A stretch of DNA of 64,000 nt from a virus (taxonomy: Duplodnaviria; Caudoviricetes). Location: IMG/VR virus record IMGVR_UViG_3300001525_000065, positions 45,712 to 109,711 of that record; one strand, 5' to 3'. Positions 1 through 64,000 of this stretch are shown one piece after another. A model generated the notes under the pieces. The model worked only from the letters and a program-made list of their open reading frames with translations, was not told where the DNA came from and searched no databases. The position numbers were made by a program, and so were the translations under genes. Numbering within the stretch: position 1 is the stretch's first letter; each line of letters begins with the position of its first letter.

Positions 1-1067
1 CCAACAGTTACTGCAGGATTTATACCTGCAGATACCTGGCCACCAGTAGCTGATGGAAGCACTGACCATACAGGCTCCGATACTAGTCCATATGTATATG
101 TAACAAATCCTTCAGTACAGATTCGAGTCATCTGACCTGTAGTACCCTGACTAAGTGTATCAAGGTTGACACCTATGAATCTCTCGTCAGAAGTAGTATC
201 AGTAGTTTCAGTAACAAATCCATCACTAGTCATGCCAGTACCACTAGCTACTGGGTGTACTAAAAGAACTGGAGCATTCGTACGATATTTAGTTGACGTA
301 GGTACATCTATTATTCCATAGAATCCTCTGCCTTGAGGTTCATAGAACATATAAGGAGTGAAGATGCTGCCATTTAGTAATCCAGATCTTATGGATCCAG
401 TTAGCTGCTGATTAACGTCATCCTTGGTAAGCATCTTATTTCGAATATCTGCATCAGCTTGAATACGTGCTGCAATCTCGGCATTTAGATCTGATGCAGA
501 TGCCATGTCACTGATCTTCTTAGTAAGGTTATCTCCATCCACATCTACATAATCGGAACTGATGCGAGTAGTATCTTGCGACCATGTATCAGATGCGATA
601 GTGAGTGATCCGGCAATATAAGGTGCAGATGCAATAACTAGGGAATTTTCATCAGTAGGCTTAGTAGTAGTGAGAGTAATATCTAAGGCTACTGCAGTTG
701 AATCTGAATTAGCTTTAAGAAGATCATTAACTCTACTAATTGATGCTACTACATAAAGAGTATCACCAGTATCTGAATCAGTAATCGTAGGAATGTTTGA
801 TTTAGATAGAGTGATAACTGCATTAGTGGTTATCTGATACCCATTGATAACACATGTACCTGCTGCAATGTTTATCTTAGCACCTGTAGTAGTCCACATA
901 AGACCTGGAGTCCAACCTGATGCAGTTAGTCCACTGACTACATAATTCTTTGATGCTATGGCACGTAGTATCCCGGAGACATTCCCTTCAGTACTAATGC
1001 GGCTCTGAGTTAGTCCAGCTCCATTACTACTAGGAAACATAGTGACTATACTAGAACTTGGATTCAT
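1..1067 (-). CDS. tail fibre / baseplate-associated protein, truncated by the window edge
   Basis: Not in the ORF track. ATG at 1067 follows a GGAGG SD and reads MNPSSSIVTMFPSSNGAGLTQSRISTEGNV...INIAAGTCVINGY. Lies downstream of the baseplate genes. Confidence 0.6.
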   Translation of the reverse strand, partial: MNPSSSIVTMFPSSNGAGLTQSRISTEGNVSGILRAIASKNYVVSGLTASGWTPGLMWTTTGAKINIAAGTCVINGYQITTNAVITLSKSNIPTITDSDTGDTLYVVASISRVNDLLKANSDSTAVALDITLTTTKPTDENSLVIASAPYIAGSLTIASDTWSQDTTRISSDYVDVDGDNLTKKISDMASASDLNAEIAARIQADADIRNKMLTKDDVNQQLTGSIRSGLLNGSIFTPYMFYEPQGRGFYGIIDVPTSTKYRTNAPVLLVHPVASGTGMTSDGFVTETTDTTSDERFIGVNLDTLSQGTTGQMTRICTEGFVTYTYGLVSEPVWSVLPSATGGQVSAGINPAVTV

Positions 1068-1090
1068 AACTTATACCTCCATATACTTAT

Positions 1091-1654
1091 TTAATTCGTA
1101 GTCTCTGCTACGGATGTTATTGTGATTGTCCATTGCACATCAATTATCTCATTATTACCTTGAGTAATCGCTATCACTGTACTAGGATTATCAGGATCTC
1201 TCAGGACAGTGCGTGCTAGTAGTGCACCTGAGCTGCTGAATAGACCTACCTCTCCTAGTGAATCAGTAGGTGCATAGACACCAGTGCCTACATATGCATG
1301 AAATACTGCTTGAGTAGCATCATTATCTACATTACCTCGTATGCCTTCATGAGCAGGCACTGAAATCTCTGCTTTCTTACTTATATCATAAGGTGCATCA
1401 AGACTAGTCAGAGCTGCATCAGACCCAGTATGTAGATTCTGCCCTGATCCGAATAATACATATGCTGGTATGTATTTGAGATACAGATTAGGATCATTAA
1501 GTAGAGTACCTACTAGATACTCACCTATGCCATATAGCATGCTCATGGTCACTCGATTCTTACCGTAGTAGAATCTCTGCTTATTCGTTATAGTATCTAT
1601 TACAGATACTTGAACGTTAGCCATGAGAGCACATTGAGAATTGTTTATTAGCAT
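1091..1654 (-). CDS. baseplate / tail-collar fibre attachment protein
   Basis: Motifs KNRVT, LGEVGLF..GALLART and IDVQWTI are typical of myovirus tail-collar proteins; synteny fits. Confidence 0.55.
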   Translation of the reverse strand: MLINNSQCALMANVQVSVIDTITNKQRFYYGKNRVTMSMLYGIGEYLVGTLLNDPNLYLKYIPAYVLFGSGQNLHTGSDAALTSLDAPYDISKKAEISVPAHEGIRGNVDNDATQAVFHAYVGTGVYAPTDSLGEVGLFSSSGALLARTVLRDPDNPSTVIAITQGNNEIIDVQWTITITSVAETTN

Positions 1655-1699
1655 AACTATCTATCATCTCCATTAATAAATTATTAGTCATTTATACAT

Positions 1700-1822
1700 A
1701 ACGTCTCTAGAGCCTCTAGAACGTCCTAGAAGCCTCGTTCATTCCAAGGGGAGGGTTTTGCCCCTACATACCTAAACAACGTCTAAAGAGCCTCTAAACG
1801 TGCTAGAGCACTAAGTGAACGT
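1700..1822. repeat. ~120-bp dispersed imperfect palindrome, copy 1
   Basis: ~10-11-bp periodic CTAG/CTAA arms around a GGGG-N-CCCC core; ends in CTAAGTGAAC. Confidence 0.85.
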
Positions 1823-1857
1823 TATGGAGAAGCAAAATCCAGTAAACCACCAGTGAA

Positions 1858-2574
1858 TTACTCAACTTCATTTATTTCACTGAGACCAATAATAGCACTA
1901 TACTGACGATTAGCTATTTGTGGATCATTGAACTCATCATAAGTACTGTCATAAGGTATCTGATTAGTATAACCTGATGTACTAGTACTGTATGAACCAT
2001 CACCAATGAATCCTGTCTTATGAGTGTATTTCTTATAAATGACTTTATCAGATATATCAACTTTATCAGTCTGATTAACTGGATGAGTCAGGACTACCTG
2101 GAGTCCTACTCCTGCAGGTCTTACTACTTCAAGTAGGTCATGTATTTTAGGTAGTGCTGCAGGATCATAAACACATACATAAATGTATCCAGTAGCTTCA
2201 TCTTGGAATACATTGAATCCAGATAATGGATCAATAGCTGAATTGGATTGTTCAGCCACTCTTGATGCTAAAGCAGATGCAAGTTTGAATCCAGTGTAGC
2301 TACCTCTATTTCTAATAAGATATGGATAATACTTTATGATAGCTCTATTGGAGTTTATGGATTCTCCTGCATCATAGTCATATCCTACATAATCAGCTAA
2401 TAGTGGTAGTAGGTTATCTGGACATTTATCTGGATCAATAAGAGATGGGAAGAGATCTGCATCAGTCTTAGCTGCATTGACTACTAGTTCTAGTAGCTTA
2501 AGTAAGATTTGATAGTCACGAGAATTAGCATAGGTCTTAGGAACCATGTATCGTGTATTAAGTAGCATTCTCAA
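1858..2574 (-). CDS. baseplate wedge protein (P2 gpI / gp7-like)
   Basis: DPDKCP..LLPLLA..VG, RNRGS and VRPAGV motifs; follows the baseplate J-like gene. Confidence 0.7.
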   Translation of the reverse strand: MRMLLNTRYMVPKTYANSRDYQILLKLLELVVNAAKTDADLFPSLIDPDKCPDNLLPLLADYVGYDYDAGESINSNRAIIKYYPYLIRNRGSYTGFKLASALASRVAEQSNSAIDPLSGFNVFQDEATGYIYVCVYDPAALPKIHDLLEVVRPAGVGLQVVLTHPVNQTDKVDISDKVIYKKYTHKTGFIGDGSYSTSTSGYTNQIPYDSTYDEFNDPQIANRQYSAIIGLSEINEVE

Positions 2575-2579
2575 TCACC

Positions 2580-4424
2580 TCAGATCTTCAGACTCTCAGG
2601 CGCAATGTAGAAGTCATTATTATCTAGAGACAAAGCTATACCTGCATAATGGCAAATGCCTATCTTATTCTTATTATAATTAGCAGTAGCTGATGTAACA
2701 TCATTACTGAATACAAGGTCTACTACACCATTACGATAATCCACTGACGATGACACTAGTGGATCAGTACGATTTAGGTACATAACAGTAGCCATAGATC
2801 CCATACCATTCTCATCAGGATATCCATAATCTCGTAGCTCATACTTCATACCATTTATAACAACTGTAATAGATAGGGATCCAGGAGTTATGCTACCTAG
2901 ATTAGTGAAGGTTACTGAGTCATCAGATACAGTACCTGATAGCCCTGTTGCTTTCCCTGATATATCTTTAGCAGTAATTGATCCACCATTGTAAACTAGA
3001 TTATCAAGATTGACATATCTAATGCGAGAATCAGCATCCATTATCTCAGATACTAGATTCACATAATTAATTGGAGTATTGAATGAAACATTAGCTGTAC
3101 TATAAACATACTGAAGTCTAGTATTGATTTTAGTAAGAATCTCCTGCCCATCAGCTGCACTAACTGGTGCATGAAGATAGACTTCCCCAGTAGGTGACCA
3201 TTCATAGTACTGAATAACGTCTTCTGCATTTGGATCATTATGAAGATAGATATTAGTAGTAAGTGGAACACAAGTGAAGTCACGGATACTAGCATATATA
3301 GATGATTTGAAATTCTCTTTATCTGCAGCTGATCCTTCATCTACTTGTGCACTAGGAATGACATAGAGATTTATAGTATGCTTAGGAGTAGGATAGGGAT
3401 CAGTCATTATGTCAGTAGCTAGGCAATTATTTACGTTATCAAGTCTTAGCACTGCATTTTGGTAATCTCTAAGAGTGATAAGTGTATTGAGTGTATTGCG
3501 ATACTTATCTATGTTAAGTCTAGCTTCTTCAGGAGTCTCTGGATCAGATCCTGTAGTAGAAGCTGTATTGCTGATTAGTCTACGCTGAGGATCAGATAGT
3601 GTATTTTCATTTATGGAGCCATTAGATCCAAGTGACTGTAGGTAGAATAGTCTGAATGATCCCGGAGCTTCATAGCTACCTACTGCTTTATTCCAGTTCT
3701 GTGGGAACTGAATATAGGGAGTATCGTACTCATCTATATTTATCTCAAAGAATCTACCATCAGCTGATTCAAGATCAAGACTGATTCTACTAGTACCTGC
3801 ATAATCAGGGTACTGCCATTGAATACCTGTATCGTCAATGAGAAATATAGATTCTTCTGCAATAGCTGTACCTTTAGCGAAATAATATCTATTATCTACT
3901 ATATCTGATGCCATGATGTTAGGTAGATACTTATCATACCATACATCACTAGTAGGATTAGGATTAGTAGCTGGTAGCACTGGTGCACCTTGCATCAATG
4001 ACCAATTAGACGGAGTAGTTGTAAGCGTAATAGTTTGTAGATTAGAATACTTTATATTATTGGATGTAGTAAATACAGAGTATGGAGGAATTGTTTCGCC
4101 ACTAGATGAAGTTCTCTGGAATGATCCTTCACAAGTAGCAGATACATACCAATGCAATCTGTATCCTAGTAGTCCAAAGATCTGATTAGCATTCTTACGT
4201 TGAGTAACTGTAGCTGGATAAACCTCTAGAGCTTGCTTATCCTGTGTGTATGAGAGCATGTCACCTAGCATTGCCATAAGCTTGACTAACACAATACCTG
4301 GATCAGTTTCTTCTCTGCTAGTCCATTTATCAGTCATGGTAGGTATGGCTTTGTACAAATCTTCAAAGATGGATAAGTATTCTCGTGAGGTGTATCGAAG
4401 GCTACTTAATTCATTAGTATCCAT
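2580..4424 (-). CDS. baseplate wedge protein (gp6 / baseplate J-like)
   Basis: YTSREY, W..E.DPGIVL, D.LSY.QD.QA.E and GSDPET..R...LITLRDY motifs; follows the gp25-like gene. Confidence 0.85.
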   Translation of the reverse strand: MDTNELSSLRYTSREYLSIFEDLYKAIPTMTDKWTSREETDPGIVLVKLMAMLGDMLSYTQDKQALEVYPATVTQRKNANQIFGLLGYRLHWYVSATCEGSFQRTSSSGETIPPYSVFTTSNNIKYSNLQTITLTTTPSNWSLMQGAPVLPATNPNPTSDVWYDKYLPNIMASDIVDNRYYFAKGTAIAEESIFLIDDTGIQWQYPDYAGTSRISLDLESADGRFFEINIDEYDTPYIQFPQNWNKAVGSYEAPGSFRLFYLQSLGSNGSINENTLSDPQRRLISNTASTTGSDPETPEEARLNIDKYRNTLNTLITLRDYQNAVLRLDNVNNCLATDIMTDPYPTPKHTINLYVIPSAQVDEGSAADKENFKSSIYASIRDFTCVPLTTNIYLHNDPNAEDVIQYYEWSPTGEVYLHAPVSAADGQEILTKINTRLQYVYSTANVSFNTPINYVNLVSEIMDADSRIRYVNLDNLVYNGGSITAKDISGKATGLSGTVSDDSVTFTNLGSITPGSLSITVVINGMKYELRDYGYPDENGMGSMATVMYLNRTDPLVSSSVDYRNGVVDLVFSNDVTSATANYNKNKIGICHYAGIALSLDNNDFYIAPESLKI

Positions 4425-4810
4425 TAGTATCCCTCCCTAATGGCAAGCTGAAGCACTAATGTGTCTCTCATGCCAGTATTCTTTACTATATATGATAATT
4501 GTATGTATAGCTGACTCAGTCTCTGACCTATTGTTATGTCATTATGAGTCAAGGTAATTCTAGGTTCATAAGCAGTAACTGATGTGACTATATTAGTCTT
4601 TACTACATCAATCAATGCTAGGTCATTAGGTTCATATATTAATGATAGCAGATCAGTGCCATAGCCAGGATCACCAAGTAATTCTCCTGGTACTGTAGTC
4701 AGTAGGAGTCTAAGTGACTCATGAATGGACATTTGATCCTCTGCTATATTAGTCTTTCCTGTGATTGGATTGAAGCAAGTAGGATGTCTTATTGAATTAG
4801 ATAATGCCAT
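4424..4810 (-). CDS. baseplate wedge / sheath initiator (gp25 / gpW-like)
   Basis: LLLTT.PGE...P.YGT and YEPRI motifs. Start moved to the ATG at 4810, which has an AGGAGG SD. Confidence 0.85.
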   Translation of the reverse strand: MALSNSIRHPTCFNPITGKTNIAEDQMSIHESLRLLLTTVPGELLGDPGYGTDLLSLIYEPNDLALIDVVKTNIVTSVTAYEPRITLTHNDITIGQRLSQLYIQLSYIVKNTGMRDTLVLQLAIREGY

Positions 4811-4821
4811 TAGATACCTCC

Positions 4822-6345
4822 TTATACATCTCCTGTAAACTCTGTTCTGAAGTAGTATACTGGATTGACTATGCCATTCCATCTGTCAGAATTATAGTTT
4901 AATAGTAGTTCAAGGTGCAGATGAGCTCCAGAAGAGTTACCTGTATTACCTATGTATCCCAGTACCTGACCCTTGGTGACTGATTGATTAGCTACTACAT
5001 CTATTTTAGACAGATGGGCATATCTCAATGCAACTCCAGCTGATAGTTGATTAGTAGGCAATACATCTGAATCAGTAAGCTTAAGATCTATGCAATTGCC
5101 ATATGACCAATCTAATGCATAAGGACTATCATATACACCTTGTACTACTGACACAACTCCGCTGCATGGAGCTACTACTGGCTGACCATGTATATCCCAC
5201 TGTGATATATCAATACCTCGATGATTAGGATCATAGTTAGTAGGTCCAAATCTCTGAGTAATATTAGTGCAACTAGGCACTACCCAGTTAAGAGTGAAGT
5301 CAGCTGATCTTGCTGACTTATCATATGGAGATTCTACTAGATCAATAATAGTAGATGCACCTGGAGTGGCTATCTCTGTCATCAATCTACCATCTTCTTC
5401 ATAAGTCTTTATAGTCTGATACAAAGATTCAATAATCTCATACTGCTTACTAGACCATCTATGTGTAAGTAGCACTCTATGCATGTCATCGATAGAATAG
5501 CTAGTTGATAGAAGTCCATCAAGAGATGATAGTTCATCTTTAGTGAACGATGTACTGAGTAATGCATAAAAAGCTCTATTACTAGTGCCTTGGATACCTA
5601 CAGTCACTGCATCAGATAGATATTGAGATAGCTGATCTTGAGCATACTTCTTCTGAGCTGATATACCTTCATCGGATTCTAACAAAGTAGATATCTTCAA
5701 TGCATTAATTTTATTCACTGCAAAATCAGTGAATCCTTTAGATGCCTCATTAATAGTCCATTTATACATTGATCCTAGATACATCTGAGTGGCTATCTTA
5801 TTATCAGTATTGAGATCCATTATGATATTACTGAGATCAGTATCTGACCATAAGAAGAGTCCAAATTTATCATAGGATCCATTGGAATTTGCCTCAGTAG
5901 ATCCAAATGTTGTAATTCCACTATCTATGTATGCATCAAGTATTACGGAGCTAAGAGTACCTCCACGTAGCATGGATGGATCAGATGTATTAGATACCAC
6001 ATCTGAACCTGCACATAGTGTACCTAGGTAAATTGGGTACCTGATGTCTCCACCTTCAAATCCTACCCATACTACATCATTGACATCTGGTAATGCAGCT
6101 ACAGGTGAGTCACTACTTAATAGAGATTTAATGAAGCTAGTTGATTCAGTACCTAGTAATGGAGCACATACCTGAGCCCATGGTAGACCTTCATACACAT
6201 TACCCTTAGATCTGTATTCTCTTAATGCTTGATGATACGACGGTATCCATACCTGAATACGACCTAGGCTATCAGGATCTTCATTGGACACTACTATGGC
6301 TTTTACTAGTGAGAAGTGATTTTTGAATGTATTCTTATCGATCAT
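4822..6345 (-). CDS. baseplate central spike (gp5-like OB fold) fused to a C-terminal M23 peptidase
   Basis: N-terminal DP..LGRIQVWIP, LPWA and P...D.VWVGFEGGD..YP..LG; C-terminal HRGID, YAHL and G..GNSSGAHLH. Confidence 0.85.
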   Translation of the reverse strand: MIDKNTFKNHFSLVKAIVVSNEDPDSLGRIQVWIPSYHQALREYRSKGNVYEGLPWAQVCAPLLGTESTSFIKSLLSSDSPVAALPDVNDVVWVGFEGGDIRYPIYLGTLCAGSDVVSNTSDPSMLRGGTLSSVILDAYIDSGITTFGSTEANSNGSYDKFGLFLWSDTDLSNIIMDLNTDNKIATQMYLGSMYKWTINEASKGFTDFAVNKINALKISTLLESDEGISAQKKYAQDQLSQYLSDAVTVGIQGTSNRAFYALLSTSFTKDELSSLDGLLSTSYSIDDMHRVLLTHRWSSKQYEIIESLYQTIKTYEEDGRLMTEIATPGASTIIDLVESPYDKSARSADFTLNWVVPSCTNITQRFGPTNYDPNHRGIDISQWDIHGQPVVAPCSGVVSVVQGVYDSPYALDWSYGNCIDLKLTDSDVLPTNQLSAGVALRYAHLSKIDVVANQSVTKGQVLGYIGNTGNSSGAHLHLELLLNYNSDRWNGIVNPVYYFRTEFTGDV

Positions 6346-7622
6346 TTACTCACCTCTTCTTGTAACTTGAATAATTCAAAGTTAGTAGTAAGACCTGAAC
6401 TATCTAGTCTATCATAAGAAGATAGCACTGCATATGTACCTGCTGTATGATGTTCTTGATTGTGTATCAGTGGCCTTATCTGAAGCTTAGTAAGTATAGG
6501 TATCTCAGTTGGAATACCTATTGTAGATAATGTAGCTTTATATGGATACTCACGAATAAGATCCATCCACTTCTGATCTTTCCATGCAGCATCAGATGCT
6601 AGCTGATCGCCTACTTGCAGGTCATTACTACTTTCTACTGGAGTAGATGTAATTGATCCATCCGACTTAATACCATAAGTAGGTGTAGATGACTCTTTTT
6701 CTGCATCATAAGACATCAGCACCGATCCATCAAAGTCAGGTCTGAAGTCCCTGATAAGATTAAAATGATTAGACTGAGGTGAGCAATCCATCCAATCAAA
6801 AATAGTAGGAACTAATTCTGCAGATGGATTGCCTGCAGATGCAGATACCTTACGAATAATGAATTTCTTTTCAGTATCATCTACTTCGTATGTATAAGTG
6901 AATTTATCTCGAGCATCAGTAGTATCATCTTGAGTCTTATCCACTGCAGATGCCAATACATTATTTATCCATTCTACTAAAGTAGTACGTGACTTGGATA
7001 ATCCTAGTAGTTGAAGATCCACTACTTGGTCAGAGCCTACTACATTATCTGGATCAGAGAATTCATACTTGAATTGATCCTCAGTATCATCCATGACTTT
7101 ATTAAATACATTCTGCACTACTTGTGTAGGAGATAGATTCACTGATTCTTCATCAAGCTGAATGGTGATAATCCTGTTATTTAGTGCCACAATGCTGCTG
7201 TACCCATTCATGCTATATACTAAGAATCCATCACGAATCTCTGCAGTATATTTAGTAAGTAGACCATTGTATATAGGGGATCTCAAAGCAGTATGGGGCA
7301 TGGAGTACCCATACTGCAATGAGAACTGAGTCATATCAGCTTCAAGCCCTACTTTAGATAGAATCTTATCTATCTTATTTATATCTTCATTAACCTGAGG
7401 TCTCCATGCAATGACTAGTGTGAATGAGTTACATAGTCCTGATCCATTCTTCTTATTTTCAAATGATACTACATAGTTATTAGTAGGATCATCAGTGCAT
7501 AGTACCATATCTGGACGATTAGAGTTTCCTAGTACAATTCTGTACCATGGAGCATAGAATGGTGAGTATTGTAGTGTACTAGTTAAAGTAGATATGAAAT
7601 CACTGACTGGAGTATCACTCAT
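6342..7622 (-). CDS. baseplate hub protein (gp27 / late control D-like)
   Basis: Sits between the gp53-like and gp5-like genes; LQYGY, LSTIG.P and G.Y.V...D....G.TT.F.L pattern. Confidence 0.6.
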   Translation of the reverse strand: MSDTPVSDFISTLTSTLQYSPFYAPWYRIVLGNSNRPDMVLCTDDPTNNYVVSFENKKNGSGLCNSFTLVIAWRPQVNEDINKIDKILSKVGLEADMTQFSLQYGYSMPHTALRSPIYNGLLTKYTAEIRDGFLVYSMNGYSSIVALNNRIITIQLDEESVNLSPTQVVQNVFNKVMDDTEDQFKYEFSDPDNVVGSDQVVDLQLLGLSKSRTTLVEWINNVLASAVDKTQDDTTDARDKFTYTYEVDDTEKKFIIRKVSASAGNPSAELVPTIFDWMDCSPQSNHFNLIRDFRPDFDGSVLMSYDAEKESSTPTYGIKSDGSITSTPVESSNDLQVGDQLASDAAWKDQKWMDLIREYPYKATLSTIGIPTEIPILTKLQIRPLIHNQEHHTAGTYAVLSSYDRLDSSGLTTNFELFKLQEEVSK

Positions 7623-7626
7623 ATAC

Positions 7627-8031
7627 TCACCTCCTCATTAATCCCTTTACTCCAAAAATTGAGGAGATGTTAGGAATTCTCAGTGTAGTACCAAGAGGTA
7701 TCTCAAATGGATCATGTATGTTATTAGCAAGAGCTATGACCCACCATTGTAGTGGAGTTCCATAGACTTTATTGGATATAATATCTAATCGATTCTCATT
7801 AGTCTTATCAGTAGTGACATACACATCAGCTTCACTCTCAGGTATATCAGTCTTATTAGGTGATTCATAATAAGATTTACTACCATTCTCAATGACTCTA
7901 GTAGCAGTGTATCTACTAGTATAAGGTCTACGAATTGGCTCATCGTACTTAAGCTGATCATAAATAATTCTTAGATGAGCTAGGTATGCAGGAGAGGTAG
8001 CAGCTAATTTACTATCATAATAAACGATCAT
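7627..8031 (-). CDS. LysM-like baseplate wedge protein (gp53-like)
   Basis: RLDIIS..VYG...WWVIALANNI.DP..IP.GT.LRIP motif. Confidence 0.8.
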   Translation of the reverse strand: MIVYYDSKLAATSPAYLAHLRIIYDQLKYDEPIRRPYTSRYTATRVIENGSKSYYESPNKTDIPESEADVYVTTDKTNENRLDIISNKVYGTPLQWWVIALANNIHDPFEIPLGTTLRIPNISSIFGVKGLMRR

Positions 8032-8033
8032 GA

Positions 8034-9047
8034 TTATCTACCTCCAAATAATGACTTCATAGATGTAATGAATGGTCTGCTAGGAGTGCCACTGAACTGA
8101 GCAGATGGAACTCCTGCAACAACTTCAGTCATTGATACTGAAACTGATACTACTCCGAATGCCGTAGGGCGATTGTAAGCTACATGTCTTAGTATAGGTC
8201 TCTTCCAATCAAAATTGACACTATTTACATACCCAGTAGTTCTGAAGTCATAGAAGCAGAATGTAGTAATAGGTGGTACTAGTCCAGCTTGATTATCGTA
8301 CAATGGATACACAGTAGCTCTCAGTGCATTTATGACTGAGTCAATACGTGGAGTATTATCATCGTACAATGTATTATCTTCTTTGAATCCACCTGAATAC
8401 GCATTCTCATCTGGATCTCTGGATAGATCGAATGAGAATGATACACTACGTGCACCTGTATCTCCGTAAGCTGCTATTGGTGCGCCTCTACCTGGAATAG
8501 ACTGGCTACTCCAATTAGCAGATGTAGCATCACTTATTGAGTCAGGTACTACTGGTAGCACTATGTATTTATTATCTGGTAGCACTGAGCTGAAGAAGTA
8601 GCATGGATTCTTCTCCATTTCTACTGTCTCAGTGGTCATTGCAGCTCTCTCAAGATATGCTTGCCACTGATCACTACTGGTGAGAGTAGCTTTCTCACGA
8701 AACGGGTTCGCTGATTCAGGTATCCTACCTATGATGCCACCTGTATTCTGCCATTCTCTATTCTCAGTAGCTAACTCAATGATAAGAGCTTTATTAGCAG
8801 CTTTAGTGGCTACCACTTCATCAGAATCACTTGGTAATGGTTTAGTCCATAGATCTACTGATGCTAGAACTGATGGAGGCATTAGATCACCATTAGTGCC
8901 ATTATTAAGGTAGTCTAGCAAGATGCCACTTTTACCTAGTGATGCAAAGCTACTACCTGGTAAGCTACTAGCCCATGTCTCTTGCTTATACCATCCAACA
9001 ATTAGATGACCTGCATCATAGTTACTGAGAGTCTCAGAAGAACTCAT
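8034..9047 (-). CDS. tail tube initiator / baseplate-tube junction protein
   Basis: PDSISD..SANW....IPGR.API..Y...GARSVSFSF pattern of tube-initiator proteins. Confidence 0.6.
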   Translation of the reverse strand: MSSSETLSNYDAGHLIVGWYKQETWASSLPGSSFASLGKSGILLDYLNNGTNGDLMPPSVLASVDLWTKPLPSDSDEVVATKAANKALIIELATENREWQNTGGIIGRIPESANPFREKATLTSSDQWQAYLERAAMTTETVEMEKNPCYFFSSVLPDNKYIVLPVVPDSISDATSANWSSQSIPGRGAPIAAYGDTGARSVSFSFDLSRDPDENAYSGGFKEDNTLYDDNTPRIDSVINALRATVYPLYDNQAGLVPPITTFCFYDFRTTGYVNSVNFDWKRPILRHVAYNRPTAFGVVSVSVSMTEVVAGVPSAQFSGTPSRPFITSMKSLFGGR

Positions 9048-9987
9048 AGTAATCCATCTCCTCTCCTAGATTTAGTGCATTCATCTCCATATAATTCTCT
9101 ACCTTAGGAGTGAAGAATCCAAAATTGAATACATCAGCATTATCACCTAAATTATCTTCTATATTATCAATAAGTGAGGTGAGTTGACTATCCCATACAC
9201 CTACTTGAGTACTCAAGTATCCTGCCTGATCTGCCATAGCTTTCTGTACATACCAAATGTCATCTGGAGTACTTATAGGAGTTATGCAGTGATCCAGTAG
9301 ATATGGAATAAATTCATCATGTAAGATCCATGGATTTTTGTTATACACTGTCCTCAAGTAGTCCATCTCACTAGTACTAGTGGACGACAATAAGAATGCA
9401 GTCAGATCAGTAGGTAGTGGAATACCTATGATCATGTATTTCCATACACCATAGGTATCAGCATCTTTAGTAGAATCAGGATCTCTTAGAATAGTGGATA
9501 GATCAAATGATGCATAAGTAGTAGAAGATGCATTCATAATAGATGACCATACGCCAGTACCCGGAGTTTTATCAGTGCTATCAACAAGTATCTTATAGAT
9601 AGATGATCTGGATGTGAATCGATACTTCACATTCATAGGAGGAAAATTAGCAACAAGAGGTGAGTCTTGTACATCTAAGTAAGAGACTGGAATAATAAAG
9701 CATCTGTACTTAGTAGAATCAGTTTTAGATGAGAAGACTCTGAAATCATCTTGCTCATCATAGTACTCAGTAGGACATCTATTAAACATTGTGAGAAGCG
9801 AAGAATAGACACTTGCAGATGCATCACCTGCATTATACAGTAGCTCCTGATAGTAGTTTAGTAGAAGCTGATGGCACTCAGAGGTATATTCATTATCTAG
9901 ATGATAAGTCTGTCTGAATAGTTCTGACTTATCCTGCAATAAGGAGTAGATGTATTGAACTACATAACCTTTATCACCAATATTCAT
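9034..9987 (-). CDS. tail-associated hypothetical protein
   Basis: 317-aa ORF with GGAGG SD between the tape measure and baseplate genes. Confidence 0.5.
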   Translation of the reverse strand: MNIGDKGYVVQYIYSLLQDKSELFRQTYHLDNEYTSECHQLLLNYYQELLYNAGDASASVYSSLLTMFNRCPTEYYDEQDDFRVFSSKTDSTKYRCFIIPVSYLDVQDSPLVANFPPMNVKYRFTSRSSIYKILVDSTDKTPGTGVWSSIMNASSTTYASFDLSTILRDPDSTKDADTYGVWKYMIIGIPLPTDLTAFLLSSTSTSEMDYLRTVYNKNPWILHDEFIPYLLDHCITPISTPDDIWYVQKAMADQAGYLSTQVGVWDSQLTSLIDNIEDNLGDNADVFNFGFFTPKVENYMEMNALNLGEEMDYYEFF

Positions 9988-10002
9988 TATACATCTACCT
10001 CC

Positions 10003-12738
10003 TTATGCCATAGCCCATCTGACCATGGAGATCATATTATCATTATAACCTATGGATCCAGGTAACTTTACATCAAGACTACCATTACCATTCGATGTAG
10101 CAGAGACTGATGAAGAAATAGCAGGTAATAGCTGTCCTACTGCCCACTTAATGGCGTCTATGATTTCAGTGGATGACTTATTCTGATTGGAATAATAAGT
10201 GGACATAGTAGACGATGCATTCTGACCGATGGTACGAAGTAGAGCTGAGTCAGCTTTAGTAAGTACCATTTCACCTTCATGAATGGTAGCTATCTGGTCA
10301 TGAGTAATGTAGTCAGAACCTATTGCGTAGCTAGCACCCTTCCCACCATGTCTGCCTTTATATCCTTCTGCCCTACTACTCATCCAGTCAGACCATGCAG
10401 ATAAATTAGATGAAGAGATTCCAAGGAGCTCATAATATTCTGGATTATTCAAGATATTACCGAGTTGTCTATAAACATTCTCTACTTGATTAGCAGTTAG
10501 ATATTGAGCATTCTCATAAATATCACCAAAGGCTTGCAATGCTGATATAGCATCTGATAGTTGTGACTCTGCTTTAGATATCTTAGTAGAATCTCCTGAT
10601 TCATATGCTTTAGTATATGCTTCTTTAGCAGAATAGTATGCAGATTTAGCAAGACCCCAGTCTTCTCCAAGTGTCTCTGAGCCAGCAAATTCACGTACCT
10701 GTGACTCAGCTACTTGCTGCTGTACTGCATACGTCTCTTTCAGTACTTGCAATTGTACCTTCTGCTCAGTAGTCAGTGATTCATAACTATCAGTGAGTGA
10801 CTTAATCGTACTTTGAGTATCAGCTGCCTTATTTAGGTCACTAATGCTCTGAGATAGCTTATTCACTCTCTCTATGGTTTTCTCATAAGGAGAGTCATAG
10901 AATGCAGAAGCTACTTGTCCTATTACTGCGCCTGCTAATGCGCCTACGCCTACGCCAATGGGACCACCTACTGCTCCAATAGCTGCACCAATAGCTGCAC
11001 CACCTAGAGCTCCTCCTGCCTTGAGAACACCACGAGTTTTCTCGCCTTCACCTGCTACGCCTGATTGTGAACCAGTAAAATCTTTTATGCCCTCATAAGC
11101 AGTATAAACACCTGCTAGCACACCTGCCCCAGCAGCTACTGATGACAAAGCACTTCCTGCAGCTGCAGTTGATCCTCCTATCAGCTTACTACCTACTCCA
11201 GTTTGCAGAGCTTTAGTGAGAATGCCACCTTTGCCAGATGCTCCTATGCCTTTACCTAGTAGTGAGATGCCTTGACCACTTACTATTGCACCAAAGATCA
11301 TCCATAACAGATTAGTGATAGGCTGAGCTATGTCTTTAGTCCACATACCTAGCATCTTAGCACCTAGATTCTCTACTGAGTTATTCAGCTTATCAGTGTT
11401 ATGAACTACATCTTCAATTTGTGATACTTGCTGATTGTAGAATGCTTTAGCATCTTTAGCAGTTTGAGAAGAAGTTTTCTCTAGTCCTGCTCGTACACTA
11501 GCTAAGACCTCAGGAGTAGTAGCAGACAAGGACCAGCCCATTGCAGATGCCATTGCACCTGTGTCTATTTTATTAGTTGCTCGAGTGCCAAGACCATAAG
11601 AACGTTGTAGTCCTTCTATGCCTGAGCCACCACGAGCTACATCCATTCCTGCTAAGATTGCTGTAGGTGATCCACTAGTTAGGGCAGCGAATGGATTCTT
11701 GCTAGCTGATATAGCAGTCTTGACAATATCATAGGCTTCTCGTTCAGATACTCCCTCTGCTACTAAGCCTTCTAGTACACTTTGGTATTCGCCCATGTCT
11801 CTAGCACTTGTATTGTACTCAATATCACGTAGCAATGGTTCTAGCTCATCAGTAAGTGAATTAATGACGCCTGACTGCAGTAGTCGACTACCTGCCTCAG
11901 TTTGCTTGAGCAGTAGCTGCTGACCTTTCAAGGTCTGTATGTTAGATTCACTCAAATTAGCATACAAGTTAGTCCATGCAGCTGACTGAGTTTCTAGATA
12001 TGGCATTATCTTACTAGCTATTACATCATCAGTAGCCTTAGTAATGGCTTTACTACCCTGAAGACCAGTACTAGCGACTTTTTCTAATGCAGGTAATAGA
12101 TCCCTAGTAATGTTATAAGCCCTAGATCCAATAGAGCTATCTAACTGGTCAATTGATGATGAGATGATGGTAGTAAGACCTTTATAATTAGTATTGAATG
12201 CAGTAGTGTACTTATTATAATTCTGAGTATAAGTCTTGACAAACTGATCAGCACCATCTAAGAATGTCTTGAAGAATTCTTTTACTACAGTAGTTATGAT
12301 ATCTAGTCTCTCAACTACTTTTTCATCATTCTTGTCTTTCTTATCCTTATCTTTGTCACTAGGAGGCGAAGAAGAAGGAGTAGTGCCGCCATTACCATTA
12401 TGAGGTATGTTAGCAGCTCCACCCCATATCTGAGCAATCTTATCATGAGCAGCTTTCTCACGATTAACTAGATTAGTCAGATATTGAGAATGCTGATGAG
12501 ACAGATCTTTATACATACGAGTGTATGTAGCTTTAGCAGATTTCTCAACTGCACCTAGATAAGTCTTATGCTGATTACTCAGATTCTGATAGATCTTCTT
12601 AGCATCATCTCTAGCTTGAGTTACATTAAATGAGAAGGTATTTAGAGTAGTATCGATCTCTGACTGAATAGGACTTCTATTCTTATCTCTTGATCTATTA
12701 CGATCAACTCGAGACCGATTCTCATCATTGGTTGCCAT
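10003..12738 (-). CDS. tape measure protein
   Basis: Long helical Ala/Gly/Ser-rich protein with a glycine-zipper/TM segment (GGAAIGAAIGAVGGPIG); follows the tube and chaperone genes. Confidence 0.8.
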   Translation of the reverse strand: MATNDENRSRVDRNRSRDKNRSPIQSEIDTTLNTFSFNVTQARDDAKKIYQNLSNQHKTYLGAVEKSAKATYTRMYKDLSHQHSQYLTNLVNREKAAHDKIAQIWGGAANIPHNGNGGTTPSSSPPSDKDKDKKDKNDEKVVERLDIITTVVKEFFKTFLDGADQFVKTYTQNYNKYTTAFNTNYKGLTTIISSSIDQLDSSIGSRAYNITRDLLPALEKVASTGLQGSKAITKATDDVIASKIMPYLETQSAAWTNLYANLSESNIQTLKGQQLLLKQTEAGSRLLQSGVINSLTDELEPLLRDIEYNTSARDMGEYQSVLEGLVAEGVSEREAYDIVKTAISASKNPFAALTSGSPTAILAGMDVARGGSGIEGLQRSYGLGTRATNKIDTGAMASAMGWSLSATTPEVLASVRAGLEKTSSQTAKDAKAFYNQQVSQIEDVVHNTDKLNNSVENLGAKMLGMWTKDIAQPITNLLWMIFGAIVSGQGISLLGKGIGASGKGGILTKALQTGVGSKLIGGSTAAAGSALSSVAAGAGVLAGVYTAYEGIKDFTGSQSGVAGEGEKTRGVLKAGGALGGAAIGAAIGAVGGPIGVGVGALAGAVIGQVASAFYDSPYEKTIERVNKLSQSISDLNKAADTQSTIKSLTDSYESLTTEQKVQLQVLKETYAVQQQVAESQVREFAGSETLGEDWGLAKSAYYSAKEAYTKAYESGDSTKISKAESQLSDAISALQAFGDIYENAQYLTANQVENVYRQLGNILNNPEYYELLGISSSNLSAWSDWMSSRAEGYKGRHGGKGASYAIGSDYITHDQIATIHEGEMVLTKADSALLRTIGQNASSTMSTYYSNQNKSSTEIIDAIKWAVGQLLPAISSSVSATSNGNGSLDVKLPGSIGYNDNMISMVRWAMA

Positions 12739-12771
12739 TAGTCATATATGCCTCCTCTCATTATAAATATC

Positions 12772-12987
12772 TTATTGTGGTGATGAAGTAGATTCTCTTT
12801 CTATCTCTTTGATCTTCATTAGATTCTTAAGAATCAATTTACGTTCATGAGGTGATACATCATCGGTGTAGTCCATTGAAATACCACCTTGAGACAGATA
12901 ACTAATCATCACTTGTTCTTCTATGATATCTTCATAGATTAATACTTTATATGGAGTACCAGAGTCATCAGTCGAAACTGGGTCGAA
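12772..12987 (-). CDS. +1 frame extension of the tail assembly chaperone (G/GT-like)
   Basis: Start-less ~70-codon frame (…YEDIIEEQVMISYLSQGGISMDY…PHERKLIL…) overlapping the end of 12968..13729 at TTC TTT CGA CCC. Confidence 0.6.
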   Translation of the reverse strand, partial: FDPVSTDDSGTPYKVLIYEDIIEEQVMISYLSQGGISMDYTDDVSPHERKLILKNLMKIKEIERESTSSPQ

Positions 12988-13729
12988 AGAACTCAGTAGT
13001 CACAGGTAGTGAATACTGAACCTCCCCTCCGCACTCAGGACAGATGTCTATCCTAGACAGATCCATACCAATGCTATTGACTACTTTCTCATACTTACTA
13101 CGCAGGTATGCACCATCTTTAGCATGCATGGATTCGATATAACTCTGGATATCTTTCTTAAGTACTTCAGCTCCATTAACTGTCTTAATGATATATTTCC
13201 ATCTGATAATGAATTCAGGATCACCTACGTACTCAGGGAATTTACTGAGAATACGTTTAGACTCATTCTGAATGGCAGTGATATCTGATGCACTCTGCAG
13301 TGCACATTCTACTACATCTCCACTTACAGGCAATGTAATGGTGAGCTGCTCATGTATGTCATCAGGTACTGGATTAACAGGTATATCGCTAAGCAGCATT
13401 TCTGCAGTGAAGACATGGCCACATTCTGGGCATCTGAGTTCTACTTTGTATTCAGGTCCATAAGTAGCAATACGTAGCATATACATAAGATACTGAATAT
13501 CAAACATCTTAAGTTCTGCTACGTCTAGATCTTTAGGTTCTATCATGCACTGCTTAATAAGCTGAGGAATAATAAGAATACCATTGGATGATGACAGTCG
13601 TAGCTTCTCATCAAGAGTAGACATAGCACGAAGTGTTACTACCTCTGGTACTTTGAAATCATAAATGTTACTACCACCTGAACTAGGCAGTGTATAGGAC
13701 TCGTGAATACTTACTTTCTTATCTGACAT
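12968..13729 (-). CDS. tail assembly chaperone / baseplate hub assembly protein (gp26-like)
   Basis: LPS.G, D.QYL...LRI.TYG, two CPEC zinc knuckles and a terminal EFFRP; located between tube and tape measure. Confidence 0.75.
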   Translation of the reverse strand: MSDKKVSIHESYTLPSSGGSNIYDFKVPEVVTLRAMSTLDEKLRLSSSNGILIIPQLIKQCMIEPKDLDVAELKMFDIQYLMYMLRIATYGPEYKVELRCPECGHVFTAEMLLSDIPVNPVPDDIHEQLTITLPVSGDVVECALQSASDITAIQNESKRILSKFPEYVGDPEFIIRWKYIIKTVNGAEVLKKDIQSYIESMHAKDGAYLRSKYEKVVNSIGMDLSRIDICPECGGEVQYSLPVTTEFFRPSFD

Positions 13730-13771
13730 AATTTATAACCTCCATTAATAAATTATTAGTCATTTATACAT

Positions 13772-13895
13772 AATGCCTCTAGAGCCTCTAGAACGTCCTA
13801 GGAGCCTCGTTAGTGTCAAGGGGACAACCGTACCCCTATATGCACTAACGAGGTCTAGAGAGCTCCTAGACGTGCTAGAGCGCTAAGTGAACGTT
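13772..13895. repeat. ~120-bp dispersed palindrome, copy 2
   Basis: Same family; inner inverted repeat CTCGTTAGTG/CACTAACGAG. Confidence 0.85.
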
Positions 13896-13929
13896 CATAC
13901 GAAGCTAACTCTTACTAATTGTGAATAAA

Positions 13930-14541
13930 TCAGAGTGAGCTAAATGGTAGCTCTTCTCCATCAGCAGGATAGCAGTAGTCATAGATTATAGTGCCAGTGA
14001 TGCGACGCACACTATTATCATCAGAGCTGTAGTCACCCATACTAAGATTAGAGAGCCATGCACCTTTGATTACCCACTGACGAGCAACTGTACCATCAGG
14101 TGAGTACTGGTTTACCCATGCATTCTTCTTGTATCTACTAGCTAGTCCTACTGCCTGAGTGCGAATGTCATAAGACTGCTTCTGCCATGCCATAAGTATC
14201 TTTTCTGTATCGATACCAATGTAGTCATTGAGAGTAATGGAGCAATCACTGAATTCTGGTACTCCAGCGTACTTCACTGCATTGTTACCTCTACGAATCT
14301 GAATGTTAGAGATGTTCACACTCGGAGGAGTGAAGCTAGATGCTGCAAGAGTGATGTATCCAGATGAAGCAGCTGCATCAAGTGCAGTACCATTCCATGC
14401 TGTCTGAAGAGGAGTGTTGTTAGGTCCACCTAGGTCAACATAAACCTCGTAGTTATTAGTTCTCTGAGGCTCATATTCATTCTTACCTACCATGTGATAG
14501 GTACCTAGATACCCATTAAAAGTTTTGATATCGTTAGCCAT
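13930..14541 (-). CDS. tail tube protein (gp19-like)
   Basis: YEPQR.NN, VKYAG.P.F, Q.SPDG.V.R.W...GAW and I.YD motifs. Confidence 0.85.
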   Translation of the reverse strand: MANDIKTFNGYLGTYHMVGKNEYEPQRTNNYEVYVDLGGPNNTPLQTAWNGTALDAAASSGYITLAASSFTPPSVNISNIQIRRGNNAVKYAGVPEFSDCSITLNDYIGIDTEKILMAWQKQSYDIRTQAVGLASRYKKNAWVNQYSPDGTVARQWVIKGAWLSNLSMGDYSSDDNSVRRITGTIIYDYCYPADGEELPFSSL

Positions 14542-14564
14542 AATTATCTATCTCCTTTCATCCA

Positions 14565-15779
14565 TTAGTCCTCAAACGTAACTGCCTGAGGCTCAATGTA
14601 GAAGTCAACTACGATATCTTCTACTATGTTGACTACTGAGATATATACCTTACCACGGAGTCTATTAGCAGCAAGATCATCGGGAGTTGTAGTAGTCTCG
14701 TCCATGATGATACGGTAGTCAGTTATACCACGGTCAGCCTGAATAGCCTCAAGAGTATTACCAAGTCGAGTCTTGAAGAGTGTCCATGTATTGACCTCAT
14801 TCTGATCAAACATGAGTCCAATACCTACATTGAAAATAGCCTTTTTGATGACATTGGTAACAAGAGTAGTATTTATATTTCTGAATGATGACTGAGGATC
14901 ACCATACTTCATGGTACGCTGACCGAAGATGGTATATCCATAGTTACGAATGTTCATTATAGGATTGACAGGGTGTTTACCACTAGGTACATTATTCTGC
15001 CATGCATCAAGTGTAGCACCTGATATCTCGTAATCAGGATCACTTGCATTTCTAACAGTCATTCTTGATACACCTGCTGGAGGATACCAAATGTTACGGG
15101 ACTGAAGGCTCTCAGCGAGAGTTACTAGGAATACGAATGCACCATCCATCTTAGTTGCTACTCCCATAATTGGTACCTTAATGCTAGGACCATAAGGAGC
15201 AGTCATGAATTCCGATGTAAGCGTAGTACCTAGAGCTGAGTTAGCATCAGCCTGAGAGCATCCATTGTAGAGACCTACAACTACCATGCAGTCAGCTCTA
15301 CTAGTAGCGACTGTATTAAGGTTTGTATAGACCTTAACATAATTGGTACTAAGGCTAGCAGTATCACTAGGTACTCCTGCACAAAGTCCACCATCAGTAA
15401 GGAAATCTACATCATAGAGGAACTTGTCAGTGATAGCCATCTGAGTGGTATCAGTAGCAAGTGCACTAATGGCATCTGCAGCAGTAGCTACTGCAGTACC
15501 ACCTGTCTTAGTGAGAGGTTTGACTAGTAGTGCATAACCCTTAGCCAGTAGACCCTTAGCATAATTGTAGCTTATGAGCTGAACAGTATCAGTAGGAGCA
15601 GTGTTAGCAGTGTAGTAAGATGTCTCTAGCTGATTGAGAGTAGTTACTCTCTTGTACACATCTGACTCACCTTCAGGTATCTGCTTTACTACTAGTGGTA
15701 CATACACAGTGAATCCATTAGTAGCTTCAGTCCTAGCGAATACTGACTCATCATAAGTATTAATTGTAATACTAGGCAT
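14565..15779 (-). CDS. tail sheath protein (gp18-like)
   Basis: W.PPAG..R, VNPI, FGQRT, F..N...TW, RGITDYRIIMDE and N.L.GKVY motifs. Confidence 0.9.
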   Translation of the reverse strand: MPSITINTYDESVFARTEATNGFTVYVPLVVKQIPEGESDVYKRVTTLNQLETSYYTANTAPTDTVQLISYNYAKGLLAKGYALLVKPLTKTGGTAVATAADAISALATDTTQMAITDKFLYDVDFLTDGGLCAGVPSDTASLSTNYVKVYTNLNTVATSRADCMVVVGLYNGCSQADANSALGTTLTSEFMTAPYGPSIKVPIMGVATKMDGAFVFLVTLAESLQSRNIWYPPAGVSRMTVRNASDPDYEISGATLDAWQNNVPSGKHPVNPIMNIRNYGYTIFGQRTMKYGDPQSSFRNINTTLVTNVIKKAIFNVGIGLMFDQNEVNTWTLFKTRLGNTLEAIQADRGITDYRIIMDETTTTPDDLAANRLRGKVYISVVNIVEDIVVDFYIEPQAVTFED

Positions 15780-16005
15780 TTATGTTATCTCCTTTATTAG
15801 AGTTATTGATCTTAGTAGCATCCTTATCTACCTTATGCTTAGATGATTCATTATGAGCAGTATAGTAGATGTATCCTATCTTAGATGCTGATAGAATGTT
15901 ATCAGGAATAGTATCTACTGAGAGATCGATTGTACAACCTGCATGTACAACAGTATCAGCTACTGGCACTGAGAAGGTCATACGATTAGTTATAGTGAGT
16001 TTCAT
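15772..16005 (-). CDS. hypothetical protein
   Basis: Small ORF translationally coupled (overlapping) in the tail operon. Confidence 0.5.
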   Translation of the reverse strand: MKLTITNRMTFSVPVADTVVHAGCTIDLSVDTIPDNILSASKIGYIYYTAHNESSKHKVDKDATKINNSNKGDNINA

Positions 16006-16631
16006 CTAGTCACCTCACTTGTTATGGGATTATTTATATCACCTTTCACTACATGAAGTGATACATCATCAGGATCAACAATATTAACAGGTTCATTACT
16101 TGACTTCCAAAGATATGCATCATCAGTGTACATACCCATGGTTTGTCTGAAGTATTGTCCTTGTTGACTAAATTGAGTGATGTCTGAGTTATCATCTACA
16201 TCTGGTGAAAGGAATACATTGAATTTATGATGGAAGTTAAGCCCATAAGGCACTAGTACTTCAAGAGATGAATGAGTTTTGAAATAGAAGATGAGCTCAC
16301 GCATCAGTAGATCATTATCAAGTCGATTACGAGTTATAACATCTAACTGATAATCAATTCTGATTGGAATAGTCTGATGTCTAAGCATCTTCAATGTTTC
16401 TTGATCAAATGAAGTAACTGCACCAGTGAAGATCTGAGGATGAGATTCTCGATCAGTTATGATGGACCATCCTACTCGAGTTAGATGTATTAGTGGCAAT
16501 CTGACTGAATCATCTTTTACTCGAGACATGAGATTGAAACTCTCTTCAAATGGTACAATGTATACTGAATCATTATGAACTAGTCCACGTAGCTCTTGTA
16601 TAATTGCATCATCGTACATGTATACACTCAT
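16002..16631 (-). CDS. tail terminator / sheath stabiliser (gp15-like)
   Basis: LPLI.L.R and P..IDYQLDV.T......D.L pattern; upstream of the sheath gene. Confidence 0.65.
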   Translation of the reverse strand: MSVYMYDDAIIQELRGLVHNDSVYIVPFEESFNLMSRVKDDSVRLPLIHLTRVGWSIITDRESHPQIFTGAVTSFDQETLKMLRHQTIPIRIDYQLDVITRNRLDNDLLMRELIFYFKTHSSLEVLVPYGLNFHHKFNVFLSPDVDDNSDITQFSQQGQYFRQTMGMYTDDAYLWKSSNEPVNIVDPDDVSLHVVKGDINNPITSEVTR

Positions 16632-17145
16632 GTATCTTCACTACTCCTTCCTTAGCTTGTATGAATGCATCCCAGTACTTATTTATCTTAGGTCTCACTA
16701 CTGCTTCTGCATGAGAGATAAATAAGATAGGTCTTGATGCATCTTGATCTCCAAATTCAATCCATCTAGCTACTTGTTCTAGTAGATTAGACGATCCAGG
16801 CATTCGAGATCTAGGATTAATCTGAATCTTATAAATGGATTTGTCCACCTGATACCATTGCATCTCACTCAGAATAAGATTAGCTAATCGTAGCATCTTG
16901 AGCTTTCTAGGCTTACGGTACCATCTTACCCAATCAGCATTAATGAGATGAGATGACTTAGATTCTAGATAAGTTACATTCAGATGATCCATGACTTCAT
17001 CATGAATAGTACTAATTAACATATCTAAGAACTGAGGCACATATTCCTTATGCTCACTAGACATCTTATTGAAATCAACGATCAGCATCTGGAACATCTC
17101 CATACTCAGTATCAAGGTAATTATAGTTACCAGTAGAATAGTCAT
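16609..17145 (-). CDS. putative neck / tail-completion protein
   Basis: ARWIEFG motif; neck-region synteny. True start is probably the internal MLIVDF. Confidence 0.4.
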   Translation of the reverse strand: MTILLVTIITLILSMEMFQMLIVDFNKMSSEHKEYVPQFLDMLISTIHDEVMDHLNVTYLESKSSHLINADWVRWYRKPRKLKMLRLANLILSEMQWYQVDKSIYKIQINPRSRMPGSSNLLEQVARWIEFGDQDASRPILFISHAEAVVRPKINKYWDAFIQAKEGVVKIHECIHVR

Positions 17146-17608
17146 TACGAATAGGTGATGTCTTGTACACTGGTACTACTAGGCAGGTGAAGCAGTCAGG
17201 GAATTCCATTAATGATTCAATTCTAGTGATCTCAAACATTCTAGGTTCTGCATCTGGAATTGACATATCTGGATTCATTGATACTCGGCAATGAGTAGTC
17301 AAATGAGGAGTATCCCATGGCACCTGCATGACATATGGCTTATCTGTACTGGATTCTGATGACCATCCTAGATGATGCAATGTAGAGATCTTAGGATTAG
17401 TATCAAATATCACATGCATCTCTACTGGATCAGATAAGTCAGTAGGTTCTATCTCTCCATGAATAGATGCATTATAATCTCGTAAGTACTGGTACTGGAC
17501 AGTGATGCCTCTGAGGAACGCCATCTCTTTAAACCAGTTTCGGAATAAAGTAGCATCAGGTCTGGTCAAATTTCCCATCAGTACCGCCTCCATTAGTATC
17601 AGTTTCAT
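17075..17608 (-). CDS. head closure / neck protein (gp14-like)
   Basis: FKEM..LRGI.V.Y, LGW and FEIT pattern; neck region. Confidence 0.5.
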   Translation of the reverse strand: MKLILMEAVLMGNLTRPDATLFRNWFKEMAFLRGITVQYQYLRDYNASIHGEIEPTDLSDPVEMHVIFDTNPKISTLHHLGWSSESSTDKPYVMQVPWDTPHLTTHCRVSMNPDMSIPDAEPRMFEITRIESLMEFPDCFTCLVVPVYKTSPIRNDYSTGNYNYLDTEYGDVPDADR

Positions 17609-18257
17609 TATTAAGTAGTCCAGTAGTAACTTTCTTAGGTCTTCTAGGATGTTTCAATTGATCATTAGGTAATCTAGGTCTACCTGCAGATCTCATGGTG
17701 ACTTCATCATGAGTATAACCTAGCTTATCAAGTATCTCATCATAGTTAGATCTGATGAATCTATTTATCTCTGATGAGATCTTGATCATCCATGTCCTAT
17801 TAGCTAATAGAGCTGCAAGATGCTTACAGACTCCACCTCTATTGTATGGATTAGTTATCTTAGCTGGACGATTCTCAAGGTCTCCATACTTGTATCCAAA
17901 TTTAGAACTGACATATGCATATCTGTACTTGAAGTCAGGGCATGAACACATGACTCTTACATCTGGATTGTCAAATGACTTAGTTACTGCTCGGATGACT
18001 GATTGTAGATTAATAACAGGTGATGACTTAAGTATCTGCTGCAGAGTAGCTAGTACTCCAGTGTATTCTATTGTGCAAACATAATCACCTACTGCTACTT
18101 GTGCTACTAATCGGTCATCACTGAGCAGGTTAGATGTATCAAGTTTATAACCTTTAGATCTATAACTAAGTCGCTTAGCATATCTAAGTGGAGTCTGAGA
18201 TTTTGTTTTACCTAAAATGTTCTTACGAGTTATCTCCACTAAGGAGTGATTATTCAT
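17556..18257 (-). CDS. SWIM zinc-finger protein
   Basis: V.CSCPDF.YR.AY…NP…G.CKHL motif. Confidence 0.75.
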   Translation of the reverse strand: MNNHSLVEITRKNILGKTKSQTPLRYAKRLSYRSKGYKLDTSNLLSDDRLVAQVAVGDYVCTIEYTGVLATLQQILKSSPVINLQSVIRAVTKSFDNPDVRVMCSCPDFKYRYAYVSSKFGYKYGDLENRPAKITNPYNRGGVCKHLAALLANRTWMIKISSEINRFIRSNYDEILDKLGYTHDEVTMRSAGRPRLPNDQLKHPRRPKKVTTGLLNNETDTNGGGTDGKFDQT

Positions 18258-18306
18258 TTATTCTGGTCACTCCTTTCATACATAGCTTATCCTGGTATGG
18301 TATCAA

Positions 18307-19131
18307 TCATTTCTCTGCGAAGTGGAATAAATCTAGTAGTCCATTAATCTCTCCACCATGATCATCTATGTCTGGAATGAAATCTATTCCTAGCTCATGA
18401 TCACGAAAAGCGCCAACATACTCTCTGTCCCATAATGCAGGACCATAAAACTTACGTGTACCTCGCTGGAATCTATGTCTGTTGTCACGATATATATCAT
18501 ATATTGAAAGACCATTAGGATAGTACTTTTCAAGAGCTGCCTTAGGGTCTGTATCTCCTGGTTCAGTCCATCGACGTTCTCCATCAAGATCATGATCTGC
18601 TTCATAATAGTCCCTTGCATATTTTCCAGGCTTTGATGACTGTTTCTTCGTCTGCACAAGACCAGGATCTTTGAAGATAACTGTATACATATCATCATAT
18701 GAGTTGTATACAATTACTACCTTAGCACCTTTAATAGTACTAAGTCTAGCATCAGCATATTCATTTGGTTCTCCAATAGCTGAGCCTCTCTTCCAAGCAC
18801 TTTTAATGGCTCTGTTTGCAGTACTAAGATATTCCTGATCAACATCACTGAATTCCCATGCAGTATCATGATCACGAATAGCTGCATCTGCTGGAGCAAT
18901 GCCTAGGGCTTCTAGTCCTGCGCTAATTACTCCGCCCATATCTGCATCGAGTGCTTTCACTCTATCTGCATTACTCTTATCAGGATAGAGTGATTCTCCT
19001 GCTTGCCATTCAGGCATCCATGTGACAAGAGTTTCTTCACCAGTACCTTCTCTAAGAGACTGATGCATAGGATTACATGATTCCCTAAGTGACCTACTTA
19101 GAATAATTGATTCAAATATCTTCTCTGCCAT
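18307..19131 (-). CDS. putative internal head protein
   Basis: N-terminus MAEKIFESII..SLRES is shared with neighbouring genes. Confidence 0.45.
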   Translation of the reverse strand: MAEKIFESIILSRSLRESCNPMHQSLREGTGEETLVTWMPEWQAGESLYPDKSNADRVKALDADMGGVISAGLEALGIAPADAAIRDHDTAWEFSDVDQEYLSTANRAIKSAWKRGSAIGEPNEYADARLSTIKGAKVVIVYNSYDDMYTVIFKDPGLVQTKKQSSKPGKYARDYYEADHDLDGERRWTEPGDTDPKAALEKYYPNGLSIYDIYRDNRHRFQRGTRKFYGPALWDREYVGAFRDHELGIDFIPDIDDHGGEINGLLDLFHFAEK

Positions 19132-19136
19132 AGTTC

Positions 19137-21194
19137 TTATCTCTGAGATCTTCTCTTCTCGAACTTGATATCTTCATCAACTTCAGCTTCTGCTTCCTTA
19201 GCAGCTCTTTGTCTAGCCGTTTCTTTCTCTGCATATTCATTATCACCCACAAACATGACGAGTTCAGGCATATAAGGTTCATCATCAGGGAGATAATGAA
19301 TAACAATAATCGGAAGATCTCTAAACTTACCCTTATAGACTGCATAAATATCATTTGCAAATATTGGAGTACCATTCGCTACAATACTTCTGACTACATC
19401 TTCGAGCTTAAAGTCTTGATGGAACCAAAGCTGATCAGTTGTACGGAACACAACTTCATCAGGAGTAGCATTAAGAGCATCAACACCAGCCCTAATAGCC
19501 TCTCTGACCTCATCAGGGTAGGCATCTTCAGGATTAGCTAGTTCATCAGCAGCAGTACGTGATCCTTTGTAGAATGCATATACAAGCTGATCAGATGTCT
19601 CTTTTGCTCCTTCACGAAGCTTCTTAACTCTAGGATTACGTGACTCTTTAAGTGATTTCTTCTGACTTCCTAGAATAATTGATTCAAATTTCTTTTCTGC
19701 CATAGTTTTTCTCCTTGATTCATAATATCGATTTCTATGATATCTCTGAATGAACTCTTCTTGTTCTTCAGGGTCACCCCAGTCTATATAGTCAGCTTCT
19801 ACTACATTGACAGCATGCAGAGGAGCTTCATCTCCCCACGCATCAAGCTCATCAGGATATCTAACAACTTCAAAGAATAGATCATGATCATTATCATAAG
19901 CATACAAATGACCTTTATGATGTATGAAGTCATATCTGACTTCATCTTCAATATCTATGCCATCTGAGTAGAACCTGGCATTATACACTACATCTTCTTC
20001 ATCATCTATAGTGCCCCTATACTGATCTACATAATAGTCTTCAATTGCCTCACCTACAAAGCGTGCTTTAGAAGAATCAGTCATCTTCTTCTCAATTACT
20101 GATTTACCATGAATTCTCTTACCTTCAGACACTACATAGTTATATCTGAAAGCTACTGGAATGATCTGACCTTTGACTATCTTGGACTCAAGAAGAAAAG
20201 GATACTTAGATGTAGTAGCAATAGCTTTGCACTCAAGCTTACCTTTAGTCTTATTAATGGACTTACTAGTAGTGAATCCTTCGAACTTAATAGCAGCTCT
20301 ATGCTTCTTACCTGATGCAGTGGTAATAACGCACTCGCATACTAGATTAGATCCTACAAGAGTGACCTTTTTAACCTCCATGCACTTGACACCTTTATAT
20401 GTCTTAGATGCATAATCAGTCATAAGAGCATTGAGCTTAGACTCATCAAGAGTAAGATCCTTAGACTTTGTAGATGCAGCTCTAGTAGCAGATCTCTTAG
20501 CGCTTAGACGTTTCATAGTCTCAGTGAATTCTCTTTTAGACTTCAGACGTCCCTTGATGGACTTTATCTTCTTACTCTCTTCAACCTCAAGATCCTCAAT
20601 CTTATCCTCTTCATCATCCTGAAGATCATCGATCTCATCTCTAGCAGCATCAACTGCAGCAGCTACATCATCAATAGCATCCCCAGCTTCCTCTGCATCA
20701 GTCTGAGCTTCAATCTCTTCAGCTGCTTCCTTAGGATCCTCTACGGTACCCACTAGTACATATCCATCAGGAGTATCGCCACATACAGGGCATGCTTCTC
20801 CATCTTCCATAGGTTCCTCAGAGAAGAAGTTATTACCACATACAGGGCATGCATAGATGTGATCATCTACATACTCATCAGAGGTAGCAACTTCATTATC
20901 TACAGTAGCATCAAGAATATCCTGAAGATTCTCGAGATTATCAACAAGATCATCCATAGAGATATCAGGATCGACTACTACAACTGCATCATCGATCTCT
21001 TCCTCTTCTTCAGGTTCGACAACTACTACATCATCTCTTGCATCAATGACTTCTGTATTATCATCGTCTTTGTCTTCATGGAGTGACTTGTTACATTTGC
21101 ACTTTCTAGTAGCCTTCTTATCAAGATTCTGACCACTAGTGATAATAGATTCAAATATGTTCATTATTGTACCTACCCTTCTTATGGTATTCAT
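19137..21194 (-). CDS. acidic putative prohead core / internal protein with a double zinc ribbon
   Basis: CPVC…CPVC, many [LIF]xE[SAG] sites, and an internal SD+ATG at 19703. True start is probably MNIFESII. Confidence 0.5.
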   Translation of the reverse strand: MNTIRRVGTIMNIFESIITSGQNLDKKATRKCKCNKSLHEDKDDDNTEVIDARDDVVVVEPEEEEEIDDAVVVVDPDISMDDLVDNLENLQDILDATVDNEVATSDEYVDDHIYACPVCGNNFFSEEPMEDGEACPVCGDTPDGYVLVGTVEDPKEAAEEIEAQTDAEEAGDAIDDVAAAVDAARDEIDDLQDDEEDKIEDLEVEESKKIKSIKGRLKSKREFTETMKRLSAKRSATRAASTKSKDLTLDESKLNALMTDYASKTYKGVKCMEVKKVTLVGSNLVCECVITTASGKKHRAAIKFEGFTTSKSINKTKGKLECKAIATTSKYPFLLESKIVKGQIIPVAFRYNYVVSEGKRIHGKSVIEKKMTDSSKARFVGEAIEDYYVDQYRGTIDDEEDVVYNARFYSDGIDIEDEVRYDFIHHKGHLYAYDNDHDLFFEVVRYPDELDAWGDEAPLHAVNVVEADYIDWGDPEEQEEFIQRYHRNRYYESRRKTMAEKKFESIILGSQKKSLKESRNPRVKKLREGAKETSDQLVYAFYKGSRTAADELANPEDAYPDEVREAIRAGVDALNATPDEVVFRTTDQLWFHQDFKLEDVVRSIVANGTPIFANDIYAVYKGKFRDLPIIVIHYLPDDEPYMPELVMFVGDNEYAEKETARQRAAKEAEAEVDEDIKFEKRRSQR

Positions 21195-21209
21195 ACTACT
21201 TTATTATAG

Positions 21210-22097
21210 TCATTCGTAATCAAGTATATTAATAAAGATAGATAGACGTTCTCTTACATCTGGATTAAATCTACTCTTAGCCGAAGTCTTAGCCGTAATT
21301 ATATTTGGATCCTCACGGTCTACTTTAAATTCCTTAACACGAGGATATTTAGCCCTAAGGTTGGACATTACTTCAGAGAGACTATATTCACCCTGACCTC
21401 TAACAATAGGCCATCCAGTGTAAGAAGTGTTTATTGTACAAGAAAATCTTGACCCATGAGTACCAAGGTAATCCTCTAACTCGTCGTACCCAAATAACAA
21501 TCTCGCCTGATAAAGGTAATCTGCCTTTTCTTCCATAGGCTTCAGAGTATCAACTAATTCATCAGATAAATCTGAATAGTCACCATATCCATACTCAAGA
21601 ATAACACTTTTGCCATCACTACGGGCAGGTGTCTCATAGTAATACTTAACGTTAGTGTCCCTATCAAGTACCTTCTTAATAGTATGATTACAATACTGAA
21701 GTATCGAATTAATAGAAGATGTGTCATCTGGAGTTATCTTAATTTGTACCATTTTTGTCTTGTCGTTTTTAGGGGTACGAGTAACTCCACGGATATCAGA
21801 ATATTTACGTACTATTGTTCTTACTGTAGCCCCTGGGAACTTTTTCTTTATCATTGAAACTGCATCACTATTGACTGATTCTTTCAATGATTCATCATAC
21901 TTAGCTATGACTTCATAGTCACCATATTCATCTTTGACTACTTCAAGTCCAGCTTTATCAAGCTTATCCTGAGTGATCTTAGAGATTCTATGGTATCTCT
22001 TCATGTCATAATCTACCCATTTCTGATACTCAGATAGATCATAGCTGAGATCAGACTCTACTAGATTGTGAATTACGGATTCGAATATGTTACTCAT
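21210..22097 (-). CDS. putative internal head protein
   Basis: MSNIFESVI..LVES N-terminus; strong AGGAGG SD. Confidence 0.45.
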   Translation of the reverse strand: MSNIFESVIHNLVESDLSYDLSEYQKWVDYDMKRYHRISKITQDKLDKAGLEVVKDEYGDYEVIAKYDESLKESVNSDAVSMIKKKFPGATVRTIVRKYSDIRGVTRTPKNDKTKMVQIKITPDDTSSINSILQYCNHTIKKVLDRDTNVKYYYETPARSDGKSVILEYGYGDYSDLSDELVDTLKPMEEKADYLYQARLLFGYDELEDYLGTHGSRFSCTINTSYTGWPIVRGQGEYSLSEVMSNLRAKYPRVKEFKVDREDPNIITAKTSAKSRFNPDVRERLSIFINILDYE

Positions 22098-22114
22098 ACT
22101 AGAATCCTCCTTTC

Positions 22115-22795
22115 TTAGTCAATTGGCATTACCATGTCTGAATTATCACTCAGGTAATTCCTCATGTCATTCAACTCAGCAGTACCTTCTGCAAGTAGCG
22201 CATCTCCATCGAGACCATATGTAGCACTATTCAATGTGTATTTACCTCTAACCCTCCCTAGAGTTATCTTACACATAGCTAATGCTAGTTTAATAAGCTG
22301 AGTCTGCCAGTAAGGCTCAGTCAGATCTTCCACTGACTGATAATCAGGAATGTACTGCAGAGTGATAGATGCAGGCTTAGGATAATTGCAATATACATAA
22401 AGATCTTTAGTCTCAGGTTCCCACTTGAAATCAAGATCTGTAGCTAATGTATTCTTGACTTGCTTGACTAGCATAGCTCTAGTATAATCATCTGCAGGTA
22501 TTGCACTGAAGTTTCTATTAGCCAGTAGCCATGCAGTATCAGCATAGTCACCTAGGAGATACTCAGACTGGGATCTCATGACATAGAGGACTGTAGAGAT
22601 ATTCTTATCACTGAGATTCATATGTTCTGCATAAGGTATTGTCATTGTAGTTGAGTCAGTTATGTAATTCTTCAACTCTCTAAATGCCATCTGAATTATC
22701 TTAGGTATCTGATGCTCAATCTCTATATCAATGATTGGTGCACCTAGACTAGTCATGATCGTATCGACATATTCATCAAGTTTCATATATCCCAA
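22115..22795 (-). CDS. neck / head-completion protein (gp13-like)
   Basis: LGAP.I.IE, LALA..K..LG.VRGKY and LDG..L..EG..E motifs. Confidence 0.8.
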   Translation of the reverse strand: MGYMKLDEYVDTIMTSLGAPIIDIEIEHQIPKIIQMAFRELKNYITDSTTMTIPYAEHMNLSDKNISTVLYVMRSQSEYLLGDYADTAWLLANRNFSAIPADDYTRAMLVKQVKNTLATDLDFKWEPETKDLYVYCNYPKPASITLQYIPDYQSVEDLTEPYWQTQLIKLALAMCKITLGRVRGKYTLNSATYGLDGDALLAEGTAELNDMRNYLSDNSDMVMPID

Positions 22796-22934
22796 TCATC
22801 TCCTTTCATTCATAATTATAATCATATAGATTAGTACTGACAAGGATGACTGAGCTAGGAGGTATCACTCAGTCATCCATACGTATGTCAGTAGCTACTA
22901 TCTAAATGAATAGATAGTTAAGGTTGATAAGTTA

Positions 22935-23303
22935 TTACTTATCCTCTGATTCATCAGTAGTATCTTCTATTGCATCAGATTCAATCTCAGTATCCTCTGA
23001 TTCGTCTAATACTAGAGCAGACTTAGCAGATGCATTCTGCTGACTTGCATTAGTGTCAGGATTTGGATCAGGCTTCTTAGCTGATGGATCTGTTACTTCA
23101 TAAGTAGCACCTAGGAGCTTACATAACTTATCAGTGAGTGCAAGCTGATAACTGTTATCAGTCTTGACCATGAGCTCATCACCGGTAGCAAGAGTAACGA
23201 GATGATTCTCATTCAGGTGCTTAGTGATGATAGATAGCTTAGTAGCATCAGTAGCAGTGATGGTCACTATTGCTGGTGCTATCGAATAATCAAATGTAGC
23301 CAT
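22935..23303 (-). CDS. putative capsid decoration protein (paralog of 23323..23535)
   Basis: N-terminus MATFDYSIAPAIVTITAT closely matches the neighbour; downstream of MCP. Confidence 0.4.
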   Translation of the reverse strand: MATFDYSIAPAIVTITATDATKLSIITKHLNENHLVTLATGDELMVKTDNSYQLALTDKLCKLLGATYEVTDPSAKKPDPNPDTNASQQNASAKSALVLDESEDTEIESDAIEDTTDESEDK

Positions 23304-23322
23304 GTAGGATTACCTCCTACAC

Positions 23323-23535
23323 TTATGACTTAGCTGCATTAGTGACAGTGACATCAATCGCATTAGCGAGTTCTTTATAATATGCAAGCTCTGCAGAAGA
23401 GTTTGCTACGACCTTGAGGACATCATCCTTAGCAAGATCAATAGAGAAATTAGGTACACTGAAAGGTACCTTTACATCAGCGGTGGCAGTAATAGTAACT
23501 ACTGCAGGTACTGCAGAATAATCAATAGTAGCCAT
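23323..23535 (-). CDS. putative capsid decoration protein
   Basis: MATIDYSAVPAVVTITAT; first gene after MCP. Confidence 0.4.
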   Translation of the reverse strand: MATIDYSAVPAVVTITATADVKVPFSVPNFSIDLAKDDVLKVVANSSAELAYYKELANAIDVTVTNAAKS

Positions 23536-23569
23536 TGTTATTTATATCCTTTCATATATGAAATTCAGT

Positions 23570-23688
23570 AACGTCTACAAGGGGTCTATAGAGCTCTAGG
23601 AGCCTCGTTAGTGCGAAGCGGGCAAGTGTGCCCCTACATGCACTAACGAGGTCTAGAGGGTCTATAAACGTGCTAGAGCACTAAGTGT
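23570..23688. repeat. ~120-bp dispersed palindrome, copy 3
   Basis: Same family; just downstream of the MCP stop. Confidence 0.85.
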
Positions 23689-23727
23689 GTGCTCAAGAGA
23701 AGGTTAATTTGCTAAAATGCTAGATAA

Positions 23728-26700
23728 TTATGCCAGTATCGCGCCTCTGCAATACATATTGCTATTGATCATGCGCTTACCATAGCTCATCATCCATGCA
23801 CGACGTCCTACAAGGTCATCAGTGCGAAGGAGATCAGAAGGAGTAATGGGAAGGAAAGGACAATATACATCGTTTGTGTTACTGCTACTTCGTTTCCAAG
23901 TAGCATCACTAAGTTTCCTTAGTGACCAGACTATATCATTACCTCATGTATTATGATGAGGTATCTCACACTTTGAACTCACTTGAGTCCTACAGAGTTG
24001 CCACTCTTAGTCGTTGAACTTTCTACTTATACATAATGTATAAGATAGCTTAGCTGCTGATTATCCATTGTTGCAAGAGGTTAGATTACTCATACTCTTA
24101 TACTGAAGATTCTTTCTGCTTTCGCTGCATTCGCACTTGCCATCACTGGCTATGTTGTAGCTCTTCAGCCTTTAGGAGTTTCCAGCAATTCATGAGATTT
24201 TCAATGACCAGTCACCTGGCCATGGGACTGTTTAGTAACCAATTGCTTATGCAGCTTTATTAGTACTAGTTAATCCTGCATCAAAGAGACCTGTACCTCT
24301 GTATCCAAGCACGTACTCATTAGCAGGGAAGTCAGGAGATACATATACAGTGAACTGCCCATAAGTGCCAAGGAGGTAAGGACCTACACCTGCATTACCG
24401 CTAGGAACAAAGTTACGAGAAGCAGAGATAACTGCTGCTACGCCAAGTCCACATACGAGAACATTCTATTCATTCAATAAGAATCGTTACTTCTTATTCG
24501 TGTATCATACATGCACTGCTAATCATTTCTGACTAGAATAGACTATATCTTCATCATGGCATCTATTACCAATGACATGATGCTCATCATTTTGATCTTA
24601 CTTAAGATCTACTCTACTTGCTTCTTCACTAGTGGATTTCTCACTAGTTATGCTTTCGATAGTCGTTGAACTTCTACTCATGACTAATCATGATGTAGTA
24701 GCTGCTGATTGTCCATGTATCTCAATAATTCTCAAGCATTCACACTTGTCATCACTGACTATGTTGTAGCTTATTGAGCTTTAGGAGTTTCCAGCAATTA
24801 GATGAGTTTAGACAGACCGATGTTACGCAGCCTGTACCTTGCGAGTATTCTGATAGATGATGTTGCTACCTTCAAGAAGTCTAGCATAGAAGGAGTCATA
24901 GTGGTCAAGGAGTGAAATGGCAGTGGGCTGAGCCTTAGACCATGCAGTGTTAGTAGCGCCTGCCTGAGCAAGAAGGTCTCCGCATACCTCCATATCCACT
25001 TCATGTGCTAGCTCACCAGCAACCTCAGCTGCCATTAGAGCATCGATCTGATTTCCATCATTTATGTTAGCTAGTCATTTCTGACTAGATCAGACTATAT
25101 CTTCATCTCATTGTCAGTGAGATGTCATTCATTTCGATTTAAGGGGATCTCACCCACTCATCATGTATTGTGATGAGCCCTACTCCTATAGAATAGTTTA
25201 TGTCAGTCTATTCCTTATAATTGGGATAGTCGTTGAACTTTATCCTATTCGGATTTTAGCTGCTGATTGTCCATTATGGAGATGTTTAGGATTTAACCAT
25301 GCATCATATACTCATTTCTTTTTACTTTCGTAGCATTCACACTTGTGCTTATTTCATCACTATGTTGTAGCATGAGTATCTTTGGGAGTTTCCAGCAATT
25401 AGAATGATTTATTATTGTACTCATCACTGAGTACCGGAGCTTGGCTTTCAGATGATCGCTAACTCCTTCTCGAACTGAAGCGCAGCACTGAGGGAATAAA
25501 GAGATTTAATGGTACGATCCTTAGCTACGATCGGAAGAGATTCAATAGAGAGCTGAACCTCAGGAACTGCAGCAGGAGCATACTTATTGTTATAAGTGTA
25601 TGTAGCAGTCCATGTACCTGCACCAGGAGCAGCAGTGAAGGTAAGTGCGCCAGTTGCATAGTCAATAGAACCAGCATCAGTGCCGCCCTTCTTGAGGTTG
25701 CCATTACCATCATCAGTGTAGACATTAGTGCCTTCAGTGATGTTGACAGATCCAGGAGCTACAGGAATCCATGCAAGAGATACAGTCGTATCAGTTGCAC
25801 CAAGTGCAAGAACTTCACCATCAACAAGTTCTGCAGTGTAGTTCTCATCAGACTGACCACCATAGATGGACGTCATGAAGGTGTCACCTGCTTTAACCTG
25901 ACCCTTGTTGGATCCATAGTTATACTTAATATAATTTACCATACCTACGCGAGCAGACCAATTACCTTACAAATACATCGTATCCACGTATTCTCTACAT
26001 ATTACTATGTAGTTGAGACTATATCATCATCTGAAGTACTGTTACTATACATCAGATGCTTCGCACTTCGATTTAAAGGATTTATCATGAGTTATTATCG
26101 CTCATGTACCTACCACTTGGCTCTACTCTACTCAGTTATTCACTAGTGTATTTCTCACTAGTTATCCTTTCGATAGTCGTTGCTCCTCTAGTACTACTCA
26201 GGGCACTAGAGGATCAGGATTGTCCATGTACTGCGTAACTTTACATGGAGGTTCCCTGAGTTCACGAAGTTTATCATAATAGATCACTCTATTATGCCAC
26301 CTCATTGATGGGCTGCACTGAAACTAGATCGTACATAATGGTGTTAGGTACCATTGCATTAACGATATCCACATTTATCTTACGAATGTATCGTATCCAT
26401 ACATTCTCTATACATTACTGTATAGATGAGACTATATCACATTCTCATTGACTCTTCACCAATGAGAACCTCACCATTTCGATTTAAAGGATTTACCATA
26501 AGCTAATCTCACTCATGTACCTACCACTTGGCTCTACTCTACTAGCTTATCATCACTGTCATATCTCAGATTAATTAGTGATTATGCTTTCGATAGTCGT
26601 TGAACTACCATCCTGCATCTAGATGATAGCTGCTGATTGTCCTAGAACTAGTTAATGATCATCCTGGGAGTTCCCAGCAATTAAGTGAGTTTGCATAACT

Positions 26701-26933
26701 AATCACTTAGTTATGGCGCAGGAGATTTACGCCCATCTCTTATATGATCCAGCAGAACCACCAATAGAAGTTACCTGAGTAGCCTCGAGGAGGTTCTTAG
26801 TATTCTCAAGAGTTGCAGCAAGTGCATTCTTACGATCGATGGAGAGAGCCTTACCAGTGGCTTTCTCAGTCATGGTTATACGCTTACCCCACTTCTCCAT
26901 AAGAGCTGAATTAGTTTTAGAAATTGCATTCAT
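23728..26933 (-). CDS. major capsid protein (gp23-like), spliced from six exons: 26933-26729, 26371-26308, 25958-25462, 25058-24829, 24465-24273, 23870-23728 (1332 nt, 443 aa)
   Basis: Joining at U|…G| sites gives one open frame with gp23 motifs: DLVSVQPMSARVG, EKEYGNQIDALMAAEV..EL.HEVD, QANVLVCG, LGYRG...FDAGYVYCPF, MSYGK. Follows the protease/scaffold gene. Confidence 0.93.
23871..24272 (-). ncRNA. group I intron 5 in MCP (IA-type, 402 nt, no ORF, extended P1 loop)
   Basis: P1 GGAU/GUCC with U·G; P element AAUUGCUGGAAAC; Q AAUCAGCAG; R UCAACGACUA; S GAUAUAGUC; terminal G. Splicing restores DAG-Y-VY. Confidence 0.92.
24466..24828 (-). ncRNA. group I intron 4 in MCP (363 nt, no ORF)
   Basis: P1 ACAGGCU/GGUCUGU; P10 AACAU/AUGUU; P, Q, R and S core present; terminal G. 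Confidence 0.93.
25059..25461 (-). ncRNA. group I intron 3 in MCP (403 nt, no ORF)
   Basis: P1 GGAGU/GCUCC; P, Q, R and S core present; terminal G. Splicing restores EKE-Y-GNQ. Confidence 0.92.
25959..26307 (-). ncRNA. group I intron 2 in MCP (349 nt, no ORF)
   Basis: P1 CCAU/GUGG; variant P4 (CUCAGGGAAC/AAUCCUGA); R CAACGACUA; S GAUAUAGUC. Splicing restores VQP-M-SAR. Confidence 0.9.
26372..26728 (-). ncRNA. group I intron 1 in MCP (357 nt, no ORF)
   Basis: P1 GGCGU/GCGCC; P, Q, R and S core present; terminal G. Splicing restores WA-L-DIV. Confidence 0.92.
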
Positions 26934-26948
26934 GATTAGATTCTCCTA

Positions 26949-28490
26949 TCATTTCTTATTAAAATTAGTAAGGACATTCATTGTATCCATGTCCTCATCT
27001 GTAGCAGGAGTATCTACATGCATTGAGACTACATGATTTAAACCTTCATTCATAGCAATAGGCATCTTAGCCATTCGATCATTGTAGTTAAGTAGATTAG
27101 CTACTACCTTATCTACATCTGAGCAGGTGTAGTTCTTAGGTAGCTTACCAATGATAAGTGACTCAGATAGACCTGACTTACTAGCCTGAAGACGAATGTA
27201 TGATTTCATTGTAGATGAGTACTTATTCCTCATTGACTCAGTCAGTGATTTAGCATCAGAGTACTGAGAAGCATTAGTATCTAGTTTCTCAGTGAGTTCT
27301 TTATTCTTTGTATGAAGTGACTCATTCTTAGCAACTAGATCTCTAATGCGAATGTATGACTCATTTAACTTAGATCTACATTCATCAAGATCACGCTGAA
27401 TCTCAGATGCATTGAGATTCATGCTACGCATGTGTTTTACTTTCTCTAGTAGTTTATCACGATCAGTGACTACTACTTTGTACTTCTCATTGAGATCACT
27501 AAGCTGATTACTTAGATCATCACACTGAGCAGCACCATCCACTAGTGCTTCACTCATCTCATTAATATGAGAATTAGCAGTTAGTAGATTAGCTCGAAGA
27601 CCTTTGGATCCAGATCTGAACTTTTCAATGAGTGACTCAAGACGCTTTATCCTGATATCATCAGCTGACTTAGCTTTCTTAAGCTCATTGATCTCAGTAG
27701 TCAGAGATTCATTAGCCTTCAGGCTTTCTCCCAGATCAGCCATCAATCCAGATGAGATATTGTCTCCATTCTGAAGCTCAGATGACTTTATATCAATAGA
27801 TGCTTTTATTGCATCCATCTCTGGTAAATTAAGTGACTCAACTATGGACTGAATAGTACTCAGCTCACTAGTTGATTTAGCATTACTGATCTGAGTATTA
27901 AGAGTCTCAGTCAGTGTAGTATGCTCAGTAGCAGTAGGATCATACGACTCATGCATACTAGGTCTAGCAGCAACTACTGCAGGAGTAACTACTGCATCGA
28001 AGCATACGAAGTAATATGTATCTGCTTCTACCATAGGTCCATCTTCAGGATCTTCACAGATATCTCCAGATCCTCTAGATGATACACCTATCTGACATCC
28101 TGAGTCTAGCAATGTCTTGAGTAGTCGTCCATTAGGTGTATCAAGGATACCAAATTTAGCCCATACAATACCATCCTCATGGATGTCAAGACTGAGTAGC
28201 ACTATTGCTACTTCACGAAGATCAATATCTAGTCGAGAGTCATCAAATGGATGATTCAACTCTCCTAGGCATGTTCTAGTTGACATAGCTTCTTTGAAGT
28301 CTTCAGACTCAATTACTCGAGTCCATAGCTCTAATGGATACATTCTACTATTACGAGTAGGATGTTTATAGTCAGCTGCAGGACCTTCGAAGTATGCCAA
28401 GAAGGGAGATGCACTTTCTTTAGATTCAGCTATGTAAGTCATTGTACCTACATTGAATCTCTCAGTAAGAACACTAGCCATTGATCTCAC
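26949..28490 (-). CDS. prohead protease (gp21-like) fused to a coiled-coil scaffold
   Basis: N.R.YP, GEL.HP, ILDTP.G, GVSSRG.G and FD.V..P motifs; long C-terminal coiled coil. Confidence 0.92.
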   Translation of the reverse strand: MRSMASVLTERFNVGTMTYIAESKESASPFLAYFEGPAADYKHPTRNSRMYPLELWTRVIESEDFKEAMSTRTCLGELNHPFDDSRLDIDLREVAIVLLSLDIHEDGIVWAKFGILDTPNGRLLKTLLDSGCQIGVSSRGSGDICEDPEDGPMVEADTYYFVCFDAVVTPAVVAARPSMHESYDPTATEHTTLTETLNTQISNAKSTSELSTIQSIVESLNLPEMDAIKASIDIKSSELQNGDNISSGLMADLGESLKANESLTTEINELKKAKSADDIRIKRLESLIEKFRSGSKGLRANLLTANSHINEMSEALVDGAAQCDDLSNQLSDLNEKYKVVVTDRDKLLEKVKHMRSMNLNASEIQRDLDECRSKLNESYIRIRDLVAKNESLHTKNKELTEKLDTNASQYSDAKSLTESMRNKYSSTMKSYIRLQASKSGLSESLIIGKLPKNYTCSDVDKVVANLLNYNDRMAKMPIAMNEGLNHVVSMHVDTPATDEDMDTMNVLTNFNKK

Positions 28491-28960
28491 CTCACTTCCT
28501 TTCCATTATCTTTATTGGTTATTGACTTTATCATAGATCGCAATGTATCAAATGTAGATAACATTGCATTAGTATCATCCATAGAGTACTTAGACAATGC
28601 AGATGATACTGAATGAATTTGCATCTCGCTGAGCAGCTTATGCCTAGATGCGTCATCTAGTGATTTACTAGCTATAAGTACTCGAGTGATGTACGATGAT
28701 AATGCAATAGCTTTATCAACATCAGATGCAGATTCATTCACTAATGATTTATATAAAGGATTCTTATGACGTCTGTCATAAATATCATTCACTACTGTCT
28801 CATTAAGACTAGTAGAAGCTGATTCATAAGAGCTAATGAACTCTAGAATAGATGAATCTATAGTAGATGATGAAGCCAGCTTAGTTAGATAAGATGATAC
28901 ATCTGCATGATGAGTATCTCTTATCTCAAATAATTTCTTATAACATGTTAGCCTATCCAT
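28487..28960 (-). CDS. hypothetical head-module protein
   Basis: Coupled ORF between portal and protease. Confidence 0.5.
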   Translation of the reverse strand: MDRLTCYKKLFEIRDTHHADVSSYLTKLASSSTIDSSILEFISSYESASTSLNETVVNDIYDRRHKNPLYKSLVNESASDVDKAIALSSYITRVLIASKSLDDASRHKLLSEMQIHSVSSALSKYSMDDTNAMLSTFDTLRSMIKSITNKDNGKEVR

Positions 28961-30753
28961 TATTCTACCTCACCTGAGTAATCACCAAATTCTTCATCAC
29001 TAGCAGTAACTGATCCTGGAGGAGTACTGGTCAGTTCATTCTCATCACTGGATGACTCAATAGGACTAGTAGTCTCGCCAGAGGGAGCAGTTACATCTAT
29101 ATCAATATCATGTGATGGACTTCCACTAATAGGAGTAGATCCGAAGTCACCTGCATCATTGAACTCTTCTTGACCTACTTCATCTTCAGGTGCATCTCTG
29201 AGAATATCTACTAGCTCCGGATCATTCATGAACTGATTAAGCAGATACTCAAATACATCTCTCTTAGTATCATCTGTATATGCCTCACCAAGTAGCTGCA
29301 TAATTGCATCAGTGATGTCTAACTTAGTTCTGAGTGTCTCATCACGCTCAGCATCCTCAGTAGTACTAGGTGATACCATCTTGACTGAGAAGTTATTCAC
29401 ATAATCAGTGAATCCTCTATCAATGGCATATAAATTAAGTAGAGTAGTTATACCTGCGATGTATGCATTCTGTACTCGTTGTACTGATCTAGCATATCTA
29501 GCATCTACTTTAGTAGCGCTTACTCCACCTGAGAATCCATTATCTGGACTATCTAGTCCTAAGTACTGTCTAGGAATTCTGAATCCAGCTGCAAGCTTAT
29601 TAGCATAGTGATCTACATCAGTGATGGATCTTACATCAATATCTCCACCTAGTGACTGGAAACTGATAGCACCTTTACCATTACGAGTAGTAGAATACAC
29701 TACATTATCAATAGGTCCAGGAGCAGCTTGTGACTTATATGTATCACTGTTCTTATCCATCAGATTCTTCTGCTCGACCATGTTCTTTACACGTTTTAGT
29801 AGTTCATTAACACGGTTCTTAGGCATGTCACCTACTTCTATCTGAAGGAATCTGATAATAGCTGACCTAGATGCACGATTCATTACTAAGCTATCTTCCA
29901 TCAATGATAGATCTTGATAAGTACTGTATACATTCTCTAGTAGAGATCTACCTCTCTTGACTCTGAATGTTTCATTAGTGACTTCACCTTTACCATTCTT
30001 TATCTGAAGAGTGATAGTCTCAGGCACTCTCTCAGTACCTGCAGCTAGATAGATATGCACATAAGACTTCTCATCATAGAGATTATCAGTAGTATCAATC
30101 CAGTATCTGTTATTATATAAGTATTGATTAGCGCCATCCACTGCTTCTTCAGTAGGAGTAGGTGTCTCAGCGAATCCAACTGTCTTACCTCTGTAGACTA
30201 TATCAAATATATCTGCAGGATTAGGCACTTGCTCTACATACTCAGAGTAGATGTACCCTTTCTTGACCTTATTGAGTATGAGTCCATCTTGATTGATCTT
30301 ATGAACAGCATTATCTGAATCATAATGCAGTTTGAGATATACATCTCCATACATGCATAATGAGTAGATGTGACTCCATGCATTATCATTAATGCCTAAT
30401 ACATCTAGCAATCTATTGCAGAATGCAGCAGTATTCTGATCCTCACTCTCTACCCATATAACTTGACCTTGTCTATTTGATGGAGTAGCATCATCTGCAT
30501 ACATCTCAATAGCAGATGAAACTAGTGCATCCTGTACCATTCGATCATAAGCTCTGTATCTCTCATTACGAGATGTAGCTAATGTACGAAATCCATTAAG
30601 TGCATTACGATCTAGAAGAGTAGTACCATCTACTTCGAATAGATCAACTAATCCAGCTCTAGCTATCGATGTATTATCAATAGCATCTGTATTAGCTTTT
30701 ACTCTAAGTCCTAGTGCCTCACGTAGTCTAGTACCTAGTGGTTTATTAGCCAT
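28960..30753 (-). CDS. portal protein (gp20-like)
   Basis: Y..M..D..V.SA...YADD, YGD, GRSLLE, L..MED....R..R, I.VG.MP and .P...LG motifs. Confidence 0.93.
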   Translation of the reverse strand: MANKPLGTRLREALGLRVKANTDAIDNTSIARAGLVDLFEVDGTTLLDRNALNGFRTLATSRNERYRAYDRMVQDALVSSAIEMYADDATPSNRQGQVIWVESEDQNTAAFCNRLLDVLGINDNAWSHIYSLCMYGDVYLKLHYDSDNAVHKINQDGLILNKVKKGYIYSEYVEQVPNPADIFDIVYRGKTVGFAETPTPTEEAVDGANQYLYNNRYWIDTTDNLYDEKSYVHIYLAAGTERVPETITLQIKNGKGEVTNETFRVKRGRSLLENVYSTYQDLSLMEDSLVMNRASRSAIIRFLQIEVGDMPKNRVNELLKRVKNMVEQKNLMDKNSDTYKSQAAPGPIDNVVYSTTRNGKGAISFQSLGGDIDVRSITDVDHYANKLAAGFRIPRQYLGLDSPDNGFSGGVSATKVDARYARSVQRVQNAYIAGITTLLNLYAIDRGFTDYVNNFSVKMVSPSTTEDAERDETLRTKLDITDAIMQLLGEAYTDDTKRDVFEYLLNQFMNDPELVDILRDAPEDEVGQEEFNDAGDFGSTPISGSPSHDIDIDVTAPSGETTSPIESSSDENELTSTPPGSVTASDEEFGDYSGEVE

Positions 30754-30773
30754 GTATAACTCACCTCACTCTT

Positions 30774-32240
30774 CTAGAATATTAAGAAGTCATCGTCATT
30801 GTTATACAACAAATCAGATATCTCATCATCAGTAACTTTCCATCGATCCTTAGGATCTATCTTGTTACGTACATCAACTACTGATGTATCTATTTGATTC
30901 TCATCCATTACTGCATTTAACTCAGCTTCAATAGCTTCATCAGTCAACTCAGGTTTATCATCCATATGAGTAGATGGATCATCAAGTAATGCATTAGCTG
31001 CAGATGCATCAGTAGTAGGTTTATCATCAGTATTAGCATCCATTACATTGTATGCATCATCAGATAGATAAATCTGATCACTGCAGTCATACTGAGATGC
31101 ATTGAATAATGCAGCTGCAAGACTGTCCAGACCATCTTTTGAGCCTTTACCGTCATATGTATGATCGATCTTACCTGTCATGTTATTACGTTCTACATTA
31201 ACCATCTCTAGTACTAATTCATGTATGTTCAATAGACTTACACGTTTCTCATTGATAGCTGACTTAAGACACATGTATGCATCTGGAGTTCTATCAACTG
31301 ATAGTAGCTTAGCAGGATATCCAGCATTCTGAAGTATCTGTATGTTATCACGAGATTGGAATCCATCCTGAGTGATACCACATATATTAAATCCAGATTC
31401 CTTCAGATAGTAGATGAATTGTCTATTCTTCTCAAGTGATATCTCATCACCAGATGGACATTGAATAAACACAGTAAAGATATGAGCGAATTGCATCTCA
31501 TGTACTGGGACTGCTTCACCTACATCATTATCGAATCTATCAACCTTTCTTGTACCGGTAATAGCTACCATAGATATACCAGTACGGTCACCTGTTAATG
31601 ACCCATCTATGTGTAAGAAGCAGGGTTTGCTCCTCAGTACTAAATTCACCAATTTAGGATTAAAGTAGTCTGACAATGATTGTGAGTCGTGACAACCTAT
31701 TGTCAATACAGGTGTAGTGAATGGATTAGTACGAGGTCCAAATGCCTCTTTTATACGATCATACACTAAGAATTTAGTAGTCAGTGATGAGCTAATACCT
31801 GCATAATCCATTAGTGATGTATCTACATCAAGATCAAATGCAGACTTGAACTCAATAGGTACCTCTATGATCTTATAACCTTGATTAGCCATAGCTACCT
31901 GATCATCTTCATCAGTCATTACTCTACTACGTAGTATCTTATTACCTACTGCTACTAGGAACTTCTTACCTGAATAGATGTTACTAGGCTTTACATTCCA
32001 TTGAGGTTCATCTATGACTAGTACAGATGGATTATCTTTGACTGTCTGTATATATGACTCAAGGAAGTCTTGTTCACTCTTCTTAGATGATACTAGGAAT
32101 AGCTTAGCTGCTAGGTCACCACCATCTCGTAGGAATCGAGATTCCATACGACGCTTTATGGCACGATATGACTTCATGATCTTGGACTTCTCAAATTGTA
32201 CATCAGCTCCTCCCACGAAGTCTACCTCATCCAATAAAGC
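30774..32240 (-). CDS. terL: terminase large subunit, C-terminal part (Walker B onward plus RNase H-like nuclease)
   Basis: ALLDEVDF Walker B, LVSS coupling motif, HID.S..GD.TG, D.FQS and KIDH…SKD..D. Walker A and the N-terminus are missing. Confidence 0.9.
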   Translation of the reverse strand, partial: ALLDEVDFVGGADVQFEKSKIMKSYRAIKRRMESRFLRDGGDLAAKLFLVSSKKSEQDFLESYIQTVKDNPSVLVIDEPQWNVKPSNIYSGKKFLVAVGNKILRSRVMTDEDDQVAMANQGYKIIEVPIEFKSAFDLDVDTSLMDYAGISSSLTTKFLVYDRIKEAFGPRTNPFTTPVLTIGCHDSQSLSDYFNPKLVNLVLRSKPCFLHIDGSLTGDRTGISMVAITGTRKVDRFDNDVGEAVPVHEMQFAHIFTVFIQCPSGDEISLEKNRQFIYYLKESGFNICGITQDGFQSRDNIQILQNAGYPAKLLSVDRTPDAYMCLKSAINEKRVSLLNIHELVLEMVNVERNNMTGKIDHTYDGKGSKDGLDSLAAALFNASQYDCSDQIYLSDDAYNVMDANTDDKPTTDASAANALLDDPSTHMDDKPELTDEAIEAELNAVMDENQIDTSVVDVRNKIDPKDRWKVTDDEISDLLYNNDDDFLIF

Positions 32241-32250
32241 TCATGATCTA
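32241..32250 (-). other. 10-nt coding gap TAGATCATGA between IntC-Cys and the TerL Walker B codons
   Basis: TGC | TAG ATCA TGA | GCT TTA TTG GAT GAG. Removing the 10 nt gives HN-C-ALLDEVDF. Confidence 0.85.
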
Positions 32251-32382
32251 GCAATTATGAGATACTATATAATTATCATGATCACATTTTACTAAGAAGT
32301 TATGATAAGGATTAGCATTTATAACGTCATATACTGGTATTGGATTATCATAATGAATATGTGATACTTTAGTTACTCTCAT
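32251..32382 (-). CDS. split-intein C-fragment (IntC, 43 aa) plus +1 Cys, heading TerL-C
   Basis: Strong SD AAGGAGGTGAT, then MRVTKVSHIHYDNPIPVYDVINANPYHNFLVKCDHDNYIVSHN-C. Contains intein block F (VYD..HNF) and block G (SHN|C). Confidence 0.9.
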
Positions 32383-32395
32383 AATTACTTGATCA

Positions 32396-32563
32396 CCTCC
32401 TTCACAAATGTATTATAAATCTTATCTAGCAGTATGCATAGTAATGCATTTGAATATATGAGATGACTAGTGAAGGAGATAGTCATCCATACTTCATTTA
32501 CTTTACTATGTATACTTATCTCATAAGGTCATGAGTCTTATGCTACCTAGATAAGAATTTATA
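32396..32563 (-). promoter_or_regulatory. structured 5' leader of IntC-terL with an anti-SD hairpin loop
   Basis: Long-range stem 32547-63/32414-29. Hairpin GAUGACUA-UCUCCUUCAC-UAGUCAUC whose loop is complementary to the SD GUGAAGGAGG. Confidence 0.6.
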
Positions 32564-32598
32564 AGTTATATAATAGAATTTTACTAATGCAGAATGCC

Positions 32599-32713
32599 CA
32601 CTTAGTGCTATGAGACGTTTAGAGCCTCTCTAGACGTTGTTTAGACATACAGGGGCAAAACCCTCCCCTTGGAATCAAAGACGCTTATAAGACGTTCTAG
32701 ACGTGCTAGAGCA
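32599..32713. repeat. ~120-bp dispersed palindrome, copy 4 (inverted)
   Basis: Reverse complement of the copy 1 core (AGGGGCAAAACCCTCCCCTTG). Confidence 0.85.
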
Positions 32714-32722
32714 TGAATGAGT

Positions 32723-33139
32723 TTATCTACAATTATGGCAAGTATAATGATCTATACCTGCACGTTCTTTAAGAGATGCCATCCACATAATGGGTAAACA
32801 TGAAGATATATCCAAATTATAATAGCTAGTGATGAGATCTTTATAATGATCAGTGTCTATGCACTTATCCATAAATATCATAACTGAATAAGATGTGAAT
32901 TTATTATCAGATGTATAGTTAGGATCTACTATCACTCTACCTCTAGGATAATAGTCAAATGGCACTTCATGACCATCCACTAGGTATTTAGATCTGTAAT
33001 GATGCCATGTATTCTCATGAGTCTTATTAGCTAATGAGTATTCATAGTTATAATGAGGCACTTCTACTGCAGAACCTACCACTTCATTATCAATAATCCA
33101 GAAGTATCCTTCAGATGGATAAGATTCTAAAATCTTCAT
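32723..33139 (-). CDS. hypothetical protein (paralog of 53392..53799)
   Basis: Shared G.FW, H...W, P[FY]DYYPRGRV and HY motifs. Confidence 0.6.
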   Translation of the reverse strand: MKILESYPSEGYFWIIDNEVVGSAVEVPHYNYEYSLANKTHENTWHHYRSKYLVDGHEVPFDYYPRGRVIVDPNYTSDNKFTSYSVMIFMDKCIDTDHYKDLITSYYNLDISSCLPIMWMASLKERAGIDHYTCHNCR

Positions 33140-33151
33140 AATACATCTCCA

Positions 33152-33649
33152 TTACTCTTTCTCTCTAGGAGATAGATCTACTGATCCATTCTCATAAGTA
33201 GCTATCCTCTTAGGTATCCATTCATATTTACTCTTCTTCATATATGATGCACGATTAAGTGCATTTGATCTGGTAGGGAAGATAAGTATGGACTCATTAC
33301 TCTTATCAGTAGTATAGCCATCAGATGTGAGATATCTATTGCCTGATGCCAATACATAACCATAACCATAAGAATCCATATTCTTAGATAGCATACTCAC
33401 TGTAGATGATTTCTTAGTCTTGAACTTGAGAGTAGGAATTTCTATTTCACCAGGATCAGTAGTATTCTGTAGGATACTCTTCACTTCTGCATCAATGTCT
33501 AAGATCTTATCTTTAGGCAAGTCTAATTCTAGGAGTTTCTTAGCTACTTCCTCAGGATAATTATACATGATTGATACATGTTCAATGCCATCCTTAGCAA
33601 TTATAGCAGAGTATCTACGCTCAATTAACACTATCATTGTATCATTCAC
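33152..33649 (-). CDS. hypothetical protein
   Basis: ORF within the operon. Confidence 0.5.
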   Translation of the reverse strand: MNDTMIVLIERRYSAIIAKDGIEHVSIMYNYPEEVAKKLLELDLPKDKILDIDAEVKSILQNTTDPGEIEIPTLKFKTKKSSTVSMLSKNMDSYGYGYVLASGNRYLTSDGYTTDKSNESILIFPTRSNALNRASYMKKSKYEWIPKRIATYENGSVDLSPREKE

Positions 33650-34176
33650 CTCATTATATCTATCTTACTACCTAGTGATAATCTAGCATACTTGAATCCA
33701 TGACTATGCATCTGATAATTCTTATTAGTCTCATAAAGATGACCAGATGAATAGTACCTACGAATTCTATCTACTACATAATCAGTACCATCATCTAGTG
33801 TATACATCTTAGATTGATCACCTATCAGTACTTCTACTATGTGAGTAGTCCTAGCAAGATAATCTAGCCATACTAATAATGTGTTAGATTGTTCATGAGT
33901 AATGACATGATCAGGACTACACATGACATAGTACTTAGGTACATCACATCTTATGCATCCTAGATCTCTCAGGGTTGGACTGCCTGCAGTTCTGATGTAT
34001 TCATATGATGATAAATTATTATCAATGAGCCATTTCTCTACATCCGAATGATGACTGCATCTGGATAGATTCAATAAGTATCCATTAGGTAGAATGTATG
34101 CAGGTCCATTGTATGGATGATCAATAGTACCATAATGATCTACTATGAGATCTAATAATGCATCTGAATCCATCAT
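33646..34176 (-). CDS. hypothetical protein
   Basis: YILPNG..L…HH…G.IR pattern; coupled ORF. Confidence 0.5.
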   Translation of the reverse strand: MMDSDALLDLIVDHYGTIDHPYNGPAYILPNGYLLNLSRCSHHSDVEKWLIDNNLSSYEYIRTAGSPTLRDLGCIRCDVPKYYVMCSPDHVITHEQSNTLLVWLDYLARTTHIVEVLIGDQSKMYTLDDGTDYVVDRIRRYYSSGHLYETNKNYQMHSHGFKYARLSLGSKIDIMR

Positions 34177-35795
34177 AGGATATCATCTAGGAGATCAAGC
34201 TGAACAATCTCATAGTCTAGACAATCATCCTCAGTACAATCAGAATCAGGATCAGGCTCAAGTAGCTCTAGCTGCTCAGCACCTTCATCCTCACCTTTAG
34301 CTATGTCATTAGTGACCTCTGAGATCTGCTTAAGACACTCCTGAAGCTGACCTACATGCTTATTCTCCTCAGAGTTGATATCATCAATAACTGCTAGCAT
34401 CTGATTATGACCTAGTTCTACTATGTAATCATGAAGCTTATTATAGTCATTGATGGTATCCCATTCTGCATTGATCATCTCAATGAGTGCATCTGCTAGC
34501 TCAGTATCATTAGCGCATAGTTTATTATTGAGTTCTAGCTTCTCAGTCTTAGCCTTATTAGCAAACATAGCACGTCTCTGTGCATCAGCTTGTTTCTTAG
34601 TTCTAAACTCTCCATGAGTCTTGCCTGACTTACCTACATTGACCCATTTATTACCTCTCTTGACTGTGTCTTCACTGAGATTATCATGCATAAGACTGAA
34701 GGTATTTCTGATTGATGCTACCTGACTAAGTATCTCAGTTCTATACTCAGGATGTTTATCAATCATCTTCTCTAAAGAATACTTGATTGCATATGCATCT
34801 TCATTTATCTTATCTAGATATTTATCTAGATCATCCTGAGTAAATGATCCATCTCTCCAATCTTCGTCAAGTGGCACTTCTACATCATCAGGTAGCACAT
34901 AGATATCAGTAAGATCTACATCACTGAGCTCTCTCGCACAGTCTCTGGCATCCTGTACATATCTAACGAACTGTTCATACTCGTTGAGCCTCAGAGATCC
35001 ATAGTTGTCAGTTGTAATTTTGAATTCTTCAGTCCTATAATCGTACCAAATCTCAGGAGCGTACTGATGATCATTGGATAGTTCTATAACTATCTGATCT
35101 CCATCACGGAATGCATTGCCAAGAATGTATCCGTACTTATATGCTATCTCATCTATCTCAAGAAATACATCAGAATCTCTCATCTCTTGCTCAGGGTCTA
35201 TGTACTCAAGCAGGTCAATACTATCTACCTTACCCGAAGATACATTAGATGCCTGAGTAGCTTCCTCGAAGATATCATCATCCTCATCATAATCATCAGG
35301 ATAACTAATTACCTTATCTGCAAGATCTTTCTTAATGGACCATCCAGACTCATCATCAGGCTCATCAGATGCCCACCATGTCTCATCATCTATCTCACGC
35401 ACAATGTATAGATCACCATAAGGTCCAAAGTCCACTAAGGTGCCTTTAGGAAGATCAGTAGGAACTTTATCTTCAGTCAGGCATTCACCAACCTCACAAG
35501 GTATCTCGATCTCATCTGCATGATAGTCAGTAACGTCTTTATAGATCTTATCACCTGATTCTTCATCCTGACCCGTAATATTATGAGTAGTCACTGAGTA
35601 CTTCACCTTATACTTATGACCAGTTTCAGTATCTCCTAGATCCTCATAAGAATCTAGAGAAATGGATGACATCTCATTATCATTAGCATTATTAAGATAA
35701 TCAGTTATCTTAGTTCTGACTTCTTCTGATTCTCTAATTATTTTCATTGGAATCACTCCTTTATAGATTTCCATATAGGTGCTGTATTCTGCCAA
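34173..35795 (-). CDS. acidic multidomain protein, putative internal head protein, with a C-terminal ferritin-like ExxH segment
   Basis: Likely start MKIIRES; multiple LxE sites; AEWDT…EENKH. Confidence 0.45.
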   Translation of the reverse strand: MAEYSTYMEIYKGVIPMKIIRESEEVRTKITDYLNNANDNEMSSISLDSYEDLGDTETGHKYKVKYSVTTHNITGQDEESGDKIYKDVTDYHADEIEIPCEVGECLTEDKVPTDLPKGTLVDFGPYGDLYIVREIDDETWWASDEPDDESGWSIKKDLADKVISYPDDYDEDDDIFEEATQASNVSSGKVDSIDLLEYIDPEQEMRDSDVFLEIDEIAYKYGYILGNAFRDGDQIVIELSNDHQYAPEIWYDYRTEEFKITTDNYGSLRLNEYEQFVRYVQDARDCARELSDVDLTDIYVLPDDVEVPLDEDWRDGSFTQDDLDKYLDKINEDAYAIKYSLEKMIDKHPEYRTEILSQVASIRNTFSLMHDNLSEDTVKRGNKWVNVGKSGKTHGEFRTKKQADAQRRAMFANKAKTEKLELNNKLCANDTELADALIEMINAEWDTINDYNKLHDYIVELGHNQMLAVIDDINSEENKHVGQLQECLKQISEVTNDIAKGEDEGAEQLELLEPDPDSDCTEDDCLDYEIVQLDLLDDIL

Positions 35796-36472
35796 TTACT
35801 GGCATCAGATGCAGGTAGTTGTTCCAGAGCATATACCACTTTCTTATCTCTACGATAAACTAGCGCACCTACTTCCACATCTGTAAGGCTGGTCATGCTT
35901 GATTCATCATCAGCTACAAAGATCTGAGGAGTAGCTCTAGCACTCTTATTAAGATCAGGATCTCTTACAAATGATCGAGTAACTGCATCATAATAATAGT
36001 ACACTGTATCCTGATTATAATTCTTATCATGCACTACCTTGATTACTTTACCATTAGCTAGGAAATCAGAAGGTAGTCTAAGCATCGAATCGAAAGTAGG
36101 TACTACTATGAATTTATCAGCATCTGGATTAAGATAAGATGATGCTTGGTAAGTAAGTGTTAATTCATAACTGCTAGTCAATACATCAATATCATCTGCA
36201 ATAAGCGTTATGATGAACTTACATGAGATAACCTTATTAGGTTCAACTAGATCAGATGGAATTGATACATCTCCATTAGCATCTAGTTCTATTCTCTCAG
36301 ATGTAAGTCCAGTATCATTTATCATGTATTGCATCTTGTACTTGTCAGTAGTGTAATTATCTGGATAATTAGTACGAATAACATATGTATCAACTATTGT
36401 TGGATCAACCTGAATGACTGACCATGCATCACCACTAGCAAATCCATTCGAGTTAATATCTATATTAATCAT
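35753..36472 (-). CDS. putative virion structural protein
   Basis: C-terminal segment (LTDVEVGALVYR.D…ASNW) resembles fibre-associated domains. Confidence 0.4.
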   Translation of the reverse strand: MINIDINSNGFASGDAWSVIQVDPTIVDTYVIRTNYPDNYTTDKYKMQYMINDTGLTSERIELDANGDVSIPSDLVEPNKVISCKFIITLIADDIDVLTSSYELTLTYQASSYLNPDADKFIVVPTFDSMLRLPSDFLANGKVIKVVHDKNYNQDTVYYYYDAVTRSFVRDPDLNKSARATPQIFVADDESSMTSLTDVEVGALVYRRDKKVVYALEQLPASDASNWQNTAPIWKSIKE

Positions 36473-36870
36473 ACATACTCCTTACCTAGTGCTAGAGGTC
36501 TACATAGCCTACGAATCTCATCCTCAATGATGAATGTGTTCTGACTGAGCTTATCAGTATCCATGGTCCTAGCACTAGTTACTGACTGACCAGTCATGAG
36601 ATTGATCTTATCCTTATTGATCTCGACAATAACCTGATCATCCTTAGGTTCACAAGGTTTAGCTACTGCAGAATTGCCTCTGATTACTCGATTGATAGCT
36701 GCAGCAGTATCAATGGTAATTTGATAAGGGCAGTCAACTCCAGTAATAGTATTGTAATTGATAAGTTCATTGAGTATCTCAGCTAGGTCACCTGACTTGA
36801 GTACTTTCATCACATTATCAAATCCAATGCCAGTAGTCATAATTGCTTCATTGACTCTCTTTACTCTCAT
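36469..36870 (-). CDS. hypothetical protein
   Basis: ORF overlapping its neighbours. Confidence 0.5.
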   Translation of the reverse strand: MRVKRVNEAIMTTGIGFDNVMKVLKSGDLAEILNELINYNTITGVDCPYQITIDTAAAINRVIRGNSAVAKPCEPKDDQVIVEINKDKINLMTGQSVTSARTMDTDKLSQNTFIIEDEIRRLCRPLALGKEYV

Positions 36871-37876
36871 TCATTTTATCCTCACTTTCATTAGAATTAT
36901 TCCTAGGTCTGTATGCTCTCATCTTCTTATGAGTGTAGTGCCTACGTACCTGGTACTTAGAAAACTCACAAAAGATATTCTCTAGTGACATTATATTTAT
37001 ACATCTGTCATATTCTAGTAGATCATAGAATAATTCATTAGGATTATAATGCAGATGATTCTGATTAAAGATACTAGCTAGATTATCTCTAATCCAGAAT
37101 AAAAGCTCATCATCTGATAATCCATCTAAGTCAGTTATCAACATATGCAATCCATATGAGCATCCAGGTCCACTGACTACAAATTCATTCTCACTAAATG
37201 GAAATTCATCTATGTAGCATAGATCTACATAGAACTGATAAGCTAAGAATGATCCACATCCAAAGATGCTATGTTGTAATAAATTATACACATCTACTTG
37301 ACTATTGCATGATAACAATTTATCAGCTAGTCCATTCTGTATAAGATCTCTAGTTATGTATAATGGAGCATACTGGGATTGACTAGAATAGTCCAGATCA
37401 TACTTCTTACAGTTATGTATTCTGAATCCAATAGTCTTGTATGCATTAGTGTAATATAATGCATTAGTAACTGAATCAAGAGCAGTTATGCATCGATCAA
37501 TCCATCCATCAGTAAATCTGATAGGAAGATCAAGCAGCTCACCAGTAGTATCTACATTATACATTCTATACAGCAATGTATTGTAAATTCTATCTGATAA
37601 ACTAAATGAATCATTGTTACTTATGTGATTGATCAGCCATTTACTGCATCTGTCATGCTCACGTCTTACCTGAGTGAATCTTAGCCTACTTAGTATTGGA
37701 TCAGTAGTCCATGGACTAGGTAGTTGCAATACATCTTTCTTTATATGTATTGAGTATCTTTCGTGGATATAGTAGTGCAGTAGTTTAAGCATCTCAAGAT
37801 CATACGATGGATGAGCATTATGGATCTTAGATTCATCCACATTGCAATAATGTATGTCACTAGGTTTAGTTATCAT
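36848..37876 (-). CDS. aGPT-Pplase1-family (5hmdU kinase helical domain) DNA base-modification enzyme
   Basis: ER..I..KK….PWT.DPIL..RFT.V.RE.DR, G.FLAYQ..D, GPG…GL and EN..CE..KY motifs. Confidence 0.8.
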   Translation of the reverse strand: MITKPSDIHYCNVDESKIHNAHPSYDLEMLKLLHYYIHERYSIHIKKDVLQLPSPWTTDPILSRLRFTQVRREHDRCSKWLINHISNNDSFSLSDRIYNTLLYRMYNVDTTGELLDLPIRFTDGWIDRCITALDSVTNALYYTNAYKTIGFRIHNCKKYDLDYSSQSQYAPLYITRDLIQNGLADKLLSCNSQVDVYNLLQHSIFGCGSFLAYQFYVDLCYIDEFPFSENEFVVSGPGCSYGLHMLITDLDGLSDDELLFWIRDNLASIFNQNHLHYNPNELFYDLLEYDRCINIMSLENIFCEFSKYQVRRHYTHKKMRAYRPRNNSNESEDKMNESKESQ

Positions 37877-37905
37877 AAGTAACCTCCATTGCCTATGATA
37901 ATCAA

Positions 37906-38760
37906 TTATACACTAGTTAGATCAGATGCATCCTGACTCCATATATCTGCTAATGCATCTCCATACTCTGATACCTGATTATTGATCCATGACATCTCAC
38001 TAATGACATCTGCATTATTCTGGATGTTATCATTAATAGCATCTGAGATATCTTCTCCGTTCTCTCTAGCATCTCGTATAATTGGATAGAATACATCTGG
38101 TAGAATATCAGCTATGCCCTGATAAACTCTATTATAGCTATACTGTGTAGAGATCTCGTTACTACGTGCAGCAGCATAGATAGCAAAATAATCATCTTCA
38201 GGAGATGGATCGACTGGTATTACATCGTCAATGATAAGATCTATAAGACCCTTCTTGGTATCAATACCTTCATACTCCTTCATGATGTCAAGAATTTCAG
38301 AGTCATCACTATCTACTGCAGATGTGTCATCTTCTGTCTCTTCTGCTTCAGTCACTGCTAGCTTGGATTCATCAAGATTAGTAGGTACTACAAATAGCCA
38401 ATAAGGATATCTACCCTCATCTGCATCAGTAGTATCTACCATCTTGTACCCTAGCTTACGTAGCTGAGCTGCTTGAGTTCTACGATCACCTTTAGTCTTA
38501 TAACTAAGCTGATACACATTGTCAGTATCGATGAAGTCATAAGGATCATAGTACACATACTTGTCTACCTGATTCTTAGTGAGATGCTTTACCTTAGGTG
38601 CATACTTAGATAGCTCAGGAATCTTATCAGTAAACTTACCATCAATGAATGCCTTAGCTACTTCTTCAGTAGGTAAATCTGCCATATCCTCCATCTTATC
38701 GATGAATACTGAATAGCTGCCATCATCCATCTTCTTGATTTCATAACCTCTATAAGTCAT
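37906..38760 (-). CDS. acidic hypothetical protein
   Basis: YRGYEI N-terminal motif; LDES and VTEA sites. Confidence 0.5.
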   Translation of the reverse strand: MTYRGYEIKKMDDGSYSVFIDKMEDMADLPTEEVAKAFIDGKFTDKIPELSKYAPKVKHLTKNQVDKYVYYDPYDFIDTDNVYQLSYKTKGDRRTQAAQLRKLGYKMVDTTDADEGRYPYWLFVVPTNLDESKLAVTEAEETEDDTSAVDSDDSEILDIMKEYEGIDTKKGLIDLIIDDVIPVDPSPEDDYFAIYAAARSNEISTQYSYNRVYQGIADILPDVFYPIIRDARENGEDISDAINDNIQNNADVISEMSWINNQVSEYGDALADIWSQDASDLTSV

Positions 38761-38763
38761 GAG

Positions 38764-38946
38764 TTACTTACCTCTCTTCTTTTGTCTCTTCTCACTCATC
38801 TTATCAAAATATCCATTATGAAGATTTTCAGCTCGACGAGTGAGATTAATCAATTTTCTATCCTCATCATATGCTTTATATGGATCACACTCAGAATGAC
38901 AATGAGGATGCCTATTCTGACAATCCTTACATGGACTAACGAGCAT
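38764..38946 (-). CDS. small Cys/His-rich protein
   Basis: PCKDC..R...CH..C..Y motif common in Firmicute phages. Confidence 0.6.
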   Translation of the reverse strand: MLVSPCKDCQNRHPHCHSECDPYKAYDEDRKLINLTRRAENLHNGYFDKMSEKRQKKRGK

Positions 38947-39259
38947 GACCGAATACTTTATGGATTATCTTACTAATCCATGACTCATGATGAGTAGGTG
39001 CATCCGCAATGCTCTCATCAGGTTCTATCTCATCAATACATATCTGATCTGTTCCAGGTGTATCTGCTGAAATTGCAGTATCTATGTATGATGTACCATC
39101 ATCAGTAAATAGTGGATAAACTCGCTCACCTTCATAGAATACTGCATAACCTTCGTGCTCATCCACAGTAGCCATAGCATGATTAATGTCTGCATAACTA
39201 GCTATCTGACTAGCAGAATCATCTGCTGACTTACGCACTTTGTATGGTCTAGTAGGCAT
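38936..39259 (-). CDS. protein with a stand-alone cell-wall-binding-like (SPOR-like) module
   Basis: Y.VRKS.DD..SQI..Y…N.A…..GY.VF resembles the repeat found in clostridial lysins. Confidence 0.45.
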   Translation of the reverse strand: MPTRPYKVRKSADDSASQIASYADINHAMATVDEHEGYAVFYEGERVYPLFTDDGTSYIDTAISADTPGTDQICIDEIEPDESIADAPTHHESWISKIIHKVFGHAR

Positions 39260-39298
39260 GGTTCTTACTATCCTTTCAGTTAATTTTGTTAATGCATG

Positions 39299-39422
39299 AC
39301 GTTCACTTAGCGCTCTAGCACGTTTAGAGCCTCTCTAGACCTCGTTAGCGCATGTAGGGGCAAAACCCTCCCCTTGACACTAACGAGGCTCCTAGGACGT
39401 TCTAGAGGCTCTAGAGACGTTA
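39299..39422. repeat. ~120-bp dispersed palindrome, copy 5 (inverted)
   Basis: Near reverse complement of copies 1 and 2. Confidence 0.85.
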
Positions 39423-39487
39423 GGACTAGAGTACCCTCTTTTCAAAAGTTTAGGAGACACTAAGTATTGATACATTGAGTCACCTAA

Positions 39488-39516
39488 ACTAGACTCGTTC
39501 ATGCGCATGAATTACT
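39488..39516 (-). promoter_or_regulatory. phage-specific promoter motif (variant, AGTAAT-N13-CGAGTCTAGT)
   Basis: Member of the 8-copy family. Confidence 0.65.
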
Positions 39517-39536
39517 TCATAATACAATTACTGTAT

Positions 39537-40142
39537 TTAAGTTATTTCTTGATTGACTGTAATTATTACATTATGAATGGATGTCTCTACTAGTACTACT
39601 GCCATGTATGCCATGTTATTAGTAGTTGATGACTGCTTTAATGTGAAATCAAGAACTCCTTGACTAGGCATATTAGTTATTGGAGTTGCTACATTAGCTA
39701 AGCCATTGAAGTTATTATATCCTACAGCTATCTCAGTTTTATCAGCATCATAAAACTTAAATGATTGATAGCTTAGGTCGTTTGATCCAGTCCATCTAAT
39801 TCTAATTGTATCACCTATCTTACATGGAATCAAGCCTACGATATTTGTAGATGCTTCAGCTACAGGTGAGCCACTTGAGCCATTGAATCTCATGCCAGTA
39901 TATAACCATGATTTTCCTACGTTATTCCCACTAAAATCGACTCCATTCCATGCATAATTAGTATATCTAGGAATAGAAATAGTAGCAGAGCGTAGTTTCC
40001 CTAGCATTTCTGATGGTCTATACTTTTGTGTAGTACCTAATACACTACGGATAATGTCTGCGAAACCTACTAAGATCTCCCTCGAAATTGTATATCTATT
40101 ATACTCTATTACCTCAGTTGTATCAGAAGGATCAGTTGCCAT
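39537..40142 (-). CDS. tail fibre-associated protein
   Basis: ADIIR...G...Y.P.EM motif; adjacent to the large fibre gene. Confidence 0.55.
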   Translation of the reverse strand: MATDPSDTTEVIEYNRYTISREILVGFADIIRSVLGTTQKYRPSEMLGKLRSATISIPRYTNYAWNGVDFSGNNVGKSWLYTGMRFNGSSGSPVAEASTNIVGLIPCKIGDTIRIRWTGSNDLSYQSFKFYDADKTEIAVGYNNFNGLANVATPITNMPSQGVLDFTLKQSSTTNNMAYMAVVLVETSIHNVIITVNQEIT

Positions 40143-40157
40143 AATTGTATACCTCCT

Positions 40158-43100
40158 TTAGAATGAAGAAATTTCAGCAGTACCTGTTTCAGCCCATTCA
40201 GGCTTACCATCAGTACCTACTACCAAGATCTTACCTGCATCTGATGTAGTACACATAGGTACTACATATCCACCTAGCATAAGATTACCATCAGTACCAA
40301 CTACTACTGCTTTACCTGCATTATTGGTACCTTGATCAATACTCATCAGAGATAACTCAGAGATGGACCATCCACCTGATGTGCATACTAGTGTAGATGT
40401 CTTATTAAGCGATACATTAGTGAATGCTAATTGATCACTACTAATATAAACTAGATGATACAAACTATTATTGAGACTAGCATACAGACGTAGATGAGAT
40501 TCAGTAACTAATGATGTAAGATATGCAAATGTATCAGTACCATTACTAGGTGTTATAACCTTAGTAGTTGAGTTCTGAGTAAGAGTAACTACATATCCTT
40601 GATTAGTTACCCATAATTTATTATTAATATCTGATATTACAGGAAAACCATTTGTAGGAATGTCCCCTGTACCTGTTTCAGGTATCTTCGCTAGTATATT
40701 CTGGCTAGCTACTACTACTGCAGAATAATCTATTAGGTCAGTAGCATGAGGTGGATTATTAACATTATCTGCAGTAACAATACCTGTAATGCTATCTAGC
40801 ACTGCCTTATTAGTATGAGAATGCCTAGCAGCTGTATTAGCAGCTATGTCATCAGTAGGTACTTCAGGTATCTTTACAGTAATTTCACTACTACCATCAT
40901 ATGACTGAGTAGATGCTCCAGTGAATACTAGTGCATAAGGATTCTTGAGTGAAGTAGGTAGATCTGGCGAAGGTTTAGTGTATAGCTTACCCTCTGCATC
41001 AATACCTACATCTTGGGTCATTTCATCTGTCTTATCAATAGGTTGAACCATACCTGCTTTAGATGAAGTAGCTATAGCCCTGAGATCAGTTTTACGTATC
41101 ACAAATCCTTTAATAGTACCAGTAGTCTTGTCATAGGTTCCTAAGCTAGTCCATGAAGTTGTGACTGCACTGGTATCTCGGATTGTAGCAGTATGATATC
41201 CATCTGATTTTATAGAGACCAAGAACTGTGCATGTTCTTGAGCAGCAGGAAGCGAACCCAGAATAAGCTCATTATAATAAGAAGCTCTAAACGAGTCACT
41301 CTCTGTTTCATAAATTCTCCAATGGATACCACGCACTACTGCAGCAGTGCTTCTACTGTTGCTAGCTCTGAGTTCATCAATAAGTATCACTTCGTTAGCA
41401 GGATCAGTAGCATCTAGGATTCTTACATAGGGTGTATCTGACGTAACTGGCAGATAATTGTAGTCTAACTTATGATAATTATCTATCTTAGGGTATGAGA
41501 ATGATGATACATAAGATGATCCATCAGTACTTTTATACAAATAGATATCATAATTAGCGGAGAATGTATGACTAGCGCTGCCTAAGGCAGCATAAGTTGC
41601 AGTAGTTGGCGTAGCGAAAACTATTAATACAGTAGATTGGTCAGCAGTACTAGTACTAAGCATACATGATCCTTCAGGGGTATCAGCAGAAGATCCATCA
41701 GTAAATGTCGTTACTGCTTGGCCATTGATTTTCATTTTTGTATAATTATCTTTGACATAGTCATACGTCATATATGATGGTACTGTCCACTGCTTTGACC
41801 AAAGGGTACCTGAACTAAGACCCCCATCTGCAGCTACTTGAACTCTTGAAGCCCAATTAGTAGTATCGCCATCCCATGATAATGTATAAGTATTATTCAC
41901 TGATGGGTTATTTGCATCGTAGTAGTGAGTACGGTTAAGAATATGTCCTGCAGTATGAGAATTAGAATCATTATTAGACCAGTCTGGAGCAGTTGAGAAT
42001 GTATATGATTCTAGGGTACCATTACCCCTATACACTAAATCCACAGCTTTATTAGCGTTAATAAGTGATTGAACCTTAACGCGCAAGAAGCCATCTACGC
42101 CACGTGAGTACGCATAATTGCTAACTGCTATCATCTGAGAATCAGTGTATAGGGATGAACGTAGACTGCTTTCTTCTAGAAGATACGAGTAGATTTCTAA
42201 CAATGTACTAGGTGCTACACCATCATTAGTAGTCCATTTGTTACCTATAAGTATTACTTGCTGATTTTGTTTGATTGCTCCTCTTATCACATTATTGTAT
42301 ATGTTAAATGGACTTGCCAATATATTTGTATTAATTACTGGTGAATGAACTTCTTGTGGTGCAGATACATATGCCCATCCGGCAGATGATGTAGATAATG
42401 CTACTATAATTGCAGAACTAGGAGGGTATATTGAAGGAGTTTGCGATACTGCTACTTGAGTGAGAAATGTATCATTATATATCTCAAGAGTTAAGTATGA
42501 TGAACCAGATTGACCAAATCGTGAGTACACTCTAGTAGTCCTACCTGCTGATCGAACACTAGAATATGGGTCACTAGAAGTAGACTCAGATTCTATAACT
42601 TTCCAAAATAAACCATCGATGATCCATGCGTTACTATCTCCATTAGTAGAATGACTTGCAATATAATCAGCAAGTATCACTGGATTATTACTATCAGTAG
42701 CATCAATTGTGTATGGATCATCTGATCCTGATTCGAATTTTCTCCATTGTACATCTACGACTAATGAATCAAGTTGGAAGCCTAGATTTACTATCGCTAG
42801 CGATACATTACTGTTACTATCATACAATTCACTCACTGCATAGACTCTTAATTCATCAGAAGAAGCGTATGTATTAATAGCAACTAAACGCGATCCATCT
42901 TCCAGCTCTACTATGAGGTTTACATGCTTCATCAATCTAAAGTAACTGTAGCATACAGCTGCCCATGACGGCTTATTATGATTTGCAATTACATATGCAC
43001 CTTGATCAGTATCATAATAAATATTTAGATAAGGCGCATTAGTTATATCATATGCATATGCATCATACCAATCATTAGATATGTCATAAATCATATAATC

Positions 43101-45257
43101 TGCAAATGCACCTGTATCTTGGACTGATACATAAATGCCTGCAGATGGGAATACTATAGTATCATTAGCTGTTGGATCAGTGACTGATTGATTTTCTTCA
43201 ACTGCAAAATATGCATAGAAGTTATAAGAAGCGCCACTACCAGTTTGCAAGGTAAAATATACACCAAAATTAGTGGGTTCATTACCAGTGAAATAATTCA
43301 TTCCACCTACTGCTTGAAAATTAGTGTAGTCATCTGCAGATGGTGATGTACTGTATTTCCTAATGGATAGTTTACTGAATGCAAGATCATCCATATTATC
43401 GACTGGATCGCTTATCTTGACAATAGTTCTACCAGCAGTTGATGTAGCTTTAGGAAGAGATGATATACTAGTTTTAGTATATCTTATAGATGATTGATTG
43501 GATGAGACAATCCCAAATACACTATCATGATCAGGCGTATATAAGATAGACATACCTTCTTCTAGATGATAAACCTTAGCCTCATCAGATAGCATGTCAG
43601 AAGTACCGTTGAAGTACTTTATAGATTTGCTATATTCTGAAATTGTTGTCTCTTGTAGAGTCACTCGATACTTAGCATCTTGATCCTTTACTTTGCCAAT
43701 ACATACATACGGAGTCTCTCCACCGCTTTTCATAGCTTTCAAGGTAAGATCACCAGCAATACCTAATGGCACTTCTTCTATGCTTTGTATGCTTAGTGCA
43801 TTGCCACTACCTACCTTAACGATGACTTTCAGATAATATGGAACATCATGAGATAGACTTGTGATGGATACCAGTATCTGAGAATTATCAGTACTGTCTA
43901 GAGCTGCATCTACAGTTACTCCGTATCCAGTATCCATAGAGTGCATTGTCTCTAGCTGATCATCAGTCTCAGTACCAGTGAGTCTCCATGCTAGAGTACT
44001 GATGCGAGCATTAACAACAATATCATGATGATATTCATAATCTTGTAGATACTTCAGAATAGTATATGCAGGATCAGCAACTGGTGGATTCTTGATGGTA
44101 CTTGGATAATCTAGTATTATATCCGTTAATGCGGTTGTAGTATCACTGTATACATTTTGGGTACGTGTGTATGTTACCTCTGTCTGCAAATTCGTTATGT
44201 GGAATGTCAATGGACGTACATTAAACATAGATCCGTGATCTTCAATAGTGAATGCAAAACTACGACCATCATATGTTAGTAACTGCCATGCCTCATCTTC
44301 ATCCTGACTATCCCATACTTTCCAGCTTAGACCTTCAATGATTCCATAGGTTACTATCTTAGATTTCCAGTGAGTAGTATCATCATCAGCTAAGTACAAA
44401 GTCTTAGATACATCATTAGCATCTATAACTATCTTCGCATCATCAGGCAGATAGTTAATGTCTAGTGGATAATAAGTAGTGTGCTGCATAGGAGCTACTA
44501 GCTCTGCACCTGCATCAGTATAACCAGTTACTGAATATATACCTGCTTTAGGGAATGTGACGTTTACTCTAATGCTAGGAACTAATTCCATTGGTTCAGT
44601 AGATGTGTAATCTGATTTATTGAGCGTAGTGTTATTGTAGAACACAAAGAATAAATAATTTGTAGCAAGTACTACATTACTAGGTTCCTGCACTGCTGTT
44701 GAGCATAGATAAAGCCAATTAGTATTAGAGCTAGGACCAATTATATTAGTAACTTTTACGTCATTAATAAGGAATTCTTTATAATGATTCATTACCCATT
44801 CATAATCCATGCCACTAGGCAAATCAGCTATCTTGTATAACCTATCACCCTGATTGATCATACCTGTAAAGACATCAGTAGCCTTCTTATCCCATGATAC
44901 AATAAGATCACTAGTAATGGTATCTTCTTTCCAATGAGTACGATTCTCAATGTATCCTGCAGCAGATGAATCATTCTCATTCCAATCAGGCTTAGCTGAT
45001 CCAAGTATGAATGATTTAGTACCATCTACATCAGTATGCACTATATAGATCAATGATGTATCATCAGTATCTAGTATGTATACATTATTAGGATCAGCTT
45101 CAGATACATCAGGTAGTGCAGTGGCATGTACTACGTTGTTTATAGCTACCTTAGTGGATCCTACATACATTTCATGTACATCTGTACAAAAGTATAGATC
45201 ATCTGGAGTAGGAGTTACAGATTTATATTCATCTATAGTTCCAATTCTAAAATCCAT
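40158..45257 (-). CDS. large tail fibre / receptor-binding protein (1699 aa)
   Basis: Two PDW..ND...AG.I.NRTH modules, HSHTNKAVLD knuckle and GK.LVVGTDG repeats. Confidence 0.7.
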   Translation of the reverse strand: MDFRIGTIDEYKSVTPTPDDLYFCTDVHEMYVGSTKVAINNVVHATALPDVSEADPNNVYILDTDDTSLIYIVHTDVDGTKSFILGSAKPDWNENDSSAAGYIENRTHWKEDTITSDLIVSWDKKATDVFTGMINQGDRLYKIADLPSGMDYEWVMNHYKEFLINDVKVTNIIGPSSNTNWLYLCSTAVQEPSNVVLATNYLFFVFYNNTTLNKSDYTSTEPMELVPSIRVNVTFPKAGIYSVTGYTDAGAELVAPMQHTTYYPLDINYLPDDAKIVIDANDVSKTLYLADDDTTHWKSKIVTYGIIEGLSWKVWDSQDEDEAWQLLTYDGRSFAFTIEDHGSMFNVRPLTFHITNLQTEVTYTRTQNVYSDTTTALTDIILDYPSTIKNPPVADPAYTILKYLQDYEYHHDIVVNARISTLAWRLTGTETDDQLETMHSMDTGYGVTVDAALDSTDNSQILVSITSLSHDVPYYLKVIVKVGSGNALSIQSIEEVPLGIAGDLTLKAMKSGGETPYVCIGKVKDQDAKYRVTLQETTISEYSKSIKYFNGTSDMLSDEAKVYHLEEGMSILYTPDHDSVFGIVSSNQSSIRYTKTSISSLPKATSTAGRTIVKISDPVDNMDDLAFSKLSIRKYSTSPSADDYTNFQAVGGMNYFTGNEPTNFGVYFTLQTGSGASYNFYAYFAVEENQSVTDPTANDTIVFPSAGIYVSVQDTGAFADYMIYDISNDWYDAYAYDITNAPYLNIYYDTDQGAYVIANHNKPSWAAVCYSYFRLMKHVNLIVELEDGSRLVAINTYASSDELRVYAVSELYDSNSNVSLAIVNLGFQLDSLVVDVQWRKFESGSDDPYTIDATDSNNPVILADYIASHSTNGDSNAWIIDGLFWKVIESESTSSDPYSSVRSAGRTTRVYSRFGQSGSSYLTLEIYNDTFLTQVAVSQTPSIYPPSSAIIVALSTSSAGWAYVSAPQEVHSPVINTNILASPFNIYNNVIRGAIKQNQQVILIGNKWTTNDGVAPSTLLEIYSYLLEESSLRSSLYTDSQMIAVSNYAYSRGVDGFLRVKVQSLINANKAVDLVYRGNGTLESYTFSTAPDWSNNDSNSHTAGHILNRTHYYDANNPSVNNTYTLSWDGDTTNWASRVQVAADGGLSSGTLWSKQWTVPSYMTYDYVKDNYTKMKINGQAVTTFTDGSSADTPEGSCMLSTSTADQSTVLIVFATPTTATYAALGSASHTFSANYDIYLYKSTDGSSYVSSFSYPKIDNYHKLDYNYLPVTSDTPYVRILDATDPANEVILIDELRASNSRSTAAVVRGIHWRIYETESDSFRASYYNELILGSLPAAQEHAQFLVSIKSDGYHTATIRDTSAVTTSWTSLGTYDKTTGTIKGFVIRKTDLRAIATSSKAGMVQPIDKTDEMTQDVGIDAEGKLYTKPSPDLPTSLKNPYALVFTGASTQSYDGSSEITVKIPEVPTDDIAANTAARHSHTNKAVLDSITGIVTADNVNNPPHATDLIDYSAVVVASQNILAKIPETGTGDIPTNGFPVISDINNKLWVTNQGYVVTLTQNSTTKVITPSNGTDTFAYLTSLVTESHLRLYASLNNSLYHLVYISSDQLAFTNVSLNKTSTLVCTSGGWSISELSLMSIDQGTNNAGKAVVVGTDGNLMLGGYVVPMCTTSDAGKILVVGTDGKPEWAETGTAEISSF

Positions 45258-45357
45258 ATATTATCTCCTTTCATATTGAATAAATAGATAAAGATGGATC
45301 ACTTAGATAACTTATGAATAATTACCTCCATGATCCATCTTATCCTAGAATTATAAA

Positions 45358-46284
45358 TTAATCAAAGTATCCCTCAGTATCATCAGAAGTAATCATGACT
45401 CCATGATCAAACCAGATATTCCGATTCTTCACTTCTGCATCTGGATGAGCCTCTATGTATCTCTTCTCAGCAATACGAATTGCAGCTTTAGCGGTCTTAA
45501 CTGAATCATAATCCTTATTACCAGGCATGACATTGTATTTACCATCTTCAGTAGGAGTGATCTTCCATGTAGATGCATAACCATGAATAACAATAGGATT
45601 ATTATCCTCAACTATCTTCTTAGATTCACCAAATTCAAATGCAAGGTCATCAGCAGCCATAGATAGTTCATCTGCTTGATTCATGAGATACTCATCGATG
45701 AACTCACCACGCGCATCTTTATCCATCCAATTGCTATTGCGTAGTCCTACTACATCAAGTTCTCTCCATGGAGCTTCATCACCTAGCTCAGCTACTTCAT
45801 CCTCATCTTTGAATACTTCGATAAGGAGCGCATCATTTATGTCATAAACAAAGTTATGACCTTTATACTTGTAGAACTTGTATCTCTCTTTATCAGTAAT
45901 ATCCACTCTAGGGAAATACTTGTCATTGAACTGATCATCAGCCTCAGTAAGCTTAGCAGTCTTAGCTATCTTCTTAGACTCACCTAGGAATATAATACCT
46001 GCATCAACCATAGCTGCAGTAAGCTCAGGAGTTATCTCATCTTCATTTACCTCAATGGTAATGTACTTACTAGCATCTCTAAGTGGAATTTCAGTCTGAG
46101 CACTACCATAGCCAGATGGACCTGCATGACCTGTGAGCATTAGTTTACCATCAAGGATATCTATGTCAGTATCCCATGGCATAGGAAAGTCATCAGATAC
46201 TGGAGTGATGGTGAGCTCAGCATCAATCATTTCATCATAGAGTTCATGATCCAGCTTAGTCAGTTTAGAAATATCAATCTTCAT
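45358..46284 (-). CDS. acidic hypothetical protein, possibly virion-packaged
   Basis: Modules separated by GESKKI repeats. Confidence 0.5.
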   Translation of the reverse strand: MKIDISKLTKLDHELYDEMIDAELTITPVSDDFPMPWDTDIDILDGKLMLTGHAGPSGYGSAQTEIPLRDASKYITIEVNEDEITPELTAAMVDAGIIFLGESKKIAKTAKLTEADDQFNDKYFPRVDITDKERYKFYKYKGHNFVYDINDALLIEVFKDEDEVAELGDEAPWRELDVVGLRNSNWMDKDARGEFIDEYLMNQADELSMAADDLAFEFGESKKIVEDNNPIVIHGYASTWKITPTEDGKYNVMPGNKDYDSVKTAKAAIRIAEKRYIEAHPDAEVKNRNIWFDHGVMITSDDTEGYFD

Positions 46285-46306
46285 TTTACTCTCTCTCTCT
46301 TGTGAA

Positions 46307-47083
46307 TTACTTTCTACCTGATAGCTTACGCATAAGCTTTATCAGATCTTTCATTGTCACATAACCATCCTGATCCAGATCAGCCTGAGACTCATTAATA
46401 GGTACGTTCCATCCAGACATCTTACGAATCATGGTAATGACATCTTTATTGTCGATCTTACCATCATCATTAGCATCACCAATGATGTCTAGTGCTACAT
46501 TGACATCCACATTACCTGAGATGCCATCAACTGCACCTTTAGATGAGTACTGCCACATACGTGCACGATCAGACATCTTACCTGCACTCCAGTTAGCTTC
46601 CCAGACAGGGACATTCTTAGGAGCCTTGAATCGATGATCAAGCCAGTAGCTATTAGCATACACCATAGGTCTGAATCCTGCACAAGCGATTAGATGACAG
46701 AATGTCTCTACATGACTAGATAGTGTCTTGTAGTTAGTAGTGATAGAAGGATCTTCTACATCCACTGCAGCCCATAGCTGATGATTGTACTTATAAGGCT
46801 TAAGTAGCTCTATATAGTACTTAGCTTCCTCACGTACCTGCTCCTCAGTATTAGCCATGAAGTACCAGTAAGATCCCTGATAAAAATCGTCACCAATCTG
46901 AGATGCAGCTTTGATGTTACGTATGAACTTAGGATCAGTAAATGGAGCATTGTATGATCCATCAGCTAGTCTACCCTGACCTGCCTTATGCATAACGAAG
47001 TCCATACCAGATGCATGCACTTTCTCGAAGTTGGGATTACCCTGATACAGCGATATGTCTATGCCTTTATAAATAGTTGACAT
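46307..47083 (-). CDS. endolysin: GH25 muramidase plus C-terminal dockerin
   Basis: GIDIS.YQG, DVE, W.A.W, MWQYSS.G and VD.N; then the duplicated Ca-binding loops GDANDDGKIDNKD and ADLDQDGYVTMKD. Confidence 0.88.
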   Translation of the reverse strand: MSTIYKGIDISLYQGNPNFEKVHASGMDFVMHKAGQGRLADGSYNAPFTDPKFIRNIKAASQIGDDFYQGSYWYFMANTEEQVREEAKYYIELLKPYKYNHQLWAAVDVEDPSITTNYKTLSSHVETFCHLIACAGFRPMVYANSYWLDHRFKAPKNVPVWEANWSAGKMSDRARMWQYSSKGAVDGISGNVDVNVALDIIGDANDDGKIDNKDVITMIRKMSGWNVPINESQADLDQDGYVTMKDLIKLMRKLSGRK

Positions 47084-47112
47084 ATTCTCTTATTCCTTTC
47101 TATAAATTATAT

Positions 47113-47817
47113 TTAATTATTAATAGGTTTACTTAGTGACTCTAGTGACAATTCACTAGACAATAACTCAAGTCGAGCTACCTTCAGCTCATCCAGTAGT
47201 CCAGCATTACGGATCTCCTTGAAGATCAGATTACCTTTACCATACTCACCATCTACTGCAATAGAATTCTTACGTATACGATACAACTCATTAATAGCAT
47301 TATCAATGGCATCTAGATCATACTCAGCTATAGCTTCATTGACCATATCATATGTATCAGATAGCTCAGGTTCTAAATCTACATCAGGTACTTCAATCTT
47401 CAGAGGATACTTGATCCATTCATCATGCATTACTGAGTAAATGCCATTAGAGATAGTGGATGTATGAACATCCTCAACATATAACTCTACATCGATACCT
47501 TTTATAGTTATATCATAATTCTTATTGAACTGAGCTCTAGCAGAATTATACATAGCTTGTACTATCTCAGGAGATGCATCCATCAGATCATAATTAGCTA
47601 CTAGATGAAGATCCAAATCTGAATGATCTGTATAGTTGTATGATGCATTACTACCTAGCAGTAAGATATCTACTGGAGTAAACTGGATCTCTAGATCTTT
47701 CATGAATGTATCAGCTACTTCTAATGCAGCTTCACGTACATCTGACTTGAGTTTGTCTCCATCCCATAGCTTAGGATTCAAGGTATCATGTACCTCAGGC
47801 ATCTCAGTCAGTACCAT
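47113..47817 (-). CDS. Pol-beta-superfamily nucleotidyltransferase
   Basis: GSNASYNY...SDLDLH…VELYVED…G.YS motif. Confidence 0.8.
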   Translation of the reverse strand: MVLTEMPEVHDTLNPKLWDGDKLKSDVREAALEVADTFMKDLEIQFTPVDILLLGSNASYNYTDHSDLDLHLVANYDLMDASPEIVQAMYNSARAQFNKNYDITIKGIDVELYVEDVHTSTISNGIYSVMHDEWIKYPLKIEVPDVDLEPELSDTYDMVNEAIAEYDLDAIDNAINELYRIRKNSIAVDGEYGKGNLIFKEIRNAGLLDELKVARLELLSSELSLESLSKPINN

Positions 47818-47820
47818 AGA

Positions 47821-48126
47821 TTATTCACCTGCTCTTACTGCAGAGATGACTTCTGCATTAGTCCAGTATCTACCAGCTTTACCTGACTTCTTATTCCTGA
47901 TGTACTTCTTACCTGCAGCAATAGCATCTTCTTCACTAGAAGCTACTACATGGACAGTAGTGTATGCCATAGAGTCATCATTCCAGTCATCTTCATCGTC
48001 ATCATACATAGGAAGATGAATGATTACATCGTACTGCATAACTTCGTTTTCTTCATTTTCAATGATAACTTTCATAATACGTATTCCTTTCTCATGTGAC
48101 ATTTCTGTCACCAATTTAGGAGCCAC
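47821..48126 (-). CDS. hypothetical protein
   Basis: Likely start MKVIIEN after the SD AAAGGA. Confidence 0.45.
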   Translation of the reverse strand: MAPKLVTEMSHEKGIRIMKVIIENEENEVMQYDVIIHLPMYDDDEDDWNDDSMAYTTVHVVASSEEDAIAAGKKYIRNKKSGKAGRYWTNAEVISAVRAGE

Positions 48127-48244
48127 TAGGTGTTACTCATTATATCATGCCATCTCAGAGTATAAAATAAGTGAGATAACTCATCCAAGTACTAGGACTT
48201 ATGAAGAGTCACCTCACTTATCATTACTTTATTCGGATACAACA

Positions 48245-48718
48245 TTAATATCTGAAGTGTGCTGACGTTGGCACTGGTACTACATAGTGCCGATTATTAA
48301 GTGTATACTGATTATCCATGATCATCTGCCTAATCAGATTTGTCATACATCTCAATCCTTCTTGTTCAGAGACGAATGTAGCTAATGATTTCAATGATCC
48401 ACTAGGAGTAATGTACACTAAATGTGCTCTATTGTCAATACCAGTAGGGACCATGATTCCTAGCATCTTAGGCTCTAGGTCTCTTATGACATAGGACACA
48501 TGGCTAGCTTTTCTGAAGACATCTCTGATACTTATACTGGATATATTAGGATGAGATACATAATCAGGCACATATGCAATATTCACAGTACCAAATATAT
48601 CAGATAACTTATGAATGTCCTCATTATCATCTATGAAGTAGTCATCTCTAATGCTCTTTATCTGTCTAAGTACCATATCATACACTACTACATAATCACC
48701 TATGCTATAATACTTCAT
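48245..48718 (-). CDS. hypothetical protein
   Basis: ORF in a coupled run. Confidence 0.5.
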   Translation of the reverse strand: MKYYSIGDYVVVYDMVLRQIKSIRDDYFIDDNEDIHKLSDIFGTVNIAYVPDYVSHPNISSISIRDVFRKASHVSYVIRDLEPKMLGIMVPTGIDNRAHLVYITPSGSLKSLATFVSEQEGLRCMTNLIRQMIMDNQYTLNNRHYVVPVPTSAHFRY

Positions 48719-48990
48719 TATGATCCTCCTGCAATAGAATTTCTAGTTATTATGCAATCTACTCCTGTTATAAGCCTGTGCATAAGAACCTCTATGTACT
48801 CAATAGCTTCATTCTTACTAGAGAAACCATCCCATATCAATCTCTCATGAACTTTATCACCTGATGTATACATCCGTATTATAATCTGATATGTATTAGA
48901 GTACGCTTCTCTGCGTATCATAAATTCGCAATTACTATCAGGAATAACTATGTAGCTATTATAATCTGTCTTAATGCATTTATTCATCAT
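48718..48990 (-). CDS. hypothetical protein (paralog of the N-terminus of 48980..49483)
   Basis: IKTD..SYI.IPD and LIW.GF.SK..A are shared. Confidence 0.55.
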   Translation of the reverse strand: MMNKCIKTDYNSYIVIPDSNCEFMIRREAYSNTYQIIIRMYTSGDKVHERLIWDGFSSKNEAIEYIEVLMHRLITGVDCIITRNSIAGGS

Positions 48991-49483
48991 CTATAGGCAC
49001 CTCAATGCATGACATTGGAAAGTTAGCACCGCAATCCAGGATCTTGAAGGATCTCCTATCAGAAGATACAGATTTAATTATGCAATCTCTACCTAGATAC
49101 TTTATCATTGGGCTTACTATCACTGGATCTGTATCTATGCAATTTCCATGACCTCCATATTCCAACATCAAACTCTCATAGGTTCTGAGACTAACCTTGC
49201 TACCCTTATGGAGACTACGATCAATTTTACTTCGTTCTACTACATCTGAATTCTCTAGTGCGTGTACAAGAGATGATAAGCAATTCATGGCATCATCTTT
49301 GGAATAGAATCCACCCCAGATCAGAGATTCATATATTGCTGATGATCCTGTCAGAGCCGGTACTCTTAGAATTATTGAGCATGTAGGATCATCATAACTT
49401 CCTTCTCTCACATATAAGTCATGAAGAGTATCAGGAATTCTAATGTAGCTATCTAAATCTGTCTTAATGTACTTAGTCATCAT
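48980..49483 (-). CDS. hypothetical two-module protein
   Basis: N-terminus paralogous to 48718..48990; C-terminus paralogous to 49473..49751 (L.KG..V.L, M.KYL…IK.V). Confidence 0.55.
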   Translation of the reverse strand: MMTKYIKTDLDSYIRIPDTLHDLYVREGSYDDPTCSIILRVPALTGSSAIYESLIWGGFYSKDDAMNCLSSLVHALENSDVVERSKIDRSLHKGSKVSLRTYESLMLEYGGHGNCIDTDPVIVSPMIKYLGRDCIIKSVSSDRRSFKILDCGANFPMSCIEVPIDDE

Positions 49484-49751
49484 ATACCTCTGCTATGCTC
49501 ACAAGCGGATAGTAAAATCCGAGTTCATCAGAGACAATAGTGAATGAAGGATCTTCATCATCCAGATATACCTCTTTGATTATCTGATCAGTATTCAGAT
49601 ATTTCATCATAGACTCAACGATTATTGGGCTAGTCATGATCCATCCAAGATTGCCAGATACATCATATTCATATGCATATGCAGCACATAATTCTTCGAC
49701 AGATTTCAGTCTAACTCTAGCACCTTTATAAAGTTCCATTGTTTCATTCAC
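49473..49751 (-). CDS. hypothetical protein
   Basis: Paralogous module to the preceding gene. Confidence 0.55.
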   Translation of the reverse strand: MNETMELYKGARVRLKSVEELCAAYAYEYDVSGNLGWIMTSPIIVESMMKYLNTDQIIKEVYLDDEDPSFTIVSDELGFYYPLVSIAEVYDD

Positions 49752-49949
49752 CCCTCTTCAATTCCTTCTGAACTTCATCCTCAAGTACCATAAGATAGTG
49801 AATGATCTGTGAAGCATCTGAGTAGCTCAATACATCTCCAGGGATCTCACTTACTTTCTTTATAGATTCAGAGATGGCTTTGAGAGCAGACTTTCTAGCT
49901 TCTGTAGAATAATACATCATAATTATTTATCCTCCATTCATCTTACTGA

Positions 49950-49983
49950 ACTAGACTCGTTTAGTGATTATGGATTACTCGGA
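49950..49983 (-). promoter_or_regulatory. phage-specific promoter GAGTAAT-N14-CGAGTCTAGT
   Basis: Followed closely by a GGAGG SD and ATG. Confidence 0.75.
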
Positions 49984-50511
49984 TAAATTCAATTTGCCCC
50001 ATGTAAACTCAGGATGATTCACTATGAAAGGTATAACTACCTCATCTATAGCATGACATGCTGCATCGTTAGTAGCGAAGTATACATTATCTGTACAATG
50101 AGTTGTATCACAAGAAACCACATATTCCTTAGTAAAAGGCATAGTGTCACTATAATTACACTTCAGAATGTAGTAATGATAATTAGACCCATTCCAATCT
50201 TGTCTATCTATTACATCATTATCATAAGCGTACTTGAGCAATTTACGATACAGAAGTTGATGAAGAGCTACTTGTTCTGCAGCTTTCTCAGAAGAAAAGT
50301 AATTACAATTATCATAATTGTTATCATCTTCTGACTCATGAATGTCTATATTACTGGATGCTTCGTCACCTACATTTATCAGCCAATACTGATCATCTTC
50401 ATCTCTATGTCCAAATGGATTAGCTATCCCGAATAGCTTCTTAATATCACGAATCTTATCAGAGCTATCTATCTCATACTTAGTACCATTAATCATAACA
50501 TAATTATCCAT
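49975..50511 (-). CDS. hypothetical protein
   Basis: NYFS.E.A…L.RKL…DW…YYI…VYF…A..AI pattern. Confidence 0.55.
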   Translation of the reverse strand: MDNYVMINGTKYEIDSSDKIRDIKKLFGIANPFGHRDEDDQYWLINVGDEASSNIDIHESEDDNNYDNCNYFSSEKAAEQVALHQLLYRKLLKYAYDNDVIDRQDWNGSNYHYYILKCNYSDTMPFTKEYVVSCDTTHCTDNVYFATNDAACHAIDEVVIPFIVNHPEFTWGKLNLSE

Positions 50512-50514
50512 AAC

Positions 50515-50877
50515 TTAATACCTCCATGAATCATCTAAAATGCTACTCAATGACTTATCTCTATCATCAAGCATCTTGATCATCAACTTATTGTATGAAT
50601 CTGAATAAGGCTCATCTAAGAAATCTTCTACATCAGCACCTACTGTAAAGAATGAATCTATAAGGTGCTGATTACTTATAACCTTATTATTCATCTTCAA
50701 TCTCAAATTTCTTACTTCATTCCACCATGTCTACATCTCAGAAATATGATGGTGACAAAGCTCCTCATTATCCCTAGGCAACTCAGCATACTGAGTTATG
50801 AACTGCCTACCATATCCCTGACATATCATTAATGCTCTATTGAGAGTATATGTCATTCCATTGATAATTGCCTTCAT
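50515..50877 (-). pseudogene. gene interrupted by one in-frame TAG (50733-50731)
   Basis: MKAIINGM…HHISEM*TWWNEVRNLRLK…; the frame is open on both sides of the amber codon. Confidence 0.55.
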
Positions 50878-50885
50878 GCCATTTC

Positions 50886-51191
50886 TCACTTATTCATAAG
50901 CAGATTCTTGATCTCATTAAGATACTCAATGAATACATCTTCCATAGATCCAGGTTTAATTTTACCTTCCATCAGTGCTACTATGTCATAAGGATCATAA
51001 GTAGTAGGAGTAGTAGGAACTGAGACATCACAAGTAACAGCAAATCGATAAGCACCATCAGATGATTTAGAAATAATAAATGAAGGATACTTCTTATGAG
51101 GGTACCATACTCCATCCATCATTTTACCAGAACTATCACATATGAATTCTGATACTACTGCTTCTTCATTAATTATTGATTTATTTATCAT
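50886..51191 (-). CDS. hypothetical protein
   Basis: SD GGAGG, downstream of a phage promoter. Confidence 0.55.
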   Translation of the reverse strand: MINKSIINEEAVVSEFICDSSGKMMDGVWYPHKKYPSFIISKSSDGAYRFAVTCDVSVPTTPTTYDPYDIVALMEGKIKPGSMEDVFIEYLNEIKNLLMNK

Positions 51192-51222
51192 TGTTAATAA
51201 CCTCCATTATTTATCATGACAA

Positions 51223-51253
51223 ACTAGACTCGTTAGTAGTACGTTAATTACTC
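51223..51253 (-). promoter_or_regulatory. phage-specific promoter motif
   Basis: GAGTAAT-N14-CGAGTCTAGT before the SD of 50886..51191. Confidence 0.75.
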
Positions 51254-51850
51254 TGATTCTGAGTACTTCCATGTATCTGTAATTATCTCATCTATAGGTT
51301 TAAATCTATCAGTTAGCATCTGAATCATTAGACTGCAATATGATGGACAATACTCACCTAAGTACTCATCTATAGATAAGTCAGAATCAGAAATACCTTT
51401 ACTGAAGAAATATCTTATGAGATACATATTACTTCTAAGCTCATGAGTTATCGTGGATCTCATATCCTTTACAGTATTCCATAAAGTCTGCATTCTACTC
51501 AGATGATATTCTAGATCATGATCAGTAGCAAGAGCTTTATATTCTTCTATGAATTCAGTACCTAGCACGATGCATAGCTTATTTATCATCTCAGTCTTAT
51601 CCATATATTCTTTATCATGCTGTACTGCAGATCTTAACATATCATTGAACTCTTCATGAGTAGGAGGAAGATCATCCTCATCAATACCTGCTAAAGCGCA
51701 TAGCAGATGGATGTCTGACCAGAGTAGACGTTCATTATAGGTATAATCATCCATCTCAGATGTAGAAAGAGCAGATGAAGTAAAGAATCCTGCTAGACCT
51801 GCTAATGGTATTATTAGGATTAGCCATAGTGCATTAATCATGTTGTGCAT
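51248..51850 (-). CDS. membrane-anchored hypothetical protein
   Basis: N-terminal hydrophobic helix. Confidence 0.5.
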   Translation of the reverse strand: MHNMINALWLILIIPLAGLAGFFTSSALSTSEMDDYTYNERLLWSDIHLLCALAGIDEDDLPPTHEEFNDMLRSAVQHDKEYMDKTEMINKLCIVLGTEFIEEYKALATDHDLEYHLSRMQTLWNTVKDMRSTITHELRSNMYLIRYFFSKGISDSDLSIDEYLGEYCPSYCSLMIQMLTDRFKPIDEIITDTWKYSESE

Positions 51851-52631
51851 CCTCCATTTTCTTCAGTTTAGATTTCAGCAATGAGTATGTATTCTGCAAT
51901 GACCTCTTAGTAGAATATCCATAAAACTCCATCATAGATTCTGCACTATTATTCTCATAATCATCTATGAATTGTATCATGGATTCCTTAGTCCATTTAG
52001 CTCTAGATTTCTTATTAGAAGGCAGTGCATTTACTTTATTATCTTTAGAAGGTTTTGATACATCTGATCGTGAATCACTAGGAGTTATATCGGGTATTTC
52101 AATGGGATTATGTATAAATTCATTAGCAATATCTTTGTACGAATCTATACAATTCTGCTTCATGCTAGCCACCATTGTCTGAATCTTACGATACTCAGAG
52201 ATAAGAGATCTCATCTCTATAACTTCCTTCTCACGCATGATATATCTATCAGACATACCTAGCGCAATAAGCATAGCGGACTCTACATCTTCCAGTACAT
52301 GAGGGCTTACTGTAGCTATGTATGATTCAAGCATCTCTTGAGAGAGATTAGTAGGCTTATTACAAATAATACGAGATGCAGAACCATTGAGCATGATAGT
52401 TACATGAACTGAGAGATCTTTCACTACAGATGTAAGTGGGAGACCTATCACATCTGAAGATGAGAAATTACCTGCGTCACTGCTAATTATCAGATAAGGT
52501 CTGCACTTTGTGTAATTAGGATTATGACCATACTTATCTAGAATAGACTGATCAGCTTCTGCATACCAGATCTGACCTCTAGTAGCTTTAGATGACTGAT
52601 TCATGCTTATCCTCCTCAGAGCTTTATGCAC
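51834..52631 (-). CDS. PemK/MazF-family domain protein
   Basis: RGQIWYA…K.RP.LIIS…N…VI.LPLTS…V..A….LG, followed by a C-terminal extension. Confidence 0.75.
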   Translation of the reverse strand: MHKALRRISMNQSSKATRGQIWYAEADQSILDKYGHNPNYTKCRPYLIISSDAGNFSSSDVIGLPLTSVVKDLSVHVTIMLNGSASRIICNKPTNLSQEMLESYIATVSPHVLEDVESAMLIALGMSDRYIMREKEVIEMRSLISEYRKIQTMVASMKQNCIDSYKDIANEFIHNPIEIPDITPSDSRSDVSKPSKDNKVNALPSNKKSRAKWTKESMIQFIDDYENNSAESMMEFYGYSTKRSLQNTYSLLKSKLKKMEDAQHD

Positions 52632-52840
52632 TGGATGGAATCATCATTCTTGATGTATCTATGGAAGAATGAGCCAATGCTAGGTGCATTGATCAGAGAC
52701 TCGTAAGTGAATTTATTCACATGCAGATAGAGATAAGTAGCGCCTCCATGGAATCTTACTTTGAGTACTCCATCAGAATATCCTATGTGCGATATCTGAG
52801 TACTATTTACCTGATTGGATTCAATAATTGTAGTAGACAT
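52616..52840 (-). CDS. KTSC domain protein
   Basis: V.S..I..IGY….L.V.F..G..Y.Y..V….Y..L..A.S.G.FF…IK. Confidence 0.9.
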   Translation of the reverse strand: MSTTIIESNQVNSTQISHIGYSDGVLKVRFHGGATYLYLHVNKFTYESLINAPSIGSFFHRYIKNDDSIQCIKL

Positions 52841-52871
52841 TTATGTATTCTCCTTATTAAAATCTTTCTGA

Positions 52872-52902
52872 ACTAGACTCGTATATGAGCACCAATTACT
52901 CG
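52872..52902 (-). promoter_or_regulatory. phage-specific promoter motif
   Basis: CGAGTAAT-N13-CGAGTCTAGT before the KTSC gene. Confidence 0.75.
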
Positions 52903-52913
52903 TAAAATCACAT

Positions 52914-53034
52914 AACGTCTCTAGAGCTTCTAGAACGTCCTAGAGACGTCTTTGATGTTAAGAGGGCAACTGTGCCCCTGCATGTACTAACGAGGTCTAG
53001 AGAGTCTCTAGACGTGCTAGAGCACTAAGTGAAC
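52914..53034. repeat. ~120-bp dispersed palindrome, copy 6
   Basis: Same family. Confidence 0.85.
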
Positions 53035-53056
53035 CTTATTAGCAATCGAATTTCAC

Positions 53057-53383
53057 TCAACTGTCAATGTAATCATGGAAGTCGGGATCATCTTCAATCT
53101 CCTCGTACCACTTATCAAGATCAACGCCAATCTCTTCAAGTAGCTTAGAACAGATCCATGGAATGTCTGATCTACCCATAGAATATCTATCTTTCAATCT
53201 CTTATGCTCTTTGATATACATATCCCAAAATCTCTTGAGACGTATCTTACCCCATCCAGTCATTCTATGTAATACCCATAGAACTGTAGCATCATAATCC
53301 TTGGCATACTGATCGCTAACTCGGATTACTTCTTTACTTATTTCATCTTGCATTATCTTCTTAGCATTATATCTAGCTTTCAT
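53057..53383 (-). CDS. hypothetical protein
   Basis: LH…GWG..RL.RF motif common in Firmicute phages. Confidence 0.55.
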   Translation of the reverse strand: MKARYNAKKIMQDEISKEVIRVSDQYAKDYDATVLWVLHRMTGWGKIRLKRFWDMYIKEHKRLKDRYSMGRSDIPWICSKLLEEIGVDLDKWYEEIEDDPDFHDYIDS

Positions 53384-53391
53384 CTGAATAC

Positions 53392-53799
53392 CTACTTAAT
53401 CAAGAAATTGTAATGACTACCTTGAGTCTCATCATTGCATTCAATCTCAATATCCAACTTCTGAATCTCATACTCTTTGATAATGGCATCTATAATCTTA
53501 GGTGTATTGCACAAGTGATGTATATGAATATATGCAATACCCTCATAAATGGCAACTCGACCTCTTGGATAATAGTCATAAGGTTTATCACTTGGAGTAG
53601 CTCTCCATACATTCTTATGAGTCCTGCTACTCTTTATTGAATTATCAATAACCATGCCATGATAATCAGTAGGATATCTTGTAGAGATCAAGTGAAAATC
53701 TCCATGAAGCATATCTTTAACTGAATTGCATTCTATCCAGAATGGACCTGAATAGTATAGATCCTCATCTCTTCTTATTTCTGATAAATTATCCATCAT
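53392..53799 (-). CDS. hypothetical protein (paralog of 32723..33139)
   Basis: GPFW, H..VW and PYDYYPRGRV motifs. Confidence 0.6.
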   Translation of the reverse strand: MMDNLSEIRRDEDLYYSGPFWIECNSVKDMLHGDFHLISTRYPTDYHGMVIDNSIKSSRTHKNVWRATPSDKPYDYYPRGRVAIYEGIAYIHIHHLCNTPKIIDAIIKEYEIQKLDIEIECNDETQGSHYNFLIK

Positions 53800-53801
53800 T
53801 A

Positions 53802-54092
53802 CTACTCAGTTATCTTATCGTAATCAAGATCTCCAGAGAGTGAGACGACTGCGCCATTGAAATAGCATACATAGGGGACCTTATCTCTACGCTTTATGTA
53901 GAGTGCAAGCTTCTCATCTTGAAGATCACGAAGATCAAAGCTATTACTGGAATAGTAGTCCACAATAGCATCATCAATTGCTATTGACTCAACTGACTTA
54001 GGCACTGCAACAAAAATCAAAGAATGTAGTCCGATTCTCTCAGCCACCATAGCCTTATTCTCTACAATCTTTCTTACTTCAGTTCTAGTCAT
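53802..54092 (-). CDS. hypothetical protein
   Basis: SD AAGGAG. Confidence 0.5.
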   Translation of the reverse strand: MTRTEVRKIVENKAMVAERIGLHSLIFVAVPKSVESIAIDDAIVDYYSSNSFDLRDLQDEKLALYIKRRDKVPYVCYFNGAVVSLSGDLDYDKITE

Positions 54093-54293
54093 AATTATTT
54101 ACTCTCCTTACTTTCATTTATTATGTGAACAATCTTGGGAAGAACATCATTTATGGCATTTGCTACAATACCCTTTTCTGTATTATTTCCATCAGTGTAG
54201 TACATATTACGATAATAATTCAATATCTGAACGCTATTCATACCTGCATAATCCTCAAGATTCACATTCAGTTCTCTCCATTCATCTTACTGA

Positions 54294-54326
54294 ACTAGAC
54301 TCGCTCAGTTGCAGCTTATTACTCGG
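54294..54326 (-). promoter_or_regulatory. phage-specific promoter motif
   Basis: CCGAGTAAT-N14-CGAGTCTAGT. Confidence 0.75.
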
Positions 54327-54386
54327 ATAATAAATATTAAATTAGTCTAGCAACTCATAAGAATCACTAGACTAATTATTACTGGA

Positions 54387-55658
54387 TCACATACCAAATA
54401 CTCTATGTCTAATTTCTTCAGATCTTATTACATTCCATGCTTTATCAAAATTGATAGTCATGATTGATGGTACTTTATTATGCATCTCTATAAGAGTATG
54501 ACCAGTGCAGAGCATGATCCTAGTAAATCTTCGTACTCCTATGCCAATACTTATAGTCTCGGGGTCAAATGACTCAAATACTGGATTAGACCCATGTTCC
54601 TCCGATAAGAATTCATCTACTGGCATGTCCTTATACAATTCACCATCTTTAGTTTTATAAAACTTAGCTGCTCTAGTATCCATTTCATCAGATTCTGGAT
54701 CCCTGCAAATAGTCACATACTCTATGTCTAGTTTATTCTTATAATCATATGTGAACTTATAAATAATGTCATACCAATCGAATCCTGCACTACTTATTCT
54801 GAACCACATAGTAGGATTACCACGTTTAGTATCATATTGTCCACCGAATCTTGCTCTGCAGAACTGCTGATTCAGTGACTTGAGTACTTTACTCTCTACT
54901 TCATCAAAGTCAATAGACTCTAGCCATTTCAAATTATCAGCTACTGATGCAGGATGCTCAACTGAATTATATATTTTCATGTAGTCACTGATACTAAGTG
55001 GATACTTAATGTATTCAGGATACTCACGTAGATAATCTGATAGTACCTTTTTCATATCAAATGAATCTTCTTCATCAATATCTTCAAGTAGCGAAGTCAT
55101 CCAATAGATAATTACTTGCTTCATATAATCTTTATCTCTAGAATTAGTAGATATTATAAATGAAGCAATATCAGCCAGTGATACCCAATCTCCATCTGAA
55201 TAGAGATGCACTTCTACAGGGAATGCATGACCATCATTTCGTAACATCCATGCAGTAGCATTACTGTTAGTAAAGGATTCTAGAATTCTTATGGGTACAC
55301 CTGGATCTCTTGCGATTACTTCAAAATTCTTCAAATCACTTGGAGTCAGATGCGCTACTACCTTGTATGTCCATGACATAGGTACAGTCGCTACATCACT
55401 AGCAGCAATGGTTCCTTCCTGACTCATTCCTGCTTCTTTCCACTCTACTGGAGTATAGTATGCATGATTAGGAAGCTTAGCTCTACTTAAATTAGTAGTC
55501 ATGGGATATATAAGCATCTCATGACCCATTATTCTACGGACAAGCCATGGATGATTTAGATTTAAGATCTTCTGAGCTATTGGTCTATTAAAATGAGCTA
55601 CTTGCTGATCAAGAATTAGAACATCTCCTACTCTAACAGTTTTACTCATCGATCTCAC
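54387..55658 (-). CDS. protein with an N-terminal PemK-like domain
   Basis: VGDV….HPWLV….LIYPMTT….EWKEAG pattern. Confidence 0.5.
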   Translation of the reverse strand: MRSMSKTVRVGDVLILDQQVAHFNRPIAQKILNLNHPWLVRRIMGHEMLIYPMTTNLSRAKLPNHAYYTPVEWKEAGMSQEGTIAASDVATVPMSWTYKVVAHLTPSDLKNFEVIARDPGVPIRILESFTNSNATAWMLRNDGHAFPVEVHLYSDGDWVSLADIASFIISTNSRDKDYMKQVIIYWMTSLLEDIDEEDSFDMKKVLSDYLREYPEYIKYPLSISDYMKIYNSVEHPASVADNLKWLESIDFDEVESKVLKSLNQQFCRARFGGQYDTKRGNPTMWFRISSAGFDWYDIIYKFTYDYKNKLDIEYVTICRDPESDEMDTRAAKFYKTKDGELYKDMPVDEFLSEEHGSNPVFESFDPETISIGIGVRRFTRIMLCTGHTLIEMHNKVPSIMTINFDKAWNVIRSEEIRHRVFGM

Positions 55659-56574
55659 CCCAATCCCATTCGAACTGTTCCTTTGTCATCCTACCTTCTT
55701 CAAGGCATTTCTTATCATATTCATACATCTCAGTAAGAATATCTCCAACTCTTCTAGTTCTAGCATTATCACAAGACAAGCCTGCAGAAATATTCATGAA
55801 TCTTGACACTACTGCATCAGCTCTTTCACTCTCGCCTTCTTTGAGAAGAACCTCATCGCAGAGCTTCTCAAGTCGATTAACCTCTGATACACATGCATCA
55901 TCATTGCTGAAATCTTCATAGCAGGTGTATCGACTAGGATTCATATCTGTAACCTCAGATATGAAAGGATGTACTTTAGCAGTAGTAGAGATCTTCTCGA
56001 ACTCTCTAGCATCATAAGGAGTAATAGAGCCATATTTCTTATCTGCATGAGATACCAATGTATTTACTTGATCACTAGCATTAACTACTGCTAACTGATC
56101 CAATCCAGACTTCTCCCAATCTCTCAAAGTGTATCCATATATGCGGTCAGGATCATCAATCTTATAATTATATATTGGATGAAGATACATCAGATTCTCA
56201 TCAGCATACACAACAAGCCATGGATGCATAACCTGATGATGAGTATCAGATGCAGGATGATAATAAGTAGTTTTATCAGGAATAAGAGAGATAATATCTC
56301 CTATCTGGACATCATTATTCTGTATCTTATGACCTCTGCTGCTATCTATCCACTGATAATCCTCTTCCTTATCAAATCCTGAAGCGCATCTTGAGTACTG
56401 TCGATAACCATCTTCCTTGATCAGTTTCTCAAGAGCTTTGAATCTGCCGCAATAGAATTCTGCATGACAGGATCTTCTGAGCAGCTCTTTCATGATTTCT
56501 ACTGCATTCTCACCCTTAGGATTCTCATCCAAATACTTCTCGCATTCAATCAGCCTATCCTTAGCTACACTCAT
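55642..56574 (-). CDS. protein with a central PemK-like domain
   Basis: IGDI….HPWLVV….LHPI….DWEKSGL; paralogous to the previous gene's N-terminus. Confidence 0.5.
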   Translation of the reverse strand: MSVAKDRLIECEKYLDENPKGENAVEIMKELLRRSCHAEFYCGRFKALEKLIKEDGYRQYSRCASGFDKEEDYQWIDSSRGHKIQNNDVQIGDIISLIPDKTTYYHPASDTHHQVMHPWLVVYADENLMYLHPIYNYKIDDPDRIYGYTLRDWEKSGLDQLAVVNASDQVNTLVSHADKKYGSITPYDAREFEKISTTAKVHPFISEVTDMNPSRYTCYEDFSNDDACVSEVNRLEKLCDEVLLKEGESERADAVVSRFMNISAGLSCDNARTRRVGDILTEMYEYDKKCLEEGRMTKEQFEWDWGEIDE

Positions 56575-56780
56575 ATCTTACCTCCATCATTCTCATAGCT
56601 ATTCAGCACATACAATGCAGCAGAAATAGCTTTATCGATCTCATCCAAATTACCTGACTTCCTAGCTTCTCTACAATCATCAGATAACTTACTCACAACT
56701 TCATTGTATGACTTGCATAACTTATATGATTTCATATATGACATATATCTCATTGTCCTTTCTGTACTAGACTCGTGCAC
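56571..56780 (-). CDS. hypothetical protein
   Basis: Short ORF after a phage promoter; true start is probably MRYMS. Confidence 0.45.
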   Translation of the reverse strand: MHESSTERTMRYMSYMKSYKLCKSYNEVVSKLSDDCREARKSGNLDEIDKAISAALYVLNSYENDGGKI

Positions 56781-56798
56781 TTAGTATGAATAACTCGG
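56766..56798 (-). promoter_or_regulatory. phage-specific promoter motif
   Basis: CCGAGTTAT-N14-CGAGTCTAGT. Confidence 0.7.
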
Positions 56799-56856
56799 AT
56801 AAATTAATAATGAGACTAACTATTTCAATTAGTCTCATTCTATTACTCAATATAAC

Positions 56857-57288
56857 TTAGATGCTCTCATGACAATATCCATCATCAGTAGTATAATAGA
56901 TATCTCTGATTCCTAGATCCTTGATAAGAGCCATACAACTCTTACAAGGTCTTGACTTACCGAGTGTATGATCCATCTTCTCACGATACATAAATAACTT
57001 TACCTTAGAAAAGTCAATAGATCTATTATTTATCAAAGGAGATAAAGCTGCTACTTCTGCATGCATCTTATGAGGAGAATCTTCATTGAACCTGAGTCGA
57101 TTATACTTCTGCTGCAATGGGTTAGTCTTATTAGAATTATACCCACTGCTGATGATTCGATGCCCTTGTACAACTACACATCCAATTTTCACTCTTGACT
57201 TAGTGTATGTATTACTATATGTAGATAACTCACTTACTCTCTTGGCTATCTCAAATAATGACTTCTGAGCTTTAGACAAATCAGACAT
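56857..57288 (-). CDS. cytidine / dCMP deaminase-family protein
   Basis: IG.V…IIS.G.N, HAE and PC..C zinc motifs. Confidence 0.85.
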   Translation of the reverse strand: MSDLSKAQKSLFEIAKRVSELSTYSNTYTKSRVKIGCVVVQGHRIISSGYNSNKTNPLQQKYNRLRFNEDSPHKMHAEVAALSPLINNRSIDFSKVKLFMYREKMDHTLGKSRPCKSCMALIKDLGIRDIYYTTDDGYCHESI

Positions 57289-57392
57289 CGGTAGTCATCT
57301 CCATAATAAATATCAAGTTCGATAGTCTTTCCTGTCAGTCATCAATTGCTACTCAGTTTATAAGGTCGTATGGAATTGAGAATCAGTAGACC

Positions 57393-57471
57393 TGGTGGAA
57401 CTTATAGGACTCGAACCTATGACCTTCCATGCATACCCACAGGTGGCTCTACCGAACTGAGCTAAAGTTCC
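57393..57471 (-). tRNA. tRNA-like RNA with an aberrant anticodon arm (isotype undetermined)
   Basis: Perfect acceptor stem GGAACTT/AAGTTCC, D arm GCTC/GAGC, T arm ATAGG-TTCGAGT-CCTAT and encoded CCA. The anticodon arm is non-canonical. Confidence 0.75.
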
Positions 57472-57709
57472 ATAGCAATCTCAGGCTGCTCATCCATTCA
57501 GATGCTAATTAAGGTACGATACGTGATACCACCTGAGATATAAGTTGCTTGTCTCTCCAAGCTGCCACGTTGATACTTAATGCACTGCTTGATCACCACA
57601 ACGTTTATACCGACCACATTCTCCGTGTGCACTTGAATAGTAGCTTGATATCCTGCTCATTGTCTACTAGGTCCTCTATGTCAGGTTGGACGAATGGTAC
57701 AAGAAGCTA

Positions 57710-58120
57710 TTAATAGCTTTCAAGTCGAAATTTGTTAATGGTAGGCTGAATTTCACTATTGAACTGACGATAAGTCTCAATGTCTATGCCAGACAACTCT
57801 TCAATTAAGCGCTCAAGGACATCCTGACCAGACTCAAGAGCTTCATCAAATGATGAAAAGTCAACTGCTGCATACTCGCTTGACACAGAACCATCTTCAC
57901 TGCCCATAACAATGCTAAATGCATAAGAGTCCTCATCTTCTATAGGAGCGACTACAAGATCTACATAAACTGGAGAATGCGGAGGATTCTTCAATTCCTC
58001 TATGAAGTTGAGTATTCTTGACTCTTCTGCTTCGCTCCCAAATAGTTGATAAGCCTCTCGCTCATACTCATTTAGCTTTCTGAATTTTGTTTCATTGAAT
58101 TCCATTTTGATGAACCTCAT
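57710..58120 (-). CDS. acidic hypothetical protein within the tRNA cluster
   Basis: ORF between tRNAs. Confidence 0.5.
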   Translation of the reverse strand: MRFIKMEFNETKFRKLNEYEREAYQLFGSEAEESRILNFIEELKNPPHSPVYVDLVVAPIEDEDSYAFSIVMGSEDGSVSSEYAAVDFSSFDEALESGQDVLERLIEELSGIDIETYRQFNSEIQPTINKFRLESY

Positions 58121-58146
58121 TCAATTTATTTCACTATTGTGAATTC

Positions 58147-58232
58147 TGGTGGAGATAGAGAGATTCGAACTCTCATGCTCTAGGAGCAAAGGCTTCTAAG
58201 ACCTTCATGTCTACCAGTTCCATCATATCTCC
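58147..58232 (-). tRNA. tRNA-Leu(UAG)
   Basis: Acceptor GGAGATA/TATCTCC, anticodon arm AAGGT-CTTAGAA-GCCTT, long variable arm, GAGAG-TTCGAAT-CTCTC, A73 and CCA. Confidence 0.92.
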
Positions 58233-58370
58233 ATAGGTGCCAGATTTTAACTTACACAAGATCTGACTAACTTGTGATGCAATCACCTTCATCCTCTCAC
58301 TAAGAGTAGGAGCCTATTGAAGTTTGCACGTATCAATAGGTTATTAATCAGAGATTATCCATCTCGCTGA

Positions 58371-58403
58371 ACTAGACTCGTTCAGTGATTACGGATTACT
58401 CGG
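58371..58403 (-). promoter_or_regulatory. phage-specific promoter motif upstream of tRNA-Leu
   Basis: CCGAGTAAT-N14-CGAGTCTAGT. Confidence 0.75.
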
Positions 58404-58633
58404 ATTATTATGTGACATGACCCATCTGACCTAGATACCAATAATTTTATCACGGACAAAGATAAAACGAATGAAAGGATGGGAAAAGTTGGTTCGTATG
58501 ACTAAAGAAGGACGGAGTTTGTTTCCATGAAACAAGGAGAATTTCAATGGGCTTAGGCTTGCTGTATCATGGAGCTCGAGTCATGTCTTAATGAGCTTTT
58601 AGAGAAGAAAATGACAAAACTTCTCAAGGCTGA

Positions 58634-58682
58634 TGGTGGAGACCTAGAGGAGTGACCTCTAGTGCCATTACGAATGATCTCC
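58634..58682 (-). ncRNA. 49-nt tRNA-minihelix-like element ending in ACCA
   Basis: GGAGATC/GGTCTCC acceptor-like stem plus TAGAG-N7-CTCTA T-arm-like hairpin; no D or anticodon arm. Confidence 0.5.
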
Positions 58683-58717
58683 ATAAGTAGGATCTCTATT
58701 GATCCTACTGTATTCGA

Positions 58718-59515
58718 TTATTCACTAGGAATAGTAGCATTCAATACCTGACTACGATAATCAGAGTAGTATATGCCACTGTATCCCTTATTATACATTT
58801 CAATGTATGTATAATCAGAATAGCCAATTGATTGAGCATACTCACGCCATGTTATCAACTGACGTGCACTGACAATAATGTTAGTCATTATGTCGTAGAG
58901 ATTATATCCTGAAGAGATAACATAATCGTCATATGGATCATCCCATATAAGAAATTTATGATACCATCTTTCATTGATCTGGCATATACCATGATCACCA
59001 GTAGCTGATACTGCATATGGATTATAATTACTCTCAACTGCCATGATCTTCATCATGATATCTGGATCTAATCCATAATAAGTCGCTACTTCATATGCAC
59101 AATCATAAATGTGTTGAAGTGAATCATCTACGACTACTTCAGTCTCAATGACTTCTTCACTAGTTACTTCCATTGTGGATGATGCTTCTGTATCAATTAC
59201 CACCTCAGTAGTATCTGATGATACATCTGTTTCATCCTCCTGTACAGTAGATGGGGTATTAATCTGAGTCAGTTCAGATTCGTCTACTGCAGCCTCAGAA
59301 GAGATAGGATCTGCTACAATTCTACCTGCTCCTCTATAAGTTATTAACTGTTGAGTAGCAGTCTCTTCTGATGCATCTGCATCGCTTACTTCTTTAGTTA
59401 ACTCAGGACTTATGCTAGATTCATTTGCATTACCAATACTTTTGATGATTAGTAATATCAGCGATACAGACATCATGAAGCAACACACTGCTACAAGACC
59501 ATGTCTGTACTTCAT
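58718..59515 (-). CDS. membrane-anchored lytic transglycosylase (SLT domain)
   Basis: N-terminal TM segment, acidic linker, then VES.YNP.A, G..QIN, NI and YN.G motifs. Confidence 0.85.
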   Translation of the reverse strand: MKYRHGLVAVCCFMMSVSLILLIIKSIGNANESSISPELTKEVSDADASEETATQQLITYRGAGRIVADPISSEAAVDESELTQINTPSTVQEDETDVSSDTTEVVIDTEASSTMEVTSEEVIETEVVVDDSLQHIYDCAYEVATYYGLDPDIMMKIMAVESNYNPYAVSATGDHGICQINERWYHKFLIWDDPYDDYVISSGYNLYDIMTNIIVSARQLITWREYAQSIGYSDYTYIEMYNKGYSGIYYSDYRSQVLNATIPSE

Positions 59516-59589
59516 TTATTACTCCTTATCATTAGAATTATTTATATGATCATGATAGCCTCTCAATCTATCATGTTATTATTATGAAT

Positions 59590-59868
59590 CTATTTTCTGA
59601 GCTTAGGTGCCCATTTGCATATGAACTCAATAATACGTATCTGTGTAGGCATCTTCATAATTGCCTGAGATATGTCATAGAATTCATAGTCACGACTATT
59701 AGTAGTGATAGTAACTGACCTATCTCTATTGTAGGTTACTTGTATCCATGCTCCTGATCCTAGATTGAATCTAGCATAATCATATGTATTTCTAGCACTA
59801 TCAAGAACCTGACGAACCTGATTAAATGCTAATACATGACCAGTAGGCACTTCTACTACCTGCTTCAT
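59590..59868 (-). CDS. hypothetical protein
   Basis: Coupled ORF. Confidence 0.5.
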   Translation of the reverse strand: MKQVVEVPTGHVLAFNQVRQVLDSARNTYDYARFNLGSGAWIQVTYNRDRSVTITTNSRDYEFYDISQAIMKMPTQIRIIEFICKWAPKLRK

Positions 59869-60158
59869 TATGCTTCATTCTCCTTTCTGAGATCTCTATT
59901 GTATCTTCGTGATACAAGCTTATCTGCAAAATAGGATCCTTTATAGGATAAAGTATCCACAACCATAGCCCATACCAGATCATAGCTATTGAGAACTTGA
60001 CCTTTATAAAATCCAACCTGACATACGTGATTGAGCTCAGGCTTACTTATGGGAGCTATTCTTGAGATGCATCTCTCAGGATGACCATTCTCCTTGTTGT
60101 ACTGATTACATACTACCATAAGCTGTCTCAGCTTCTTGAGATATGTCTTTCTAGTCAT
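59868..60158 (-). CDS. hypothetical protein
   Basis: SD GGAGG downstream of a phage promoter. Confidence 0.55.
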   Translation of the reverse strand: MTRKTYLKKLRQLMVVCNQYNKENGHPERCISRIAPISKPELNHVCQVGFYKGQVLNSYDLVWAMVVDTLSYKGSYFADKLVSRRYNRDLRKENEA

Positions 60159-60186
60159 TTGAATTACCCTCCATTCGTCTTTCTGA

Positions 60187-60219
60187 ACTAGACTCGTTTA
60201 GTGATTATGAATTACTCGG
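60187..60219 (-). promoter_or_regulatory. phage-specific promoter motif
   Basis: CCGAGTAAT-N14-CGAGTCTAGT before the SD of 59868..60158. Confidence 0.75.
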
Positions 60220-60426
60220 ATAAATTCATAATTCATCAATAATCAATCATCTCTTAGTAGTTCCATGAACTTGCGGTATTTATTATAAAGATGGGCAATT
60301 CTCTCAAGGTCTGAATCATTAGCGGATTCTTGCTCTTGTCCTTTCTTCTCCTGTGAATCGTTATCAACAATGTACATTTTCATAATATCTGAGTCACTTA
60401 TTTAATACAATTAAAAATTAAATCTT

Positions 60427-60455
60427 AACAAGAAAGAAGAGGCTTTTGCCTCTTC
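60427..60455 (-). terminator. intrinsic terminator
   Basis: GAAGAGGC-AAAA-GCCTCTTC followed by TTTCTTGTT, directly after 60479..61213. Confidence 0.75.
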
Positions 60456-60478
60456 AATCTTGAGCAAGAGATCCTAGG

Positions 60479-61213
60479 TCAAGCGAGACAAGGATCTCCA
60501 CAGATCTGGGCATCTTCGAAGACGTAGCAACCATGATACTTGAAATCAGGACGACCAGAGATCTCAGAGCTGCCTATGCAGACAAAATCTCCAAGCTCTT
60601 CCGCCCAACCTTTGCCAGATACCTTAGAATCTCCAGAAATGTGAAGAAATCCTCTGATACGAAGATTTCCAGACACCTTAGCATTTCCAGAGACCTTGCT
60701 TACCTTGCCATACTTCTTGGCAATCTCAGGAGATTCAGGAGCAGATTCTCCTGAAAGATTCACTCGACCAGAGATACAAGAGTTTCCAGAGACCTCCAAG
60801 TCAAAGATCTCAGCAGCACCAGAGATCCTTGCAGAATCCTTGACGCAGCACCCAGGTCCAACACCTGCAGATCCAAAGATCGAAGCATTTCCAGAAACCT
60901 GGCATCCTCTACCAGAGACACTTGCACACCCGAAGACCTTTGCAGATCCAAATACCTGAGCTGTTCCAACAACCTCAGCATCCTGGAGAATCTGAGCATC
61001 TCCAAACACACAAGCAGAGAGGTCTTTGCCATCTGAGCTCAAAGTCCTGTAGATCCAGCAGGTTCCTTCGTGAGAAAGATTGCTTTCTTTCTCAACAAAG
61101 CCTCCGAGCTCCCCAGCCTTGACATCTCCAAAATCTCTCACAGCCTGGATTCTGTGCAAAATGCGCCCTCTGACTTCGCGAATTTCCTCTGTGATTTTGT
61201 ACTTTCTGTTCAT
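60479..61213 (-). CDS. hexapeptide-repeat (left-handed beta-helix) protein
   Basis: L.RI.A.RDFGDV..GELGG.VE.E.NLS..G.CW followed by [VI]xGxA repeats. Confidence 0.85.
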   Translation of the reverse strand: MNRKYKITEEIREVRGRILHRIQAVRDFGDVKAGELGGFVEKESNLSHEGTCWIYRTLSSDGKDLSACVFGDAQILQDAEVVGTAQVFGSAKVFGCASVSGRGCQVSGNASIFGSAGVGPGCCVKDSARISGAAEIFDLEVSGNSCISGRVNLSGESAPESPEIAKKYGKVSKVSGNAKVSGNLRIRGFLHISGDSKVSGKGWAEELGDFVCIGSSEISGRPDFKYHGCYVFEDAQICGDPCLA

Positions 61214-61302
61214 TTTGCCACCCTTTCTGTCTCAAGCCTAAAGCTTCCTGAGAGGCTCTCAAGGGCACTCAAGAGCCTCACAGAAGCTCTCCTTACACTT
61301 AT

Positions 61303-61331
61303 ATTATAAACAAAATCAGCAAAATTTGCAA
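61303..61331 (-). promoter_or_regulatory. sigma-A / sigma-70-type promoter
   Basis: TTGCAA-N17-TATAAT upstream of 60479..61213. Confidence 0.75.
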
Positions 61332-61455
61332 AACTGATCAAGAGCAATTAGAGGCAACTAGAAGCAAATAAGAGCGAATATTCCAAAATAAAGCCTTGCT
61401 TTCAGCCTTTTTCAACGTTTTTCGGCTCTTTTCAACTTTTAACGCTTAGAGCCAA

Positions 61456-62148
61456 TTATTTCCTATTAACACCCATCAGAGCAGACACAGAATCTCCTAG
61501 AGATTCAACATCTTCTAGAACAGACTCTTGTTCAGCTTCTGACAAGCAATGCATATATTCTACACAGATAAATCCAATAGGTAACTCAGAGATTATATCA
61601 TGGGTAGCTATGAAGCATGCAGCACTAGAGCTATGATTCTTCAGAGTACCATAAGTCAAAAGAGTATTATCTAGCTTTTCTATGTCAGGAATCAGCCAGT
61701 GACTATCTTCTTGTAGCTTCTTATGCAAAAATACATAACTACTTCTCTGTACATCTTTGAACTCATTTATAATTCTAGCAAGACCTGGAGCAACTGCTTC
61801 AGCAATAACTGTCATACGCTGAAATGGAATACCTACTAGATTATGACCACCATTGTGATACATAATGACACTTATTCTAGCGGCATTCATTTCTACTCTA
61901 GTCTTTTCTATGAGAGCTTGTAGCGTAGCATACTCTTCGTCATACTTACTATATTCTTCAGTACTAATTGGATGAGAAGGCACTTTATCTAGATTCTCCT
62001 CTATAGCTTTCTTACAACTCTCAGTTATTATATCTTGATACTTATTCTTATCTCTTATGAGAATCAATAGTAGTATAATAGCTAGCACTATGGCTAATCC
62101 ATAGTTAGTAGATAATTTCACTATTGATTCAATTGTACCCATATCCAT
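61456..62148 (-). CDS. putative holin (T4 gpT-like: one TM segment plus a GAF-like domain)
   Basis: N-terminal TM helix, then A.RISV..YHNG…F..M….E…G and IGFI..EY. Confidence 0.55.
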   Translation of the reverse strand: MDMGTIESIVKLSTNYGLAIVLAIILLLILIRDKNKYQDIITESCKKAIEENLDKVPSHPISTEEYSKYDEEYATLQALIEKTRVEMNAARISVIMYHNGGHNLVGIPFQRMTVIAEAVAPGLARIINEFKDVQRSSYVFLHKKLQEDSHWLIPDIEKLDNTLLTYGTLKNHSSSAACFIATHDIISELPIGFICVEYMHCLSEAEQESVLEDVESLGDSVSALMGVNRK

Positions 62149-62235
62149 AACAATTATGTTATATAACTAATAATCAGTTATTCCTTTCATTTGTAATACC
62201 TCCATAAATAATTTGTTAAACAAATTATGTATAAA

Positions 62236-62763
62236 TTACTTATACATAAGAATATTCTCCCATGCAGCAGCATACTCATCTGGACTATAAGATGTATCTG
62301 TCTTACATCTATACATCTTATTATTGAAAATCATGTATTCATCAGTATGATACATATCATGAGCTCCAGTTGGATGGACAAATTCTCTAGCAGTAATCTG
62401 AGATTTACCATGTAATGGTCTGTTGAATGTGTACCATGCTGCATTATTAGGATTTATATCTGGATAAGTGTCATTATTATATGCTTGATAACACTCCCAT
62501 ACTTGATCATTAGCTGTATAAGTTTCGCCTACTGCATGATTACCTAATGACCATACAGGATATAATGACTGTAGCTCTATCTTCTCATCATTAGAGAATT
62601 CCAGAATAGAACTATTAGAATTCAATAACTTGGATATTACTTTCATCATAGGTTCCAATGATGAATAGCTAAAATCAGTAGGCATGCATACTGCTTTCTC
62701 ATTCATCTCCGCTACTTCTGCAGGAGTTAATTCTCTTATAACTCCATTCTCACATATCTTCAT
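62236..62763 (-). CDS. carbohydrate-binding-module (CBM5/12-like) tail-associated protein
   Basis: YP.W…VG…W.C.Q and PTGAHD.Y….Y.C…..YSP..Y...W motifs. Confidence 0.65.
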   Translation of the reverse strand: MKICENGVIRELTPAEVAEMNEKAVCMPTDFSYSSLEPMMKVISKLLNSNSSILEFSNDEKIELQSLYPVWSLGNHAVGETYTANDQVWECYQAYNNDTYPDINPNNAAWYTFNRPLHGKSQITAREFVHPTGAHDMYHTDEYMIFNNKMYRCKTDTSYSPDEYAAAWENILMYK

Positions 62764-63092
62764 TCTCTATCACCCATCTCTTCTATTATTGAGAGACCAT
62801 AGGCTACTGCAGCATCATGCTCTATTCTGCACCCACGCGCGTTTTCCCAGCCTTTGCAGAAGTACACGGCATGGCAAAGACTCATGTTCTCCAAGGATTT
62901 CGCCAAGAAGCAAAGCGGCGGATTTGCGACACCACGCTTTTGCATGGACTCTTTGCTGTACCACTCGTCGGTGAACAGCGTGTTCACCACTTCGTATCCC
63001 GCATTTTCTAATGCTGATATCGCATGATTTCTCGCGGTGATGATCTCTTCTTCGGACTTTCCTGCCATTGGCTGACTTATCATAGCTTTCAT
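62760..63092 (-). CDS. DUF4406-like (nucleoside deoxyribosyltransferase fold) protein
   Basis: ISQPM.GK..EEI…L..SL..M…..F..GWE.ARGCRIEH..A..YG. Confidence 0.75.
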   Translation of the reverse strand: MKAMISQPMAGKSEEEIITARNHAISALENAGYEVVNTLFTDEWYSKESMQKRGVANPPLCFLAKSLENMSLCHAVYFCKGWENARGCRIEHDAAVAYGLSIIEEMGDRE

Positions 63093-63982
63093 TATCGTCC
63101 TCCTATTAAAATTCGTGATCCTATAGGTAATTCTACATCTAGGTGAAAAAGGATACCTGAATGAATCTGTAATGGAGCATAGTTACTGTCAAAATAGCAC
63201 ATTCGATCAATGGTTGCAGCAGTCCTTGGAATGTCATGCAAACTCGGAGCAGTTCCAGAGATTGATATTGAGAATAGCTTACACCAAAAACCTCCCGTAT
63301 CATCTTTACTAATAGTGATTTGTTTCAAGTAAGAATAATCAGAACCAACTATTCTCCAGTTTGTTAATGTAGAACCATGTTCCATTATCGTTGATGAATA
63401 CGTGCAGCTAACGGCTGTCTCTGCTTTTGGAACTGCCAGAGAAATAATAAAATCTGTATATGCAGCCATATCATCTGTCAATGAAACCAATACTGTTGCA
63501 GCTTCAGCGAGTGTCTGATCATACACAATATTATATGCACCACTACTTATAGTAGGCTTATTAGTCAGATCATCATAACTACCAGAGAAATTAGATGTAC
63601 CAGCACCTATATTAGTTCTAGCCTGAGACTTCTGTTCATCTGTAAGATCTTGAGCAGTATATAGTACTGCATCTGATGAACCTCCACCACCTGATCCTGG
63701 AGCAGTGTATAGTCTACCAGCACCATCAACACCTACTGCTTGAGTCATATCACTAGACTTACTAACTGGCATGACTCCACCTAGAATTGTAGGTGTAGCA
63801 ATAGGTAATGTATAAGATGGAGCAGAAGTACTACCACCTGGAGCTATTATCTTATCATAGGTCACCTGACCATTCTTAAGCAGCATAGATCCAGATTGAT
63901 TGTCACACAGTTTAAGACCTCCACCTAAGTATGGTTTTATTTGTATATCTCCATTATTGTCCACTGATAGAATAGCCTTCAC
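63092..63982 (-). CDS. tail fibre-like protein
   Basis: YTLP.AT...LGGV, Q.LT..QK.QAR.NIGA and FSGSY.DL.NKP fibre motifs. Confidence 0.65.
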   Translation of the reverse strand: MKAILSVDNNGDIQIKPYLGGGLKLCDNQSGSMLLKNGQVTYDKIIAPGGSTSAPSYTLPIATPTILGGVMPVSKSSDMTQAVGVDGAGRLYTAPGSGGGGSSDAVLYTAQDLTDEQKSQARTNIGAGTSNFSGSYDDLTNKPTISSGAYNIVYDQTLAEAATVLVSLTDDMAAYTDFIISLAVPKAETAVSCTYSSTIMEHGSTLTNWRIVGSDYSYLKQITISKDDTGGFWCKLFSISISGTAPSLHDIPRTAATIDRMCYFDSNYAPLQIHSGILFHLDVELPIGSRILIGGR

Positions 63983-64000
63983 TACTCGATTGCTATCTCG

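Follow-up and report, generated by a model that had tools for sequence, protein, structure and literature searches.

Five predicted group I introns without open reading frames in the single gp23-like capsid gene of a tailed phage

We analysed a 64,000-nt stretch of a tailed-phage record (the window) and confirmed, at the level of sequence, that the locus at positions 23728-26933 of the minus strand encodes the single gp23-like major capsid protein (MCP) of this phage, in a gene split by five predicted group I introns. The locus consists of six exons and five introns, 3206 nt in all; the introns account for 1874 nt (58.5%), and the exons add up to 1332 nt, which would be translated into 443 aa with no internal stop. 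The junctions were placed by homology to capsid proteins combined with the U/G rule, and reproduced all the numbers given in a first-pass annotation of this DNA (five introns, 1874 of 3206 nt or 58%, a 64-nt exon and a 443-aa product). We assign a probability of about 0.8 to the interpretation that these are self-removing, subgroup-IA-like introns residing in a single capsid gene, i.e. selfish elements which spread by homing and are represented here by ORF-less copies.

A Shine-Dalgarno motif, GGAG, read from the sequence (26943-26946; this and the following features are on the minus strand), precedes the ATG of exon 1 by 9 nt. Exon 1 (26729-26933, 205 nt; aa 1-68 plus 1 nt) was delimited by tblastn to the MCP of HSE3, and shares 100% amino acid identity with that of L005, a syntenic relative. 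Its 3' end, GGCGU, pairs with the internal guide sequence (IGS) GCGCC of the ORF-less intron 1 (26372-26728, 357 nt) to form a 5-bp P1 that includes the U.G pair; P2 follows immediately after the IGS, and the exon reading frame stops 2 nt past the 5' splice site. The short exon 2 (26308-26371, 64 nt) matches positions 4-32 of the Gp23 profile, and its junction peptides align without gaps to uninterrupted homologs. It is followed by intron 2 (25959-26307, 349 nt, ORF-less; P1 CCAU/GUGG), whose 3' end can be aligned collinearly with the tail of intron 1, and by the most divergent exon, exon 3 (25462-25958, 497 nt; 46% amino acid identity to the HSE3 MCP, 89.8% nucleotide identity to L005). The ORF-less intron 3 (25059-25461, 403 nt; P1 GGAGU/GCUCC) interrupts the gene at aa 255 in phase 1, a site and phase identical to those of introns in the homologs L011 and L024. 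Exon 4 (24829-25058, 230 nt; tblastn) is joined directly to exons 5 and 6 in the natural allele L009/P0155. Intron 4 (24466-24828, 363 nt, ORF-less) has no P2 hairpin and forms a P1 of 6-7 bp (CAGGCU/GGUCUG). Exon 5 (24273-24465, 193 nt; tblastn) covers Gp23 profile positions 245-317, and the ORF-less intron 5 (23871-24272, 402 nt; P1 GGAU/GUCC) lies at aa 396 in phase 1, exactly as in L012; its L1 loop (24229-24272) extends over the 44 nt from the 5' splice site to the internal guide. Exon 6 (23728-23870, 143 nt including the TAA stop; tblastn) is joined directly to exon 5 in L009. The G+C content is 45.6% in the exons vs 36-39% in the introns.

Two alternative placements were rejected. An intron 4 junction at exon end 24844 (giving 378 nt) was abandoned, since tblastn, P1, the homolog alignment and L009 all point to 24829, and the P1 helices placed by Rfam for introns 4 and 5 were discarded because these placements fall inside exon 4 and after an in-frame stop.

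The introns were identified with the Rfam covariance model RF00028 (gathering score 50 bits), which gave full-length matches (model positions 1-253; E 1e-14 to 5e-22) on the minus strand in all five gaps: 26408-26738 (intron 1, 66.5 bits), 25995-26319 (intron 2, 78.3 bits), 25071-25507 (intron 3, 72.9 bits), 24519-24892 (intron 4, 84.2 bits) and 23907-24246 (intron 5, 91.1 bits). All five cores therefore belong to this family. Together with an analysis of base pairing, the scores (66-91 bits) bear out the features that the first-pass annotation had attributed to each intron, i.e. a P1 with U·G, a group I core and a terminal G. In all five cases the 5' splice site follows the U in the U.G wobble of P1, the internal guide is located directly 5' of P2 (P3 for intron 4), and the last nucleotide is G (tails ..AAAUG, ..AAUUG, ..AAAUG, ..AAUAG and ..AAACG). 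When the five exon ends were tried with each intron, its own exon end gave the longest or joint-longest P1 pairing; the P1 of introns 2 and 5 comprises only 4 bp and, taken alone, is not above chance. A P10 contiguous from +1 of the 3' exon, which is not needed for RF00028 membership, is absent in all five introns. By eye only, candidate pairings of 3-5 bp starting from +2 were seen in introns 1, 3 and 4.

An alignment of the introns at site 255 revealed compensatory changes in 27 of the 80 predicted pairs, distributed over P1, P2, P3, P5, P6 and P9 and including one exon-IGS pair. Introns of subgroup IA carry P7.1 and P7.2 between P7 and P3', and in minimum-free-energy folds of all five introns the 70-155 nt that follow P7 contain at least two predicted hairpins. 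As far as primary sequence and predicted folds allow, the five elements are best read as genuine, ordinary group I introns of a subgroup-IA-like type. Parts of their cores are 73-85% identical to introns of Staphylococcus, Brochothrix, Listeria and Clostridium phages. An in-frame stop occurs 2-26 nt past every 5' splice site, which is typical of such introns (PMC3984707). Intron ORFs longer than 70 codons (stop-to-stop) are absent, the 70-codon maximum being antisense, in agreement with the earlier statement that none of the introns encodes a homing endonuclease. The claim that the window harbours no further group I intron also held in an RF00028 search at E<=0.01; a sixth intron lies elsewhere in the genome, outside the window (G000:C1:1021-1361, minus strand, 60.7 bits).

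When the spliced 443-aa frame is aligned with uninterrupted gp23-like capsid proteins, none of the five junctions shows a gap. Peptides predicted to span the junctions include ..YKRWALDIV.., ..VQPMSAR.., ..FEKEYGNQ.., ..RKVQANVL.. and ..FDAGYVYCPF... Four exons match the PF07068 profile in the proper order (positions 4-32, 32-159, 166-241 and 245-317; E 1e-4 to 4e-6), each single-exon Gp23 match falling short of the 24.4-bit cut-off; the same domain is carried by P0155, a contiguous allele 99% identical to this gene, and by full-length homologs. The adjoining gene encodes a T4-type prohead protease, and the neighbours of the L005 capsid gene include those for a T4 portal and for a neck protein resembling gp13. 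The first-pass annotation had considered that another, uninterrupted MCP might be the virion protein; the 109.7-kb record, which has terminal repeats, contains no second capsid gene. This record is a metagenome assembly, estimated by CheckV to be 63% complete. The prediction that ORF callers would miss the MCP proved correct in L005, where gene calling yielded only unannotated pieces of 53, 143 and 56 aa. The genome also has inteins in TerL, and outside the window there is an intein that weakly matches HNH_3.

Comparison with close relatives provided a view of the dynamics of these introns. L005, an independent assembly, has the same five introns at the same sites, and its capsid gene shows eight RF00028 matches, i.e. 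three introns more. Identity to the L005 orthologs is 96.6% for intron 1, 83% for intron 2 and 98.1% for intron 4; four orthologous introns, at 96.6-98.1%, are slightly more conserved than the flanking genes (91-95%), for which constraint on ribozyme folding, some function or recent transfer may be responsible. In intron 5 of L005, a segment of about 790 nt, which includes a 239-aa Phage_endo_I ORF, stands where the window has the 44-nt L1 loop; the first approximately 30 nt of the two introns are homologous, and identity reaches 97% from the guide onward. A free-standing NUMOD3 endonuclease gene is present in L005 just downstream of the capsid gene. One additional L005 intron follows GGCAU and forms a convincing P1 of 5 bp (GGCAU/GUGCC); none of its canonical 3' splice sites would keep the frame.

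Contig L009 (sample ERZ1689745; 92-96% identical), whose source could be DNA or RNA, lacks introns 4 and 5, reads ..RKVQA|NILVCG.. and ..LFDAG|YVYCPF.. exactly at the predicted junctions, and carries the NUMOD3 gene. Presence/absence polymorphism at identical sites was observed (two introns fewer in L009, three more in L005). No uninterrupted alleles spanning introns 1 and 2 were found in a search with exon 1 as the query. The different intron sets of near-identical relatives indicate that individual introns are dispensable.

Within the wider family, the capsid genes of related phages contain from none to eight introns. A scan of IMG/VR with a single protein gave no matches; an alignment of 18 sequences proved too heterogeneous to serve as a query, and one of 9 sequences recovered eight loci from either of two collections. 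At least 13 insertion sites have been mapped, and a single gene may contain as many as eight group I introns. The sites at aa 255, 274 and 396 are shared, in the same phase, by MCP genes that are about 50% identical; further insertions occur at aa 16, 67, 93, 95, 248, 249 and 328. In SP-15 and L008 the capsid introns at aa 248-249 contain Phage_endo_I genes, and HSE3, LIS04, GXN1, L010, L018 and L019 are intron-free. Homologs of the Phage_endo_I and NUMOD3 proteins of the relatives are absent from the genome analysed here, and present-day mobility of its introns would therefore need a co-infecting donor.

We propose that the capsid gene is transcribed as a 3.2-kb precursor, from which five ribozymes would excise themselves by two-step, guanosine-initiated transesterification, to leave a 1332-nt mRNA for the 443-aa capsid protein. 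Each intron would find its own 5' splice site through its guide, which immediately precedes P2 or, in intron 4, P3. Closure of the exon frame 2-26 nt into each intron should keep ribosomes out of the ribozyme core. The introns would constitute selfish elements of one sequence family, which colonised many sites by endonuclease-driven homing, and the copies present here may have lost their endonuclease genes or never had them. Two factors may explain their persistence: they are seldom lost precisely, and splicing removes nearly all of the harm that they would do. With none to eight introns among relatives, they resemble mobile genetic parasites more than a regulatory device; we infer homing as the route of their spread, and no adaptive role.

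The first-pass annotation had suggested three kinds of benefit, which can be weighed against this interpretation. One is protection from endonucleases: each intron would break the site of a competitor's homing endonuclease and so make the capsid gene immune in co-infection, and gene conversion could then propagate the intron-laden gene itself (collaborative homing or marker exclusion). We regard this as possible, and clearly less probable than the selfish-element reading, from which it differs only in the beneficiary and with which it otherwise overlaps. One part of the idea agrees with established biology, in which an intron disrupts the target site of a homing endonuclease: relatives hold Phage_endo_I in intron 5 and NUMOD3 right after the capsid gene, SP-15 and L008 have Phage_endo_I in their capsid introns, phages 92-98% identical differ in intron sets, and collaborative homing between ORF-less introns and free-standing endonucleases has been documented (PMC3984707, PMC2790892). 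However, L009 has NUMOD3 and lacks introns 4 and 5, so those sites are not obviously NUMOD3 targets, and for an adaptive role as such we found no support. Somewhat more speculative still is the broader proposal that the capsid family is an exceptional intron sink, in which ORF-less copies may each immunise a conserved stretch of capsid codons against rivals' homing endonucleases. If this were true, the intron load would be a record of phage-versus-phage warfare over the capsid gene, and not neutral clutter.

The other suggestions, a timing device, a source of abundant trans-acting RNA and protection from CRISPR, gained no support from our data and are weakened by the differences in intron content between near-identical relatives. 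The idea that serial splicing delays or meters capsid synthesis, or that the excised introns act in trans, might draw on the somewhat better conservation of the four orthologous introns relative to the flanking genes, and on the location of all five in the most highly expressed late gene. It seems improbable, since near-identical relatives differ in intron number (at least two fewer in one, three more in another), many family members have none, the L1 loop of intron 5 is where the endonuclease gene is inserted in a relative, and beyond the ribozyme itself no conserved non-core element is common to all five. It is less probable still, to the point of being hardly credible, that the locus is a dead or mis-assembled gene, made of decayed relics or chimeras and giving no working capsid protein. 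The metagenomic origin, the CheckV value of 63% and the L005 extra intron with no canonical 3' splice site might be cited in its favour; they are countered by the five full-length, high-scoring cores, the exact restoration of the frame, the presence of these five introns at identical positions in the independently assembled L005, and the status of the locus as the sole capsid gene of a record with terminal repeats.

The mechanism itself is not new. Classical phage introns of subgroup IA2 are known from T4 td, nrdB and nrdD and from SPO1 (PMC3984707), and orf142 of Staphylococcus phage Twort, a multi-intron phage gene, is described as containing three group I introns (Landthaler and Shub 1999, as relayed by PMC6669764). 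As in these cases, the gene studied here is a protein gene of a tailed phage with group I introns, which have an in-frame stop close to the 5' splice site, include ORF-less members and are predicted to form peripheral hairpins between P7 and P3'. It differs in the number of introns (five, and eight RF00028 matches in L005, vs three in orf142) and in the host gene, which encodes a gp23-like capsid protein and not one of nucleotide metabolism or replication; splicing in the present case is deduced from sequence.

Capsid genes with multiple introns also have precedents, which qualify the earlier description of this arrangement as unusual, although that description remains fair. In crAss Delta/Zeta phages group I introns are typical of the MCP, which in cMAG OLRF01000054 is found in five fragments (Yutin et al. 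2021, PMC7886860). As in the Zeta group, the MCP is divided into at least five pieces by self-splicing elements, annotation is confounded, and there are TerL inteins in the genome. The phage analysed here nevertheless represents another lineage and MCP family (gp23-like PF07068, with T4-type portal, protease and neck proteins) and uses the standard genetic code, and its five introns are all ORF-less, whereas those of crAss phages were recognised by their endonuclease domains. The MCP of Faustovirus E12 comprises 13 exons and five group I introns, two of them with GIY-YIG genes, and its splicing was demonstrated by RNA-seq (PMC6247863). The presence of five group I introns in one capsid gene and the higher G+C content of the exons are common to both; Faustovirus, however, is a giant virus of eukaryotes whose MCP has a double-jelly-roll fold; its MCP gene also has introns outside group I, and transcription is not coupled to translation.

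Jug gut jumbo phages have about 18.5 group I introns per genome, with terL in 2-3 fragments, and 37 of 76 introns were confirmed by metatranscriptome reads (PMC12880540). They too are uncultured phages with many introns in essential late genes, although the mean length of their introns is about 206 nt and many genes are affected, in contrast to the five full-size introns of 349-403 nt in one gene described here. A further case is the MCP of Bacillus phage SP-15 (KT624200), annotated as a two-piece join around a Phage_endo_I gene. It belongs to the same MCP family (44% amino acid identity to exon 3) and its insert is weakly group I (38 bits); it has one endonuclease-bearing insert, at aa 249, unlike the five ORF-less introns at other sites found here. 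In the literature on gp23 introns and on the SP-15 intron we found no description of this clade.

It should be borne in mind that a key structural gene of this clade reaches annotations only as unnamed fragments, and capsid-based classification and completeness estimates will fail on such fragmentary gene calls unless the introns are modelled. The window, L005 and L009 represent three near-identical haplotypes with different intron sets, in which the same intron occurs with an endonuclease gene in one haplotype and without it in another. Together with the distant genes that share insertion sites, they form a natural series for studying intron gain, intron loss and endonuclease decay. They also lend themselves to the question of how, in a phage gene that is both essential and strongly expressed, five ribozymes can fold before the ribosome arrives.

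A scan of the locus for transcription signals was uninformative. Sigma-70 promoter-like sites were fewer than expected from shuffled sequences, and the four strongest terminator-like matches (with 7-9 stem pairs, or situated in exon 1) are all on the non-coding strand and correspond mostly to intron hairpins.

We identified five full-length matches to the Rfam group I intron family RF00028 on the minus strand between positions 26933 and 23728 (cmscan; 66.5-91.1 bits, gathering score 50 bits, E-values 1e-14 to 5e-22). The window comprises bases 45712-109711 of an IMG/VR record of 109,711 bp, which bears direct terminal repeats. These matches bear out the first-pass annotation, which had placed five group I introns in the capsid locus and none elsewhere in the window; rescanning the window in full at a relaxed threshold (E<=0.01) gave no other. 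A sixth match in the genome (C1:1021-1361, minus strand, 60.7 bits) lies outside it.

A tblastn query with the major capsid protein (MCP) of Bacillus phage vB_BceM-HSE3, whose gene is uninterrupted, yielded six collinear exon pieces. We enumerated all combinations of a 5' site ending in U with a 3' site preceded by G and scored the joined peptides against five uninterrupted homologs, while the borders of intron 4 were set by its P1 helix and tblastn extension. On the minus strand, the gene comprises exon 1 (26933-26729, 205 nt), intron 1 (26728-26372, 357 nt), exon 2 (26371-26308, 64 nt), intron 2 (26307-25959, 349 nt), exon 3 (25958-25462, 497 nt), intron 3 (25461-25059, 403 nt), exon 4 (25058-24829, 230 nt), intron 4 (24828-24466, 363 nt), exon 5 (24465-24273, 193 nt), intron 5 (24272-23871, 402 nt) and exon 6 (23870-23728, 143 nt). 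These homology-set junctions exactly reproduced the earlier figures of 1874 nt of intron, one 64-nt exon and a 443-aa product (1332 nt of exon, zero internal stops). In an alignment of the spliced protein with 91 full-length relatives, all five junctions were free of gaps relative to the four closest uninterrupted homologs (52-54% identical): YKRWA/LDIV (homolog YKRYALDIV), VQPM/SARVGM (VQPIDNRVGM), EKE/YG (EKEYG), RKVQA/NVLVCG (RKVQPNFMVCG) and DAG/YVYCP (DAGYFYCP).

A search with exon 4 revealed a 180-aa protein (P0155), 99% identical to the exon 4 product, encoded on a 996-nt ENA contig (L009) of a near-identical relative. The contig starts with the final 83 nt of intron 3, after which exons 4, 5 and 6 follow as one continuous stretch that lacks introns 4 and 5 (92-96% nucleotide identity to the window across these exons), reading ..RKVQA/NILVCG.. 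and ..LFDAG/YVYCPF... Whether an intron-less DNA allele or partly spliced RNA, L009 fixes the junctions of introns 4 and 5.

Taken in order, the exons hit successive parts of the Pfam Gp23 profile (PF07068; positions 4-32, 32-159, 166-241 and 245-317), and the gene upstream encodes a T4-type prohead protease (Peptidase_S77). In L005, a syntenic relative, the locus also encodes a T4 portal and a neck protein similar to gp13. The genome has no further capsid gene of Gp23-like or HK97 type. The proposed gp23-like MCP is therefore supported, and the interrupted gene is the only capsid gene of this genome. Directly downstream lie genes for two small paralogous proteins of 122 and 70 aa (22935-23303 and 23323-23535, both minus strand), which begin MAT.DYS..P..VTITAT, are conserved in L005 and have no Pfam match; they may be head-decoration proteins.

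Every 5' exon ends in U, which pairs with the intron's own guide (P1), and the last base is G in all five introns, as the annotation had stated. The exon/guide pairs are GGCGU/GCGCC, CCAU/GUGG, GGAGU/GCUCC, CAGGCU/GGUCUG and GGAU/GUCC for introns 1 to 5. The guide lies directly 5' of P2, except in intron 4, which lacks P2 and has it directly 5' of P3. In a 5x5 cross-test of P1, the intron's own exon end gave the longest helix (joint longest for intron 5), and the 4-bp helices of introns 2 and 5 are not significant when taken alone. No intron has a P10 helix contiguous from position +1. Folding predicted at least two hairpins between the P7 5' strand and P3' in each intron, the position of P7.1 and P7.2 in subgroup IA (PMC3984707). 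From four introns of different phages at the site at aa 255 of the spliced protein, RNAalifold recovered P1-P9 de novo; 27 of the 80 predicted pairs stay paired through two-sided changes, including a compensatory exon-guide change. An in-frame stop closes the exon frame 2, 16, 14, 6 and 26 nt inside introns 1 to 5, an arrangement described as typical of such introns and as a means of keeping ribosomes off the folding core (PMC3984707). None contains an open frame of more than 70 codons (the longest are antisense), in agreement with their description as ORF-less and devoid of homing endonuclease genes.

The close relative L005, an 81.5-kb ENA contig with flanking genes 91-95% identical to those of the window, has eight RF00028 matches within the same capsid gene. 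Its orthologs of introns 1 to 5 are 96.6, 83, 97.5, 98.1 and 97% identical, and its extra introns lie at aa 16 and aa 274 (both phase 0) and after GGCAU near aa 96 (L005:5578-5940). The last has a good 5-bp P1 (GGCAU/GUGCC), but no canonical frame-keeping 3' splice site was found for it: the sole site restoring ..VG(M)VNY.. comes after A, whereas the canonical G leads to a stop. Possible explanations are an error of assembly, a non-canonical site and a dead copy. Identity to L005 is clearly lower in exon 3 (25462-25958, minus strand; 89.8% nucleotide, 89% aa) than in the remaining exons (93.7-98.5% nucleotide) and in four introns (96.6-98.1%); the MCP gene is therefore a mosaic, possibly from recombination or diversifying selection on the protein middle.

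In L005, the loop of intron 5 that runs from the 5' splice site to the guide contains a Phage_endo_I ORF of 239 aa; in the window this loop has just 44 nt (24229-24272, minus strand). The first ~30 nt of the loop are homologous between the two, and the last nine codons of the ORF overlap the guide and P2; they are retained in the window because they form part of the ribozyme. After the capsid gene, both L005 and L009 have a gene for a NUMOD3 endonuclease that the window lacks at this place, and no homolog of either L005 endonuclease was found in the window's genome.

We also compared more distant MCP genes (about 37-60% aa identity across exons). Introns occupy exactly the aa 255 (phase 1) site in loci L011 and L024, the aa 396 (phase 1) site in L012 and the aa 274 site in L025 and L012, with additional insertion sites at aa 67, 93, 95, 248, 249 and 328. 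RF00028 matches (E<=0.001, most exceeding 50 bits) numbered five in L024, four in L025, three in L023 and two each in L011, one of them downstream of its capsid gene, and L012. Phage_endo_I genes lie within capsid-gene inserts at aa 248-249 in phage SP-15 and L008; the MCP genes of HSE3, LIS04, GXN1, L010, L018 and L019 are uninterrupted. Since the site-255 introns are reciprocal best matches across lineages, and introns elsewhere most resemble those of different sites (e.g. the site-274 intron of L005 has its nearest match in intron 2 of the window), sequence similarity points to a single family, inherited or homing at fixed sites and occasionally reaching new ones. At L012:6223-7663, in a 202-kb relative, another RF00028 match begins right at the capsid gene end, and the gene's final ~40 codons occur a second time 1.3 kb downstream.

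Most simply, the introns can be read as ordinary members of an IA-like type that spread by homing, whose self-splicing we infer from sequence and whose endonuclease genes are absent or lost in this genome. A built-in regulatory role, such as the timing device suggested in the first-pass annotation, is opposed most strongly by the different intron sets of phages 92-98% identical and by the many intron-free family members. A possible role in immunity to the endonucleases of competing phages fits both the endonuclease genes that relatives have at this locus and the collaborative homing documented elsewhere (PMC3984707, PMC2790892).

Phage genes with several introns, and capsid genes split by introns, are already known: Twort orf142 has three introns (according to a title cited in PMC6669764), a crAss Zeta MCP is in five fragments and Delta-group MCP genes contain introns (PMC7886860), Jug phages carry about 18.5 per genome (PMC12880540), and RNA-seq confirmed five group I introns in the MCP of Faustovirus E12 (PMC6247863). 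The present case is a clear and well resolved one. Its notable features are the five introns, all ORF-less, in a T4-type capsid gene and the many insertion sites mapped across the family.

The sixth intron of the genome lies in a separate locus (C1:542-3198, minus strand), flanked by an 82-aa ORF with a Walker-A-like motif (GLGKTT) and a 162-aa ORF with a Hint/intein N-terminal segment at its end; a 468-aa frame with a full intein splicing domain and a weak HNH_3 match lies just upstream. This locus looks like the N-terminal half of a terminase large subunit with an intein, an intron and a split-intein half. The window also contains two minus-strand tRNA genes (Rfam RF00005), at 57396-57471 (48 bits) and 58150-58232 (56 bits), the latter with a long variable arm.

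Follow-up and report, generated by a model that had tools for sequence, protein, structure and literature searches.

Organisation of the terminase locus

The window analysed here, a stretch of 64,000 nucleotides from a Caudoviricetes genome (IMG/VR record IMGVR_UViG_3300001525_000065, positions 45,712 to 109,711), carries on its minus strand a short ORF for the C-terminal half of an intein (IntC), followed by the C-terminal part of the terminase large subunit (TerL-C) and the portal protein gene (Table 1). TerL-C starts with ALLDEVDF, the Walker B motif, after which come the remainder of the ATPase and the nuclease domain, and is 44-49% identical to the TerL of the phages HSE3 and SP-15 and of unsplit relatives.

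The N-terminal half of the terminase (TerL-N), fused to the N-terminal half of the intein (IntN), is not part of the window: it is found at genome C1 3222-539 (minus strand), so that the two terminase halves are encoded 75 kb apart, with no nuclease gene in between. IntN (CLVGST...TPDH, after ...GQDVF; genome C1 832-542) gives weak matches to the Pfam families Hint and Intein_splicing. The organisation is that of a naturally split intein, with separate ORFs, a Cys1 and a TxxH block in IntN, and an IntC that ends in HN and is followed by Cys+1; homologous split intein pairs are annotated in HSE3, and IntC homologues are fused in frame to TerL-C in GXN1, HSE3 and SP-15. No complete second terL, which the earlier note had named as grounds for abandoning its reading, was found in the 109.7-kb genome, and the locus is the sole terL; Pfam Terminase_6N and Terminase_6C had no match in the genome. 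Group I introns are abundant, including one in TerL-N that is related to inserts in the capsid region, and the true group I introns elsewhere in terL are 341 nt long.

Read on the minus strand, the junction between IntC and TerL-C is ...TCT CAT AAT TGC, then TAGATCATGA, then GCT TTA TTG GAT GAG GTA GAC TTC. Frame 0 is closed by TAG right after the Cys codon and the target frame by TGA right before GCT; because stops close both frames, any path that joins them has to skip at least 10 nt, and neither a frameshift nor readthrough connects the two. The earlier note had described this stop-flanked 10-nt gap in the terminase and had argued that a deletion of 1, 4 or 7 nt could not restore the frame, and both statements are borne out by the sequence and by the stop positions in the two frames. 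It had also placed the gap at an intein +1 junction, which is correct in that the gap follows directly after Cys+1, but what is present there is just the C-terminal half of an intein that is naturally split. Excision of the gap in silico yields HN/CALLDEVDF, without gain or loss of a residue relative to ungapped and unsplit relatives: the ungapped counterparts are CALMDE in Streptococcus phage GXN1, CAMLDE in Bacillus phage HSE3 and CGLLDE in SP-15, and an unsplit relative reads ...VFCALLDEVNF at the same place.

Table 1. Features of the IntC/TerL-C locus, in window coordinates
Feature	Position	Strand	Basis
Portal protein gene, directly downstream of TerL-C; head-packaging module context	28960..30753	-	Pfam Portal_T4, E = 1.8e-51
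Terminase large subunit C-extein (TerL-C), 488 codons + stop; starts GCT	30774..32240	-	PHROG 9 terminase, homology
Resume codon GCT	32240-32238	-	sequence
TGA/UGA, last gap triplet; proposed near-cognate landing triplet	32243-32241	-	sequence
10-nt coding gap TAGATCATGA, between TGC and GCT codons	32241..32250	-	sequence; same in L006 and L007
TAG, first gap triplet; in A site at proposed take-off	32250-32248	-	sequence
Proposed take-off codon UGC (Cys+1, C-extein splicing nucleophile)	32253-32251	-	sequence
IntC ORF (43 residues) + Cys+1 codon; 44 codons; ends ...IVSHN/C	32251..32382	-	ORF list, sequence, homology
ATG of IntC ORF	32382-32380	-	sequence
Shine-Dalgarno (SD) GGAGG of IntC ORF	32396..32400	-	sequence; kept in L006 and L007
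Conserved 5' leader of IntC/TerL-C mRNA, predicted structured	32383..32556	-	alignment with L007, fold
TATAAAT, start of L007 conservation; candidate T4-type late promoter	32557..32563	-	alignment, inferred

Conservation of the gap

Identical 10-nt gaps are present in L006, an ENA contig (97% amino acid identity), and in L007, a Logan contig (79% amino acid identity); the protein cluster comprises 13 sequences, drawn from JGI, ENA and Logan assemblies. Between the window and L007, IntC has a dS of 0.875 and a dN/dS of 0.18 and TerL-C a dS of 0.68 and a dN/dS of 0.21; flanking synonymous sites are near saturation, while none of the 10 gap bases has changed (P about 1e-3). Between the same two sequences the pair of codons that follows the gap differs only synonymously (TTA to CTT, both Leu), which, with no start codon preceding them, indicates that these codons are translated.

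Since the window comes from a metagenomic assembly record with a CheckV completeness of 63%, the gap might be taken for an assembly error or for an inactivating insertion in a defective phage. We regard the probability of this as negligible, as the identical 10 nt recur in independent assemblies from three sources, strong purifying selection acts on the gap as well as on the ORFs to either side of it, and the genome has direct terminal repeats and no second terL. Alignment of homologous terL loci, proposed in the earlier note as a way of recognising a private inactivating mutation by gap-free close relatives, returned L006 and L007 with the gap in place. From these alignments we conclude that the gap is real and under selection, and is neither an assembly error nor a private mutation.

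A family of gaps with matched triplets

Related loci contain 16 gap variants, of 4, 6, 7, 8, 9, 10 or 11 nt, which follow extein codons +1, +2, +3, +4, +6, +7 and +8 (seven positions); the tally leaves out the truncated-start clusters P0011, P0015, P0025, P0026 and P0049, among others. Relatives in viral contigs were recovered only by an alignment query, a single-protein query returning none, and a protein search for shortened IntC ORFs gave one cluster only; such small ORFs are rarely called. No gapped allele was found in cultured phages of the terL family among 65 tblastn matches with junctions inspected (LIS04 left out); the junctions of HSE3, SP-15 and GXN1 are ungapped, and the closest relatives in culture are phages of Bacillus, Listeria and Streptococcus.

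Two features recur throughout the family. An in-frame stop directly follows the last homologous codon in 16/16 variants, and the triplet directly 5' of the resume codon (the landing triplet) is the same at bases 1-2 as the codon before the stop (the take-off codon) in 15 of the 16 (P about 1e-14), or, by a conservative count, in 8/9 independent events (P about 8e-8). Take-off and landing differ in seven kinds of ways, all at base 3, and examples are UGC>UGC, CUG>CUG, GAA>GAA and GUC>GUU, with UGC>UGA in the window. At position +7 the two triplets co-vary (AUU>AUU, AUG>AUG, GUC>GUU, GUU>GUG), the sister lineage L011/L012 has UGC>UGC, and three variants consist of matched codons around a stop (CUG UAG CUG in L115, AUU UAG AUU in L016 and AUG UAA AUG in L116). 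The exception to the matching rule is L114 (GUA ... GAG), which could be a +1 frameshift.

Codon and stop usage at the gaps is also distinctive. All five variants with the gap at Cys use TGC, whereas the ungapped IntC relatives L001, L002, L003, L018 and L030 use TGT. TAA, TGA and TAG all serve as gene stops in the window phage; TAA accounts for 3/16 gap stops versus 56% of the gene stops of this phage, and the base after the stop is C in 7/16 gaps versus 9% of its gene stops. Judging by this composition, the gap stops look like weak terminators.

Gap lengths fall into all three frame classes and the 9-nt gaps hold two in-frame stops, so no frameshift or readthrough mechanism could be common to the family. 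For the window itself, a prfB-type +1/-1 shift lacks an open path between frames, TAG and TGA closing both, and reassignment or readthrough of the stop would leave frames that differ by 1. The genome encodes two tRNAs, neither of them a suppressor, and a phage tRNA-Cys was likewise not found in it. Frame arithmetic does permit a composite path, in which UAG is read through and the ribosome then shifts +1 at AUG A GCU to give C-X-I-M-ALLDE, and in L112, L113 and L114 one +1 shift could suffice, at the cost of 1-2 extra residues. Such a path would combine two rare events within four codons with no suppressor tRNA in the genome, would add three residues to a Walker B strand whose length is invariant in all relatives, and fails for 9-nt gaps (two stops) and 11-nt gaps (target frame closed by a stop), which makes it extremely improbable.

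Every gap is flanked by 2- to 3-nt direct repeats, and slippage between them (TG...TG in the window) might remove the gap from the DNA of some genomes and so supply a functional terL. Slippage on 2-nt repeats is very rare. Moreover, fitter ungapped revertants should take over, whereas the gap has stayed fixed across 13 related sequences and in L007 at 79% amino acid identity, and DNA heterogeneity explains neither the obligatory stop nor the codon phase; we give this account hardly any weight.

A proposed stop-hop followed by protein trans-splicing

The 10 nt probably constitute a programmed translational stop-hop, whose product would then be joined by protein trans-splicing to the N-half, encoded 75 kb away. 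During translation of the IntC ORF the ribosome would reach a state with UGC (Cys+1) in the P site and UAG in the A site, the peptidyl-tRNA-Cys would detach, the mRNA would slide by 10 nt, the anticodon would re-pair with UGA at two of three positions, and decoding would restart at GCU. The product would be a single polypeptide, IntC-Cys-ALLDEVDF...TerL-C, with ...SHNCALLDEVDF / ...NYIVSHNCALLDEVDFVGGADVQFEK as the expected junction peptide, and its trans-splicing with TerL-N-IntN would yield an intact terminase whose Walker B strand reads ...DVF-CALLDE. The hop, its efficiency and the trans-splicing step are all things that we infer from sequence comparison. On this reading one essential terL would need five corrections, namely one protein splicing in cis and one in trans, two RNA splicings and a ribosome hop.

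Translational bypassing from UGC and a stop to a near-cognate UGA, one of two mechanisms put forward in the earlier note, best fits the conserved gap, the cognate sister gaps and the co-variation of the triplets. In the window the take-off codon lies directly before the stop (UGC UAG) and the landing triplet directly 5' of the resume codon matches it at 2/3 positions, although for tRNA-Cys UGA is no more than a near-cognate triplet, with G.A at the wobble position. Termination at UAG would free IntC-Cys, which could use up TerL-N-IntN in a dead-end splice, so either the efficiency of the hop is high or the loss is tolerated. All gaps lie 1-8 codons after IntC, so that the IntC peptide would fill the exit tunnel, where it might act as a nascent-peptide signal for take-off.

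No stimulatory RNA structure stands out around the gap in the window (z = +0.39) or in L007 (z = +0.79), and strong gap hairpins occur in only some relatives (z -4.3 in L016 and -2.5 in L033); with z-scores so heterogeneous and a window gap without any structure, local RNA structure was rejected as a general hop signal. An 8-nt GATCATGA repeat 35 nt upstream in the window was likewise set aside, being missing from L007. Further upstream, the leader of the IntC/TerL-C mRNA is about 95% identical to that of L007, while coding synonymous sites are near saturation. Its consensus fold has an energy of -48.8 kcal/mol, without compensatory changes, it has no match to an Rfam family, and a hairpin loop in it, UCUCCUUCAC (32479-32470), is complementary to the SD region. 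A role of the leader in the hop is putative. At the outer end of the conservation lies TATAAAT, which we take to resemble the T4 late promoter consensus.

The other mechanism put forward in the earlier note was excision of the gap from the RNA, with CSLLDE as the mark of splicing at U/G boundaries. It might take place as a micro-intron, by a trans-acting group I ribozyme or by other RNA-guided excision with the leader or a capsid intron as guide. The genome is rich in group I introns, excision of AGAUCAUGAG satisfies the U/...G rule and would give CSLLDE, a segment of the capsid intron is able to pair with both gap flanks, and the leader sequence CUCAUGA is complementary to the 3' end of the gap. 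Neither pairing was retained as a candidate: the antisense bridge from the capsid intron does no better than chance, with 6 comparable sites on its strand where 2.15 are expected for a random one, and of the leader arm only the 7-bp palindromic core is kept in L007, pairing beyond 7 bp being lost there and sister lineages having no such leader. Ten nucleotides are too short to fold into a ribozyme, and Rfam gave no match at the site; boundaries of the group I type fail to bring back the frame in the sister gaps of 9 and 6 nt, and excision would require neither an in-frame stop as the first triplet nor triplets matched in codon phase, so that the obligatory stop is left unexplained. RNA-level excision is thus highly unlikely, and this part of the earlier proposal is not upheld.

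A terminase working in two pieces is a further alternative, in which the UAG stop frees IntC-Cys, TerL-C starts at the TTG two codons past the gap (MDEVDF...), and the pieces associate non-covalently or Cys merely caps TerL-N. Gene callers set starts at MDEV.F in many relatives; several +1 variants have ATG or TTG with a GAGG-like sequence 2 codons past the gap, where independent initiation is possible, and L009, L013 and L014 have GAGGA 3-4 nt upstream of an ATG or TTG that forms extein codon +4. The GAGG, however, follows automatically from UGA and a Gly codon GGN; there is no SD before the TTG in the window and L007, and no start codon at that place in L011. The two codons between gap and TTG stay in frame with synonymous changes only, and the break would fall inside the Walker B beta-strand (VF/CALLDE), where covalent continuity is presumably needed. 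We consider the two-piece arrangement unlikely.

Comparison with known bypassing and split-gene systems

Among published cases the stop-hop proposed here is closest to T4 gene 60 and to the terminase of Streptomyces phage Hau3, where two 10-nt inserts are candidates for bypassing; candidates are also described in the prophages StrepC.1 and S. catenulae (Smith et al. 2013; PMC10732093). The Streptomyces phage terminase mentioned in the earlier note thus exists. A junction peptide is reported by mass spectrometry in E. coli with a UAA variant (PMC10732093). In both systems the reading frame of an essential phage terL is broken by short inserts (7-10 nt) whose flanks are adjacent in relatives, and in both the inserts lie at nucleotide-binding motifs, as read for Hau3 from the g6/g7 and g7/g8 junction peptides (PMC10732093). 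The trigger in Hau3 is the rare sense codon UUA, with regulation proposed via the host bldA tRNA, whereas the present family uses a true stop (TAG, TGA or TAA), the window gap starting with TAG rather than UUA. Unlike Hau3, the relatives of the window are phages of low-GC hosts (Bacillus, Listeria, Streptococcus), the gap sits at a split-intein +1 junction, and there are 16 natural variants with co-varying triplets; the two terminase families are unrelated in sequence.

In T4 gene 60 a 50-nt bypass lies within a mobA homing-endonuclease cassette (PMC5009743; bioRxiv 10.1101/2022.08.31.505936). As in the window, the take-off codon is followed by a UAG stop and the landing triplet precedes the resume codon, take-off comes after about 45 codons of a short ORF, and the gap is at the edge of a mobile cassette (which can carry a GIY-YIG nuclease), in conserved DNA that is a likely nuclease target. 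In contrast to gene 60, the window gap is 10 nt and not 50, its landing triplet is near-cognate and not identical, there is no sequence homology, and no take-off stem-loop is detectable, a structure that defines gene 60 and not short hops; the joined product would also still need protein trans-splicing.

Synthetic stop-hops in E. coli, with matched codons around a stop and 9 nt decoded as one residue, were inefficient (Weiss et al. 1987, in PMC5009743), and the 2016 review knew of no natural in-frame stop-hop (PMC5009743). L115, L016 and L116 have exactly this synthetic form, but they occur in nature, are conserved and lie in an essential gene; the window gap differs in being longer (10 nt) and in shifting the frame. 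The byps of Magnusiomyces capitatus mitochondria resemble the present family in being many short inserts corrected at translation with tolerance of a two-out-of-three codon match, and differ in length (27-55 nt), in their mitochondrial setting, in having an unused codon in the A site and in affecting many genes as opposed to eight codons of one phage gene (PMC5009743).

"Fractured genes" are essential phage genes, among them a terminase, in which N-extein-IntN and IntC-C-extein form separate ORFs accompanied by homing endonucleases of the free-standing type (Dassa et al. 2009; PMC2677866). Several relatives of the window likewise have GIY-YIG genes beside intein halves, whereas the halves in the window phage are 75 kb apart without an intervening nuclease gene, and IntC is, in addition, uncoupled from its extein by the gap. 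Bypassing was mentioned by Dassa et al. only as an unlikely alternative for spacers of hundreds of bases (PMC2677866).

IntC cassettes, nucleases and implications

Gaps occur only beside IntC: 0/30 unsplit genes are gapped, while in one clade 14/14 rows are. Near-identical TerL-C genes can carry different gaps, as in L117 (+6) and L033 (+4), between which DNA identity drops from 98% to 40-65% exactly at the gap, a recombination breakpoint. In five variants the immediate upstream neighbours of IntC are GIY-YIG/NUMOD3 nuclease genes; no nuclease gene adjoins IntC in the window lineage. The gaps may have arisen, or persist, as the 3' edge of an IntC cassette driven by a homing endonuclease, where it would break up the site cut by the nuclease within conserved Walker B DNA, just as the MobA target is disrupted by the 50-nt gap in T4 gene 60.

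Programmed bypassing is textbook-rare, being represented by T4 gene 60, the yeast mitochondrial byps and the Hau3 candidate, and the 16 natural variants (4-11 nt, all three stops, cognate and near-cognate landings, seven positions) amount to a nearly ready-made mutational scan of the rules of short hops. The locus ties bypassing to split inteins and homing endonucleases and supports the view of coding gaps as immunity scars of selfish DNA. There is also a practical warning, in that gene callers annotate gapped terminases as truncated (MDEV.F starts), so that calls of completeness or of a "defective phage" may mislead. A hop at the Cys+1 nucleophile would set the amount of splice-competent IntC-extein, a possible new regulatory layer for trans-splicing.

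A broader proposal, which we put forward tentatively, as possible rather than probable, is that the gaps represent a new class of mobile "stop-hop" elements: the 3' edge of an IntC cassette, an untranslatable insert within invariant Walker B codons, would immunise its carrier against the nuclease and be tolerated through an efficient hop between triplets matched at two out of three positions, perhaps primed by the IntC nascent peptide. If this is true, efficient short-range bypassing would be a general, evolvable trait of bacterial ribosomes that is used repeatedly by the selfish elements of phages.

The terL coding gap and its conservation

The C-fragment of the split intein (IntC) is encoded by a short ORF that carries the hallmarks ...PVYDV...HNF...IVSHN followed by Cys. 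The TGC codon for this Cys abuts a TAG stop, and the frame of the C-half of the terminase large subunit (TerL-C) opens directly 3' of a TGA, with GCT TTA TTG GAT GAG GTA GAC TTC (ALLDEVDF). The earlier note's 10-nt coding gap in terL, flanked by TAG and TGA at the +1 Cys (extein codons being counted from the end of IntC), is confirmed on the sequence. The first triplet of the gap closes one frame and the last triplet the other; with stops at both ends, joining of the two frames by a 1-, 4- or 7-nt shift or by readthrough is impossible. UAG readthrough plus a frameshift would require two events, and would add length to a strand that is invariant.

Close relatives are not gap-free, as the identical 10 nt occur in two independent assemblies, L006 from ENA, with TerL-C 97% identical, and L007 from Logan, with 79% identity. 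For the window compared with L007, dN/dS is 0.18 for IntC (dS 0.875) and 0.21 for TerL-C (dS 0.68), and the probability of ten neutral sites all staying unchanged at this divergence is ~1e-3. The codons flanking the gap show synonymous changes only (AAT to AAC, TTA to CTT). The changed Leu codon follows closely on the gap and precedes every codon at which the downstream frame could start, an argument for its translation by ribosomes coming from upstream. A pseudogene or an artefact is contradicted by the conservation, and the comparison indicates that the gap is real and that selection is acting on TAGATCATGA. The 90%-identity TerL-C cluster contains 13 sequences; their contigs, of up to 109.7, 101 and 81.5 kb, come from JGI, ENA and Logan, and IntC is at the protein start in none of the 13.

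Features of the window, of its genome (C1, whole-genome record) and of relatives' contigs
Feature	Location	Strand	Detail
IntC ORF	window 32382-32251	minus	44 codons, ATG start
IntC SD	window 32400-32396	minus	GGAGG, strong
Gap	window 32250-32241	minus	TAGATCATGA, 10 nt between Cys codon and terminase frame
TerL-C frame	window, ends at 30774	minus	488 codons; portal gene next
Leader	window 32383-32563	minus	~180 nt, upstream of IntC
Leader hairpin loop	window 32479-32470	minus	UCUCCUUCAC
Capsid gene region	window 24000-26600; C1 69.7-72.3 kb	minus	several intron-like segments
5-hmdU DNA kinase homologue	window 36848-37876	minus	Pfam HMUDK_hel 1e-57
tRNA-like gene	window 57393-57471	minus	79 nt, ARAGORN; four-base anticodon gggt (Pro/Thr), weak anticodon stem
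tRNA-Leu(tag)	window 58147-58232
TerL-N (locus L004)	C1 3222-539, outside window	minus	~75 kb from TerL-C
TerL-N interruption 1			full intein, Pfam Intein_splicing 4e-21; weak sub-threshold HNH_3 match
TerL-N interruption 2			317-nt intervening sequence before Walker A exon, type unassigned; 5' exon ends U, insert ends G
TerL-N interruption 3			341-nt group I intron, Rfam 60.7 bits
L005	C1 ~35967-36212, outside window	plus	weak TBLASTN match, E = 5e-4
L041 intron	1244-1464		group I, 101 bits
L041 int-alpA RNA matches	177-241; 2839-2906
L061/L066 insert	~760-940		unclassified, ends before GAA TGT GAT
Tad2-like (anti-Thoeris) genes	L112 1482-2207; L113 930-1409; L117 791-1300; L033 916-1320		just upstream of IntC
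GXN1 (L001, vB_SagM-GXN1) terL-C ORF	3950-6911		unannotated

Gap variants and the hop they suggest

Reading the DNA of every accessible lineage gave a total of 16 distinct gap variants, none of them further than eight extein codons behind IntC.

Gap variants in terL, read from the last codon before the gap (take-off) to the first after it (resume)
Position	Take-off	Gap	Resume	Source
+1	TGC	TAGATCATGA	GCT	window, L006, L007
+1	TGC	TGACCATGA	GGA	L009
+1	TGC	TAACGATGA	GGA	L013
+1	TGC	TAACTATGA	GGA	L014
+1	TGC	TGAATGC	GGG	L011
+2	GGT	TGAAGGGC	TTA	L118
+3	CTG	TAGCTG	ATG	L115
+4	ATG	TGAGGAAATT	GAC	L033
+6	GAA	TGACCTCGGAA	GTT	L117
+7	ATT	TAGATT	AAT	L016
+7	ATG	TAAATG	AAC	L116
+7	GTC	TAGCATAGGTT	AAC	L037
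+7	GTT	TAGCTTAAGTG	AAC	L039
+7	GTA	TGAG	AAC	L114
+8	GAC	TGAT	TTT	L112
+8	GAT	TAGTGAC	TTT	L113

In all 16, the gap starts with an in-frame stop directly behind the last homologous codon, and its removal gives the consensus C-(G/A)-(I/L/M)-(L/M)-D-E-(V/I/M)-(D/N)-F. In 15 variants, the last triplet of the gap (landing triplet) has the same first two bases as the take-off codon, a matched triplet being absent from L114; the differences are of seven kinds, each confined to the third base. Co-variation of take-off and landing is seen at +7 (AUU/AUU, AUG/AUG, GUC/GUU, GUU/GUG), and the window's UGC>UGA is a near-cognate version of the UGC>UGC of L011/L012. The chance of the take-off/landing match is ~1e-14 (~8e-8 with nine events counted as independent), and that of the differences being confined to base 3 is 5e-4. 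The 9-nt gaps hold two in-frame stops. A single frameshift mechanism is ruled out, since gap lengths span all three frame classes. TAA is the gap stop in 3/16 variants, compared with 56% of gene ends in this phage, and the following base is C in 7/16 (9% at phage gene ends) and T in 2/16 (52%); from their sequence context, the gap stops look like poor terminators.

Judged from sequence, these regularities are the signature expected of peptidyl-tRNA take-off and re-pairing: the peptidyl-tRNA would leave the take-off codon while the stop occupies the A site, and would re-pair downstream at the landing triplet, with wobble tolerated. Bypassing, one of two mechanisms proposed in the earlier note, is supported by the conserved gap and by the pattern across the 16 variants, and a ribosome hop across the gap is probable. 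The window's gap shows no evident stimulatory structure (58-nt fold, z = +0.39); among the sequences inspected, a 5-bp CUCAU/AUGAG pairing is the sole one common to the UGA-landing +1 variants.

Many public TerL-C homologues are called with a start at MDEV.F. Were TerL-C initiated independently downstream of the gap, neither the codon-phase matching of the triplets nor the conservation of in-frame codons ahead of the putative start would be explained, and L011 has no start codon at that place. The second earlier proposal, that the gap is excised at the RNA level, lacks support: boundaries of the group I type do not hold in sister gaps, the complementarity of a proposed capsid-intron guide is at chance level, with six sites of comparable quality against 2.15 expected per random strand, and a leader pairing with the gap is not kept in L007.

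The leader is ~95% identical to that of L007, with coding synonymous sites near saturation; conservation begins at TATAAAT, and no Rfam family matches. It is predicted to form a closing stem and a long hairpin with a loop complementary to the SD region of the IntC gene, and may be an SD-sequestering translational control element. Elsewhere in the window, the tRNA-like gene with the four-base anticodon and the adjoining tRNA-Leu(tag) are the genome's only two tRNA calls. The 5-hmdU DNA kinase homologue is present in L007 too; the phage DNA probably carries hypermodified thymidine.

Gap distribution and a probable link with mobile DNA

A maximum-likelihood tree was built from 59 TerL-C sequences: gaps are absent from all 30 unsplit genes, and one clade is gapped throughout (14/14 members). 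Gap position differs between very close sisters, as in L114 (+7) and L014 (+1), L013 (+1) and L016 (+7), and L117 (+6) and L033 (+4). The DNA of the last pair is 98% identical over 900 nt downstream of the gap, compared with 64–90% within IntC and ~40% further upstream; the break is at the gap. Proteins P0154-P0163, from one 90%-identity TerL-C cluster, have called starts of MDE(V/I)DF in some and MKSISDF in others, which suggests that gap positions differ among nearly identical genes, as for L117 and L033.

In the L009, L011, L014, L114 and L116 types, IntC is directly preceded by GIY-YIG/NUMOD3 endonuclease genes. Our inference is a mobile cassette made up of IntC, often together with a nuclease gene, and bounded on its 3' side by the gap, which would disrupt a nuclease target in invariant Walker B DNA. 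No nuclease gene lies beside IntC in the window lineage, so a cassette history of this genome is presumptive. The same Walker B codons serve as an intron site in L041, where a group I intron ends immediately 5' of GAC GAG; this locus has an int-alpA RNA match on either side. Tad2-like genes precede IntC in several gapped relatives (L112, L113, L117, L033), and the slot ahead of IntC seems to gather accessory and selfish genes.

The split intein and the distant TerL-N

Junctions were read in three cultured relatives, Streptococcus phage GXN1 and Bacillus phages HSE3 and SP-15; in each, the same short IntC is fused in frame to TerL-C, with the ungapped junctions HN|CALMDE, HN|CAMLDE and HN|CGLLDE respectively. 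In HSE3, the N-extein with the intein N-fragment (IntN) is annotated as its own gene just upstream. In its nuclease domain, the GXN1 terL-C ORF carries a further split intein (...DHPPNS|CLVEDT..., a long insert, then a separate ORF with ...LVVHN|SKDISD...), none of it annotated in the record.

The window's genome, a virus record of 109,711 bp, has direct terminal repeats, and its TerL-N ends in ...GQDVF|CLVGST..., the IntN of the split intein. Hopping followed by protein splicing would give ...DVF-CALLDEVDF, a normal Walker B strand, because an unsplit relative reads ...NVFCALLDEVNF across this region. A second terL copy, a possibility raised earlier, was not found: TBLASTN with split and unsplit TerL queries matches one copy in this genome. 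An Rfam search with the 317-nt intervening sequence gave no match. The group I intron of terL-N is 68–80% similar to several segments of the capsid gene region. L005, matched by a query of HSE3 IntC plus extein start, may be a second split-intein C-fragment within another gene.

Relation to known bypassing systems

Among published cases, the nearest is the Streptomyces phage Hau3 terminase, with two 10-nt inserts, a rare UUA trigger and a proposed regulatory role (PMC10732093), whereas the window's gap has a stop codon. T4 gene 60 shares the stop directly after take-off, but its gap is 50 nt long and uses dedicated RNA and peptide signals (PMC5009743; bioRxiv 10.1101/2022.08.31.505936), compared with 10 nt here; it also shares with gapped terL relatives the nuclease cassette. 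A 2016 review knew of no natural stop-hop (PMC5009743), and synthetic stop-hops have natural counterparts in the 6-nt sister variants. A library search on bypassing in connection with terminases, homing endonucleases or coding gaps turned up no description of this gap family.

The kind of bypass is known already; what is unusual is take-off at a split intein's Cys+1 codon, near-cognate UGA landing and the rich series of natural variants. Termination at the UAG would release IntC-Cys, which could waste TerL-N-IntN. With three interruptions in TerL-N, the split intein and the gap, a single essential gene seems to require correction at five separate points.
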